From Alphaproteobacteria bacterium (GTDB taxonomy: Bacteria; Pseudomonadota; Alphaproteobacteria; CAAGCB01; CAG-977): a stretch of DNA of 50,925 bases. The stretch covers positions 1 through 50,925 of the forward strand of contig JAZNBT010000045.1 of the NCBI GenBank assembly GCA_045587165.1. Reading direction: 5' to 3'. The translations under genes were made by a program, and so were the position numbers. Below, one piece after another: positions 1-50,925 of this stretch (position 1 is its first letter; every line of letters begins with the position of its first letter). The notes beneath the pieces were generated by a model, which had not been told where the DNA came from, ran no database searches, and saw only the letters and a program-made list of their open reading frames with translations.

Positions 1-190
1 CCGCTTGGCCTCCGACTTATATTGTTATTTATGTGCTTCCTGATATAATTTTTTTTGATATAAAAAATAATGTCTCATCGCCTGTCATTCAGATCAAGCA
101 AACCGAAATTTTTTTTCACTTTTGTTTGACTCTTTATAACGAAAAGATCAGTATGGATAACTTAATATAGTTATTTTTTATGAGGATTTC

Positions 191-2596
191 ATGAAAAACA
201 TCTGTTGTTTTTTGTTTTTGTCTGTCTTGTGTCTGACATGTTGTCCGGCATCAGCCAGCGAAGCCGATCTGGTTTTACCCGATTTGGCTTACAGCTTTGA
301 ATTATTCGGAAAAACAATGACCGGAAAAGGATTATTGTCAATCGGCATGATCGTCTGTTTTCTGGGTATGGCTTTCGGTTTGGGCGAATATATACGCATT
401 AAAAAATTGCCCGTTCATAAAGCTATGGAAGACGTATCGGTTTTAATTCACAAAACATGCGATACTTATTTGTTTCAACAGATCAAATTGTTGTGTGTAT
501 TGGAAATCGTTATCGGAGCCTGCCTGTTTTATTACTTTTATTTTTTACGCGATTTTCCTTTAATGCGCGTCGGGGTCATTTTTCTGTGGTCTTTATTGGG
601 AATTGCCGGATCTGTCGGTGTGGCGTGGTTCGGAATCATTATTAACAACTGGGCGAACTGCCGCACGGCGTTTGCCGCTTTGCGAGGGAAACCGGACGAA
701 GTTATGGCTTTGCCTTTACGTTCGGGCATGTCGATCGGCGTATTATTGATTTGCGTTGAATTGGTTTTAATGTTGGTAATCCTTTTATATGTTTCCCCCG
801 AAGATGCCGGTTCCTGCTTTATCGGATTTGCCATCGGCGAATCGTTAGGTGCTTCCGTCTTACGCATCTGCGGAGGTATTTTTACCAAAATTGCCGACAT
901 CGGCTCGGACCTGATGAAAATTTTCTTTAACATCAAAGAAGATGACGCCCGCAACCCCGGTGTGACAGCGGACTGTACAGGTGATAATGCCGGCGATTCC
1001 GTCGGGCCAACGGCAGACGGTTTTGAAACATACGGAGTGACAGGCGTCGCGCTGATTACATTTATTGTATTGGCCGTCGGAATGACTTTAAACGCGGACG
1101 GTTCAACGACATTGATGCCGGGCGGATTATCCATACAAGCGACATTAATCGTTTGGATTTTTGCCATGCGTATTTTGATGATCGTCACGTCCGTATTGGC
1201 TTACGCTCTGAACATGAAACTGTATAAATTATTTATGGGTAAAAAGTTCAATTTTGAACTGCCTTTGACAATGTTGGTCTGGTTAAGCTCAATCCTGTCT
1301 ATCGGCGTAACCTACGGCGTCAGCTATTTGTTGTTATCAAATTACGGTGATGGTCTGTGGTATAAACTGTCAACGATAATCAGTTGCGGAACGTTATCCG
1401 CGGCATTAATTCCGGAATTAACGAAGGTCTTTACGTCTTCCAATTCAAAGCACGTTCGCGAAGTCGTCAATGCCGGCCGTGAAGGAGGAGCGTCTCTGTC
1501 CATTTTATCAGGTTTGGTCGCCGGTAATTTCAGCGCATTCTGGAAAGGCATGACATTTACGGCCTTAATGCTTGTCGCTTATTGGACAGCCTCTCAAGGT
1601 CTGGGTGAAATTATGATCTACCCGTCGATTTTTGCTTTCGGTCTGGTGGCATTCGGCATGCTCAGCATGGGACCCGTCACAATCGCCGTTGACAGCTACG
1701 GTCCGGTCACGGATAACGCCCAATCGGTATTTGAATTATCGCAAATTGAACAAATTCCGAATATTGCCGAAGAAATCAAATCGACATACGGCTTTGAACC
1801 TGATTTCGAAAAAGGGAAATATTATCTGGAAGAAAACGATTCCGCCGGAAACACCTTTAAAGCAACGGCGAAACCCGTTTTAATCGGAACGGCCGTTATG
1901 GGTGCGACGACAATGATCTTTTCGATTATCTTGATGTTGAATCTGGAATTAAGCCTTCTGGATCCGCGCGTTTTAATCGGACTGGTTGCCGGCGGAGCTA
2001 TTATTTACTGGTTCTGCGGAGCATCGATTCAGGCGGTAACGGCCGGCGCTTATCGTGCCGTTGAATACATTAAAGACAATATTCATCTGGAAAATACGGA
2101 TAGAGCCTCTTTAACGGATTCAAAAGCCGTCGTCCGTATTTGCACGACGTACGCACAAAACGGTATGGTCAATATTTTCGGAGCTTTATTCTCCTTCACA
2201 TTGGCATTTGCCTGCTTTGATCCGACATTCTTTGCCAGCTATTTGGTATCGATTGCTATTTTCGGATTGTATCAGGCGATCTTTATGGCGAATGCCGGCG
2301 GCGCGTGGGACAACGCTAAAAAGTTGGTTGAGGTCGACATGCACGAAAAAGGAACGGATTTACACGCTTCAACGGTTGTCGGTGATACGGTCGGCGATCC
2401 GTTCAAAGATACGTCTTCAGTCGCTTTGAACCCGATCATTAAATTTACGACATTGTTCGGCTTGTTGGCCGTCGAAATTGCCGTATCGTCACAAGAAACG
2501 GCAATCTGGATCGGTGGAGTATTATTGCTTGCCGCGATCTATTTTACGATCAGATCATTCTACGGCATGCGTATTCCGGTCGATATAAAAGACTAA
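191..2596 (+). CDS. hppA: Membrane-integral proton-translocating pyrophosphatase (M-PPase), K+-independent type
   Basis: 801-aa multi-TM ORF with GAGGA Shine-Dalgarno just upstream of ATG 191. Signature blocks GGIFTKIADIGSDL, DCTGDNAGDSVGPTADGFETY, AGNTFKATAKP, GGAWDNAKK and GDTVGDPFKDTS match the M-PPase family. Lys in the GNTxKA block marks the K+-independent class. Confidence 0.9.
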   Translation: MKNICCFLFLSVLCLTCCPASASEADLVLPDLAYSFELFGKTMTGKGLLSIGMIVCFLGMAFGLGEYIRIKKLPVHKAMEDVSVLIHKTCDTYLFQQIKLLCVLEIVIGACLFYYFYFLRDFPLMRVGVIFLWSLLGIAGSVGVAWFGIIINNWANCRTAFAALRGKPDEVMALPLRSGMSIGVLLICVELVLMLVILLYVSPEDAGSCFIGFAIGESLGASVLRICGGIFTKIADIGSDLMKIFFNIKEDDARNPGVTADCTGDNAGDSVGPTADGFETYGVTGVALITFIVLAVGMTLNADGSTTLMPGGLSIQATLIVWIFAMRILMIVTSVLAYALNMKLYKLFMGKKFNFELPLTMLVWLSSILSIGVTYGVSYLLLSNYGDGLWYKLSTIISCGTLSAALIPELTKVFTSSNSKHVREVVNAGREGGASLSILSGLVAGNFSAFWKGMTFTALMLVAYWTASQGLGEIMIYPSIFAFGLVAFGMLSMGPVTIAVDSYGPVTDNAQSVFELSQIEQIPNIAEEIKSTYGFEPDFEKGKYYLEENDSAGNTFKATAKPVLIGTAVMGATTMIFSIILMLNLELSLLDPRVLIGLVAGGAIIYWFCGASIQAVTAGAYRAVEYIKDNIHLENTDRASLTDSKAVVRICTTYAQNGMVNIFGALFSFTLAFACFDPTFFASYLVSIAIFGLYQAIFMANAGGAWDNAKKLVEVDMHEKGTDLHASTVVGDTVGDPFKDTSSVALNPIIKFTTLFGLLAVEIAVSSQETAIWIGGVLLLAAIYFTIRSFYGMRIPVDIKD

Positions 2597-2601
2597 TCAA
2601 T

Positions 2602-2632
2602 AAAAAAGCCTTCCTTTCGGAAGGCTTTTTTA
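2602..2632. terminator. Bidirectional rho-independent terminator between convergent genes
   Basis: AAAAAAGCCTTCC-TTTC-GGAAGGCTTTTTT: 8-bp GC-rich stem (2607-2614/2619-2626) flanked by an A-run and a T-run. It overlaps the stop codon of the minus-strand gene. Confidence 0.7.
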
Positions 2633-3208
2633 TTCCACTAATTCAAACCCGTTATCATCGAAACAAAAATGAAACGGACGTCCGTGAGGAACGGCATACA
2701 GTTTCAATCCGAACATCAATACAAAACATCTGACAACAGCACTGTGTGCGGAAATACCGATAACGGTATAATCATTTTCCGCAGCGATTTTTTTCAGTGT
2801 ACGGAATATGCGTTGCTGAATTTGCCGTTTTGTCTCCCCTCCTTCAAAACAGATGTCCATATGTTCTTCTTCCAAACTTTGCCAAGCCGGTGCGATATCC
2901 GGGAACAACCGATGAATTTCTTCTTTGGTTTTACCTTCTGCCGCACCGAAACAGCCTTCAATCAGTCCGTCTTCTATTTTTACCGGAGCGTTTAAAACGT
3001 CTGCAACGATCTGCGCCGTCTGCACAGCCCGCTGTAAAGGAGAAGAGAAAACAGCCTGTATTCCGGAAGAAATCAATTCCAACGCCAACTGCCGCGCCTG
3101 ATCAATTCCCGTTTCATTTAACGGAACATCTATTCCGCTGCCTTGCCAACGCCGAGCCAAATTCATATCGGTTTGACCATGGCGAAAAACATAAAAATCT
3201 TTTTTCAC
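2630..3208 (-). CDS. Histidine phosphatase family protein (phosphoglycerate mutase-like)
   Basis: 192-aa ORF. N-terminal YVFRHGQTDMN carries the RHG catalytic motif, and ISAHSAVVR supplies the second His. Confidence 0.85.
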   Translation of the reverse strand: MKKDFYVFRHGQTDMNLARRWQGSGIDVPLNETGIDQARQLALELISSGIQAVFSSPLQRAVQTAQIVADVLNAPVKIEDGLIEGCFGAAEGKTKEEIHRLFPDIAPAWQSLEEEHMDICFEGGETKRQIQQRIFRTLKKIAAENDYTVIGISAHSAVVRCFVLMFGLKLYAVPHGRPFHFCFDDNGFELVE

Positions 3209-3272
3209 GAAAAATCCTTTGCTTTTGACTCCTTCCGTAAAGGATATGACTTTTTAGCCGAAAGGAGCAAGG

Positions 3273-3377
3273 ATGAAAACGTTTTTCCCTTCAAAAGATG
3301 AAACGCTTTATAAACAAAAAGCCGTCGTTATTTCAAGATTTCGCCATGTTATTCTACAGACTGTATTTTTTCATTAA
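3273..3377 (+). CDS. Possible 34-aa leader or small ORF (MKTFFPSKDETLYKQKAVVISRFRHVILQTVFFH)
   Basis: ATG 3273 is preceded by AAAGGAG at optimal spacing. Its TAA stop overlaps the AAGGA Shine-Dalgarno of the ATG at 3388. No homology recognised. Confidence 0.3.
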   Translation: MKTFFPSKDETLYKQKAVVISRFRHVILQTVFFH

Positions 3378-3387
3378 GGATACTGCC

Positions 3388-4194
3388 ATGTACGATATTG
3401 ACCGCCCTCGATTTATATTAATCGCTCTGTTAAAAGAATTTATTCGAGAAACCGAACACAATTTGGCTTATTTTTTTGCGTTGTTGGTTTTTCTGCTGAC
3501 ATTTCTGTTGGCTTTGTTCGGACAGGACGTTTTATATACGGGCATGACAGGCGTGTTGTGTCTGTTTTTGATCAAAATAAGAGATATTATCGAAGGCTTC
3601 AGGGACTTATCCTCTTATAAACGTTCCGTTCGTAAAAAAACGGATGATATGAATACCGCAGATACAGCCGGACAAATTCTCAGTGACATGCAACATTTTT
3701 ATTCGGCGTTTGATGATGCCGCCATTACCGTTATGGAAAAAGAGTTCCCGTCACGCTTTAATGAAAAGAAACAACCGTCAACGACAGAAAGACCGAATTT
3801 GCTGTCTTATCTGCAAACCTGTTGGAAAATAATCGAAACGATTTGCCTTTTTTTTCCTGATCGTCCGTTGCGACCGGAAACAAAAAGATCTTTACGAAGA
3901 ATGACAGCGGCAGCGCAAAAATACATACTGCATTATCTACAAAAAAAATACGCTTTGACAAAAGAAGAAATCTCGCTGATTGAGAAAAATTTCTCTCGGA
4001 AAACGATGGATGATTTTTTATTTCAAACACAGTTGGAAGCTGTCGGCATAGATGAAACAGCCGCCCGAACAACAGTCAAAATCGCCGAAATTTTGAGAAA
4101 AATACGATCTTATATTTCTTTTTCAGACACAAAGAAACAAGCAGTTTCCGCATTACCGGAACAAGAAACATCGGACAAAACAAAAAACGTTTAA
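3388..4194 (+). CDS. Hypothetical membrane protein; start uncertain (alternative ATG 3298)
   Basis: Long ORF with one or two hydrophobic helices (LAYFFALLVFLLTFLLALFG, GVLCLFLIKI). ATG 3388 has an AAGGA Shine-Dalgarno 8 nt upstream, whereas ATG 3298 lacks one. No family recognised. Confidence 0.5.
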   Translation: MYDIDRPRFILIALLKEFIRETEHNLAYFFALLVFLLTFLLALFGQDVLYTGMTGVLCLFLIKIRDIIEGFRDLSSYKRSVRKKTDDMNTADTAGQILSDMQHFYSAFDDAAITVMEKEFPSRFNEKKQPSTTERPNLLSYLQTCWKIIETICLFFPDRPLRPETKRSLRRMTAAAQKYILHYLQKKYALTKEEISLIEKNFSRKTMDDFLFQTQLEAVGIDETAARTTVKIAEILRKIRSYISFSDTKKQAVSALPEQETSDKTKNV

Positions 4195-4757
4195 TACCAG
4201 GAAAGACCGCCTTTTTCACGTTTTAAAAAACCGAACCATTCACCGACCTGTTCGCCTTTGATATCGGATAAAATAAACATCACGCTTAACGCTTTATCTT
4301 CAGAACGGTCATCATTTTTTATAGGAACTTCTCCTAATTCAATATCTAAAACATAATCATACAAAACGGATCCGTCCGTCATCCATAAGGATTCCGTATT
4401 CATCAATTCATGTTCAACCGCTTCGTGAACGATCGCCGGACGTACCTGCGCCGTCGGATGATAATTTAAGACATCACGCAAAGCGACTTTAACACGCTCG
4501 GGCTTGTTCTGGAAAATTTCGGCCTGTAACATATCCCTGATCACGCGATACGACAGCAGAATATAATCCTGATCCAAAGGCCCCGCACCTTTTTTCAAAC
4601 GCAAATATGTCATATAATCCGCAACGTCTTCACGCCGCAAATCCGCATCAGATTTAAGGATGCCGCCCCGTTTTGCGTTAATTGTCTGTTCGGCCGCACA
4701 GGAAAAAAGAAACAATGCCGAAAAAATAAAAACCCCTGTTTTAAAAAAACACTTCAT
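4191..4757 (-). CDS. Hypothetical lipoprotein
   Basis: The internal start MKCFFKTGVFIFSALFLFSC gives a signal peptide with a lipobox-like LFSC. The longer ORF-track start would overlap the upstream gene. Confidence 0.6.
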   Translation of the reverse strand: MKCFFKTGVFIFSALFLFSCAAEQTINAKRGGILKSDADLRREDVADYMTYLRLKKGAGPLDQDYILLSYRVIRDMLQAEIFQNKPERVKVALRDVLNYHPTAQVRPAIVHEAVEHELMNTESLWMTDGSVLYDYVLDIELGEVPIKNDDRSEDKALSVMFILSDIKGEQVGEWFGFLKREKGGLSWY

Positions 4758-4785
4758 TGTTTTTTCCTTTTTCAGCCGCCAAAAA

Positions 4786-5130
4786 TCAGAAAGTCGAACC
4801 GTTATAACCCCATAAAATACCGGGAACGGAAGCAAATTCGATATAAACGCGATTACCCGGCACTTTCAAACGGGATTCAACCATTTTTGTTAAAGCTTCC
4901 GACAATAACGGTACCTGTTCTTTGGTCATCCCGACACTTTTCATTTCCATATACACCGTCGGCATGGTCGTCCCGGCGAACACCATATGTTCGTTGGCAC
5001 AAACATTAACCATAACATAGCTTTCAGGTTTTCCGGTCGTTTCGGCGACAACACGGGAAGCATGATTTAACAAAGCCAAAATTGTTGTTTTTTCCAAATC
5101 AAGATTGGTTTTAATCATTAAAAACGGCAT
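4786..5130 (-). CDS. MIF / D-dopachrome tautomerase family protein (tautomerase superfamily)
   Basis: Starting at MPFLMIKTNL gives the catalytic Pro1 after Met removal. Length is about 114 aa. GKPESYVMV, MEMKSVG and the C-terminal GYNGSTF follow the MIF family pattern. Confidence 0.75.
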   Translation of the reverse strand: MPFLMIKTNLDLEKTTILALLNHASRVVAETTGKPESYVMVNVCANEHMVFAGTTMPTVYMEMKSVGMTKEQVPLLSEALTKMVESRLKVPGNRVYIEFASVPGILWGYNGSTF

Positions 5131-5246
5131 AAACAAATCCTCCATAAAACTTTACGGCAAAGTGTAACGCCTTGTTTTCTTTTATACAACCACTTTTAAT
5201 GTAAAAAAGGAATGAAAGACTTTGCGATCATTCCTTTTTTTTATCC

Positions 5247-7547
5247 CTATTCGACAACCGTTTCAGGCGTTGCAACCTTGCGTCGGCGATTTGAATATCG
5301 CCGACGCGGTTTCTTCACCGATTTTTCTTCATGATCGGTTTCCGGTGCAGGCAATGCTTTCTGCGGTTCAGGAGCCGGAAGTAAAATCGGTTCCTGCTGT
5401 TCATTTTCGGACGAACGGCTTTCTTGTTCGCTTTCGCCGTGACGACGGTTGGAATGAAAACGTCTGCCCCGACGCAAGAAATGACCGCGCCGACGTCTGG
5501 GATTTTCCCCGTTCTTTTCATCCCGATGTTCTTCGGACGGTTCCTCGGATTTTTGATTTGCCCTTAAACCTTCTTCAAAAACAGCGTCCGCCTGAATAAC
5601 CTCATCCGTGGCAAAATCGGATTGATCTTCCCGATATTCAAAGGTTTCTGCCGTTTCTTCCGTATTATGCTCTTGATTCTCACGATTCTGTTCGCCTCTG
5701 TTACGACGACGACGGCGGCGACGTTCGCGTTGCGGACGTTCCTGAACAACAGGCTGTTCGTCCGGTTGCTCTTCCGCGACCGTTTCGGAATCTTCCGGTT
5801 CGGACGATTCGATAGGTTCCGCTTCGACGCGAACGACCCGTTCCATTCTGAAATCCGTCGGGAACAGTAAAGAATCATCCGCTTCTAAAAAGATTTTGAC
5901 ATCATACGCTTTTTCAATTTTATACAAATCATTGCGCTTATGATTCAAAACATACAAAGCCGTTGCGGGCGGAACCGTCATGCGCAATTCACTGAAACGA
6001 CGCTTCAAGCTTTCTTCCTCCAAAACGTGCAACGTATGAATCGATACGGATTCCGTAGAACGCATAACGCCCTTTCCTTTACAATACGGACAAGGCGAAT
6101 AACTGGTTTCAATAAAGCTTGAATGAAGTCTTTGACGTGACAACTCCATTAACCCGAATCCGGTAATGCGTCCCATTTGGACACGCGCGCGGTCACGTTT
6201 CAACGCTTCCTTCATACGGCGTTCAACGGCGTGATTGTTGCGCGGTTCTTCCATATCGATAAAATCGATAACAACCAAGCCGGCCAAGTCCCGTAAACGC
6301 AGCTGACGGGCGATTTCATCGGCGGCTTCCAAGTTTGTTTTCAACGCCGTTTCTTCAATATTGCGTTCTTTGGTCGCTCTACCCGAGTTTACGTCGATTG
6401 CGACCAGCGCTTCCGTTTGATCCATAACCAGATAAGCGCCCGATTTCAATTGAACGATGTTGCTGTGCATCGATTCCAGTTGCGATTCCACCTGATAGCG
6501 GAAAAACAACGGAATGGTGTCGTCTTTATACTGCTTAATTTTTTTGGCATGACTGGGGGTCAGGATTTTCATAAAATCTTTTGCCATACGATATTCGGCT
6601 TCCCCTTCGATCAAAACCTCGGCGATATCGCGCGTGTACATATCGCGCAATGCCCGTTTAATCAAATTACCTTCTTCGTGAATCAGGAAAGGAGCCGAAG
6701 ATTCCATGGTTTTGTCACGAATCTGCACCCACGTTTTGATCAGATATTCATAATCGCGTTTAATTTCCAAAGCGGTACGTTCTTTTCCGGCCGTTCTGAC
6801 GATAACGGACATACCCGTCGGCAACGGCAACTTCGAAACGATTGTTTTCAAGCGCTTTCTGTCCGCCGCATTCGTAATTTTACGGGAAACTCCGCCGCCG
6901 CGGGAATTATTCGGCATTAAAACGCAATAACGTCCGGCCAAAGACAAATACGTCGTCAATGCCGCGCCTTTATTGCCGCGTTCTTCTTTGGTCACCTGAA
7001 CCAACAAAACCTGACCGCGATGAATAACTTCCTGAATTTTATATTTTTTTACCTGATTATAACGGCGACGATCTATGACTTCGTCACTTTCGTTTTCACT
7101 GACCGTTTCAACGATTTGTTCCGCCGCCTCGTCGTTTTCCTGTTCTTCCTGATGAGGGGGCTGTTCGACATCCAACGGTTGATTTTCAGCATTTTCCGCT
7201 TTCGAACGACGGTGTTTTTTACCGCGGGATTTATCATCTTCCTCATCGTCGTCGTTTTCTTCCTGCATCAAAGCTTCTTTCAAAGCTTCGCGATCCGCGA
7301 CGGGAATTTGATAATAATCGGGATGTATTTCGTTAAACGCCAAAAATCCGTGCCGGTTACCGCCGTAATCCACAAAAGCGGCCTGCAAGGACGGTTCAAC
7401 TCTGGCAACCTTGGCTAAATAAATATTTCCCTTTAACTGTTTTTTTGTTGATGTTTCGATGTCCAGTTCATCCAAACGGGTCCCATCGACGATTACGACT
7501 CTCATTTCTTCGGAATGAGTAGCGTCTATAAGCATTTTTTTGGTCAT
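5247..7547 (-). CDS. rne: Ribonuclease E
   Basis: 766 aa. The N-terminus MLIDATHSEEMRVVIVDG, an S1 domain, the catalytic core (VAIDVNSGR, DFIDM) and the Zn-link CPYCKGKG are present. It has the acidic insertion typical of alphaproteobacterial RNase E and an Arg-rich C-terminal scaffold. Confidence 0.92.
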   Translation of the reverse strand: MTKKMLIDATHSEEMRVVIVDGTRLDELDIETSTKKQLKGNIYLAKVARVEPSLQAAFVDYGGNRHGFLAFNEIHPDYYQIPVADREALKEALMQEENDDDEEDDKSRGKKHRRSKAENAENQPLDVEQPPHQEEQENDEAAEQIVETVSENESDEVIDRRRYNQVKKYKIQEVIHRGQVLLVQVTKEERGNKGAALTTYLSLAGRYCVLMPNNSRGGGVSRKITNAADRKRLKTIVSKLPLPTGMSVIVRTAGKERTALEIKRDYEYLIKTWVQIRDKTMESSAPFLIHEEGNLIKRALRDMYTRDIAEVLIEGEAEYRMAKDFMKILTPSHAKKIKQYKDDTIPLFFRYQVESQLESMHSNIVQLKSGAYLVMDQTEALVAIDVNSGRATKERNIEETALKTNLEAADEIARQLRLRDLAGLVVIDFIDMEEPRNNHAVERRMKEALKRDRARVQMGRITGFGLMELSRQRLHSSFIETSYSPCPYCKGKGVMRSTESVSIHTLHVLEEESLKRRFSELRMTVPPATALYVLNHKRNDLYKIEKAYDVKIFLEADDSLLFPTDFRMERVVRVEAEPIESSEPEDSETVAEEQPDEQPVVQERPQRERRRRRRRNRGEQNRENQEHNTEETAETFEYREDQSDFATDEVIQADAVFEEGLRANQKSEEPSEEHRDEKNGENPRRRRGHFLRRGRRFHSNRRHGESEQESRSSENEQQEPILLPAPEPQKALPAPETDHEEKSVKKPRRRYSNRRRKVATPETVVE

Positions 7548-7860
7548 TAATAATAAAACTCCGCGCCATACGACCGGTTAAGGGTCGCAGCTGTTTGTTT
7601 AATACGTATGCGAACGGCTCTAAAAAAGCGAAGACGGCACGCTTTGTCTGATTTAATTTTATATATAAATTTTTCACAGCGGCATCTTTCCTAAAAATTC
7701 CTTTCGGCCATTCCACAAAAATCTTTGAGGAAGCTGTTATTGCATTAGCGCCGTACCGTTTACGCTCTGCTTTCAAACGGCGCAAAGGAGGCAGCAATAA
7801 AAAAATTACTTTCAGCGCGCTTAGAATAACCATCTATTAACTAAAGAACAATCATATTTT
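7548..7860 (-). promoter_or_regulatory. Long 5' leader and promoter region of rne (divergent from amiC)
   Basis: A roughly 310-nt non-coding gap lies upstream of rne. RNase E genes are classically autoregulated through long structured leaders. No specific hairpins were mapped here. Confidence 0.35.
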
Positions 7861-7910
7861 AGTATGGTATGTTAGATTTTTTAATTTTCATGGAAAGAAA
7901 AAAGGAAAGA

Positions 7911-9116
7911 ATGACTGTTTTCCGCCGAATATGCAACTTTTTGATCGGATTCGGATTCGCTTTGGCTCTATGTCCGCAAACAGGATTTTGCGCAACAGTA
8001 CAGGATATTCGTCTGGGAACGCAAAGCGGACCGACAATCCGTGTCGTCGTCGATTTGTCCGAAAAGGTTGATTTCAAAATCTTTCCGTTAAAAAATCCCG
8101 ATCGCGTTGTTGTCGATTTGCCGTCGACGACCTTTGCCGTCAAAGAAAAAGATTTGCCAAAAAAAGATTACCTTAACGACATTCGATTGGGGGCAACGGA
8201 ATCCAAAGCAGCCAGAATTGTTTTGGAATTCAATCGCGGTATTATTATCAAACGATCTTTCATTCTGGCACCGCAAAGCGGTTTTCAATGGCGGCTGGTC
8301 ATTGATCTGGAATTAATGGCAAAGATGGATGAATTAAAACAGGTAACGCCGGAATGGTATGACAATTCCGTTACCGAAGAAAAAAAACCGTCAAAACAAC
8401 CGACGCAAACACCGCCTAAAACAAAACCTCTGATTGTTTTGGATCCCGGCCATGGCGGCAAAGATCCGGGCGCCATCGGCGTTTCCGGCGTTTATGAAAA
8501 ACATTTAACGCTGGCGATGGTAAAACAGCTGCGAAACCTATTGGAAAAGACCGGTCGTTATCGCGTCAAATTAACACGTGAAACGGACATTTTCATCTCT
8601 TTATACGCCCGCCGCCGATTTGCAAGATCCGTCAATGCCGACTTGTTTATTTCCATTCACGCCGACAGTGTCAAAAAACCGCAGACACGCGGCTTGTCCG
8701 TTTATACCTTATCGGAAAAAGCGTCGGACAAGGAAGCGGAAAAACTGGCTGAATCGGAAAACAAAGTCGATTTGATCGCCGGTATTGATTTATCCGGTGA
8801 AACACAGGAAGTCACGGATATTCTGATAGATTTGGCCAGACGGGAAACGAACAATCATTCATCCTTTTTTGCCGAAAAGTTAACGGATGAATTTCGAACG
8901 GAAATTCTCGTATTACCGAATTCGCACCGTTTTGCAGGTTTCGCGGTTTTAAAATCACCGGATGTTCCTTCCGTCCTGATGGAAATGGGATATCTGTCGA
9001 ATAAAGAGGAAGAACGTCTGTTACGTCAGCAGGATTATCGCGAAAAACTGGCTAAAGCGAGTGTACGCGCCATCGATTCCTATTTTGCGGAAAAACATAA
9101 GGCAAATTTTAATTGA
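7911..9116 (+). CDS. amiC: N-acetylmuramoyl-L-alanine amidase with N-terminal AMIN domain
   Basis: MTVFRRICNFLIGFGFALALC is a signal peptide with twin Arg. The AMIN-like VQDIRLG...RVVVDLS...RVVVDLP repeat is present. The Amidase_3 core shows LDPGHGGKDPGA, SIHADS and PSVLMEMGYLSN. Start chosen among three in-frame ATGs (7869, 7890, 7911). Confidence 0.85.
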   Translation: MTVFRRICNFLIGFGFALALCPQTGFCATVQDIRLGTQSGPTIRVVVDLSEKVDFKIFPLKNPDRVVVDLPSTTFAVKEKDLPKKDYLNDIRLGATESKAARIVLEFNRGIIIKRSFILAPQSGFQWRLVIDLELMAKMDELKQVTPEWYDNSVTEEKKPSKQPTQTPPKTKPLIVLDPGHGGKDPGAIGVSGVYEKHLTLAMVKQLRNLLEKTGRYRVKLTRETDIFISLYARRRFARSVNADLFISIHADSVKKPQTRGLSVYTLSEKASDKEAEKLAESENKVDLIAGIDLSGETQEVTDILIDLARRETNNHSSFFAEKLTDEFRTEILVLPNSHRFAGFAVLKSPDVPSVLMEMGYLSNKEEERLLRQQDYREKLAKASVRAIDSYFAEKHKANFN

Positions 9117-9178
9117 ACATGGACAAATCACGTGCCGGCAGTTAAACTGCCCATCAGAAAAGATACGGAACAAAAACA

Positions 9179-11671
9179 ATGTCTAAACTTTTTTCAACGC
9201 TTGTAAGTTATGCTCTGTTTTTAGGGATTTTGGGATTAATTATTCTTTTGCTGATTTTTTCACACTATGGCAAAAGCGTTGACGATTATCATCGGCTGGC
9301 GACTTACGAACCGCCGATCACCAGCCGCCTTTACGCATCGGACGGTCGGTTATTGGCCGAATACGCTGCGGAAAAAAGAGCCTTCGTCCCCTATGAAACC
9401 ATTCCCAAGCAATTGGTTCAAGCCTTTATGTCGGCGGAAGATAAAAAGTTTTTTTCGCATGGCGGCGTTGATTTTGTCGGTATTGTCCGCGCCATATTTC
9501 AAAACATCAGAAACATCGGTTCCGGCCGCAGAATGATCGGCGCGTCGACAATTACGCAACAGGTTGCCAAAAACTTTTTGCTGACAAACGAAATGTCCTT
9601 TGAACGCAAAATCAAGGAAGCCATTCTGGCAATCCGTATCGAACGGGCGTTTTCCAAAGAATACATTATGGAATTGTATTTAAACCAAATTTATTTGGGG
9701 CATTATTCCTACGGCGTAGCGGCGGCGGCATTAAACTATTTCAACAAATCTCTGGACGAATTAACGATTGCGGAAAGCGCTTTTCTGGCCGCTTTGCCCA
9801 AAGGTCCGAACAATTATGATCCGGAAAAGCGTTATGATGAAGCCATAGCGCGCCGAAACTGGGTATTGTCCCGTATGTCGGACGACGGCCACATTACCGA
9901 GGAACAAGCAAAATCCGCGATGGAAGAACCGATCACTCTGGCATCTCGTCCGGAAAAAGAAAAAGCGGCGGATGCAGAATACTTTGCAGAAGAGGTTCGT
10001 CGTTTTTTAGTATCCCGTTATGGTGAGGACGCTTTATATGAAGGCGGACTGGTCGTTCGTACAACCGTAGATCCGGAAATGCAGAAATATGCGACGCAAG
10101 CTTTGCGCAACGGATTGATTTTTTATGATCAGCGGCACGGTTTCCGTGAACCGATCGCCAAAGTCGATCTGTCCGAAGAAGAATGGTTGGACGTTTTATT
10201 ATCCGTTCAAACGCCTAACTATGCTCCGGAAAGTTGGACGCCTGCCGTTGTTTTAAACGTTGATAAGGACAAGGCCGAAATCGGTTTGAAAACGAGAATG
10301 ACGGGAACCATTCCGTTGGAAGAAATGAAATGGGCGCGTAAGAACATGCCCGATCAAACATTAGGCCCCGAAATCAAACAAGCGGATCAGGTTTTAAATG
10401 TCGGTGACGTTGTTTGGACGGAACCGGTGACGCAAAACGCCAAAAAACAGAAATACCCTGAAAACACTTACGCTTTGCGTCAAATTCCCGATGTGGAAGG
10501 AGCCATGATCGTTTTGGATCCGCATACGGGGCGCGTTTTGGCCATGGTCGGCGGATATTCGTTTAAACGCTCTCAATTCAACCGAGCCGTTCAGGCCAAA
10601 CGCCAACCGGGATCATCTTTTAAGCCGTTTGTTTATTTGGCGGCTCTGGACGAAGGATTTACGCCGTCTTCATTGATTTTGGACGCGCCGTTCGTCATGG
10701 AACAGGGACACGGCATGGGCAAATGGAAACCTCAAAACATTTCCAAACGTTTTTACGGCCCGACGACGATGCGTGTCGGCATTGAAAAGTCCCGAAATTT
10801 GATGACCGTCCGTTTAGCCAAGGCCATCGGCATTAAAAAAGTCGTCGAGTATGCCAAAAAATTCGGCATTTCAGACGATATTCCCGAACAAATGTCAATA
10901 GCGTTGGGATCCGGCGAAACAAGCGTTTTGAAACTGGCTACGGCATACGGCATGTTGGTGAACGGCGGGAAAAAGATCGAACCGATATTGATCGACCGTA
11001 TTCAAGACAGAACCGGCATAACCGTTTACAATTCGGATTCCAGACCGTGCGGAAACTGCCGGACGGAAAACGGCTGGAGCGGTGAAAACGCCCCTCAAAT
11101 TCCGGATATTCGCGAACAAATCGAAGATCCGCGCAGCGCTTATCAAATGATCAACATTCTGACAGGTGTTCTGGCTCCGGGAGGAAGCGCCCAGTCTTTG
11201 CGTTCTTTGGGGCGAACATTTGCGGGCAAGACAGGAACGTCAAACAACAGTGTCGACGGTTGGTTTGTAGGTTTGACGCCGGACTTGGTCGCGGCCATAT
11301 TCATAGGCTTTGACGAACCCAGAACGCTTGGGGCTCATGACACGGGCGGTGTCGTAACGACGCCCGTTTTCCGTGAATTTGTCCGTACGGCATTAAAGGA
11401 TCAACCGTTGATTCCCTTCCGTGTACCGGCGGGAATCCGTTTTGTCCGCGTCAACCATAAAACGGGCAAACCGGCATCGCCCAAGGATAAAGATATCGTT
11501 ATGGAAGCCTTTAAAGCCGGCGAAAACTGGCAAGGTAAAATCAAAGGTTTCATTGACGGTTCCGATGAAGAAACCGTACTGCCGCAAACGCAGGATCAAC
11601 CGGCGCAACCGGAAATCAGCCAAGCCGAAGAAGAGGACGACAACATCCCCGGCATCGGCGGCATATTCTAA
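9179..11671 (+). CDS. mrcA: Penicillin-binding protein 1A (bifunctional glycosyltransferase/transpeptidase)
   Basis: 830 aa with an N-terminal TM anchor. GT51 motifs are AEDKKFFSHGG, GASTITQQ and RKIKE. Transpeptidase motifs are SSFKP, SRN and KTGTSNN. Confidence 0.92.
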   Translation: MSKLFSTLVSYALFLGILGLIILLLIFSHYGKSVDDYHRLATYEPPITSRLYASDGRLLAEYAAEKRAFVPYETIPKQLVQAFMSAEDKKFFSHGGVDFVGIVRAIFQNIRNIGSGRRMIGASTITQQVAKNFLLTNEMSFERKIKEAILAIRIERAFSKEYIMELYLNQIYLGHYSYGVAAAALNYFNKSLDELTIAESAFLAALPKGPNNYDPEKRYDEAIARRNWVLSRMSDDGHITEEQAKSAMEEPITLASRPEKEKAADAEYFAEEVRRFLVSRYGEDALYEGGLVVRTTVDPEMQKYATQALRNGLIFYDQRHGFREPIAKVDLSEEEWLDVLLSVQTPNYAPESWTPAVVLNVDKDKAEIGLKTRMTGTIPLEEMKWARKNMPDQTLGPEIKQADQVLNVGDVVWTEPVTQNAKKQKYPENTYALRQIPDVEGAMIVLDPHTGRVLAMVGGYSFKRSQFNRAVQAKRQPGSSFKPFVYLAALDEGFTPSSLILDAPFVMEQGHGMGKWKPQNISKRFYGPTTMRVGIEKSRNLMTVRLAKAIGIKKVVEYAKKFGISDDIPEQMSIALGSGETSVLKLATAYGMLVNGGKKIEPILIDRIQDRTGITVYNSDSRPCGNCRTENGWSGENAPQIPDIREQIEDPRSAYQMINILTGVLAPGGSAQSLRSLGRTFAGKTGTSNNSVDGWFVGLTPDLVAAIFIGFDEPRTLGAHDTGGVVTTPVFREFVRTALKDQPLIPFRVPAGIRFVRVNHKTGKPASPKDKDIVMEAFKAGENWQGKIKGFIDGSDEETVLPQTQDQPAQPEISQAEEEDDNIPGIGGIF

Positions 11672-11686
11672 ACAGGAACGAAAGAA

Positions 11687-12794
11687 ATGAAAGCAGAATT
11701 ACAGGCCATTATCAATGACATCGAGCAGTCCCTCACACTGCTGAGGAGGCATCTTTGACTGGGACAACGCCCTTAACCGTTTAGACGAAATCAACTCCTT
11801 AACGGCGGACGCCGATTTATGGAATGATCCTGCGCGGGCGCAGTCTTTGTTGTCCGAACGCAACCGTTTGGAAGAATCCATTCAAACGTTCACCGCCCAA
11901 CAACAAGAACTGAAAGACACTGTCGAATTGTTGGAATTGGCCGAAATCGAAAACGATCAAGCCGTTCTGGACGAAGGAAAGGACGCGTTGGAAAACTTGC
12001 GTCGTCAGGTTCAAAAAAGCGAATTGGAAGCGTTGCTTTGCGGCGAAGCGGACAGTAATGACACCTTTTTGGAATCGCACGCGGGCGCCGGCGGCACCGA
12101 AGCGCAGGATTGGGCGGACATTTTGTTGCGCATGTATACCCGTTGGGCGGAAAAGCGTAATTACAAAGTCGAACTTTTGGAACAAAGCGACGGCGAAGAA
12201 GCGGGCATAAAATCCGCGGTCATCCGGATCAGCGGACATAACGCGTTCGGTTGGCTGAAAACGGAAAGCGGCGTTCACCGTCTGGTACGGATTTCCCCGT
12301 TTGACGCGAATGCCAGACGACATACCAGCTTTGCTTCGGCTTGGGTTTATCCTGTGATTGACGACACGATTCAGATCGACATCAATCCGGCGGATTGTAA
12401 AATCGACACGTATAGGGCTTCCGGCGCGGGGGGACAGCACGTCAATAAAACGGAATCCGCCGTTCGCATCACCCATTTGCCGACGGGAATTGTTGTTTCC
12501 TGCCAAACGCAGCGTTCTCAATTTCAAAATCGGGAAACTGCGTGGAACATGTTGCGCGCCCGTTTATACGAACAGGAATTGAAAAAACGCGAAGAACAAA
12601 GTTCCCAAATTGAAGATTCCAAATCCGAAATCGGATGGGGCTATCAGATCAGATCTTATGTATTGCAGCCGTATCAAATGGTCAAAGACCTGCGTACGCA
12701 GGTGGAGACGTCTAACGTTCGCGCGGTTTTGGACGGGGAAATCGATTTGTTTTTAGAAGCGTCTCTGGCCTCAAAAATCAAAGGAATGTCATGA
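11687..12794 (+). CDS. prfB: Peptide chain release factor 2, requires programmed +1 frameshift at 11753-11759
   Basis: Frame 0 (ATG 11687) reads MKAELQAIINDIEQSLTLLRRHL then TGA at 11756. Shifting +1 on CTT-T-GAC continues DWDNALNRLDEINS... into the 11847 ORF. SPF and GGQ motifs are present (RISPFD, SGAGGQHVNK). Confidence 0.92.
11744..11759 (+). promoter_or_regulatory. RF2 autoregulatory +1 frameshift site (internal SD AGGAGG + CTT TGA C)
   Basis: AGGAGGCATCTTTGAC: an SD-like element 3 nt upstream of the slippery CTT, followed by an in-frame TGA and C. This is the canonical prfB recoding signal. Confidence 0.9.
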
Positions 12795-13519
12795 AAAGAA
12801 TCTGCCTGTTTTTCTGTTTTTTGCTGACGTGCGGATGCATGCGGCCGATGTATGAAACGGACTATCCTTTATATCGACAATACAAATACTGGGAATCCGC
12901 CGACAAGGACTGGCAAAGCATTGATTATTTTCAAATACAGACTTTCAGGACGCAGTTCGGGAAAAAAACGGCGTTGCGTTTAGTTCCGCAGCGCGACGGT
13001 TTGCCGTCGACGCAGGACGGATATATTCAAGCGGCGCAAAAGGCCGCTTTCAATCTGATGACACAAATTTGCGATACGGCGACGCCCGCTCCCGATCAAG
13101 CTCAGGCGCCGGAAAACGGACGTACGATCGATCGATTCTTTTATCAATACGCAGACGCATCCGTCGGCATCACTTTTTCCTGCCGTTCTGGAACGCCCAA
13201 AGGATCGGATTTGGCCGCCGAACAGAAAAAATGGTCTTTGGCGGACAGACGATGGGACAGCGTTAACGGGCATCAGGCGTTTGTCGACACGTTGCCGGCG
13301 AGCGCAGACGGTCATCAACAAATCAGGATTCGCCTGTTCGGCGGAACCGTATCGGACAACAAACGTCTGGCACGCCGAGTGATCAAAGACATATGCCCGA
13401 ACACCAATTTCAGGGTATTATCCGACAAAGCGGGGTTTGATATCGTCCCGTCGGGGAAAAAGCCGGAAGTTGTTTCAGATGAGAATGTCAGGATTTATGA
13501 TTTCACTTGCGCACCTTAG
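12791..13519 (+). CDS. Hypothetical lipoprotein with an apparent internal two-fold duplication
   Basis: ATGA overlap with the prfB stop. Signal peptide MKRICLFFCFLLTCGC. The repeated pattern W-x2-AD-x2-W-x-S ... IC-x-T occurs twice. No family recognised. Confidence 0.6.
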   Translation: MKRICLFFCFLLTCGCMRPMYETDYPLYRQYKYWESADKDWQSIDYFQIQTFRTQFGKKTALRLVPQRDGLPSTQDGYIQAAQKAAFNLMTQICDTATPAPDQAQAPENGRTIDRFFYQYADASVGITFSCRSGTPKGSDLAAEQKKWSLADRRWDSVNGHQAFVDTLPASADGHQQIRIRLFGGTVSDNKRLARRVIKDICPNTNFRVLSDKAGFDIVPSGKKPEVVSDENVRIYDFTCAP

Positions 13520-13526
13520 GACTAAA

Positions 13527-14363
13527 ATGCCGGTTTTAATGCAAATCATCATCGGATTGATCATACTTTACGCATTGGCTTGCGCGATGATTTTCGTTTT
13601 TCAGCGTCGGCTGATGTATCATCCGCATTTTCACGTCAACACGCCGCACCGTGATAAAACGCCCGATTTGGAAACGGTCAAGTTACAGACAAAAGACGGA
13701 TTGGAATTGGTTTCTTATTACAAAGCGCCGCGTGTGAAACCGGACGGCGGGTTATATCCGACCGTTCTTTATTTGCACGGCAACACGGGTCCTGCGGGGG
13801 ATGCCGCCCACAAACTGATACCGATCGTTGATGCGGGATACGGTGTTTTGCTGTTGGAATACCGCGGATTCGGGCCTAATTCCGGCAAGCCGACGGAGAA
13901 GGGATTGATTGATGACGCCGAAGCCGGTCTGCGTTTCATTCATTTAAAACAAGGGACGGCGGCCGAAGTCGTGTACTACGGCATGTCCATGGGGACGGGT
14001 GTTGCGAACGGATTGGCGGAAAGGCATGCGCCGTCCGCAATGATTTTGGAATGTGGCTTTACATCCATGACGGATGCGGCGAGCCATCATTATTTTATGT
14101 TTCCGGTTCGATATATGATCAAAGACACCTTTGATTCCAAGCGCCGGATTCAATCGCTGCGATCGCCGTTATTGGTATTGCACGGGGAAAGGGACCGGAC
14201 GGTCCCTGTCGATCAAGGCAAAGAAATGTTTGCGACGGCGCCCGTTGCGGATAAGACGTTACGGCTGTATCCGGATGCGTCGCACGTTAATTTGTATGAT
14301 TTCGGGGCAAGTGACGATATCGTGGAATGGCTGAACGACCGTTTTTTTACCGTGAGCATGTAA
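13527..14363 (+). CDS. Alpha/beta hydrolase (BAAT/DLH-like serine hydrolase), N-terminal membrane anchor
   Basis: ATG 13527 lies just after the upstream stop. TM helix MPVLMQIIIGLIILYALACAMIFVF. HGNTG oxyanion region, nucleophile elbow GMSMG, then LHGERD and a C-terminal His. Confidence 0.8.
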   Translation: MPVLMQIIIGLIILYALACAMIFVFQRRLMYHPHFHVNTPHRDKTPDLETVKLQTKDGLELVSYYKAPRVKPDGGLYPTVLYLHGNTGPAGDAAHKLIPIVDAGYGVLLLEYRGFGPNSGKPTEKGLIDDAEAGLRFIHLKQGTAAEVVYYGMSMGTGVANGLAERHAPSAMILECGFTSMTDAASHHYFMFPVRYMIKDTFDSKRRIQSLRSPLLVLHGERDRTVPVDQGKEMFATAPVADKTLRLYPDASHVNLYDFGASDDIVEWLNDRFFTVSM

Positions 14364-14438
14364 AAAACAGATTGCACCGTCGCGAAAAAGTCATCATATT
14401 AATGACTGCGGTTCCGTCTCGCCTTTGTTTGATTTAAT

Positions 14439-14486
14439 AAAAAAACTCCCCCGTTTATAAGAAACCGAAGCATCTTTAAGGGGGAG
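14439..14486 (-). terminator. Putative rho-independent terminator of the pilV-like operon
   Basis: On the minus strand: CTCCCCC ... GGGGGAG followed by TTTTTTT. The loop is long (27 nt), so support is only moderate. Confidence 0.45.
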
Positions 14487-14601
14487 AAGCGAATCACCTG
14501 TCCGGAAAAAGGAACGACCTTGACAGGCTCGGCAGGGCGGGGACGGAACCGGTTTATCGTTATATTTATCCGCCCTGTTTTAAAAAATTCATATCAAAGC
14601 G

Positions 14602-15426
14602 TTACGACCCCGCGAATTTCACAGCCGGACATACCTCTGCCGACGATCCGGCGGCCAGATTTTCCCCCGGCCCCAAACCTGCGACCAAAGACAGCGCGAC
14701 GATATAACTTTTGCTTTGCAAATTATCGCCCAAAACAGATGTGACCTCATCATTCAGCGGAAAATTACACGTAATGTAATTGGGGATATACACGCTGTTG
14801 ACCGGAGCGACCCCGCTGGACAAGATATAATAGGACGCCCCCAACGGCTGATGCTGTGTCGCCGCCGTTCCCGCAAAGGGGGCTACGTCTTTTTGCAGCA
14901 TGCCGACGAATCTGGATTTTCCCGTTGCTTCGGAAACTTGGCGCAAGGCGGTCATTTTATCCGCCCCGTCGTATCTGGCGGGAATGGCGCGCAGAGTGAC
15001 AATGTATTTGACAACGGCCGAATTATTACAGCGGACACTTGCCGCCGCCTGATTTTTATCCACACAGAACAGATAACTTCTGGTTCCGTTCTGGGGTTTG
15101 TATGTATTGGGTATCCGTCCCTGAATGTACGGGAAAACCGTATTGGCGGCTCCACTCAGTCCGACACCGGAAATGGTATTGTTCGTAACGGTTGCCAACG
15201 GCACGATCCCGTCCGTCGCGGCGTTAAAATATGTGTTTGCCGTTTCCGGAGCCAAACGCATAATATCCAAATACCCGTACTGTACGGCGACATGCTGTTG
15301 ATACATGCTGAGCGCCATCGCCTGATATACCGGCGCAACGAAGTTTTCCTGAGGTTTCGTCTGTTCGCGCAGATTGCCGAACATTATCACCCCCATTAAC
15401 GAGGCCAACATCATCCAGAAAAACAT
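14602..15426 (-). CDS. Membrane-anchored hypothetical protein co-transcribed with the giant pilin-like gene (possible PilM-like accessory)
   Basis: 274 aa. AGGAGGA Shine-Dalgarno 7 nt upstream of the ATG, which lies 37 nt after the upstream stop. Single N-terminal TM (MFFWMMLASLMGVIMFG) and 4 Cys. No family confidently recognised. Confidence 0.7.
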   Translation of the reverse strand: MFFWMMLASLMGVIMFGNLREQTKPQENFVAPVYQAMALSMYQQHVAVQYGYLDIMRLAPETANTYFNAATDGIVPLATVTNNTISGVGLSGAANTVFPYIQGRIPNTYKPQNGTRSYLFCVDKNQAAASVRCNNSAVVKYIVTLRAIPARYDGADKMTALRQVSEATGKSRFVGMLQKDVAPFAGTAATQHQPLGASYYILSSGVAPVNSVYIPNYITCNFPLNDEVTSVLGDNLQSKSYIVALSLVAGLGPGENLAAGSSAEVCPAVKFAGS

Positions 15427-15463
15427 GGCGATTTCCTCCTTTTACTTCATTGCGCCCGCAAAA

Positions 15464-18400
15464 TTACAGATCCGGATTTTCCGCCGTATGGATCATTTTT
15501 CCGCCCAAGCCCAAGTCATCATCCTTGAGGACCATATTCGGCATTGTGAATCTTGCCGGATTAAAATAGCAATACGTATGGGCGATGGCCGACCAACTGT
15601 TTGCGGGAACGCCGCCGACGTTCCAGATATACCCGTCCGTATTGATTTTGGTACTGGCCGCAGTCACCGTCCCCATGGCGATTCTCCAACCGAGAACACT
15701 GGTACCCGACATAACGGGTTCGACCACCATTCCCAATTTGGTTCCCTGCTGCATGATACCGGTTACGCTTGTGATATTTTCGTCGGCATAATTTTGCCAT
15801 CCTGGGTTATATCGGACATAGGCCGTATTCGGTTTTTTGTCTGCCACGAACTGAAGCTTGCCCAATTCAAAAACAGTCGGCGTAACTGTAATGACCGCCT
15901 GATACCCGTCGGGACAATAACCTTCGTCAAAAGCGGCAAGAGAGCCTGCGCCTGAAAGATCAGAAGAACCCCCTATAAGAGTACCATCACTTGCCTGAAT
16001 CTTTCTTCCCGGCGCGGGGACTATCCCCATAAACGGATGCGCCCAACAAAATTTCCCTTCCGGACATTCCATATAAGAAGCTGCGTAATGAGAAAACTCT
16101 ACGTATTTCTGGGTTGCTGCCGCATATTCGACCGTTCCGTCATCGCCGTCACAAGATCCGCCACCGGCCACTATGGGGTGTTTTCCTTGGTCCAATCCGC
16201 CCGCGCCGCAGTGAAAATCCCAACCGCCGTTGGTTAATCCCAAAGCGTTCATTGAATAATACGGAACTCGATAGGTACAGTTATCCTGTTCTCTCTTTAC
16301 GTCCGAGGTATAGGGATAATTTAAAGGATCCGAAGGACCTCGGCAAGGCCAATGACCCGACCCGTAGCTGTTTGACAGTTCATAAATCCCCTTCAGGATA
16401 TAGTTCGGCAACGCTTCGCTTAATCTGGCGCCGCCGCGCGATGTCAGTTTGATGTCGTTCATAACGGACGTATAGGACGGGTCGAGAAGGTAATTTCTGA
16501 GTTTAGACCCCCCGTCGTTATTATCAGCTTGATGAACGTTATACGGTCTTATGCCGTTGTCTGCGGATGTATCTATCCCTACAGCAGCATCGGAGGCAGT
16601 GATGTCGCCCGACGACTCCGTTGTTTCCCCTGTTTCCCCGTTGACGTTTAGTTTTGCCCGAGAGCTGTACCGACTGCCCAGATAAGCAAACGTCTTTCTT
16701 GGGGAAGTACCACCTGTCTGAAGGGTTTTATTGACAACGCTCATTTGAACTATGCCGCCGTCGCCCTTCAACGAATCCGCCAATATCTGAATATTGGAAT
16801 GCGTACCGCCAGACGTGTCATAAGACCCTATATTTAAAGTATACGCGGTATTGGTCAATTGAAATGATGATTTACTTACTCCGTTATTGTAAACATTGGC
16901 GAGCACTGCCGTTTCAGATGCATACACCCCAGCTCTGGAACCTAATGATCCCTGCGGCATAAAATTCGAACTTGACGGGGTGCCGTCGGCGCTACCCGTT
17001 TCCATCCCTACATAGCTGCCCTGATTCACAAAGAACGCTCCCGTCCTGGTAGCAAGAGTAATGTACTCGCCATTCATATGCAACGCCGATCGGGATGAGC
17101 CGGTTGTGTGTGTTTGCAAAAGTAAGGATTGATTCCCGACCAAAGTCGCTCTGCTCTTGTCAAGCTGCAAATGAGTAGGAGCATCAAGGTCGGTGCCAAT
17201 CTCTTCCTCCGTATTCAGAGCATAACCCGCCGCCAATCTGACGGTCTCTCCGGCGGAAACATCAACATGACCATAATCCGACACCGTAGAATTCAAAACG
17301 ATATGAGATCCGGACTCCGCCATAATACCACCACCTGTGCCATCGGCGCCGATGGCTGTCATTTCAATGAATTTCGTTTCAACATCAAAACTAGTCCCCG
17401 CATTTACAACAAATAGCTCATCCGCATACGTCTGGATACTGTGTGCGGAATCCAGATAAATATCCGAAGTTGCTTCGTTAGAGATAAGCTCAATACCATT
17501 CTTTGACACGGTCACAATAGCGTTAGTGTAGTTGCTGTTCCCCGCCTCTCCGGCCCCTATGACCACAGAGCCGTTCATTATATTCATCCCTGCCACAGCT
17601 CCGCTGTTTGCCTGTTGATACAGGTCGGTGTTCCAAGCCGTCAGGTTCAGAAAAGATCCTTCGGTTGCGTTCGGACCGGCATAAAGCTGAACCAAGGTAG
17701 ACGTATTTATATGGGAACTGTCCGTCGCCAACGCGATTTTCGCGTATGTATTTCCGGACGAAAGTCCCTGATCATCATTCGTATTTTGGGATCGGATCAG
17801 GATTTTACCCCCGATGACTTCCAATCCGCCGGCGTTGTTGATTTTATGGCACCCGTTTCCGGAACAGTTCGTGGCACCGCCCATGTCCAAATCCGTAAAC
17901 ATGGAATTGGCGTCCGGCAAACCGTCCACCTGTTTTCTGTAAAGGAAATCGCCCGAAAAACCCGAAGAATAAATCGTCGTCGCCGCAACCCTGCCGCCCT
18001 TTGTCGTATCGATCGCATTCCCGAAATAATTGGTCGTGTCCCCTTCCCAAATCCCTTGAGCGCCCATGATTTTCTGCATTTCGGCTCCGGCAGCGTTCGC
18101 ATACAAAGAGTTAACCAGATTGGCCGTCCGCATGTACCCGCCGTCCGCACCGATCATCGTCGCGATACGCGCCGCCCGTTTGTCGTCGATTTCATCATTC
18201 GATTTAGACAGGACAACCCCCGTCATTTTATAACGCGAACATTTCGAATTCGCCGGATTGGTGGGAACGGCCGTCCCGTTGGTCATGGAATAACATCCGC
18301 TGGCTATCGTACACGGATTACCGTCATTGCGCGCAACCTCCGTACACTGGGCGCGAACACCGACATCAAAATCGTCCATCAGCTTGTTGCCGCGAAATGC

Positions 18401-18715
18401 ATTACCCTCCAAATGCGACGCCGGCAGATAAGGCGCCAACATCTCCGCATTGACGGTAAAATGCGTGTCCGTCAGATTACCGGTCGCAAATTCGTTCGCC
18501 TTGGAACGGTAGTTCGCTTCGATCCAGTTGCTCAACGCTTCCTTTAATTCCGTCATCTGTCCGGCAATGGTCACTTCCTCCATTTCGGAAGTACGTTCCG
18601 CCGTTTGACGCACAATCATCGGCGACATCATGGTCATCAAACCCAACAGCGCTATCGCTTCAATCATCAACGCGCCGCGTTCATTGCTTTGTTCGTTATT
18701 CCGGTGCGTAAACAT
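15464..18715 (-). CDS. Giant type IV pilin-like protein: prepilin-type leader plus PilV/shufflon-N-like domain plus about 800 aa of unrecognised extension
   Basis: 1083 aa. AGGAGGG Shine-Dalgarno upstream of the ATG. The leader NERG|ALMIEAIALLGLMTMMSP has Gly at -1, Glu at +5 and a hydrophobic helix. The motif DFLYRKQVDGLPDANSMFTDLDMGG...KINNAGG resembles the conserved block of R64-type PilV as I recall it. Residues 290-790 are Cys-free and G/S/T/N-rich. The C-terminal domain has 8 Cys. Confidence 0.75.
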   Translation of the reverse strand: MFTHRNNEQSNERGALMIEAIALLGLMTMMSPMIVRQTAERTSEMEEVTIAGQMTELKEALSNWIEANYRSKANEFATGNLTDTHFTVNAEMLAPYLPASHLEGNAFRGNKLMDDFDVGVRAQCTEVARNDGNPCTIASGCYSMTNGTAVPTNPANSKCSRYKMTGVVLSKSNDEIDDKRAARIATMIGADGGYMRTANLVNSLYANAAGAEMQKIMGAQGIWEGDTTNYFGNAIDTTKGGRVAATTIYSSGFSGDFLYRKQVDGLPDANSMFTDLDMGGATNCSGNGCHKINNAGGLEVIGGKILIRSQNTNDDQGLSSGNTYAKIALATDSSHINTSTLVQLYAGPNATEGSFLNLTAWNTDLYQQANSGAVAGMNIMNGSVVIGAGEAGNSNYTNAIVTVSKNGIELISNEATSDIYLDSAHSIQTYADELFVVNAGTSFDVETKFIEMTAIGADGTGGGIMAESGSHIVLNSTVSDYGHVDVSAGETVRLAAGYALNTEEEIGTDLDAPTHLQLDKSRATLVGNQSLLLQTHTTGSSRSALHMNGEYITLATRTGAFFVNQGSYVGMETGSADGTPSSSNFMPQGSLGSRAGVYASETAVLANVYNNGVSKSSFQLTNTAYTLNIGSYDTSGGTHSNIQILADSLKGDGGIVQMSVVNKTLQTGGTSPRKTFAYLGSRYSSRAKLNVNGETGETTESSGDITASDAAVGIDTSADNGIRPYNVHQADNNDGGSKLRNYLLDPSYTSVMNDIKLTSRGGARLSEALPNYILKGIYELSNSYGSGHWPCRGPSDPLNYPYTSDVKREQDNCTYRVPYYSMNALGLTNGGWDFHCGAGGLDQGKHPIVAGGGSCDGDDGTVEYAAATQKYVEFSHYAASYMECPEGKFCWAHPFMGIVPAPGRKIQASDGTLIGGSSDLSGAGSLAAFDEGYCPDGYQAVITVTPTVFELGKLQFVADKKPNTAYVRYNPGWQNYADENITSVTGIMQQGTKLGMVVEPVMSGTSVLGWRIAMGTVTAASTKINTDGYIWNVGGVPANSWSAIAHTYCYFNPARFTMPNMVLKDDDLGLGGKMIHTAENPDL

Positions 18716-19044
18716 GGCTACCCTCCTGTTTTTCCTGTCCGCGTGCTTCGCGGCGACCTTTCACAAAACCCTTTGTCGAAACAAAACCGCAAAACGGCGG
18801 ATACAATTCGGGCTTTGACCTTTTATGCCATTTTAAAGTTAAAAAATCCGCCAAAGCAACGAAAAATGTATATATCTGACGTTATAATCCGCTGAAATCC
18901 GCCGTTTTTCCGAAATATATAACCAAAGTCATAGATTCAATAAATCATTGAAAAACAATAAAAATATGTTTTTAAAACAAAAGGGAACTTTTTTATCCTT
19001 CAAGAAAAAAGTTTGATTTTTCAACGATCGGCATAAATAAAAAA

Positions 19045-19767
19045 ATGCCGCAAACGCGTTTTCGCGAATCGGGCGGCCTTACGCCGAAGGGTTTATTGAA
19101 ATCCGCCGCCGCATCCCGTATGATGATATTCCGAACAAAAAAACAAAAAAAAGAAATGCCCGATATTTCCTATTTTCAAGAAATTACCAGAAAAGCCGTT
19201 CATCTGAGCTCTTTATGGATGCCCGCATTGATTTTGTTCGCCTCCGCCCCCGTTCCCGCCGCCGTCTTTGCCGGAATGTTGGCCGTAAACGTATTGATCG
19301 AATACGGGTATTATAAAAAATGGAACATCGTTTTAAAAATTTACGGTCCGCTGTTCGGTAAAATGCTGCGCTCGCAAAAAAACGACGGAAAATTTCGTTT
19401 AAGCGGCGCCCCCTTTGTTTTAACGGCGGCGTTCTATTCCTGTTTGCTGTTCACCCCGATTAACGCCGCGGCGGCCATGACGGTCATGCTGATCGCGGAC
19501 ACGGCCGCCGCTCTGATCGGGCGAAGAATCGGAAAGCATAAAATCAACCATAACACCAAAAGCATCGAAGGATCCGTCGCTTTTTTAATATCCGGCTGGG
19601 CGGTCATCGGCATCTTCGCCGCTTTATTTCAACCCGCCGGCGGTTTCATATTACGCGGCACGATCGGCGTTTTCTTCGCAATGTGGGCGGAACTTTACGA
19701 AGACCGTTTAAAAATCGACGATAATTTATCAATTCCCCTGATCGTCGGCGCCTGTCTGACCGTCTGA
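19045..19767 (+). CDS. CdsA/dolichol-phytol kinase superfamily membrane protein (CTP-dependent polyprenol kinase-like); start uncertain
   Basis: Multi-TM ORF with IGRRIGKHK...KSIEGSVAFLISGW and a C-terminal DNLSIPL, typical of this superfamily. Several in-frame ATGs could serve as the start. Confidence 0.6.
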   Translation: MPQTRFRESGGLTPKGLLKSAAASRMMIFRTKKQKKEMPDISYFQEITRKAVHLSSLWMPALILFASAPVPAAVFAGMLAVNVLIEYGYYKKWNIVLKIYGPLFGKMLRSQKNDGKFRLSGAPFVLTAAFYSCLLFTPINAAAAMTVMLIADTAAALIGRRIGKHKINHNTKSIEGSVAFLISGWAVIGIFAALFQPAGGFILRGTIGVFFAMWAELYEDRLKIDDNLSIPLIVGACLTV

Positions 19768-20922
19768 CGGCAAAATTCGAAACAGCGTCATTTCCGACGG
19801 CGCAAATAAACGCATCGGCGGCCCCCAATAACCCGTACCGCGGGAAACGTAGATTTTCGACCCCTCCGTTTCCAAATCATACAAACCCGCCAAATACCGG
19901 TTCACCGGCTTGACAAGAAAATGAAACGGAAAAATCTGCCCGCCGTGCGTATGCCCCGACACCTGCAAATCAAACAATTCCGATTGATCGGGGGCGTCTT
20001 TGCCGTTCGGCAACGGCGAATGGGACATCAAAATCCGAAACTGTCTGGGAACCGACCGGTACATCGCCAAGGCTATATCCGGCGCCATGTTCTTTACCCT
20101 GCGAAAAGCGGCATCCGTCACCCCGCCGATAAAAACATCCGTCCGCCCCCCGATCGCCGCACCGTCGTTTTGCAAAACTTTTATGCCGGAATCTTTAAAA
20201 ACACGCTCCCATTTTTTAAAATTGTTATACAGTTCGTGATTACCCATAACGGCAAACACGCCTCCGGAAGCTTTCAAATTTTTAAAACGGGCGGCAATCA
20301 ATCCGGATTCATCCGATCTGTCGTCCCCGATATCGCCTGCCAGCAAAACAGCGTCCGGCCGCAAACCGTTTACCCGTTCAATCAGCTTTTCAATCTTTTT
20401 AACCGAAACGCCGCGGTGAATATGTATGTCAGATAACAATACAAACGTAAACGGACGTGAAACCTTGTCCGTCGTTAAAACGACTTCTTTGACTTCCGCG
20501 ACTTTCGTCCCTTCATAAACGGCATAAAAAGAAATTAAAACCGCAACACACAGCGTCAGCCGATTAACCGGATCGCGAAGCTCCGGCCTGCTCGGGTCAA
20601 TCTTGCCCGCAAAAGGCGTTTTAATCAAACGGCAAATTCCGTAAACACCGTACCAGACAACATTACGCAGCAATAAAACGGAAAAAAGAAAAAAAGCCGT
20701 TCCGAACAAATAATACCCTACGTTGTGAATCCAGCCCGCCGCCGTCGGATTCACCCACTCACCCCGAATAAATCCGCGCAAAAGAAAAGGAGCCACCCAA
20801 AAACACAAAATAACGAAAAAAATCCGAACCCTGTGCGAAATCGACGCGGATTTCGAATGTAAACTATACGCCGTAAAAAGTGACGCCATTGTACCAATTA
20901 AAACAACCAAGAAAAAAAACAT
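19729..20922 (-). CDS. Membrane-anchored metallophosphoesterase (calcineurin-like)
   Basis: 397 aa. The N-terminal ~140 aa are polytopic. The remainder shows LLSDIHI, LAGDIGD, GNHE and SGHTHGG metallophosphatase motifs. Confidence 0.85.
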   Translation of the reverse strand: MFFFLVVLIGTMASLFTAYSLHSKSASISHRVRIFFVILCFWVAPFLLRGFIRGEWVNPTAAGWIHNVGYYLFGTAFFLFSVLLLRNVVWYGVYGICRLIKTPFAGKIDPSRPELRDPVNRLTLCVAVLISFYAVYEGTKVAEVKEVVLTTDKVSRPFTFVLLSDIHIHRGVSVKKIEKLIERVNGLRPDAVLLAGDIGDDRSDESGLIAARFKNLKASGGVFAVMGNHELYNNFKKWERVFKDSGIKVLQNDGAAIGGRTDVFIGGVTDAAFRRVKNMAPDIALAMYRSVPRQFRILMSHSPLPNGKDAPDQSELFDLQVSGHTHGGQIFPFHFLVKPVNRYLAGLYDLETEGSKIYVSRGTGYWGPPMRLFAPSEMTLFRILPSDGQTGADDQGN

Positions 20923-20923
20923 A

Positions 20924-21961
20924 CTATTTCCTTTTTAAATACTCTCCGCGAAATCCCTTTTGCGTCCCGATCAAACGGCCGATACCGAGAATTTTCGTTT
21001 CAATATCGCTGCGGCAGAAAACAGCCGTATTATCAACATTGACCTTGCCCGGATACAGCTCATACTTTTTACGGCACTCTCCGCTCGTAACGTTAGGCAT
21101 CACGACATTCGCCCCGCTTTGCAAAGCGATGATACGTCCGTTCGGATCCAACGTCTCCATCGCCGTCGTCGCCGGAATATTAATATCCGGCAATAATAAA
21201 CGCGTCAACGCCATCGTTTTTAAAGACAATGTGAACGCCCGCCCCGTCGCATCCGCCAACGGCGTTTGCGCATGCGGAATAAACGGCCCTATTCCCGCCA
21301 TATCGACATCCGTTTGTTTAAAAAACAAAATATCGTCCGCGATCGATTCAATGCTCTGCCCCGGCAATCCCACCATCGATCCCGATCCGGTTTCATAGCC
21401 CAACCGCTTTAAATCCTGCAAACAACGGTAACGGTCGTCCCAGCTCATCCCCGGATCAAGACGGTGATACAAATCCCGATCCGTCGTTTCGATTCGAAGC
21501 AAATATCTGTCCGCGCCCGCGTCCCTGTAAGCCTTATATTCTTCATATGTCTTTTCGCCGATACTTAACGTTACGGCCATATCCATATCTTTAACGGCGC
21601 GAATGATTTTCGTCAAACGATCCGTCGTGAAATAAACGTCTTCACCCGATTGCATTACAACCGTTTTATAGCCAAGCTTCGCAGCCATCGCCGCATGATC
21701 GATAATTTCATCGACATCCAGCCGATAACGTTGCGCCAACCTGTTATCGCGACGAATGCCGCAGTAACAACAGTTGTTGCGACAATAATTCGAAAATTCG
21801 ATCAATGCGCGCAAATGAACCGCCGGCCCGACGAACAAATCGCGCACTCTGTCCGCCGCAGCCAACAATTCGGATGTCGATTTTTCGTCGTAAAGCAAAG
21901 CCGTCAGTTCGGCCTTTTCCAAACTATGCGTCTTTTCCGCTTTTTCAATCAAATCAAGCAT
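20924..21961 (-). CDS. hydE: [FeFe]-hydrogenase maturase HydE-type radical SAM protein
   Basis: 345 aa. EFSNYCRNNCCYCGIRRDN carries the CX3CX2C motif. QSGED, ETGSGSMVGLPGQ, GIGPFIPH, NIPATTAM and YELYPGK match my recollection of Thermotoga HydE along the full length. Confidence 0.8.
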   Translation of the reverse strand: MLDLIEKAEKTHSLEKAELTALLYDEKSTSELLAAADRVRDLFVGPAVHLRALIEFSNYCRNNCCYCGIRRDNRLAQRYRLDVDEIIDHAAMAAKLGYKTVVMQSGEDVYFTTDRLTKIIRAVKDMDMAVTLSIGEKTYEEYKAYRDAGADRYLLRIETTDRDLYHRLDPGMSWDDRYRCLQDLKRLGYETGSGSMVGLPGQSIESIADDILFFKQTDVDMAGIGPFIPHAQTPLADATGRAFTLSLKTMALTRLLLPDINIPATTAMETLDPNGRIIALQSGANVVMPNVTSGECRKKYELYPGKVNVDNTAVFCRSDIETKILGIGRLIGTQKGFRGEYLKRK

Positions 21962-21964
21962 AAT

Positions 21965-22522
21965 TTAAGTCCTAAGCAGCAAAACATTGCCGCAACGTCC
22001 CCGCATACGAAGCCACCGATCGGATTTTTTCTGCGGATTTTCTTGCCAAAAACGATCGAATAAACGCTGATGACGCGCCGCATATTCCGGATCGTTCGTA
22101 AATATATTGCAAACTTCATGATTCCTTTCCGATGCCGAATCCGTCCAGTTAAAAGAACCGCTGACAGCGCTTTCGGCATCAAAAACAGCGATCTTTGCGT
22201 GCATCAATCCCTTGGTCGTGTGAACGCGTACGTCTATTCCGGAAATCATCAACAATTCAATATCGTTCATATTCTTAATCGCCGCTAACTGCGCACGATC
22301 GGTCAGCAAACGAATTTTCACACCCCTTTTCCGCGCGGCTATCAACGCATTGACAATGGATTTTCTGTTGATTGAATAAACGGCCGCATCAATGTATTTC
22401 TCCGCCCCGTCAATCAGGGATACAATCCTTTTTTCACAAACCGTTCCGTCTGCCAGTTCATTCAAAGCAAACGCCCGCGGAATACACAAAAAAAGAAAAA
22501 AGAAAACCAGAAAAAAACGCAT
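21965..22522 (-). CDS. Secreted phospholipase D superfamily protein, Nuc-like single-HKD endonuclease
   Basis: 185 aa with a signal peptide (MRFFLVFFFLFLCIPRAFA). HKD motif MHAKIAVFD followed by GSFNWT. Confidence 0.8.
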   Translation of the reverse strand: MRFFLVFFFLFLCIPRAFALNELADGTVCEKRIVSLIDGAEKYIDAAVYSINRKSIVNALIAARKRGVKIRLLTDRAQLAAIKNMNDIELLMISGIDVRVHTTKGLMHAKIAVFDAESAVSGSFNWTDSASERNHEVCNIFTNDPEYAARHQRLFDRFWQENPQKKSDRWLRMRGRCGNVLLLRT

Positions 22523-22664
22523 AAAATCATCCCTGAAAACAAAACATCCTTATATATAACATGTTCATTTTAATAAAAAAAGAAACTTGCTTACCAAATT
22601 CTTTTTGCTTTTTTTCGGCTTTAAATGCTTTTAAACTGACCGTAAAAAAACATACGAGGCAGGC

Positions 22665-23900
22665 ATGACGACTTTTATCGCCGCGGGATCGAATCTGAAC
22701 GATCGCTTAAAGAATCTGACGAACGCCGTTAACGCTTTGAAACAAGCCGGATACGATATCTCCGGAATATCGCCGGTTTACGAAACGCCGGCGGCTTTGT
22801 TATACGCAACGGCTAAAGATGATTGGAACAGACCTTACTTAAACTGCATCATTCGATTGAACACGGATAAAAACGCTTTCGACCTGTTGACCGATTTAAA
22901 AGACATCGAAAAAAAAGCCGGCAGAAACGCATCGGAACGTTGGGCGCCGCGACCGATCGATCTGGATATTATCGAACACAACAACGAAAAAATCGACACG
23001 CCCGAATTATGCGTGCCGCACAAACTCTGCCTGAAACGCAGTTTCGTTCTGGATCCGCTGTCGTTTTTTAAATCCGTATCGCCCGAATTCCTGTATACCC
23101 GAACACATCAGCCGCTGATCATGGGTATTTTAAACGTCACGCACGATTCTTTTTCCGACGGCGGACAAAACAATCAAATCGAAACGTTCATACAAAACTT
23201 TAACGCTTGGCAGAACGGGCTTATCCCCTTAATCGATATCGGCGCGGAATCTTCAAAACCGGGCGCAACGCCTTTGTCCAACGAAGAAGAGGCAAAACGG
23301 CTGAAAAACGTTTTCGAATTCACAAAATCATTTAAAAAAGACCTTTTTTCACCGCGATTAAGTATCGACACCTATCACTGGAAAACGGCTTTAACCGCTT
23401 TGGAAAACGGATTTGACATTATTAACGACATCCGCGGGCTTGACGATGCGAACATGTTGGCTTTGGCAAAAGACAACAAAGAAAAGCCGTGCGTTTTCAT
23501 GCATCACGACGATATAAAAAACATCGAATTGAAAGAAACCGTCTCCTGCATACAACACTGGCTGGAAAACAAATTAAATGTGTTCGAACAAAATGGTTTG
23601 AACAAACAAAATTTGATCTTTGATCCCGGTATCGGTTTCGGGAAAAACGCCTGTCAATCTTTGCAGATTTTACAAAACCTTGAAAGCTTCCACCGTTTCG
23701 GCGTACGGTTACTGATCGGACATTCCAGAAAATCGTTTATGAACGTCTTTACAAATAAAAATCCGGTGCAAAAAGATACGGAAACGATCGGTATTTCGAT
23801 GAAAATCGCCGAAAAAACGGATATCTTGCGCGTTCACGCACCGCTTGAACACAAAGACGCGCTGTTGGCAAAAGCCCATTTGGAAAATCAGTTTTTTTGA
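22665..23900 (+). CDS. folKP: Bifunctional HPPK / dihydropteroate synthase (FolK-FolP fusion)
   Basis: 411 aa. The N-terminal half is HPPK (AGSNL, SPVYETPA, RWAPRPIDLDII). The C-terminal half is DHPS (IMGILNVTHDSFSDGG, IDIGAESSKPGA, DPGIGFGK, GHSRKSF). Confidence 0.9.
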   Translation: MTTFIAAGSNLNDRLKNLTNAVNALKQAGYDISGISPVYETPAALLYATAKDDWNRPYLNCIIRLNTDKNAFDLLTDLKDIEKKAGRNASERWAPRPIDLDIIEHNNEKIDTPELCVPHKLCLKRSFVLDPLSFFKSVSPEFLYTRTHQPLIMGILNVTHDSFSDGGQNNQIETFIQNFNAWQNGLIPLIDIGAESSKPGATPLSNEEEAKRLKNVFEFTKSFKKDLFSPRLSIDTYHWKTALTALENGFDIINDIRGLDDANMLALAKDNKEKPCVFMHHDDIKNIELKETVSCIQHWLENKLNVFEQNGLNKQNLIFDPGIGFGKNACQSLQILQNLESFHRFGVRLLIGHSRKSFMNVFTNKNPVQKDTETIGISMKIAEKTDILRVHAPLEHKDALLAKAHLENQFF

Positions 23901-25049
23901 TTAACGCCCCTGCCCCTGCCGACGCTTCAACATCTGCGCCGTCTGATCCCGATCAACAGCATATTTGCGTAATTCCGGATGCGCCGTTTTCTGCCGGCCG
24001 TTTAAAACGCTCTGCGCCCCGGAAGGCATTGTTTTAAAGCCGGAACGCGCAAACTTTTTCAGCTTTTTGCCTTTTAATTCCTCTACGCTTAACGGATTTG
24101 TCAATTTGATATCCGACAATTCCGTATTTTCAACACCGGTATCCAAATTAAAATTGGGAACGGCCTTTAAAAATTCGCGTTTATTGCCGTTTTCAATGTA
24201 TTTTTCAGCAGCTAGAATGAAATCTGTTCCGCGCTGAACGGCGTCCTGCGTCAAACCGGACAAAGTGTTATATACCGTTTCCCCCGTTACGGGATGTTTA
24301 AAAGATTCAAAGTCCTTTAATTTTGGCGGCATTTGCCTTCCGTGCTGATAAAAACCGGATGCGGCCATACCCAACTGCCCGTCCAAAAAATCATCCAATC
24401 GATGCAACAATTTACCCATTGTCTTATTTTTGGTTACCCGACCGATAAATAATTGAACAGCCATGCTGCTTTGATAAAGGACATTCAAATCATCGTCGAT
24501 TTTAAACGCCTTTTGATAATTCCGGCAGAAAAAATCCGCCGCCGTTTTACGGTCTTTATGATCGTCCACCAGTTTTTTCAACGGTTTGAACGTCATCAGG
24601 CTTTTCTTTTTCTGTTTCAGAAAATGAACGTCAAGCCATGTTTCAACATAACGATGACGGATTTTAGCCAATTTAACGTGATCTTCATCGGGATTGTTTT
24701 TTCGTACCTGAGACCCCGCAACACTGTAGACAAACGGATGAAAAACCGAATCAACCGCGGCATGCGTTAAAAAGCCATAAACAAACGCTTTTTCCGCCGC
24801 CTGCTTTTCAGGATCCTTTTCTTTACGGATATCATCCAACATTTCTAAAACGACACCGCGCGTATCATCCCCGTATCCGCCGTGCATTTTCGTTGACAGC
24901 TCCGATTCCGGACCATACAAAAAACTGTCGTGAGATATCGCCCCCATATGAAAAACGGTCTCACACGCATCGACGCTTTGACGAACTTCGGCCGGCAAGC
25001 GATCGCGAATATCATTGGCTAACATAACGTGAGTGAGATCTCTTGGCAT
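23901..25049 (-). CDS. Zinc-dependent phospholipase C-like family protein (tentative)
   Basis: 382 aa. N-terminal H-rich pattern (THVMLANDI, HMGAISHDSFLYG, FLTHAAVDSVFHPF) is reminiscent of the Zn_dep_PLPC fold. No signal peptide. Confidence 0.5.
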   Translation of the reverse strand: MPRDLTHVMLANDIRDRLPAEVRQSVDACETVFHMGAISHDSFLYGPESELSTKMHGGYGDDTRGVVLEMLDDIRKEKDPEKQAAEKAFVYGFLTHAAVDSVFHPFVYSVAGSQVRKNNPDEDHVKLAKIRHRYVETWLDVHFLKQKKKSLMTFKPLKKLVDDHKDRKTAADFFCRNYQKAFKIDDDLNVLYQSSMAVQLFIGRVTKNKTMGKLLHRLDDFLDGQLGMAASGFYQHGRQMPPKLKDFESFKHPVTGETVYNTLSGLTQDAVQRGTDFILAAEKYIENGNKREFLKAVPNFNLDTGVENTELSDIKLTNPLSVEELKGKKLKKFARSGFKTMPSGAQSVLNGRQKTAHPELRKYAVDRDQTAQMLKRRQGQGR

Positions 25050-25142
25050 AATTTTTCCTTGATTGTTTTATTTGATTTTCAAAGAAGATACCTTAATTGT
25101 CAACACCTTTTTGACAAAAACGCGCCATTTTGTCAAAAATTT

Positions 25143-27038
25143 TCAAGAAAGCTCGAACATGCCCGTATAAAGCTGATAATACCGACCTTTTAAACGGATT
25201 AATTCTTCATGCGTCCCCGTTTCTATAATTCGTCCCGCATCTAAAACGACAATCCTATCCGCGTTGCGAACCGTCGAAAGACGGTGGGCGATAACAAATA
25301 CCGTACGCCCCTTCATTAACGTGTTCATTCCCTGTTCGATTAAAAACTCCGTACGCGTGTCAACCGAACTGGTCGCTTCGTCTAAAATCAATACCGGCGG
25401 ATTGGCGACGGCGGCTCGCGCGATTGATATCAACTGCCGCTGACCTTGCGATAAATTTCCGCCGTCCGCCGTTAAAACCGTTTGATATCCGTCAGGCAAA
25501 GAAGAAATAAAAGAATCGGCGTTCGCCAATTTCGCCGCGGCATAAACTTCTTCATCCGTCGCATCCAGTTTGCCGTAACGGATATTGTCCATAACCGTTC
25601 CCGTAAACAAATGCGTATCCTGCAAAACCATCGATAAAGATCGACGCAAATCGCCTTTTCTGATTTTATTGATATTGATGCCGTCATAACGGATTTTTCC
25701 GTTCGGAACCTGATAAAAACGGTTCAATAAATTCGTAATCGTTGTTTTTCCGGCGCCGGTAGAGCCGACAAAAGCGATTTTTTGACCGGCTTTCGCGTTC
25801 AAGGAAATACCGTTTAAAACCGTTTTTTCGGGTTCATAACCGAAAACAACGTTATCCAATACGACCTCTCCTTTTAACGGCGTATATGTCAGCGAATGGT
25901 CCTGATGCGGATGTTTCCACGCCCACCGTCCGGTCGTATACGGAACCTCCGTAATAACGCCGTCTTCGGAAATCTCAGCATTCACCAACGTTACATAACC
26001 GTCGTCCGTCGTTTCCGTTTCATCAAGAAAAGCAAAAATCCTTTCCGCACCGGCCAAAGCGGATAAAATGGAATTCAATTGCATCGACATGTGACCTATC
26101 GGCGCGCAGAAATTGCGCACATACTGCAAAAAGGCGGCAATCGTTCCCAAATCCATACGCCCGACAATAGCCAGATAACCGCCGGCCATGGAAACAACCG
26201 CAAAAAGAAGATACGATAAATTACCGATTATCGGCATCAATATGTTACCGAACGTATGCGCGTTCGCCGCTTGACGGAACAGATTTTCGCTGCGTTCGGC
26301 GAATTCTTTTTTGATTTGGGTTTCCCGGCTGAAAACTTTAACGATTTTAACGCCTTGCGACATTTCCTCTATATAGCTGTTAACATGCCCCAACGCTTTT
26401 TGCTGTTTGGAAAAATAACCCGCGCTTTTCTTTGAAACGTATTTGACGGTCGCCAGCATCAAAAGCAAAACCGCAATAACAATAAGCGTCAATACGGGAC
26501 TGAGAACAATCATCATCACAAAGATGCCGATAACCGTCAGCAACGATTGAAGCATGTTGGGCAAACTCATCGAAAGCATTTCTCTGAGCGTATCGACATC
26601 ATTGGTATAAAGGCTCATTACTTCGCCGTGCGTATGCGTATCGAAAAAACGTATCGGCAGCTTTTGCATATGAGAAAACATATCTTCGCGAATCCGGCGC
26701 ATCACGTCGGTCATCACATTCACCATCAGCCGGTTGGACAGGTACGTGCTGAAAACTCCCGCCAACGAAATAGCCGTCATCAGCGCAATCAACAAGGAAA
26801 AACCTGACAAGTCTGGCTGTTTCCGACCGATTAAAGGAACGATATAATCGTTGACCGCCGGTTTAAGAAGATACGTTACGGCAATCCCCGTCACACCCGA
26901 AATCAAAATAGACAAGACGACAAAAAACAGTTGAAGCTTATACGATTTCAAATATGCCAACGGGCGACGAAGAGTCTTTAACGGATTTTTCGGTCTTTCC
27001 ATTTTCCGGCCTTGCATATGAGGAGGAGCTTTTGTCAT
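25143..27038 (-). CDS. ABC exporter permease/ATPase, consensus-site half of a heterodimer
   Basis: 631 aa with 6 TM plus an NBD. Walker A GSTGAGKTT and Walker B LILDEATSSVD with catalytic Glu. The signature is LSQGQ, deviating from LSGGQ. ATGA overlap with the upstream partner. Confidence 0.9.
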   Translation of the reverse strand: MTKAPPHMQGRKMERPKNPLKTLRRPLAYLKSYKLQLFFVVLSILISGVTGIAVTYLLKPAVNDYIVPLIGRKQPDLSGFSLLIALMTAISLAGVFSTYLSNRLMVNVMTDVMRRIREDMFSHMQKLPIRFFDTHTHGEVMSLYTNDVDTLREMLSMSLPNMLQSLLTVIGIFVMMIVLSPVLTLIVIAVLLLMLATVKYVSKKSAGYFSKQQKALGHVNSYIEEMSQGVKIVKVFSRETQIKKEFAERSENLFRQAANAHTFGNILMPIIGNLSYLLFAVVSMAGGYLAIVGRMDLGTIAAFLQYVRNFCAPIGHMSMQLNSILSALAGAERIFAFLDETETTDDGYVTLVNAEISEDGVITEVPYTTGRWAWKHPHQDHSLTYTPLKGEVVLDNVVFGYEPEKTVLNGISLNAKAGQKIAFVGSTGAGKTTITNLLNRFYQVPNGKIRYDGININKIRKGDLRRSLSMVLQDTHLFTGTVMDNIRYGKLDATDEEVYAAAKLANADSFISSLPDGYQTVLTADGGNLSQGQRQLISIARAAVANPPVLILDEATSSVDTRTEFLIEQGMNTLMKGRTVFVIAHRLSTVRNADRIVVLDAGRIIETGTHEELIRLKGRYYQLYTGMFELS

Positions 27039-28786
27039 TGTTCAGCTCCCTTTTGCTGAGAAACGAAGACTTCTCTATAAATCTCATTGCATCGCATCAA
27101 TTCGTCATGCGTGCCGATACCGTTGATTTTCCCTTCGTCTAAAACAATGATTTTATCGGCATCCATAATTGATGAAATACGCTGTGCGATAATAATCTTC
27201 GTCGTTTCTTTCAATGTTTCCTTCAACGCCGTTCGGATTTTCTTATCCGTAGCCGTATCAACCGCACTGGTCGAATCGTCCAAAATCAAAATTTTGGGCT
27301 TTTTCAACAACGCGCGCGCCAGACATAACCTTTGTTTTTGTCCGCCCGACACATTCACGCCTCCTTGTCCCAAAACCGTATCGTATCCTTGCGGAAAAGA
27401 CATGATGAAATCATCCGCCTGCGCCGCCCGGCACGCTTCTTTTATTTCCGAATCGGAAGCGTTTTCGTCACCCCATCTTAAATTTTCGATTATCGTTCCC
27501 GAAAACAACAAGTTGTTCTGAAGCACCATGGCCACCGACGAACGCAACGTCGACAGCCGATAATCCTTAATATCGTTTCCCCCTATTAAAATCCGTCCCG
27601 AAAAAACGTCATACAATCGGGGCAACAACTGAACGAATGTCGTTTTAGAAGATCCCGTGGCGCCGATAATTCCCACCGTTTCTCCGGATTCGACGGATAC
27701 GGATATGTTTTTCAGCGTCAAATTATCCTGTCTTTTCGAATAACTGAACGACACGTCTTCAAAAACAATCGAACCGTCTTGAAGCACCAAACCGTCCTTT
27801 CCTTCATCTGCAATATCGGGGACTTCGTTTAAAATCTCGCAAATCCTTTTAACGGACGCCTGAGAAATAACAACGCCTATAAACGCAAAAGACATCATCA
27901 TCAGGGAAATCAAAATCATTCCGATATACGTTAAAAAGCTGAACAATTCCCCTGTTTGCAATTTACCCTGAATAATCAGATTTCCGCCGAACCACACGAT
28001 GCAAATCAAGCACGTTTGCGTCGTGAAATTCATAATCGGCATATTCCAAATAACGATTTTTTCCGCCGATTTTTGAGTGTCACGCAATTCGGTCGAAGCC
28101 TTGTTGAATTTTTTATTTTCGTATTCTTCACGCACGAAGGCTTTGACAACGCGAACCGCCGTCAACATTTCCTGCAACGACGCATTTATCGCGTCATACT
28201 TTTCAAACATCTTAAGAAAACGGGGATGCGCTTTAAACGCAATCATCGCCAACGCCACACCTAAAAAAGGAATGGCCGCGAAAAAAACCAACGACAATTC
28301 AGTATTGATGCGCACGGCCATCAACGTCGCGCAAATCATCATCAACGGAGAACGCACCAAAGCGCGAATAATCATCATAAACGAATTTCGAACAAAGGTA
28401 ATGTCCGTCGTCAGGCGCGTGATTAAAGAAGCGGAAGAAAACTTATCCGTATTGGAAAAAGAAAAATCCTGAATTTTATTGAAAGCCGCCGTTCTGATTT
28501 CCTTGGCGAAACCGGCCGCGGCCACCGCCGCCAAACGCGCGGCCAAAGCTCCGAAAGCCAAAGATAACAGAGCCGCGACAATCATCAGAAATCCCGTTTT
28601 AAAAACAAACGGCAAATCTTTTTGCGCAATTCCTATATCTACGATTTTCGCCATTAAAAAGGGGATGTATATTTCCAACGCGACTTCCCCCGCTATCGCA
28701 AGCGGCGCCAGAATCGCGGGCTTTTTATACTTTCCCAAATAAGAAAACAGTTTAAAATACATTTTTTCCTCTATATTGTTTTTCAT
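27035..28786 (-). CDS. ABC exporter permease/ATPase, degenerate-site half of a heterodimer
   Basis: Start taken at ATG 28786 (MKNNIEEK...); the ORF-track start at 28834 is GTG. Walker A GATGSSKTT and signature VSGGQ. Walker B is ILILDDSTSAVD, with Asp replacing the catalytic Glu. Confidence 0.85.
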   Translation of the reverse strand: MKNNIEEKMYFKLFSYLGKYKKPAILAPLAIAGEVALEIYIPFLMAKIVDIGIAQKDLPFVFKTGFLMIVAALLSLAFGALAARLAAVAAAGFAKEIRTAAFNKIQDFSFSNTDKFSSASLITRLTTDITFVRNSFMMIIRALVRSPLMMICATLMAVRINTELSLVFFAAIPFLGVALAMIAFKAHPRFLKMFEKYDAINASLQEMLTAVRVVKAFVREEYENKKFNKASTELRDTQKSAEKIVIWNMPIMNFTTQTCLICIVWFGGNLIIQGKLQTGELFSFLTYIGMILISLMMMSFAFIGVVISQASVKRICEILNEVPDIADEGKDGLVLQDGSIVFEDVSFSYSKRQDNLTLKNISVSVESGETVGIIGATGSSKTTFVQLLPRLYDVFSGRILIGGNDIKDYRLSTLRSSVAMVLQNNLLFSGTIIENLRWGDENASDSEIKEACRAAQADDFIMSFPQGYDTVLGQGGVNVSGGQKQRLCLARALLKKPKILILDDSTSAVDTATDKKIRTALKETLKETTKIIIAQRISSIMDADKIIVLDEGKINGIGTHDELMRCNEIYREVFVSQQKGAEQ

Positions 28787-28893
28787 TAAACCGCCGAAAC
28801 AACAGATACGCAAGAAAAAAGGCCGGAAAAACACTCTTCTGTTTTTTTAAAAGACGGTTATAATCTCCGCGTTCAAACATAAGGAGATTTTTT

Positions 28894-29592
28894 ATGGTGA
28901 AAACCGTTTGGAAACCAGGAACAATGCTTTATCCGCTTCCGCCCGTTATGGTGACTTGCGGTACGGTTGAAAAGCCGAATGTTTTAACAATCGCTTGGAC
29001 GGGCATTATCAACTCCGAACCGGCGATGACGTACATATCCATCCGTCCGTCCCGTTTTTCTTACGACATTATCAAAGAAACAAAGGAATTCGTTATTAAC
29101 TTAAGCACGGAAAAGATGCTCAAAGCCGTTGATTTCTGTGGTGTAAAATCGGGAAAAGACACGGATAAACTTAAAGAAACCGGACTTACCGTCCTGCCTG
29201 CCGAAAATATTAAAGCTCCTATCATAGAGCAAAGCCCCTTATCTTTGGAATGTCGCGTTACGGAAATCAAACCGTTGGGTTCGCACGACATGTTTTTGGC
29301 CGAAATCACAGCCGTTCACGTCGATGAAAAATTACTGGATGCAAACGGACGGTTTGAATTGGAAAAAAGCGGATTGATCGCTTTTTGTCATGGCGCTTAT
29401 TACGCTTTGGGCAAAAAGCTCGGAACTTTCGGATTTTCCGTTGAAAAAAAGAAAACCCGCAAACAGAGAATCGCTCAAATCAAACAAGAACGAAATGCAG
29501 CTAAAAAACAAAAAGATACGAATAAAAACAAATTAAAAAGAAAAGAAAAACAAACTAAAAAAACAAAAAAATATTCAAAAAAAGCTCCTTGA
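28894..29592 (+). CDS. Flavin reductase-like domain protein with a Lys-rich C-terminal tail
   Basis: AAGGAG Shine-Dalgarno. The first ~180 aa resemble the flavin reductase / FMN-binding split-barrel fold (LYPLPPVMVTCG, NVLTIAWTG). The last ~48 aa are about half Lys/Arg (KKKTRKQRIAQIKQERNAAKKQKDTNKNKLKRKEKQTKKTKKYSKK). Confidence 0.75.
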   Translation: MVKTVWKPGTMLYPLPPVMVTCGTVEKPNVLTIAWTGIINSEPAMTYISIRPSRFSYDIIKETKEFVINLSTEKMLKAVDFCGVKSGKDTDKLKETGLTVLPAENIKAPIIEQSPLSLECRVTEIKPLGSHDMFLAEITAVHVDEKLLDANGRFELEKSGLIAFCHGAYYALGKKLGTFGFSVEKKKTRKQRIAQIKQERNAAKKQKDTNKNKLKRKEKQTKKTKKYSKKAP

Positions 29593-29606
29593 CAGGAGCT
29601 TTTTTA
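29576..29606. terminator. Bidirectional terminator
   Basis: AAAAAAAGCTCC-TTGACA-GGAGCTTTTTT. It overlaps the stop codon at 29590 and lies between convergent genes. Confidence 0.6.
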
Positions 29607-29610
29607 TTTA

Positions 29611-30318
29611 TCAGGATTTCATTTTTTCACAAGCGGCCTCTATCCTGTTTTGCAATTCATCGATAAAAGCCCGCTTATCCAAATCTTGCGGCATTGCCGG
29701 CAAAAATTCGATAATGACCGTTCCGGGATTTTTTATAAAAGCGTTTTTCCGCCAGAAATATCCCGAATTCAGAGCCGCCGGTATTACGGGAACGGCGCAT
29801 TTTTCATATAACAAACCGACCCCCGGATTATAGCGTGTTGTAGCTCCCGGCGCCGTTCTGGTACCTTCCGGAAAAATGATGACCGGACGATTTTGCTCCA
29901 ATCTTTTTTGACTGCCCTGTAAAATAGAGCGCATGGCCTTTGTCCCCGACGACCGATCGATCGGCACACTGCCCGACAACAAAAGATTCCAACCGAATAA
30001 AGGAATATACAGCAGTTCCTTTTTCAAAATATACGCCGGCAAAGGCAATATGGCATGAAAAGCGATCGTTTCCAATGCCGATTGATGTTTGGACGCCACA
30101 ATATAGCGTCTGTCCGCCGGCAGATTTTCTATTCCCCGCACTTCGCATTTGATACCGGCGATCCAACGAAGTCCGAACATCAGGGATTTCCCCCATAATT
30201 TGGCATTAAACGCCAGCGCCTTCATCGGTAACCAGGCAAACAGAACGCCTGCCGAACAAAAAAACAATGTTGCCAAAACATAGTAGATGTTAAATAAAAA
30301 CGATCGTATCAATTTCAT
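29611..30318 (-). CDS. plsC: 1-acyl-sn-glycerol-3-phosphate acyltransferase
   Basis: 235 aa with an N-terminal TM. Acyltransferase blocks ASKHQSALE (HX4E variant of HX4D) and IFPEGTR are present. Confidence 0.85.
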   Translation of the reverse strand: MKLIRSFLFNIYYVLATLFFCSAGVLFAWLPMKALAFNAKLWGKSLMFGLRWIAGIKCEVRGIENLPADRRYIVASKHQSALETIAFHAILPLPAYILKKELLYIPLFGWNLLLSGSVPIDRSSGTKAMRSILQGSQKRLEQNRPVIIFPEGTRTAPGATTRYNPGVGLLYEKCAVPVIPAALNSGYFWRKNAFIKNPGTVIIEFLPAMPQDLDKRAFIDELQNRIEAACEKMKS

Positions 30319-30932
30319 TTCAAACCTGCCGTTTCAATATTAAAAGAAGTCGCGGAGAAAGGAAGGACATGGCTTAATGCGACGACAAGAAACTTCATAT
30401 ATTCCGATGTAATCAGAGAAAACGTTCCTGGCCATTTCCACCATTCGTCATGCTTAACGGTCTGCGGAAAAACAGGATGAGGAATAATCTCGATATCCGG
30501 CATCACGTCTTTGAATTCGGACAGACTGCGCGGCATATGGTAAGACGCCGTAACCAACCGCAACGATTTAAAACCGTTTCTGCTGATCCAATCCCTGCTT
30601 TCCAAAGCGTTTTCACGCGTATTTCCGGCAATGTGCCCCAAGGTAATCTTATCGCCCAAATTTTCAGGCAATTCATCTATCGTTTCGGCCAACAAAATCC
30701 AGTCAACCTTTTCATTAACGCCGGAAATGAACAGTTTTTCAGCTTTTTGCCGTTTCAACAAATCGACGGCGGCGGCGACACGCTGCGTTCCGCCCGTCAA
30801 AGCAACGATCGCATCCGTCGTCGTTTCCAGATCTTTCGGCCCTCGATTTACCAAAGACGCAAACCAAAACAAACCGCCGGTCCAAGCGGCAAACAAAATA
30901 AAAACGATCGGCAGCACTTTCTTACGTATCAT
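30315..30932 (-). CDS. DUF218 / YdcF-SanA family protein
   Basis: Start at ATG 30932 forms an ATGA overlap with the ftsX stop. N-terminal TM, then IVALTGG...R and SYHMPRS, typical of DUF218. Confidence 0.75.
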   Translation of the reverse strand: MIRKKVLPIVFILFAAWTGGLFWFASLVNRGPKDLETTTDAIVALTGGTQRVAAAVDLLKRQKAEKLFISGVNEKVDWILLAETIDELPENLGDKITLGHIAGNTRENALESRDWISRNGFKSLRLVTASYHMPRSLSEFKDVMPDIEIIPHPVFPQTVKHDEWWKWPGTFSLITSEYMKFLVVALSHVLPFSATSFNIETAGLK

Positions 30933-31825
30933 AGCATCCGCCTGAGAGTTCTTTGCACTGTCCAATACGCCGTCAGCGTTGATAAAACAACCGCCAAAAC
31001 GGGAACAAGCCCCAATAAAATCCAAGACGCCGCGTCAAATCTGGCCTCGGAGAGCAATCCGCCCTGAATTTCACCCGCCAAAGACGACAATAAAAACAAA
31101 ATAGGCACAACACCCAAAAAGCCGACAACGGCACCGACAGACGCCAGTAAAGCCGTTCTTTTGGCGTATTGTTTGGAAATATAACCGTCATAGGCGCCGA
31201 TTTGATGCAAAAGCTCGATGACGGGTTTATGAACGGCTAAAGAAGAGCAGGTAACATAAATAACGATTACCGACGTTGTGGCGATAACCAGACTTAACAA
31301 CGCCGATGCCAGCAAGTCCAATGTCTGCACCAACTTAACCAACTTACCCAACCATAATTTATGTACATCCAATGACGCGTTCGGCGTATTTTTACTTAAA
31401 AGCGCTTTTAACATATCCAGATCGACTTCCGCATCCGGAATCAGTTGTACGTCAATCAAATGCGGCATCGGCAAATCGTCCAATAAAAAAGTATCGCCCA
31501 GCCACGGCCTCAACAAATCTTTCATCTGGCTGTCCGTTAAAACGTTCGCCGACGCTATTCCCGCCGTTTTCCGCAAAATATCCAAAACATCCTGCATTTC
31601 CTGTTGCGTCTTTTTCTTATTGACGCGACCGTTTTCTTCGATCGGGATAACCTGAACCGTTAAAGAACCCGAAATAGACCGGCTCCAACGCGACAGCATC
31701 GAATTCAGCGACAGCGTTCCGGCCGTCGTCAACCCCGCAAAAAACACCATAAGCATAACCATCCACGGTAAAAACCATGCAGAAGTATCTTTGGAAAAAG
31801 GCAGATCGCTGGTTCGTCTAAACAC
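30929..31825 (-). CDS. ftsX: Cell division ABC transporter permease FtsX
   Basis: 298 aa with 4 TM and a large first periplasmic loop. It lies immediately downstream of ftsE and overlaps it. Confidence 0.8.
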   Translation of the reverse strand: MFRRTSDLPFSKDTSAWFLPWMVMLMVFFAGLTTAGTLSLNSMLSRWSRSISGSLTVQVIPIEENGRVNKKKTQQEMQDVLDILRKTAGIASANVLTDSQMKDLLRPWLGDTFLLDDLPMPHLIDVQLIPDAEVDLDMLKALLSKNTPNASLDVHKLWLGKLVKLVQTLDLLASALLSLVIATTSVIVIYVTCSSLAVHKPVIELLHQIGAYDGYISKQYAKRTALLASVGAVVGFLGVVPILFLLSSLAGEIQGGLLSEARFDAASWILLGLVPVLAVVLSTLTAYWTVQRTLRRML

Positions 31826-32543
31826 GCGCGGCCTCCGTTCTTAAATAAGCCTGATCAGGTGAATAGCCGACCGGATAAACCGTTAAACGGCCTTTTGCCA
31901 AGTGCATGCGCGGATAAGGAAAAGTACGGATCAAACCTTCGTTATGCGTCGCGATTACAACCGTCGTCCCGCGCCGATTCAATTCAACGAACAAACGCAT
32001 CAACCGAGCAGCGGATTTGTCATCCATATTTCCGGTCGGTTCGTCGGCCAACAAAATTTGAGGCCGATTGATAACGGCTCGCGCGATCGCTACGCTTTGT
32101 TTCTGACCGCCCGACAAAGTCGGCGGTTTGGCGTTCAAGTGCGTTCCCAATCCGACCCACATCAATAATTCGGCGACACGTTTTTGAATTTCGTCTTCGC
32201 CGTAACCGGCAACGCGCAAAGGCAAAGCGACATTATCAACGGCGGACAAATGATCCAACAACCGGAAATCCTGAAAAACAACACCTATCTTGCGCCTGAC
32301 GTCGGGCAATTCTTCCCGACCGATGCTGCGAACGGCTTTTCCGAACAGTTTGACATGGCCGCGGGTCGGGCTTTGCGCCAAATACAACAAGCTCAGCAAA
32401 GAGGTCTTACCCGCTCCGCTTTCCCCCGTTAAAAAATGAAAAGACCCCGCAGGCAGCGCAAAAGAAACATCTTTCAACACTTCGGCGCCCTGCCCGTAAC
32501 GCAGGCCGACAGCGTCAAATTCTATGACATACGGTTCCGCCAC
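31818..32543 (-). CDS. ftsE: Cell division ATP-binding protein FtsE
   Basis: 241 aa. Walker A GESGAGKTS, signature LSGGQKQ, Walker B LLADEPTGNMD. Confidence 0.9.
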   Translation of the reverse strand: MAEPYVIEFDAVGLRYGQGAEVLKDVSFALPAGSFHFLTGESGAGKTSLLSLLYLAQSPTRGHVKLFGKAVRSIGREELPDVRRKIGVVFQDFRLLDHLSAVDNVALPLRVAGYGEDEIQKRVAELLMWVGLGTHLNAKPPTLSGGQKQSVAIARAVINRPQILLADEPTGNMDDKSAARLMRLFVELNRRGTTVVIATHNEGLIRTFPYPRMHLAKGRLTVYPVGYSPDQAYLRTEAARV

Positions 32544-32653
32544 TGATTTCTCCCGTTATTTCGACCACCGTATTTAAACACACTTGAAAAAATAAGTTAA
32601 CATTTTATACGTAAATCTGCATAATACTATATCAAATTTTACAGGAAAGAAAA

Positions 32654-33295
32654 ATGCTGATCACCTGTCCGCAATGTAAAACGCAATACGATGTTCCTCT
32701 GGTTTCGCAGACAACCGGACAAAAGGTAAAATGCGTCAAATGCGGTTGCGTCTGGGAAACGGATGACAATACGAACACCTTTGATGCAAGGGATTTACCT
32801 GATTTTATCAACGAAAAAATCGTTGCGGATCCGCTTTCCGAAACAGAAGAAATCGACATTCCCATGCCGATGTTTCAGGACTTTTTCAAACCGCCCGAAA
32901 AGAAGAAACCGGAATTTTTAAAATGGATCCGCCCGTTATATTTTACCGGTTTGTTTTGCATCGCCGCATCAATCTATCTGTTTTTTTTCCGTTCTCCCGT
33001 ATGTCCGCCGATGACATTGCAGACGTTGGCTCATGAATCCGTTCAAGAAGAATATAAAACTTATCTGCTGCTTCAAGCCGCCGCTTTTAACAATACGGAT
33101 CAGGAAATCGTTCCGGAAACTTTCAGCATACGTTTTTCAGATGAAAACGGACGGCTGTTAACAACGACTACGGTCGGTTCGCCCGTTTCCGTCCTGCCGC
33201 CTCGCAGCACGGAAAAAATCGATTTAAAAATCGAACGCCCCCCTTCACAAACGGCGCAAGCCACCGTTACGCTGACAAAATTCACCATACGTTAA
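32654..33295 (+). CDS. MJ0042-type zinc-ribbon membrane protein (DUF3426-like)
   Basis: N-terminal ITCPQCKTQYDVP...KCVKCGCVWE zinc ribbon, one TM, and a C-terminal beta-rich domain. This protein is a common neighbour of ftsEX in Alphaproteobacteria. Confidence 0.7.
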   Translation: MLITCPQCKTQYDVPLVSQTTGQKVKCVKCGCVWETDDNTNTFDARDLPDFINEKIVADPLSETEEIDIPMPMFQDFFKPPEKKKPEFLKWIRPLYFTGLFCIAASIYLFFFRSPVCPPMTLQTLAHESVQEEYKTYLLLQAAAFNNTDQEIVPETFSIRFSDENGRLLTTTTVGSPVSVLPPRSTEKIDLKIERPPSQTAQATVTLTKFTIR

Positions 33296-34551
33296 AGCCA
33301 CGGTGCGGAACACGTCAATGCCAACATGTCCTCCAAACTCTGGCGTTTGCGAACGACGGCATAATCTTTGCCGTTAACCAAGACCTCGGCACATAACGGA
33401 CGGAAATTATAATTCGATCCCATGGACGATCCGTAAGCTCCCGCCGTTTTTAAAACGATCAGATCTCCCGCCGCCATTTCGGGCAACAATCGATCTTTAC
33501 CGAAAACGTCACTGCTTTCGCAAATCGGGCCGACAACATCGTAAGCATGATCGTTCACGCCCTCTTTAACCGAAACAATCCCGTGATAGGCATCATAGAT
33601 CGCCGGACGGATCAAATCGTTCATACCGGCATCCAAAACCAAAAAGCGTTTGGTCGCCGTTTGTTTTACCCGAACGATACGCGAAACCAAAATACCAGAC
33701 TGCGCCAACAGATAACGTCCCGGTTCAAAAACGATTTCGCAATCCAGATCACCTAAAACTTTACCGACCAATTCCATATACGTTTCAGGAGAAGCCGCCT
33801 TGTCGCTGTCTTGATACGTCACGCCCAATCCGCCGCCGACATCAATCGTCCGGATATCAATTCCGTCATCACGCAGTTGACGAACGATTTCGGCCGCCCG
33901 CTTAAAAGCTTCCTCGAACGGTTCCATTTCCAACAGCTGTGAACCGACATGAACGTCGATCCCGACAGGCGACAATCCTTCCGATTTAGCAAAATCACGG
34001 TATAAAGAACGAGCCTTTTCCCAAGCGACACCGAATTTGTTTTCTTTTTTTCCCGTCGTTATTTTGTGGTGCGTACGGGCATCGACATCGGGATTGACGC
34101 GCAAAGCTATCTTCGCTTTTTTACCGGCCTTAATCGCGATGTCGTTCAACATTAACGCTTCTTCCTCGGATTCGACATTAATCTGCTTAATATCGTTTTC
34201 CACGGCCAACGTCAATTCTTCCTCGTTTTTTCCGACGCCGGAAAAAACGATTTTATCCGCCGGAATGCCGGATTTTAACGCCAACAATAATTCCCCGCCG
34301 GAAACAATGTCCGCTCCGGCACCCAAACCGGCCAATAATTTTAAAACAGACGGATTAAAATTACTTTTTATGGCAAAACAGGTCAGAGATTTTTTCAAAT
34401 TTTTCTTTGCCGCTCCGTCAAAAGCGCGAAAATGATCGACAATGCCCTGCTGCGAGTAAATATAAAAAGGCGTCGATATATTTTTTGCAATATCGGAAAT
34501 TGCAACATCTTCAACATATAATTGTCCGTTTTGATAATGAATGGCGTTCAT
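33292..34551 (-). CDS. lysA: Diaminopimelate decarboxylase
   Basis: 419 aa fold-type III PLP enzyme. CFAIKSN (PLP Lys), HVGSQ, DVGGGLGV, EPGR and CESSD are present. Confidence 0.92.
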   Translation of the reverse strand: MNAIHYQNGQLYVEDVAISDIAKNISTPFYIYSQQGIVDHFRAFDGAAKKNLKKSLTCFAIKSNFNPSVLKLLAGLGAGADIVSGGELLLALKSGIPADKIVFSGVGKNEEELTLAVENDIKQINVESEEEALMLNDIAIKAGKKAKIALRVNPDVDARTHHKITTGKKENKFGVAWEKARSLYRDFAKSEGLSPVGIDVHVGSQLLEMEPFEEAFKRAAEIVRQLRDDGIDIRTIDVGGGLGVTYQDSDKAASPETYMELVGKVLGDLDCEIVFEPGRYLLAQSGILVSRIVRVKQTATKRFLVLDAGMNDLIRPAIYDAYHGIVSVKEGVNDHAYDVVGPICESSDVFGKDRLLPEMAAGDLIVLKTAGAYGSSMGSNYNFRPLCAEVLVNGKDYAVVRKRQSLEDMLALTCSAPWL

Positions 34552-34552
34552 T

Positions 34553-34768
34553 TTATTTTTCCGTTTCCAAAGATTCGTTTATTTCCCAAATGCTTTCAGG
34601 CTGTTTTTCCGACGGCATTGATTGAATTGTCCGCTTTATCCGCCGCGGTTCATGACGGGCGGGATATTGACGCGGATACGTCGTTCCGGCCGGAAAATCA
34701 AGCTTTCCCCTTTTTCCGCACCCGGCAAGACAAAAAACACACAACAAAACAATAGCGATCGTTTTCAT
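34553..34768 (-). CDS. lptM: Small lipoprotein, LptM (YifL)-like
   Basis: 71 aa. The signal peptide with lipobox LAGC is followed by GKRGKLDFP, matching the GCG-x-KG-x-L-x-x-P hallmark. It lies directly upstream of lysA. Confidence 0.55.
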   Translation of the reverse strand: MKTIAIVLLCVFCLAGCGKRGKLDFPAGTTYPRQYPARHEPRRIKRTIQSMPSEKQPESIWEINESLETEK

Positions 34769-34864
34769 GTAAAAACTCTTTTCTTTTCAACTTCGTGCAC
34801 AGAATAGCAACTGTTAAAAACTTATTCACTCTTTTTTTTTATCTTAAGAAAACAAGGAATAAAA

Positions 34865-35539
34865 ATGTATTTATTTATTTTTTATCTGTTTTTCGGATTA
34901 TTGGCGCCGTTCGCAGCAAATGCGCAAACGACGGGCAACGTTTCGATAAAAAACGCGCTGGCTCCGCAAACGTTTAAACTCTATTCCCACCCCGTCTTGG
35001 CGCCGACAGCATCCTTTCAAGACGAAACCGGTCAGAAAATTTCCTTACGTGATTTTCGGGGTAAAATCGTTTTATTGAACATTTGGTCGACATCGTGCAC
35101 ACAATGCGTAATTGAATTGCCTATGCTGGATCGATTGCAAAAAGATATGGGCGGCATGAAATTTCACGTCATCGCATTATCATCGGATCTGGAGCCTCTG
35201 CCCGTTTTACGCAAATTTTGGATCAACAGGGGTATCAAGCATTTAAAAATTTATTCGGATCCGCAAGCGCTGTTTTCTCAGGCCGCAAACGTCAAAGGAC
35301 TGCCGACGACGTTTTTAATTGATGAAGAAGGACGTGAAGTCGGCAGAATTCGCGGGATTGTTGAATGGGACGGACCGAAAATCAAGGCGCAAATCCGTGA
35401 TCTGATCCGCGCGGCCAAAGAAAAAGCCCAGAAGAAAAAAGAAGAAAAAACGGAAAAGAAAAGCGACATTTCCGCAGAGTCTGGCTCATCTGCATCGGTG
35501 AACGCGCCTCAAGAAATACAAAGTTGGTTTAAAAAATAG
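34865..35539 (+). CDS. TlpA-like periplasmic thiol:disulfide oxidoreductase
   Basis: Signal peptide, then a thioredoxin fold with WSTSCTQCVIELP (CxxC) and KGLPTTFLID. Lys/Glu-rich C-terminal tail. Confidence 0.8.
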   Translation: MYLFIFYLFFGLLAPFAANAQTTGNVSIKNALAPQTFKLYSHPVLAPTASFQDETGQKISLRDFRGKIVLLNIWSTSCTQCVIELPMLDRLQKDMGGMKFHVIALSSDLEPLPVLRKFWINRGIKHLKIYSDPQALFSQAANVKGLPTTFLIDEEGREVGRIRGIVEWDGPKIKAQIRDLIRAAKEKAQKKKEEKTEKKSDISAESGSSASVNAPQEIQSWFKK

Positions 35540-35630
35540 AGGAAACCTTATCTTTTTAAAAAAAGCTTGATTCTCTTGATAAAACGGATAAAAAGAGGAT
35601 CTCTGCTGACGTATAGATATGGAGGTCCTT

Positions 35631-36104
35631 ATGGCCAAACCGAACTATTTAAAAATTTCCTGGGAACAATTTCATAGCGATGCAAGAATATTGGCATCAC
35701 GTTTAACCGACCGCAAAGATTTAAAGAAAATCATCTGCGTAACCCGTGGCGGATTACTTCCCGCCGGTGTATTGGCCCGAGAATTGGAAATCCGTTATAT
35801 CGATACGATCTGCGTCGCCGGATATGATGAAGAAGAACGGGGAACAAAAGCATCCTTGTTAAAGGTTCCCGAAACGGACGGCGAAGGCGTTCTGGTCGTC
35901 GACGATTTGGTCGATTCCGGCAGAACGGGACAAATTATCCGCGAATTAATGCCCAAGGCTTATTTCGTTACTTTATACGCCAAGCCCATGGGACAAAAAG
36001 TCGTCGACGATTTCGTCCTTGCCGTTGAGCAGGACACATGGGTTTTATTCCCGTGGGAAGCCGAATTGGCTCCGGCCACTCCGTTAGCCCGCAACGAAGA
36101 TTAA
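35631..36104 (+). CDS. gpt: Xanthine-guanine phosphoribosyltransferase
   Basis: Start at ATG 35631 behind a GGAGG Shine-Dalgarno. ISWEQFHSDARILASRL, VTRGGLLPAG and the PRPP loop VLVVDDLVDSGRTG match Gpt. Confidence 0.85.
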   Translation: MAKPNYLKISWEQFHSDARILASRLTDRKDLKKIICVTRGGLLPAGVLARELEIRYIDTICVAGYDEEERGTKASLLKVPETDGEGVLVVDDLVDSGRTGQIIRELMPKAYFVTLYAKPMGQKVVDDFVLAVEQDTWVLFPWEAELAPATPLARNED

Positions 36105-36123
36105 AAATAATTTTTTCATTCAT

Positions 36124-36157
36124 AAAAAAACCGGATAAAAATTTATCCGGTTTTTTT
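36124..36157. terminator. Bidirectional terminator between gpt and pssA
   Basis: AAAAAAACCGGATAAA-AA-TTTATCCGGTTTTTTT: perfect inverted repeat with flanking A and T runs. Confidence 0.7.
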
Positions 36158-36172
36158 ATCTTAACACGTAAA

Positions 36173-36955
36173 TTACGCTTCTTCTTTTTCCACGTTTTTT
36201 CCTTCTTCTTTTGCTTTCAATTTCAAGAAAACGTAAGAACACAAAGGAACGCTCATCAAATAAAGCACAAATGTCGTACTGACCGTCAACCACGGTTTAT
36301 AAACCAATGCGCCGGCATAAAATCCGGCCAAAGCCAACAGGACAATGACAAACCGGACCGGTACGCGAAAATGCTTTAAAGAAATCGTCGGCAAACGCGA
36401 TGCCATTAAAAACGCGCTGATGAACAAAAATGTTTCAACAAACGGTCCGCTGCGGAAAAATTCGTTTTGAAAATGAAAATACAGCATAATCGGAACCAAC
36501 GAGATATAAGCACCGCCCGGTGCCGGCAGTCCGACAAAAAAATGTTTCCAATAGGACGGCTGCGGTTCTTCATCCAACATCACGTTAAATCTGGCCAAAC
36601 GCAACGCGCAGCAAATCGGAACCAACAATGCGAAGATCCAACCGACAGGCGATGTTGTTCCCAACGCCCAGAAATACATCAACAACCCCGGAGCAACACC
36701 GAAACATACGACATCGGATAAAGAATCCAATTCTGCGCCGAAATCGGACGTTCCGCGCAGCATACGCGCAACTCGACCGTCCAAAGCATCAAAAATCGAT
36801 GCCATTAAAATGGAAAATACGGCAAATTCAAACTTGCCTTCCATAGCGAAACGAATAGACGTCACACCGGATGACAAAGCAAACAAGGTGACTAAATTAG
36901 GCGCAATACGATTCAACGGCAGATCTTTAATCCGTTTACGGGAATTTTTTAACAT
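36173..36955 (-). CDS. pssA: CDP-diacylglycerol--serine O-phosphatidyltransferase
   Basis: 260 aa multi-TM. The CDP-alcohol phosphatidyltransferase motif is DALDGRVAR...GAELDSLSD. Confidence 0.88.
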   Translation of the reverse strand: MLKNSRKRIKDLPLNRIAPNLVTLFALSSGVTSIRFAMEGKFEFAVFSILMASIFDALDGRVARMLRGTSDFGAELDSLSDVVCFGVAPGLLMYFWALGTTSPVGWIFALLVPICCALRLARFNVMLDEEPQPSYWKHFFVGLPAPGGAYISLVPIMLYFHFQNEFFRSGPFVETFLFISAFLMASRLPTISLKHFRVPVRFVIVLLALAGFYAGALVYKPWLTVSTTFVLYLMSVPLCSYVFLKLKAKEEGKNVEKEEA

Positions 36956-36956
36956 A

Positions 36957-37664
36957 TCAGAAAATATCTCCCTTACGAGCAGGACCTGAAACAGTCATAT
37001 CAGCTAAAACCGTTTCTCCGGCAACAGCGGTTTGACCTTCCAGAACCTGAGGAGCGATGCCTTTAGGCAAATAAACATCCAAACGGCTGCCGAAACGGAT
37101 CAAACCGAAACGTTCACCGGCTTTGAGCTGATCGCCTTCCTTCACAAAAGTCAAAATACGTCGCGCGACCAATCCGGCGATCTGAACAAAAGCGATCTTA
37201 TGTCCGGTAACGGTTTCCATCGCCAATTCCTGACGTTCGTTGTTTTCACTTTCTTTATCCAAAGACACATCGACAAAAGCCCCCGGACGATAAAACATTT
37301 TTGTTATTTTACCGGCCATCGGCGCACGATTAACGTGTACGCTGAAAACACTCATAAAAATGCTGATACGCGTCATCGGTTCATCCCCCATTTCCAATTC
37401 TTTGGGCGGAACGACCTCGGTGATTTTACTGACGATGCCGTCTGCCGGAGATAAAACCAGATTTTCCCCTCCGGGAACGGCGCGCTGCGGATCACGGAAA
37501 AAGAAATAACACCATATTGTCAAGGCCAAACAAACGACACCGACCGGCTTGAACAACATCCACATCAAAACGGTTACTGCGGCGAACACTCCGACAAACC
37601 GCCAACCTTCCGGATGAATGGGCGGAAGGATGAAACGGCGCCAGGACAAATCGACTCGAGACAT
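36957..37664 (-). CDS. psd: Phosphatidylserine decarboxylase proenzyme
   Basis: 235 aa with an N-terminal TM. The short-type Psd with the FGS(R) self-cleavage region (LIRFGSRLDV). It is adjacent to pssA with a 1-nt gap. Confidence 0.88.
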   Translation of the reverse strand: MSRVDLSWRRFILPPIHPEGWRFVGVFAAVTVLMWMLFKPVGVVCLALTIWCYFFFRDPQRAVPGGENLVLSPADGIVSKITEVVPPKELEMGDEPMTRISIFMSVFSVHVNRAPMAGKITKMFYRPGAFVDVSLDKESENNERQELAMETVTGHKIAFVQIAGLVARRILTFVKEGDQLKAGERFGLIRFGSRLDVYLPKGIAPQVLEGQTAVAGETVLADMTVSGPARKGDIF

Positions 37665-37744
37665 TAAAAGCTCCTTTTAATTTTATAATGACTGTATTTG
37701 TAAGCTAACATTTCAAGAGAAAAAAGTGTTTTTTCGACGTCCCC

Positions 37745-38761
37745 TTATTTTTTCGGTTTTGCCGGCAAAACAAACACTTGATTCGGATAGATCAAATCAG
37801 GATCCTTGATCTGGGTTTTATTCGCCTGATAAATCGTAACATACGCCATACCCGATCCGTATAAATGCTTTGCAATCTTCCACAAACAATCGCCTTTAAC
37901 GACACGTACCCGGCGACGTTTCGACTTTTCAATTCCCTTTTCCATTTCAAAAGGAACCTCGACACGAGCGATGACTTTTCCTTTCGAATCGACTTTATCG
38001 GCTCGTATCATGTATTTTCGGCCGAGTTCCAATTTCCTGGGAACACGCAACGACCATTTGCCATTTTCAGCCCAGACATTGCCTAAAAACAAATTGTCCG
38101 CATATAAATTGACACGCCCCGATTCTCTGACGGTTCCATGAACAACAAACGCGTCATTGACATAATTAACCGCGCGAATATCGATATCAATCTGCATCTG
38201 CGGTTCCGCTCCTTGCAAGATATTAACATCTTCGGCATCGGAGGACATCATAACGGCCAGAACTTCTCCCGAATTTTTAGATTCCGGAACATCGACGACG
38301 ACGACTTCGGATTCATCGCGCGTATTCATCGAATCATCGCGCAACCATATTTCGTGCGTTCCCGAAACCAAAGGTTCGGCAGGGATATAAACCCACTCGC
38401 CGTCATCATTGACCGTAAATTCGGTTAAAACGCTTTCGCCGTCCATTAAAGAAACAATCGCGCCGACAGATCCTTTACCGGCGGCGACCATACTGCCATC
38501 CTCTTCGACTCGAACAATATCGAAAGAAGCCTTCAATCCGGTTGATCGATCCGTTTTTACGATATGTTTATTTAAACTCTTTTTTTGCCCTTCCGCAAAT
38601 TGATCGGAATCGGAGAAAGAATTTTCGGCCGCTCCCGAAACAACTGACGTGTCATCTGAAAACGGAAACGCTTGTTTTTCCTGAGAATCCGGATAAAAAA
38701 TGAAACACAACGCGGCTATAAAAAACAAGATGGCGACGGCGACAGCGATATTTTTCTTCAC
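37745..38761 (-). CDS. LysM domain peptidoglycan-binding protein
   Basis: 338 aa with an N-terminal TM anchor. C-terminal LysM: VVKGDCLWKIAKHLYGSGMAYVTIYQANKTQIKDPDLIYPNQVFVLP. Confidence 0.75.
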   Translation of the reverse strand: MKKNIAVAVAILFFIAALCFIFYPDSQEKQAFPFSDDTSVVSGAAENSFSDSDQFAEGQKKSLNKHIVKTDRSTGLKASFDIVRVEEDGSMVAAGKGSVGAIVSLMDGESVLTEFTVNDDGEWVYIPAEPLVSGTHEIWLRDDSMNTRDESEVVVVDVPESKNSGEVLAVMMSSDAEDVNILQGAEPQMQIDIDIRAVNYVNDAFVVHGTVRESGRVNLYADNLFLGNVWAENGKWSLRVPRKLELGRKYMIRADKVDSKGKVIARVEVPFEMEKGIEKSKRRRVRVVKGDCLWKIAKHLYGSGMAYVTIYQANKTQIKDPDLIYPNQVFVLPAKPKK

Positions 38762-38842
38762 AAAAGCACCTAAAAAATAAAAAAAAAGATAAAAGCCTCT
38801 TGCAGTATAGCAAACTTCGCGCTATAAGCAATAACACTTATT

Positions 38843-38919
38843 CGGAGTGTAGCTCAGCTTGGTAGAGCACTACGTTCGGGACGTAGGGGTCGTAGGTTCA
38901 AATCCTGTCACTCCGACCA
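38843..38919 (+). tRNA. tRNA-Pro (anticodon CGG)
   Basis: The cloverleaf folds by hand. Acceptor CGGAGTG/CACTCCG, D arm GCTC..GAGC, anticodon stem CTACG/CGTAG with loop TTCGGGA, T loop TTCAAAT, encoded CCA. Confidence 0.9.
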
Positions 38920-38926
38920 ATATAAG

Positions 38927-38960
38927 CCCTTGGAAAACAAAGCGTTTTCAAGGGTTTTTT
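38927..38960 (+). terminator. Rho-independent terminator after tRNA-Pro
   Basis: CCCTTGGAAAAC-AAAGC-GTTTTCAAGGG followed by TTTTTT. Confidence 0.7.
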
Positions 38961-39167
38961 CTTTTCTTTGAAAACAGGCAAAAAATGCCGCATAGCTAAC
39001 ACGAAACGGTCGACATCAGCGACCTAAAAAATTTTTAAATCGAATCGGTAAACGGCGACAAGATATTTTCCTCTTCAGATTTTTTTACATACAACGCTAA
39101 ACAGCGTATGATGAAGCTTTAACCTGTTTAATCGTAAAATAATTTTGAAATTTAAGGAAACCCATTG

Positions 39168-39680
39168 ATGATTATTTTAATTGCGGGAGCGTCTCATACG
39201 GGAAAAACGGCACTTGCCCAAAAGATGCTTGAAAAATATAAATACCCGTACCTGTCGATAGATCATTTGAAAATGGGATTGATTCGCAGTGCAAAAACAG
39301 ACCTCACACCGACAAGCGACGATAACGATTTGACCGCTTATTTATGGCCGATTGTCCGCGAAATGATTAAAACCGCCATTGAAAACAACCAAAATCTTAT
39401 TGTCGAAGGATTTTATATTCCTTTCGATTGGGCAAAGGATTTTGAACAAAAATATCTTGAAAACATATCGTATTATTGTTTGGTCATGAGCGAAAAATAC
39501 ATAAAAAGTCATTTTTCCGACATAAAAAAATACGCAAACGTCATTGAAAACCGATTGAATGACGAAGACAGCACGTTGGAAAACGTATTAAAAGACAATG
39601 CCGCGATTTTAGAACTGGCCAAAAAAAATAAAGTCCGTTATGTGCTGATTGACGACGCATATGAAATCAATATCGATTAA
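39168..39680 (+). CDS. P-loop NTPase / small-molecule kinase-like protein
   Basis: ATG 39168 follows an AAGGAAA Shine-Dalgarno; the ORF-track start at 39165 is TTG. Walker A is GASHTGKT. About 170 aa, AT-rich codon usage. Confidence 0.7.
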   Translation: MIILIAGASHTGKTALAQKMLEKYKYPYLSIDHLKMGLIRSAKTDLTPTSDDNDLTAYLWPIVREMIKTAIENNQNLIVEGFYIPFDWAKDFEQKYLENISYYCLVMSEKYIKSHFSDIKKYANVIENRLNDEDSTLENVLKDNAAILELAKKNKVRYVLIDDAYEINID

Positions 39681-39699
39681 AAAATCCTTCGCTTTATTT

Positions 39700-40245
39700 T
39701 TACGGCCGCAGTTCAATCAAACACCTTTTCTTTAATACGTCACCGACTTGAATTTTTTCCATTTCATAACCGCCGTATTCTTTCATAACGCCGGACATTG
39801 TTTTATATGACGCTTGATTATCGTTAAAACAGCAAACGACAACCTCTTTTAACCCCAAAACATCTCGCGCATAATCCGACACCAATCGCAATCCGGCTTT
39901 CCCGTATCCTTTTCTTCGCATGGAGGGTATTATTTCATACGCGATATGTCCGACGCCCGTTTCCATCATTTTTTCGGTCATTTCATGACGTAATGCAAAA
40001 AAGCCGGCAAAAACATCATCGTCAAACAGCCAAAAAACCGTCTGAGGAACAAAACCTTCCGGCAAATCGATACCTTTTTGTTCCTTTTCGATTTCTTCAA
40101 AATATGTTTTAAAGTCGCCGGACCAAGCTTGAAAAAATCGCTTCACAATAAGGATATCAAAGGGAGAAGGAAATTCTTTGATTTCCTTTGCACCTTTTTT
40201 TACCAGTTCCAACAAATTTTTATCAGGTTGTTTTAATTCAATCAT
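39700..40245 (-). CDS. GNAT family N-acetyltransferase
   Basis: 181 aa. The acetyl-CoA binding pattern RRKGYGKAGL sits in the usual motif A position. Confidence 0.8.
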   Translation of the reverse strand: MIELKQPDKNLLELVKKGAKEIKEFPSPFDILIVKRFFQAWSGDFKTYFEEIEKEQKGIDLPEGFVPQTVFWLFDDDVFAGFFALRHEMTEKMMETGVGHIAYEIIPSMRRKGYGKAGLRLVSDYARDVLGLKEVVVCCFNDNQASYKTMSGVMKEYGGYEMEKIQVGDVLKKRCLIELRP

Positions 40246-40256
40246 AAACAGCCTTT

Positions 40257-40433
40257 TCAGCGCTTATAATCATAAAAGCATTTTTTCAAAACACTCATGT
40301 CTTCGATAAAATCGTTCAAATTATCGGCACTATCCTTTTTTGTTTCAACCGTAACCCACGCCTTGTCAGGAATCATTTCGGAGATAACCTCCAAATCCAT
40401 TTCCCCTTTACCCAAGTGGGAATGGTCGTCATA
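40257..40433 (-). pseudogene. 3' fragment of a xylose-isomerase-like TIM-barrel (sugar phosphate isomerase/epimerase) gene split by the mobile element
   Basis: Encodes ...YDDHSHLGKGEMDLEVISEMIPDKAWVTVETK.... It continues exactly where the 46013..46628 fragment stops (...SPYDD). The first 22 codons of the ORF-track ORF are element-derived. Confidence 0.8.
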
Positions 40434-40434
40434 C
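40424..40434 (+). repeat. attL core (11-bp direct repeat GGTCGTCATAC)
   Basis: Exact copy of 46013-46023. On the minus strand it encodes the duplicated YDD of the split gene. Confidence 0.85.
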
Positions 40435-40583
40435 ACGCCGTAAGATTTTCCTTGTGTTCTCTGGGTGATGTTTATGATTACCGAAGCATACCAACCCATT
40501 GAATATAAAGGAAAAATATGCTTCCTTTTTAATGACGGAAAAACAGCGGGGATTTTGGGAAAACATCAGAAATTATCGTTTTT

Positions 40584-40607
40584 TGTTACCCATATGTTAC
40601 CCACGAA
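40584..40607 (+). repeat. Tandem TGTTACCCA motifs (11-bp phasing), putative arm-type integrase binding sites upstream of int
   Basis: TGTTACCCA occurs at 40584 and 40595. The 13-mer TGTTACCCACGAA (40595-40607) is identical to 45900-45912. Confidence 0.55.
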
Positions 40608-40634
40608 ACAATGCGTAAAACAGGAGAAATGCTT

Positions 40635-41921
40635 ATGAAAATCAGTAAAAAGACCATAGAAAATTTGAAATTTGACGGCAAAGAACGGCTTTTTTTCGAT
40701 GATTCGCTAAAAGGTTTCGGTGTTCGCGTCCGCAAAGACAGCTCAAGTTATATCGTTATGTATCGAAATAATCACGGACAGCAACGGAAAATGACTATCG
40801 GCAAAACGTCGGGCATAACACCGACCGAAGCGCGGGAACAAGCGCGCAGGATTTTAGCCGATGTCGTGCGCGGCGATGATCCGCATATCGAGAAAATCGA
40901 GACGCGCCACGATTTAACCGTTCCCGAACTTGTCCAATTTTACATTACGGAACGGCAAGCCGTTTTTAAGAACGCGACCAAAGAATACTATGAAAGGGTT
41001 TTGCGAACACGCATAAAGCCTTTGTTGTCCGACCTTTATATGAAAGACGCGAAGACAAGGAACATACAAAAGTTCTACGACGCTATTATGGCGGGTAAAA
41101 GCCTTGCGCCGCAGTATTGTAAAAATCCGGCTCAAAAACATATCGCCTTTGCGAACAGTGCCGTTCAGTTGATAAGCACGGCTTACGAATATGCGATCTC
41201 GCAGGAAATGGCGACATTTAATCCGTGTTCGCATATCAAGCGCGTTCCGACGCCGAGCCGTCGTTTCTTTCTTGACGACAAAGGGCTAGTGCTGTTCGGA
41301 AAGACTTTGAACGGGATAGAGTATTCCAAAAAACTCTATATTGACGCTATCCGTTTGATTGCTCTGACCGGTTGCCGGAAAAACGAAATACTGAAATTGA
41401 AGTGGAAATATATCGACTTTGACAATCAGCTTTTCCGTTTTCCTGACACAAAAACGGGGGCGCAAGACAGACCGTTCGGAAGCGCGGCTAAACGGTTTAT
41501 GCAGGAACTCAAACAAAAATTAAACCGGCAATCAGAAGACGAACTGATTTTCGGGGAAAACAAACAAGCCTCGAAAAAGGTCGAACATTTGTTCGGCTCT
41601 TATATCAAACGTGTTCCCGGATTGGAGGGACTTATGCCGCACGGTTTAAGACACACGTTCGCTTCAATGGCGGCGGCATTGGGGTATTCGGACACGGTTA
41701 TTTCGTGTTTGGTCGGGCATAAATTAAGCACGATGACAAGCCGATACACTCATTTGACGGATACCGTCCGAACCGCTGCCGCAAACGCCGTGAGCGAAAG
41801 AATAGCCGCGCTTATGGACGGGAAAGACGGCTCTGCGGGAAATGACAACAGAGTTTCAACGCGGAACCGTGAACCGGATGAAACAGAGTTCAACAGAACG
41901 GAAGTTTCGTCGGCGGGGTGA
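40635..41921 (+). CDS. int: Tyrosine recombinase, P4-type integrase with N-terminal arm-binding (DUF4102-like) domain
   Basis: AGGAGA Shine-Dalgarno upstream of ATG 40635. The N-terminal LKGFGVRVRKDSSSYIVMYR block is present. Catalytic residues are seen in LTGCRKNE (R), HGLRHTF (H-x-x-R) and GH...SRYTH (H, Y). Confidence 0.9.
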   Translation: MKISKKTIENLKFDGKERLFFDDSLKGFGVRVRKDSSSYIVMYRNNHGQQRKMTIGKTSGITPTEAREQARRILADVVRGDDPHIEKIETRHDLTVPELVQFYITERQAVFKNATKEYYERVLRTRIKPLLSDLYMKDAKTRNIQKFYDAIMAGKSLAPQYCKNPAQKHIAFANSAVQLISTAYEYAISQEMATFNPCSHIKRVPTPSRRFFLDDKGLVLFGKTLNGIEYSKKLYIDAIRLIALTGCRKNEILKLKWKYIDFDNQLFRFPDTKTGAQDRPFGSAAKRFMQELKQKLNRQSEDELIFGENKQASKKVEHLFGSYIKRVPGLEGLMPHGLRHTFASMAAALGYSDTVISCLVGHKLSTMTSRYTHLTDTVRTAAANAVSERIAALMDGKDGSAGNDNRVSTRNREPDETEFNRTEVSSAG

Positions 41922-42026
41922 TCCAAGAGGGGCGAAGTCCCTTTGGCAAGTGGGCAGAAGAAATTCTGCCCTAACTTGCTATGGCAGATTTTTTTCTGCC
42001 GTGGAAAAGAACCGGGAGCAAGAACA
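41920..42026 (+). promoter_or_regulatory. Candidate oriT / mob promoter region
   Basis: Two inverted repeats lie directly upstream of the MobV relaxase gene: GGGCAGAA-gaaa-TTCTGCCC (41952-41971) and GGCAGA-N6-TCTGCC (41983-42000). Confidence 0.4.
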
Positions 42027-43205
42027 ATGGCGCATTTGGAAAAATACCCGAAAGCGGGATTAAGTCATCTTTTGAAGCATAACGAACGGACGGAACGGGA
42101 TTGCCACGTCAACCGGTCGAACAAAAACATCGTTTCCGAACGGACGCATTTGAATTACAACCTTGCGCCCGAAACTGGAATGTCAATGCACGAAGTTTTG
42201 AAAAAGCGACTGTCCGAAGTCCGTCTTTACAACCGTCCGGACGTGAATGTTATGGGCGATTGGGTCATAACAAAACCGAAAGATGTCAAGAACGAAGATA
42301 CGGAAAAGTTCTTTAAGGCGGCTTATGAATTTTGCCGCGACAGATACGGGGAAAAGAATGTTGTCGGTGCGTTCGTTCATATGGACGAATGCACGCCGCA
42401 TTTACATTTCAGTTTTGTTCCCGTGGTCGTTGACAAGAAAAAGCACAATGAAAAAGTCTGCTTTCAGGAATGTTGTCCGCGTCGTGATTATCAGACGTTT
42501 CACCCGGAACTGTCAGCGCATATTGAAAAGGCATTGGGGTATCAGGTGGAAATCCTGAACGAAGCGACACGGGACGGAAACAAGGAAGTCATCGCGTTGA
42601 AACGGGAAACATTCATTCGGGAGTTTGAACGGGAGAAAGCGGAACGGGAACGGATATGGGAGGAAGTTAAAGCCCGACAACAGAGGGCTTTGGAAGAGGT
42701 TGAAAGAAAACTTCAAGCCAAGCGGAACGATCTGGAAGTCTTAACGCGGGAACACTGCGTTTTAGATGAGATTATGCGGACGCGATTCAATGTCCCCGCC
42801 GGAGTGGAACACTACAAAAGCTTTTTGGGCGGTTCAATGGTTCGTATGCCGGCAGAAACATTTGAAATGATGAAAAGCCGTTTGGACGCGGCGGATAAAA
42901 TCCAGGTCGTTTCCTATTTTGATCGGAACAGGTATCGCGAACTAATAAATCTTGACAGCTACAAGGAAATCCGCAAAGCGACGGCTGAAACGGAGGCGGC
43001 AAAGAGGGAAACGGCGGATTTGCGGCGGGAATATGACGCTTTCATCGAACGGACGAACAAGAATTATTCTTTCTTCAAAAGCTTTCTTGAAGCGCGTCCG
43101 GAATGGAAAAAGGAGTTCCTGCGACAGCGTGAGGAGTTGGCGCGGTCGCAGGAAAACCGTTCCAGAAATTACGGACGGGAACAATCAAGAGGACGCGAAA
43201 GGTAA
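42027..43205 (+). CDS. MobV-family (Mob_Pre) relaxase
   Basis: Start MAHLEKYPKAGLSHLLKHNER...THLNYNL parallels the pMV158 MobM N-terminus. The HxDE..PHxH motif is VHMDECTPHLHFSFVP. Coiled-coil Glu/Arg-rich C-terminus. Confidence 0.85.
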   Translation: MAHLEKYPKAGLSHLLKHNERTERDCHVNRSNKNIVSERTHLNYNLAPETGMSMHEVLKKRLSEVRLYNRPDVNVMGDWVITKPKDVKNEDTEKFFKAAYEFCRDRYGEKNVVGAFVHMDECTPHLHFSFVPVVVDKKKHNEKVCFQECCPRRDYQTFHPELSAHIEKALGYQVEILNEATRDGNKEVIALKRETFIREFEREKAERERIWEEVKARQQRALEEVERKLQAKRNDLEVLTREHCVLDEIMRTRFNVPAGVEHYKSFLGGSMVRMPAETFEMMKSRLDAADKIQVVSYFDRNRYRELINLDSYKEIRKATAETEAAKRETADLRREYDAFIERTNKNYSFFKSFLEARPEWKKEFLRQREELARSQENRSRNYGREQSRGRER

Positions 43206-43334
43206 AAGGTGCGAGAGACTTCAAGATCAAAAAAAGGAAATTGAATGTGAATAATTTATTCGTAAAAGTGAACAAAATATTGCTTTTTAGCTTTCTATAT
43301 GCTGTATTATAATGTGTTTATATGGATTGGGTCA

Positions 43335-43559
43335 ATGGTGGTTAATTACAATAAGCTCTGGAAGCTTTTGATTGATAAAGGCATTACAAAAACGGAAATG
43401 CGTAAACGTGCGGGGATCAGCACAAGCGTTTTAGCTAAAATGGGAAAAAACGAAACGGTTTCTATGGATACATTAACGCGGATTGCATCTGCGATGAACT
43501 GCGGTTTTGATGATATTGTAGAGATAAAAGGCGAGGATAGAAACAATGACGCAGAATGA
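43335..43559 (+). CDS. Small XRE/Cro-type HTH protein, putative controller (C) protein of the R-M module
   Basis: About 74 aa from MVVNYNKLWKLLIDKGITKTEMRKRAGISTSVLAKMGKN.... Its 3' end overlaps the methyltransferase ATG by 14 nt. Confidence 0.65.
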   Translation: MVVNYNKLWKLLIDKGITKTEMRKRAGISTSVLAKMGKNETVSMDTLTRIASAMNCGFDDIVEIKGEDRNNDAE

Positions 43560-44835
43560 ACCTATTCGTTTCATTGACTTGTTCGCAGGAATAGGCGGAA
43601 TAAGGAAAGGCTTTGAGCTTGCGTGTGCTGATAGACATATAAACACAGAATGCGTTTTCACGTCAGAAATAAAGTCTTATGCGATAGATGTCTTAAAACA
43701 AAATTATCCAAGCGAAGATATATACGGGGATATAACGCAGATTATGGCGACAGATATACCCGACTTTGATTTTTTGCTTGCGGGTTTTCCTTGCCAAGCG
43801 TTTTCTGCTGCTGGGAAAAGATTAGGATTTGAAGATACAAGGGGAACTTTGTTTTTTGAAGTCGCTCGTATTTTAAAGGAAAAGAAGCCATTTGGTTTTA
43901 TTCTCGAAAATGTTGAGGGGCTTGTAAATCACAATCGGCTAAATAAAAATGATAAAATTGGAAAAACGCTTTCAACAATTTTACAGACCCTTGATGAACT
44001 AAATTATAAGGTTTCGTGGAGGGTATTGAACGCAAAGGATTTTGGCGTTCCACAAGATCGAAAAAGGATTTATATTGTAGGAACGAAAAAAGAAGCTCCT
44101 AATTTAGAAAAATTCCAACGAGTAAAAAAGTACTTAAAAGATATTCTTGAATGCGGCAAAACCATTTCTACAAGTCCCTTTGTTAAACTCGTATTAAGTC
44201 ATTATTCCATAGAAGATCTCTATGGTAAGTCTATAAAAGATAAGCGTGGTGGTGAAAACAATATTCATAGCTGGGATATTGAGTATAAAGGAGCAATATC
44301 ACAAGAGCAAAAAGACCTTTTGAACACTATGCTTAAGGAACGCAGAAAAAAGAAGTGGGCAGAAGAGTATGGTATCGACTGGATGGACGGAATGCCGTTG
44401 ACAGTAGATCAGATAAAAACTTTCTATAACCATCCAGATATTGAAACAATGCTTTCCGATCTCGTCAAGAAAGGCTATGTCAAAATGGAGTATCCGAAAA
44501 AGAAAATTGGAAATATGCGTGTTCAAGATACAACACTTCAAAAAGGATATAACATTGTCGCTGGAAAAATGTCGTTTGAAATTAACAAGATTCTTGATCC
44601 AAAAGGAATCGCCCCTACGCTGGTCGCTATGGATATGCAAAGGTTGTTCGTGGTTGATGGTGTTGGTTTAAGAACACTAACCTTACGAGAAGGATTGCGT
44701 TTATTTGGTTATCCAGATACCTATAAATTTGATACTTCTATTGAAAATGGTTACGATCTTTTGGGTAATACCGTGGTTGTTCCCGTTATCAAAGAAGTAG
44801 CAAACCGAGTTTTAGATGTTTACTGCGAGGTGTAA
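43546..44835 (+). CDS. DNA (cytosine-5)-methyltransferase
   Basis: 429 aa. Motif I FIDLFAGIGG, motif IV GFPCQAFS, motif VI ENVEGL, motif VIII QDRKRIYIVG, motif X GNTVVVPV, with a long variable target-recognition region. Confidence 0.92.
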   Translation: MTQNEPIRFIDLFAGIGGIRKGFELACADRHINTECVFTSEIKSYAIDVLKQNYPSEDIYGDITQIMATDIPDFDFLLAGFPCQAFSAAGKRLGFEDTRGTLFFEVARILKEKKPFGFILENVEGLVNHNRLNKNDKIGKTLSTILQTLDELNYKVSWRVLNAKDFGVPQDRKRIYIVGTKKEAPNLEKFQRVKKYLKDILECGKTISTSPFVKLVLSHYSIEDLYGKSIKDKRGGENNIHSWDIEYKGAISQEQKDLLNTMLKERRKKKWAEEYGIDWMDGMPLTVDQIKTFYNHPDIETMLSDLVKKGYVKMEYPKKKIGNMRVQDTTLQKGYNIVAGKMSFEINKILDPKGIAPTLVAMDMQRLFVVDGVGLRTLTLREGLRLFGYPDTYKFDTSIENGYDLLGNTVVVPVIKEVANRVLDVYCEV

Positions 44836-44839
44836 CAAA

Positions 44840-45580
44840 ATGAGACTAACAGCCCAACAGGTTTATGATAAATTAGTAAACGAAGACAGGATTCTTGAAT
44901 TACAAGGGCAAATTAAATTTTTCTTTGGCGATGTTGATATTATTGTCAAACAAAAGGATGTCGTCGGGAATATAATTCAAGAATGGCTTCAAGGTTGGTT
45001 CGATAAACGCGGTATTGAATATGCTCCATCAGAAAATACACAAATGCCGCCGGATTTTTTTCTGAATCCAGATGATAGGACGGTAAATCTGTTAGAAGTA
45101 AAGGCTTTTAACCGTTCAGCAAGCCCTGGTTTTGATATTGCAGATTTTCGAATGTATGAAGAAGAAATAGTAGATAAACCTTATATGCTAAATGTTGATT
45201 ATTTAATCTTTGGCTACGATATGAGCGATGACGGCGTTGTAACGGTAAAAGACCTTTGGTTAAAGAAAGTATGGCAAATAACGCGTTGTATGGATGACTG
45301 GGCAATCAATTTGCAAATAAAACAGAATGTCGTTCATAAAATTCGCCCTGGTGTTTGGTATAGCACACAAAGAGTAAGATTTCCCATGTTTTCTCGCCTT
45401 GAAGATTTCATTTCAGCTATTGAGCAAACTGTTTGGCAAAATCCGAAAACACGCGACCAATCTGGAACTTGGAAAAGGCGTTTTTTGGAAAGTTATGAAC
45501 GTCATTATCATATTCGATTGGATATTCCACGTTGGGATGATATAGCGGAAAGATATAGAAACGATAGTGTTCGGGATTAA
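44840..45580 (+). CDS. Type II restriction endonuclease (PD-ExK fold), cognate to the adjacent m5C methyltransferase
   Basis: ATG 44840 follows a GAGG Shine-Dalgarno, 4 nt after the methyltransferase stop. A PD...EVK motif is present (MPPDFF ... LLEVKAF). Specificity not determinable by eye. Confidence 0.65.
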   Translation: MRLTAQQVYDKLVNEDRILELQGQIKFFFGDVDIIVKQKDVVGNIIQEWLQGWFDKRGIEYAPSENTQMPPDFFLNPDDRTVNLLEVKAFNRSASPGFDIADFRMYEEEIVDKPYMLNVDYLIFGYDMSDDGVVTVKDLWLKKVWQITRCMDDWAINLQIKQNVVHKIRPGVWYSTQRVRFPMFSRLEDFISAIEQTVWQNPKTRDQSGTWKRRFLESYERHYHIRLDIPRWDDIAERYRNDSVRD

Positions 45581-45617
45581 AAGAAAAATGCGGGATAAAA
45601 TCCTGCATTTTTCTTTT
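45579..45617. terminator. Strong bidirectional terminator between the restriction gene and alpA
   Basis: 17-bp stem AAAAGAAAAATGCGGGA / TCCTGCATTTTTCTTTT with one G-T pair and loop TAAAA. Confidence 0.75.
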
Positions 45618-45622
45618 AGAAT

Positions 45623-45844
45623 TTAGTTTTTAATACCGCTTGCCCTATACGCCTCCGATAATTGTTCGTCTATCCAAGCGTTCAAATCCTCGACGGCATA
45701 AACTACTTGTTTCGTTCCGAACTTTCTAAATTTCGGACCGCCGCCGATTGAAGCGTATTTTGCCAAAGTTTTTTCGGAACGCGACAAACCTTTTTGTGCC
45801 AGATATGCCGCCGCTTGTTTTCTGCTTAAAAAAAGTCTTTCCAT
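45623..45844 (-). CDS. AlpA / excisionase-type HTH protein
   Basis: 73 aa. FLSRKQAAAYLAQKGLSRSEKTLAKYASIGGGPKFRKFG...VVYAVEDLNAWI fits the AlpA/Xis (HTH_17) pattern. It sits at the element end opposite int. Confidence 0.8.
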   Translation of the reverse strand: MERLFLSRKQAAAYLAQKGLSRSEKTLAKYASIGGGPKFRKFGTKQVVYAVEDLNAWIDEQLSEAYRASGIKN

Positions 45845-45888
45845 TGTTCACCTCTTTATACCCGTTATCGAACCTGTTTTCGATATGC

Positions 45889-45912
45889 TGTTACCTTTTT
45901 GTTACCCACGAA
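45889..45912 (+). repeat. Second pair of TGTTACC motifs (11-bp phasing) in the right arm
   Basis: TGTTACC at 45889 and TGTTACCCACGAA at 45900, in the same orientation as the left-arm pair. Confidence 0.55.
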
Positions 45913-46012
45913 GCCTTTTCCCGCTGTCCGCAATAAAAAGGAAAAAATTTAGTTATTATTTTTCAATGAGTTAAATAATTTTTTATTCTCCTTTTTCATT
46001 TTTTGCTTGAAA

Positions 46013-46023
46013 GGTCGTCATAC
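46013..46023 (+). repeat. attR core (11-bp direct repeat GGTCGTCATAC)
   Basis: Exact copy of 40424-40434. Confidence 0.85.
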
Positions 46024-46628
46024 GGCGAAGCAATGTCTTTGGAATCCGTGAAATGATACATTTGAGGATTTAACCGATTAAACTGTTGACAATACTCGTA
46101 CACATTCCGTTTATGCGAATTTGCCGAACATATGGCGTGTCCAAAATCAAGGCAAAAGCCGCAGCCGGACTGTTCTTTTATTTTTTGAATTTCTTCGGGC
46201 GAATGTCCGACGCACCGATGCTCGTTTTCCAAATACTCATAAGCGACATACGGTTTGTTTTCTATCAACGCCCGTTTTTCATCAAACGCGCTTAATTGCC
46301 TTATCGTTTCTTCGACGGGTCCGTCAACACCGCCGTGGAAAATAATGTGTTTGCAGTCCAATTCATCCGAAAAAGCTTTGACTTCCTGATATATTTTTAA
46401 ATTTTCAGACGCGTTGTCCTTATCCGCCAAATTAAAACCGAACGTAAAATAAGCCGTATGAATAATGTACGGTATATCCAATGATTTCCATCTGCTTATT
46501 GAAGGGAAACTGTCCGGAATGATAAACAGTTCGATATAATCAAACACTTTTTGATCGTAAAGCTGTTTGGCTTCATCAAAATACGTGTTTGTATCGGTCG
46601 ACCGTAATTTCAAACCGCGGCAAAACAT
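46013..46628 (-). pseudogene. 5' fragment of the split xylose-isomerase-like TIM-barrel gene
   Basis: 205 codons up to ...IASPYDD are host-derived. The last five codons (LSSKK, stop) of the ORF-track ORF are read from element DNA. IFHGG, LENK and DFGH motifs are typical of the AP_endonuc_2 / sugar isomerase TIM barrel. Confidence 0.8.
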
Positions 46629-46646
46629 TCAGGACTCCTTTTTTAC

Positions 46647-47069
46647 TTATTTTCCGAGCAGCACATCCAACTGATGTTTTTCTTCAGCTGCCGTTTGAGG
46701 TTCCGCAAAGCCGATTTCAGGATTATCCGCAGCGATTCCGACATAAATTTGCTTGGGCGTCACCCCTTCATTCAAAAAAACAGCCGCCGTATTTCTTATA
46801 CGATCCATTGCCCCTAAAGCTTGATCGGACGGTACATCCTGATAAGAAAGTCTGCCTAAAAAACATACATAAAGGTTTTCTTTTTTGACGTCTTTAGCGA
46901 TTTTTTTTATTTGTTGAACGGCCGTTTCATTCAGCTCCGCACTGCCATATTCAAACAAAACGGAAAACCGCTTACCGTTTTTAACAGGACAGCCTGTATT
47001 CGCATGAAAAGGTACGGAACTGCACGATATCAAAAAAAATGCACTCAAAAGCAAAAACTTTCTTTTCAT
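46647..47069 (-). CDS. OmpA-C-like small lipoprotein
   Basis: Start at MKRKFLLLSAFFLISCSS (lipobox LISC). The longer ORF-track start would overlap tRNA-Leu. FEYGSAELN...RIRNTAAVFLNEGV fits the OmpA-like peptidoglycan-binding pattern. Confidence 0.6.
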   Translation of the reverse strand: MKRKFLLLSAFFLISCSSVPFHANTGCPVKNGKRFSVLFEYGSAELNETAVQQIKKIAKDVKKENLYVCFLGRLSYQDVPSDQALGAMDRIRNTAAVFLNEGVTPKQIYVGIAADNPEIGFAEPQTAAEEKHQLDVLLGK

Positions 47070-47108
47070 TTGGGGTGTCCTTGTGGTAATAAGTATTTTG
47101 TCCCTTTC

Positions 47109-47196
47109 GCGGATATGGTGGAATGGTAGACACAACAGACTTAAAATCTGTTGAGGCTTTGTCCTCGTGCGGGTTCAAGTCCCGCTTTCCGCACCA
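47109..47196 (+). tRNA. tRNA-Leu (anticodon TAA)
   Basis: 88 nt. Acceptor GCGGATA/TTTCCGC with one mismatch, D arm GTG..CAC, anticodon stem ACAGA/TCTGT with loop CTTAAAA, a long variable arm, T arm GCGGG-TTCAAGT-CCCGC, and CCA. Confidence 0.85.
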
Positions 47197-47200
47197 ATCA

Positions 47201-47227
47201 AAGCCCTGAGAAATCAGGGCTTTTTTT
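47201..47227 (+). terminator. Rho-independent terminator after tRNA-Leu
   Basis: AAGCCCTGA-GAAA-TCAGGGCTT followed by a T-run. Confidence 0.75.
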
Positions 47228-47436
47228 ATTGCGCTTAAGTATTATCTTCAATCAAGCAACAAATTGCAATCGAATTAAATGAAAGCGCCAATCCAAACAA
47301 AATGTTACGATTGAGATGAATATATATAACAAACGACGCAAAACCGTTTAAACGGTACATGATTATTGTCCGTTATCGTATGAATAAAGAAGTTGTCATA
47401 ATAACGCTTAAAACCCTCTCTTTTCAAAAGAGCATC

Positions 47437-47467
47437 TTGACAATATACCCATACAGTGTATATGTAT
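47437..47467 (+). promoter_or_regulatory. Sigma70-like promoter overlapped by a palindromic operator upstream of the CsoR/RcnR-family gene
   Basis: TTGACA at 47437-47442 with TATATG 16 nt downstream. An imperfect 23-bp palindrome ATACCCATACA-G-TGTATATGTAT (47445-47467) has the perfect core ATACAGTGTAT. Confidence 0.45.
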
Positions 47468-47493
47468 ATATTAACAAGAAACGGAGAAAGAGC

Positions 47494-47775
47494 ATGAAAA
47501 ACGATACAAAAATCCATCATTGCGACAATTTACCCAAGCTGAACCGCATAGCCGGACAAGTCGAAGGAATAAAAAAAATGATGGAAAACGAACGCGATTG
47601 CTTGGACATCGTATATCAAATCAGAGCCGTTCGCTCCGCTTTGAAAAATATTGAAAAGAACATCTTACACAACCATATACAGCATTGCGTCGTTTCTTCT
47701 TTTAACTCTCCTAAAAAAGAAATACCTAAAAAAATCGAAGAATTAATCCTCTTGTTTGATAAAACCGATTATTAA
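47494..47775 (+). CDS. CsoR/RcnR/DmeR-family metal-sensing transcriptional repressor
   Basis: 93 aa from MKNDTKIHHCDN behind a GGAGAAAG Shine-Dalgarno. RIAGQVEGIKKMMENERDCLDIVYQIRAVRSAL...HNHIQHC is the DUF156 fold, with Cys, then His at +25 and Cys at +29 as ligands, plus N-terminal His residues. Confidence 0.85.
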   Translation: MKNDTKIHHCDNLPKLNRIAGQVEGIKKMMENERDCLDIVYQIRAVRSALKNIEKNILHNHIQHCVVSSFNSPKKEIPKKIEELILLFDKTDY

Positions 47776-47791
47776 AGCGAGGCATATCCCC

Positions 47792-48679
47792 ATGTCAGAG
47801 CATTGTCATCACCACCATCACGGCGAAGTAAGCGAAAAATCCGTAAAATTACTGATTTTATCTTTTACGATAAATATGCTTTTGTCCGTTGCCGAATTTA
47901 TCGGCGGTATCCTTTCCGGCAGTGTTGCTTTAATTGGCGACGCCTTGCATAACACTTCCGACGCTCTATCGATACTGATTGCCATTGCGGCATTCAAAAT
48001 CGGAAAGAAAAAAGCAAATTCAAAATTTACATACGGATTTAAAAGAGCCGAAGTCATCGGCGGATTTGTCAATCTGATTTTATTGTTTATTTCGGGCGCC
48101 TACTTATTAATCGAAGGCATCGAACGCTTAATCAAACCCGAAGAAATCAAAGGCATGATGATTGTTTGGATTTCCGTTTTCGCTTTAATCGTCGATGTGT
48201 TTACGGCAAAAATTTCTCACCATGACGCACATCACAACGCAAACATGAAAATGGTGTTCATTCATAATCTGGCCGATGTCTTCGGCTCTGTCGGCGTCAT
48301 TGTTTCGGGGCTTTGCGTCGTTTGGTTCGGAATATATCAAATTGATGGCATTGTCGCTTTATTGATTGCTTTTTATATGATTTTCCAATCAATCGCATCA
48401 TTTCCCAAAATCGTTAAAATCTTGATGAATGCCGCCCCCGATGACATCGATATCGAACGGGTAAAAAAATTCATTTTAGAATTTAACAATATCAAAGACG
48501 TACACCATATCCATTTGTGGAGCGTCAGCGAACATAACATCGCATTGGAATGTCATGTCGAAAGCCTTAACACCGATATAGCGCGGACAATCGCTGAAAA
48601 ATTAAACGATAACTTCGGTATTAACCACTGCAATATCCAAGTGGAAAAAACAGCCTGCAAAGAATGTTGCAATTTATAA
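47792..48679 (+). CDS. Cation diffusion facilitator (CDF) metal efflux transporter (CzcD/DmeF-like)
   Basis: Start MSEHCHHHHHGE behind a GAGG Shine-Dalgarno. 6 TM. The site-A residues appear in GDALHNTSD and HNLADVFGS. C-terminal cytoplasmic domain with DVHHIHLW. Confidence 0.88.
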   Translation: MSEHCHHHHHGEVSEKSVKLLILSFTINMLLSVAEFIGGILSGSVALIGDALHNTSDALSILIAIAAFKIGKKKANSKFTYGFKRAEVIGGFVNLILLFISGAYLLIEGIERLIKPEEIKGMMIVWISVFALIVDVFTAKISHHDAHHNANMKMVFIHNLADVFGSVGVIVSGLCVVWFGIYQIDGIVALLIAFYMIFQSIASFPKIVKILMNAAPDDIDIERVKKFILEFNNIKDVHHIHLWSVSEHNIALECHVESLNTDIARTIAEKLNDNFGINHCNIQVEKTACKECCNL

Positions 48680-48732
48680 TTTTGCAAAAGACTTCTTGAT
48701 TTACGTGTTTTATACGATTATCAATTTTGTCT

Positions 48733-49176
48733 TTAACCGCGAGGCATAATTCTGGCGGGGTTTCCGCTGACCATCGAATTATCCGGAACATTACTGACAA
48801 CAACCGTATTTGCACCGATAATACAATTATTGCCGATTTTGATCGGTCCGACGATAAACGCCCCCGGATAAATTACGGCATTATCGCCAATCTGCGGATA
48901 ATTATCGGGATTGCCGGGATGTTTGGGAAAATCTTTGCCTCCTATCGTAATGTTTTGATATAAAAGGCAGTTTTTCCCTAACTTGGCATATTTTGAAATG
49001 ATCAATCCCGTCGGCAAAATAAAACGAGTCCCTTGCGCTTTTAACGCTTCGATATCACCGATATAACATGTTTCCTTTAACATGCGTTCTTCTGCACTGC
49101 TCAATTCCAAAGAATCCGGAACATCGTTTTTAAAGCTGCTGATAGCCGATTGAATTTTATCTAAAAAATTAACCAT
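48733..49176 (-). CDS. Hexapeptide-repeat (left-handed beta-helix) acetyltransferase
   Basis: 147 aa. Repeated [LIV]-G-x4 hexapeptides (IGDNAVIYPGAFIVGPIKIGNNCIIGANTVV) and a C-terminal GNPARI. Confidence 0.8.
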   Translation of the reverse strand: MVNFLDKIQSAISSFKNDVPDSLELSSAEERMLKETCYIGDIEALKAQGTRFILPTGLIISKYAKLGKNCLLYQNITIGGKDFPKHPGNPDNYPQIGDNAVIYPGAFIVGPIKIGNNCIIGANTVVVSNVPDNSMVSGNPARIMPRG

Positions 49177-49235
49177 GTTTCACCTTTTTGATTTGATTTC
49201 TTTCAGGTTAAAATCAGACGGATAAAAATTCAAAT

Positions 49236-49266
49236 AAAAAAGCGACTGTATCCAAGCCGCTTTTTT
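49236..49266 (-). terminator. Terminator downstream of the RND pump gene
   Basis: Minus strand reads AAAAAA-GCGGCT-TGGATAC-AGTCGC-TTTTTT. Confidence 0.55.
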
Positions 49267-49279
49267 ATTTTAGAAATAT

Positions 49280-50925
49280 CTATTTTGCCAAACGTTTCGC
49301 GTGGAATTTTTCACGCCGTTTTACAAAGGTGACAAACAACATCGGAATAATAAAAATACCGAACATTGTCGCAACCAACATTCCGCCGAACACCGTCGTA
49401 CCGACGGAACGCCGCGCCAAAGCCCCCGCACCGGAAGCGATAACCAACGGAACCAACCCTAAAATAAAGGATACCGCTGTCATCATCACCGCACGGAAAC
49501 GCAAATGAGCCGCTTGAATTGCCGCATCTTCGGGACTTAGTCCGCTTTCACGCAAGTCTCTTGCGAATTCAACAATCAAAATAGCGTTTTTAGAAGCCTG
49601 AGCAATCAATAAAACCATACCGATCTGAGCATAAACGTTGTTATCCAATCCGCAGACGTACAAGAAAATCAGCGCCCCTAACAAAGCGACCGATACCGAC
49701 AGTAAAACCGTAATCGGAATCATCCAGCTTTCATACAAAGCGACCAAGAATAAATAAGCGAACAAGAATGCCAATACCAAAACAACAGCTGTCTGACCGC
49801 CCGCTTCTTTTTCCTGCAACGACATCCCCGTCCACTCATATTCATACCCTTTAGGCAGAATTTCCTTGGACAGTTTTTCCATTTCATCCATCGCCTGCGT
49901 CGAGCTGAATCCCGCCGCCGGAGAACCGTTAACCTTGACCGTCATCATATTGTTATAACGCGTCAACTGCTGCGGTCCCAAAATGGGAGAAATATTCAAC
50001 AATGAGCGCATCGGCACCATTTCACCTTTATCATTTCTGACAAACAGGCGATAAACGTCTTCTTCTTTACTGCGCGAAGATTCCTGTCCTTGCAAGTTTA
50101 CTTCATATACACGACCGGCCAAAGTAAAATCGTTAATATAAGCATACCCCAATGTCGATTGCAGCTGAGAAAAAACGTCTTGAATATTGACACCCAGCAT
50201 TTTCGCTTTGACACGATCCAATTCGACAAACAACTGCGGAGTCGACGTGTTAAACGTACTGTATACCATTGCCAGTTTCGGATCTTGGTTGGCGGCCCCC
50301 AACAGTTTGAACATGACCCGTTCCATATCCTGAGGAGTTTTCCCTTGGGCGTTTTGCAAACGATAATCGAAACCGTTTGCCATACCGATACCTGGAATGG
50401 CCGGAATGTTAAAAGAACGGATCAAAGCCCCTTGAATTTGATTAAATTTCGGTTGAATATCCGCCAAAATAGACCGAATTTGCATAGACGGATCCCGACG
50501 AACCTCATACGGTTTCAGGCCGGCAATCATCATCGCAAAGTTCGATCCGTTTCCGCCGATCATGCTGTGACCGGAAACCCCCATAACATCCTGAACCGCC
50601 GGATTTTTGGAAACAATGTCATACACCTGTTCCAAAACAGCCACCGTTCTGTCCAATGAAGCGCCTTCCGGCAACTGAACGTCAATCATGACGACGCCCT
50701 GATCTTCATCGGGCAAGAACCCCGACGGCGTGATTTTATTCATTCCGACGGCTCCGGCGATAACGGCGGCAATAATCAAAATCGACAAAGACGAATGACG
50801 TACCAAACGTTTGACAATCGCCGTATACCCGTCACGTCCTACGTCGATCTGACGCATCACCCAAGGAACAAATCCCGTCGTTTTCTTTTCTTCGCGGCGT
50901 AATAAAACGGCGCACAAAGCCGGCG
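49280..50925 (-). CDS. RND efflux pump inner-membrane subunit (AcrB/MexB-like), C-terminal half; 5' end lies outside the window
   Basis: The ORF is open to the window edge. Typical RND second periplasmic loop and TM7-12 sequence (FLPDEDQG, VNGSPAAGFS, LLIAQASKNAILIVEFA, RFRAVMMT). Confidence 0.88.
   Translation of the reverse strand, partial: PALCAVLLRREEKKTTGFVPWVMRQIDVGRDGYTAIVKRLVRHSSLSILIIAAVIAGAVGMNKITPSGFLPDEDQGVVMIDVQLPEGASLDRTVAVLEQVYDIVSKNPAVQDVMGVSGHSMIGGNGSNFAMMIAGLKPYEVRRDPSMQIRSILADIQPKFNQIQGALIRSFNIPAIPGIGMANGFDYRLQNAQGKTPQDMERVMFKLLGAANQDPKLAMVYSTFNTSTPQLFVELDRVKAKMLGVNIQDVFSQLQSTLGYAYINDFTLAGRVYEVNLQGQESSRSKEEDVYRLFVRNDKGEMVPMRSLLNISPILGPQQLTRYNNMMTVKVNGSPAAGFSSTQAMDEMEKLSKEILPKGYEYEWTGMSLQEKEAGGQTAVVLVLAFLFAYLFLVALYESWMIPITVLLSVSVALLGALIFLYVCGLDNNVYAQIGMVLLIAQASKNAILIVEFARDLRESGLSPEDAAIQAAHLRFRAVMMTAVSFILGLVPLVIASGAGALARRSVGTTVFGGMLVATMFGIFIIPMLFVTFVKRREKFHAKRLAK

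Follow-up and report, generated by a model that had tools for sequence, protein, structure and literature searches.

A giant PilV-like minor pilin, likely of a chromosomal type IVb pilus, in a gut alphaproteobacterium

Type IV pilins can be modular, with a pilin domain joined to a functional module (e.g., PilB and PilC of Streptococcus sanguinis), and such proteins show their extra C-terminal domains on the filament. The closest described systems to the one reported here are the PilVs of IncI-type plasmids (R64, TP114; PF04917), for which NCBI uses the name ‘shufflon system plasmid conjugative transfer pilus tip adhesin PilV’. Three classical PilVs that we compared measure 458, 466 and 544 aa. 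Among type IVb minor pilins, CofB of ETEC CFA/III and TcpB of the V. cholerae TCP are reported to be trimeric tip pilins that initiate assembly (PMC7248040; see also PMC5207764). Each is a single large protein in which a pilin domain is followed by C-terminal beta-rich domains, as proposed for the protein described below.

Here we analyze a 50.9-kb stretch of DNA (the window) encoding a 1083-aa protein, more than twice the length of the classical PilVs, together with a smaller partner (Table 1). The earlier note on this DNA had read from it the two ORFs, a prepilin-type N-terminus, an LYR…DMGG block, the Cys pattern and AGGAGG sites, all of which lie where it placed them, and its remark on the unusual size holds against the three PilVs compared. 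Like plasmid PilV, the giant protein starts with a G↓xxxxE site and a hydrophobic helix. Both have a pilin-like domain, about 300 residues long, that contains a D(F/Y)LYR..V.G.P..N.M.T.(L/I)DMGG block, after which comes a Gly/Val/Thr/Asn-rich repeat run. The giant form differs from plasmid PilV in an inserted shaft of about 400 residues and in an extra signature motif and C-terminal domain, both absent from the three classical PilVs compared. The pattern of variation is reversed as well: the giant PilV has a variable shaft and a conserved C-terminus, whereas in classical PilV it is the C-terminus that varies.

Table 1. Features of the giant PilV locus (positions in the window)
Feature	Position (nt)	Strand	Description
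Giant PilV-like minor pilin gene, 1083 aa	15464..18715	(-)	ORF including stop codon
AGGAGG Shine-Dalgarno, large gene	18722..18727	(-)	6 nt upstream of ATG
Leader peptide, residues 1–14, Gly14 last	18674..18715	(-)	Predicted prepilin peptidase site G↓ALMIE
Pilin-like N-terminal domain, residues 15–345	17681..18673	(-)	PilV constant-region homology; long alpha-1 helix, then beta sheet
LYR...DMGG...INNAGG block, residues 256–297, with C-x4-C insertion	17825..17950	(-)	Core of Shufflon_N similarity
Hypervariable middle, residues about 346–740	16496..17680	(-)	Cys-free, Gly/Ser/Thr/Asn-rich
Signature motif, residues 742–790, LLDPSYTSVMNDIKLTSRGGARLSEALPNYILKGIYELSNSYGSGHWP	16346..16492	(-)	Near-invariant; Cys791 is next
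Cys-rich C-terminal domain, residues 791–1083	15467..16345	(-)	8 Cys; conserved across homologues
Partner gene, 274 aa	14602..15426	(-)	ORF; 4 invariant Cys; N-terminal hydrophobic helix from Met1 (MFFWMMLASLMG)
AGGAGG Shine-Dalgarno, partner	15435..15440	(-)	8 nt upstream of ATG
Hairpin (UCUCCCCC...GGGGGAG), then U7	14441..14486	(-)	About 115 nt past partner stop codon

Sequence comparison identifies the first ∼300 residues as a PilV/Shufflon_N-type prepilin domain, a likeness that the earlier note had proposed and that tblastn, BLASTP and a family HMM bear out. All 12 matches listed by a tblastn search of 72,556 plasmids are PilV-type ORFs (ten annotated pilV, two unnamed); they span residues 3–336 of the 1083-aa protein, with E-values of 4e-7 and 1e-4. 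Likewise, the family HMM found only PilV ORFs among 233 plasmid ORFs (1.5e-10 and 3e-9). BLASTP matches Plesiomonas PilV to the window protein at E=5e-14, aligning G↓ALMIE with G↓FTLIE and the LYR block (DFLYRKQVDGLPDANSMFTDLDMGGATNCSGNGCHKINNAGG) with DFLYRSAVPGKPELNRMNTDLDLGG. Pfam gave a divided answer. The window protein has no Pfam or NCBIfam match even at E<=1, neither to N_methyl or Shufflon_N nor to the NCBIfam PilV model, and falls below the thresholds of both, but relatives do pass the Shufflon_N threshold. For example, relative P0086 scores 32.5 bits (cutoff 27.5) over the LYR block region; such matches of relatives span only about one third of the Pfam model. The best Shufflon_N E-value across the wider family is 1.7e-13. 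A further relative, P0185, carries the NCBI name PilV.

The N-terminus reads MFTHRNNEQSNERG↓ALMIEAIALLGLMTMMSP, which places Gly14 at −1 and Glu19 at +5, and is predicted to be cleaved after Gly14. In an alignment of 47 homologues R13, G14, L16 and E19 are invariant and the leader is variable; among 121 sequences most of the LYR block is likewise invariant (D256, L258, Y259, R260, P267, A269–T274, L276–G279 and A295–G297), so that these features go beyond what chance would give. An AlphaFold2 monomer of the whole protein has a mean pLDDT of 61. Residues 40–250 reach about 80–93, with a helix at 13–78 followed by a sheet; the LYR block and the signature motif both have low pLDDT, and the middle is modeled with low confidence.

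Beyond the pilin-like domain the protein combines a variable middle with a conserved end. Its 196 homologues are about 950–1130 aa long. The middle is 3–31% identical to homologues per 25-residue block (mostly 5–16%), with many indels. The middle of the window protein itself has no Pfam match; in relatives this region matches DUF2345 (16 of 47, best 7e-9; P0098 scores 36.1 bits, cutoff 30.7), Bactofilin (3.9e-8), FapA and LbH. From the DUF2345, Bactofilin and FapA matches we consider that these roughly 400 residues probably form a beta-helical shaft, in keeping with the beta-solenoid-like appearance that had been remarked on. VgrG, whose C-terminal beta-helix is DUF2345, is a weak sequence match in the PDB (E=0.13); the likeness to the relatives’ middles is one of repeat type, which does not imply common descent, and unlike VgrG the giant PilV loci have no T6SS context.

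An almost invariant motif, SVMNDIKLTSRGGARLSEALPNYILKG, follows the middle. Residues 751–775 average 96% identity to homologues, the motif is invariant in 121 sequences, and for the majority of the distant relatives listed from 376 representative clusters it is the stretch that matches best. The C-terminal domain is modeled with moderate confidence (pLDDT about 65–90). A PDB sequence search returned no match to it and Foldseek no meaningful one, which agrees with the earlier failure to assign it to a family. The protein contains 14 Cys (124, 135, 141, 159, 284, 289, 791, 813, 836, 855, 884, 890, 934 and 1049); a sequence count finds none at residues 290–790, and the Cys pairs are compatible with an extracellular location. 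The giant PilV is about twice as large as CofB and TcpB. Neither these two nor VgrG nor tail fibres gave a significant structural match to it, and CofB and TcpB have no sequence match to it either. The modular type IV pilins offer a parallel in concept; in contrast to them, the giant PilV has a shaft, motif and Cys-rich head that belong to no annotated family.

In 22 of 23 related loci the partner gene comes immediately after the large gene, and the survey of homologues upholds the view of the pair as a conserved module. Because only 37 nt separate the two genes, they are probably co-transcribed. The hairpin past the partner gene (fold energy −18.3 kcal/mol, z-score −1.8) is missing from a terminator consensus scan because its loop is long; it may tentatively be read as a plausible intrinsic terminator of the pair. 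The 46 partner homologues are about 240–300 aa long, and none has a Pfam family. An AlphaFold2 model of the partner (pLDDT 89.9) has a helix at 2–58 followed by a beta sheet and finds no match in a Foldseek search of the PDB. The partner had been likened to PilM; this identity is not supported, as similarity to PilM is not detectable.

Gut and rumen Alphaproteobacteria MAGs carry the family at 23 loci. The architecture is shared by more than 300 sequence clusters, with all named members from Alphaproteobacteria MAGs, and 105 of 109 long representative proteins have it. A short form of 570 aa contains the N-domain and C-domain without the shaft; its gene adjoins a partner-like one and has a pil operon 4 kb away. 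The 50.9-kb window holds no pilus machinery genes, and its Pfam content is housekeeping genes and a small mobile island only. Within the window the pair is therefore an orphan, as the earlier note had it. The orphan state is only apparent, since the genomes of relatives encode pilus machinery at another place. At least 19 of 21 family-carrying bins have the pilL/N/O/Q/R operon, next to VirB-type T4SS genes, on another contig; the PilQ orthologues there show 82% identity or more, and these bins include CALYBD01, the closest relative of the window. The machinery of the window’s own genome is extrapolated from these relatives. In the relative L012 the pair comes straight after such an operon, with genes for a TcpQ-like protein, the secretin PilN, PilO, T2SSE and T2SSF before it. 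There the giant PilV gene lies downstream of assembly genes as in plasmid PilV systems, and the pair is thus the tail of a conventional pil operon. This linkage removes the orphan aspect, not the unusual size. A lone PilS-type major pilin is present in at least four of the family-carrying bins and a PilT-like ATPase near the pair in four loci; none of the examined loci yielded an A24 prepilin peptidase. In contrast to plasmid PilV, the operon, PilS and the pair all belong to the chromosomal core, where they lie scattered within conserved housekeeping synteny, and in most genomes the giant PilV gene is unlinked from the machinery.

The giant protein is likely to be a PilV-type minor pilin, much enlarged, that belongs to a chromosomal type IVb pilus in an uncultured gut alphaproteobacterium. 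A prepilin peptidase would cut after Gly14. The hydrophobic alpha-1 helix, with Glu5, would then dock the PilV-like domain, from residue 15 to about 300, at the top of a PilS-type pilus. The pilus itself would be made by the pilL/N/O/Q/R machinery, encoded elsewhere in the genome beside VirB-type type IV secretion genes. Projecting from the tip would be the beta-helical shaft of about 400 residues, strongly different between strains, then the near-invariant motif and a conserved, disulfide-bonded C-terminal head, which likely makes the contact with another cell. If CofB and TcpB are a guide, the protein would probably form a trimer at the tip and prime assembly. The 274-aa partner may be a membrane-anchored, disulfide-bonded accessory required to fold, load or complete the tip complex. 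For the secreted effector that had been offered as another reading, we found no evidence.

The cell contacted may be another bacterium, a tentative sub-case in which the pilus serves the adjacent VirB-type T4SS and joins donor and recipient gut bacteria, as PilV of R64 and TP114 does, with recipient specificity set by the variable shaft or the head. Both MAG groups have VirB2, VirB3 and VirB4 genes next to the pil operon in divergent orientation, and the PilV homology found by three methods ties the protein to classical PilVs, which are conjugation adhesins (TP114; PMC9045228). However, the operon, PilS and the pair are on no recognizable plasmid or ICE, no relaxase or coupling protein was seen in the 10-kb flanks of the operon, no shufflon, rci or alternative C-terminal segments accompany the giant PilV, and the data would fit a target on the host surface just as well. 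That host surface defines another doubtful candidate of similar standing, in which the Cys-rich head, itself conserved, would recognize a conserved ligand of the host (e.g., mucin or a glycan) and immune (IgA) or phage pressure would make the exposed shaft vary, as it does the central domains of flagellin. Every locus comes from a human, ruminant, horse or rabbit gut MAG, and the Cys pairs suit an extracellular protein. Moreover, the shaft is hypervariable even between proteins with N-domains at least 97% identical (68% median identity, 25% minimum), while N- and C-domains stay conserved. Against this, no lectin, vWA or Ig domain was recognized in the head, and specificity for phage or recipient would explain the variation just as well.

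Very unlikely is a reading in which the C-terminal region is an intramolecular chaperone and not the binding head: the part from the SVMNDIK motif on would trimerize the beta-helix and then be cut off, like the Peptidase_S74 domains of phage tail spikes. The near-invariant motif marks the exact boundary between shaft and C-domain, it has Ser and Lys a few residues apart (Ser750, Lys756), and one weak Foldseek match is to a phage intramolecular chaperone auto-processing domain protein (E=0.05). However, no member matches Pfam Peptidase_S74, the Foldseek matches have TM-scores <=0.1, the S-x4-K dyad has a spacing different from that of Ser and Lys in the motif, and a strongly conserved 330-residue, 8-Cys domain exceeds a chaperone’s needs. 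Least probable, though of nearly the same low standing, is an ordinary Sec signal-anchored, membrane-tethered periplasmic or surface protein that resembles PilV by convergence: the unmatched Pfam and NCBIfam models and a window without pilus genes would suit it, but the PilV similarity extends over about 300 residues, beyond the helix, Gly(−1) and Glu(+5) stay fixed in a leader region that otherwise varies, and the pair is contiguous with a pil operon in L012 and found together with the machinery in at least 19 bins.

The enlarged PilV-type minor pilin remains the preferred reading.

The large protein, the 1083-residue PilV-like product of the window, is best explained as a tip pilin that derives from PilV and belongs to a chromosomally encoded type IVb pilus; its gene lies just upstream of that for a 274-residue partner. 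Both ORFs proved to lie where the earlier note had placed them, and the prepilin-type N-terminus, the LYR block (the core of the similarity to Shufflon_N, PF04917), the cysteine pattern and an AGGAGG site ahead of each start codon were likewise present. The two genes are separated by 37 nt. The large protein contains 14 cysteines, six before residue 290, none within residues 290–790, and eight after. It begins MFTHRNNEQSNERG/ALMIEAIALLGLMTMMSP (slash, predicted cleavage site), which puts Gly at position −1 and Glu at +5 relative to the predicted mature end. A short charged leader ending in Gly, the Glu at +5 and the hydrophobic helix that follows make up a class III (prepilin) signal. At the predicted cleavage site, ERG/ALMIEAIALLGLMTMMSP, G14 and E19 are invariant among homologues, and a prepilin peptidase would presumably cut after Gly14.

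Features of the two genes, of the large protein and of the mobile element in the window (ORFs and LYR block read from the sequence)
Feature	Window position (nt)	Strand	Residues	Reading or conservation
Large-protein ORF, 1083 aa	15464..18715	-		
Leader peptide			1-14	variable
Mature N-terminus			from 15	ALMIEAIALLGLMTMMSPMxVRQTA; almost invariant
N-domain			to ~340	conserved; LYR block nearly invariant
LYR block	17825-17950	-	256-297	DFLYRKQVDGLPDANSMFTDLDMGGATNCSGNGCHKINNAGG
Middle			~346-740	identity 3-31% per 25-residue block, mostly 5-16%; many indels; 303-425 residues long
Signature motif			742-790	SVMNDIKLTSRGGARLSEALPNYILKG; 96% identical over 751-775
C-terminal domain			791-1083	conserved, conserved Cys
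Partner ORF, 274 aa	14602..15426	-		
tRNA-Pro	38843-38919			
24-nt direct repeats bounding the element	40584-40607 and 45889-45912			88% identical to each other
Tyrosine integrase	40611-41921			
Mob_Pre relaxase	41943-43205			
C5 cytosine methylase	43546-44835			
NgoBV-type restriction endonuclease	44816-45580			
tRNA-Leu	47109-47196			

Four independent tests show that the N-domain is homologous to PilV, and they bear out the parallel that the earlier note had drawn between the LYR region and the PilV/Shufflon_N block. A tblastn search with residues 1–345 against 72,556 plasmids found a PilV-type ORF at each of the 12 places listed (10 annotated pilV, two unnamed), the best being in Plesiomonas (E=4e-7, residues 12–299) and Serratia (1e-4, residues 3–315). 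BLASTP against the Plesiomonas PilV gave 5e-14, in an alignment that pairs ERG/ALMIE with KNG/FTLIE and DFLYRKQVDGLPDANSMFTDLDMGG with DFLYRSAVPGKPELNRMNTDLDLGG. The family N-domain HMM matched only two PilV ORFs (1.5e-10 and 3e-9, Z=1e6) among the 233 ORFs of two plasmid loci. Finally, Shufflon_N itself matches 6 of 45 proteins of the wider family (best E 1.7e-13), and one relative, P0086, passes the Pfam cutoff with 32.5 bits against 27.5, over profile positions 106–214 of 324. The Pfam cutoff is passed by relatives but not by the window protein, which has no family match at E≤1 in Pfam or NCBIfam, PF04917 and the PilV model included; scans of both window proteins against these libraries returned nothing. 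Another relative, P0185, carries the NCBI name PilV. In the AlphaFold2 model residues 40–250 are confident, and a long N-terminal helix (residues 13–78) packs on a sheet in a pilin-like manner.

Between the conserved ends lies a hypervariable middle, here called the shaft. Where two N-domains are at least 97% identical, the middles share a median of 68% of their residues and as few as 25%; 29 pairs combine an N-domain identity of at least 90% and a C-domain identity of at least 80% with a middle below 35%. Such variation would fit either segment exchange or diversifying selection. The middle of the window protein has no Pfam match, DUF2345 included; among 47 relatives, DUF2345 (the VgrG C-terminal beta-helix) matches the middle in 16, with a best E of 7e-9 and one protein (P0098) above threshold. 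Other beta-helix or solenoid families that match relatives' middles are Bactofilin (3.9e-8), the FapA beta-solenoid and LbH. The shaft may accordingly be pictured as beta-helical, and the poor AlphaFold2 monomer model over this region, which proves nothing, would be expected of a fold that needs several chains. Autocorrelation of shaft hydrophobicity gave no clear period. In classical PilVs the LYR block is already followed by a short Gly/Val/Thr/Asn repeat run, longer in the 544-residue Microvirga PilV than in the others, so the shaft seems to have grown out of something that was present before.

The signature motif and C-terminal domain (the head) are absent from three classical PilVs. Sequence-profile searches of the PDB, run both for the whole family and for the C-domain, returned only a low-complexity artefact, a weak VgrG match and a kinase, and Foldseek searches of the large-protein model against PDB and BFVD gave only uninformative TM-scores of 0.1 or less. 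Neither CofB nor TcpB was among the PDB profile matches or the Foldseek PDB matches of the large protein. An intramolecular chaperone of the Peptidase_S74 type was considered for this domain and judged unlikely, as no family member has the Pfam match.

As to how long the relatives are, nearly all of the 196 homologues of the large protein fall between 950 and 1130 aa; the few that are named are each a ‘hypothetical protein’ from Alphaproteobacteria metagenome-assembled genomes (MAGs). A profile of the motif and C-domain, searched against 1.84 billion representative proteins, matched 376 clusters at E≤1e-3, 314 at E≤1e-10 and 41 at E≤1e-30. The listed proteins of at least 800 aa number 109 (median 1064, maximum 2171 aa); the N-domain HMM matches 105 of them, and 103 have a prepilin-type N-terminus. 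All named members of the representative set are Alphaproteobacteria MAG proteins. A species-level genome collection contains 23 loci of the family (L numbers denote related loci, P numbers related proteins), all but one titled as MAGs of uncultured Alphaproteobacteria or of Rhodospirillales type; the remaining one, L014, comes from a bin deposited under the name Limosilactobacillus gorillae. Isolate labels, where given, are rumen or horse faeces, and one family record is deposited as ‘Acetobacter sp. CAG:977’. The lineage probably corresponds to the gut RF32 type. Neighbouring housekeeping genes are 56–91% identical to those of the window and keep their order. Housekeeping neighbours recur at L228 and L230, each with an adjoining gene of partner size; the partner HMM matches that of L228 (2e-54) and gives no match to that of L230.

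Several variants depart from the standard layout. A 570-aa short form at L072 matches the N-domain (8e-16) and the C-domain (7e-19) without a shaft, and adjoins a partner-like gene (MFFW…), with a pil operon 4 kb away; this suggests that the giant form arose when a shaft was inserted between two older domains. Three proteins (P0183, P0184 and P0186) are 2111–2171 aa long, so that their motif and C-domain begin only around residue 1700, and P0183 has a prepilin-type N-terminus. In P0251 (966 aa) the motif and C-terminal domain typical of the family are preceded by a Sec signal and BspA-type leucine-rich repeats (LRR_5, 3e-89) instead of the pilin domain, which reflects either a real domain fusion or a chimeric metagenome contig. 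In L022 (MAG UBA3864, 9221–13973) the large protein is split into an N-domain ORF (9221–10474) and a remainder (10632–13973), which would mean a frameshift or pseudogene if it is not an error of assembly.

In 22 of the 23 loci the partner comes immediately after the large gene; L017 is the exception. Its 46 homologues are about 240–300 aa long, and none has a Pfam family. The protein has a hydrophobic helix from Met1 (MFFWMMLASLMG) and four invariant cysteines, and lacks a leader, Gly(−1) and Glu5. Its AlphaFold2 model (pLDDT 89.9), a helix over residues 2–58 followed by a beta sheet, has a pilin-like look. A Tt1218-like pilin family matches 2 of 45 partner homologues weakly (E=0.18), and Foldseek found no match for the model in the PDB, the only hits being tRNA synthetases at E>0.2. 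The gene order had been read as pilV followed by pilM; that identification is rejected, since PilM (PF07419) matches neither the window partner nor any of 45 homologues, even at E≤10. A part as an accessory protein would suit the partner.

The earlier note had described the pair as an orphan, with no pilus machinery in view, and within the 50.9-kb window this is correct: apart from one small mobile island, the pair's neighbours are housekeeping genes (H+-PPase, RNase E/G, amidase, PBP1A, RF2, HPPK-DHPS, ABC exporters and phospholipid synthesis). No type IVb pil operon (pilL-N-O-P-Q-R-S-T-U-V) precedes the pair here. Nor is there a sign of a shufflon, with its alternative C-terminal segments, sfx repeats and Rci recombinase: inverted repeats, whether flanking the pair or internal to it, do not rise above chance, and no recombinase adjoins it. 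Relatives, though, resolve the orphan status. In L012, on a 315-kb contig of MAG HGM16787, a type IVb operon precedes the pair at a distance of 640 nt, with PilR as the gene nearest to it; the operon comprises a TcpQ-like gene, the secretin PilN, PilO, an unassigned 479-aa gene, the T2SSE ATPase PilQ and the T2SSF protein PilR. When the genome collection was scanned with the L012 PilQ and 80 loci were kept (DJPN01 and CALXTY01 not among them), orthologues at least 82% identical turned up on other contigs of no fewer than 19 of the 21 bins with the large-protein family, including CALYBD01 (the closest relative of the window), CALXOZ01 and JAFVAT01. Seven bins examined in detail have the same seven-gene operon, ending at PilR and followed by housekeeping genes. 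The presence of this machinery in the window's own genome is an extrapolation from these relatives.

Further pilus genes also occur apart from the pair. More distant MAGs carry a PilS-type major pilin (PF08805, 1.6e-15) after PilR. A degenerate DNA pattern for the PilS N-terminus G/RSM[IV]EMLGV recovered pilins of ∼190 aa in at least four bins where the giant family is present too (DJRZ01, CALXYE01, DJSW01 and CAAGEK01), each as a lone gene among housekeeping genes. In four loci a PilT-like ATPase lies 5–6 kb from the pair. No A24 prepilin peptidase was found in 230 loci by phmmer with a Serratia A24 peptidase as query. The operon, PilS, the PilT-like gene and the pair each stand alone among housekeeping genes. 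The lineage thus has its pilus genes dispersed, with the pair as one part of the set.

VirB2/TrbC-like and VirB3-like genes lie divergently upstream of the pil operon, and VirB4 was confirmed in L072. The operon is beside VirB2/TrbC, VirB3 and VirB4-type type IV secretion system (T4SS) genes in L037, L032, L044, L036, L033, L030, L041 (∼1000–4700) and L072 (186–3478); in all eight it starts with an unassigned membrane protein of 720–800 aa and has an unassigned 480–540-aa protein between PilO and PilQ. In L012, the 640 nt that separate PilR from the large gene (9350–9990) contain several near-identical repeats, e.g., ‘CCCGTCATTGCGAGGAG(T/C)GGAACGACGAAGCAATCC’ and ‘GGTGGGCTGTTTTTAACCGCAAGCGAAGATTTGCCCGCGATTTCAGGTCGGCG’.

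Several local features of the window were also recorded. Relative to its flanking genes, which are shared, the module spanning both genes (14602–18715) has one orientation in L001, L003, L008, L018, L019 and L020 and the other in the window and L002; it is flanked by an alpha/beta hydrolase on one side and by a 240-aa membrane protein or a radical SAM gene on the other. An invertible switch (phase variation) is rejected: no flanking inverted repeats exceed chance, and the inversion is therefore evolutionary. A conserved, lipoprotein-like ORF of 242 aa (MKRICLFFCFLLTCGC…, 12791–13519) without a Pfam family lies between RF2 and the alpha/beta hydrolase and is syntenic in all close relatives. The only integrase of the window belongs to a separate island, a 5.3-kb integrative mobilizable element (40584–45912) of low GC content (36–40%).

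How the large protein might work can be outlined from these comparisons. It would sit at the pilus tip, with the head in a binding role. It may form a trimer, an idea prompted by the precedent of CofB and TcpB (PMC7248040) together with the VgrG-type matches. As for what is bound, the T4SS genes adjacent to the pil operon and the precedent of PilV point to other bacteria. A host ligand, with the protein under immune or phage pressure, would fit equally well, given the gut origin of the family and a conserved head combined with a variable shaft. Going further, we can imagine a distinct tip organelle: a PilV-derived trimer, matured by the partner, with a long, strain-variable, VgrG-like triple beta-helical spike and a conserved disulfide-bonded head, which seizes cells and brings them into contact with the neighbouring VirB-type T4SS. 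We consider this full picture improbable; if true, uncultured gut Alphaproteobacteria would have fitted a retractile type IVb pilus with something resembling a tail fibre.

Both PilV tip adhesins and large minor pilins of type IVb pili are already known, and one family member had been automatically named PilV. What appears to be new is the combination of a ∼1000-residue architecture, a hypervariable shaft, a motif with a Cys-rich head, a dedicated partner and a scattered chromosomal pilus regulon beside a T4SS, in an uncultured gut lineage. A literature search on the pili of these gut Alphaproteobacteria, or on such a combination of features, found nothing relevant. PilV-type pilins are not confined to plasmid adhesins of 430–550 residues and can be far larger than had been supposed: a chromosomal form of ∼1000 residues is present in more than 300 sequence clusters, with one member exceeding 2100 residues and almost all members labelled ‘hypothetical’. 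The motif with its Cys-rich head, and the partner, are two domains without a structural or functional assignment. For genome scans, the lesson is that an ‘orphan’ pilin in a 50-kb window can be part of a scattered pilus regulon. Family members with a named source come from uncultured Alphaproteobacteria, and the genome-collection loci are gut and rumen MAGs; the family offers a handle on how bacteria that have never been grown attach to their hosts or to other bacteria.
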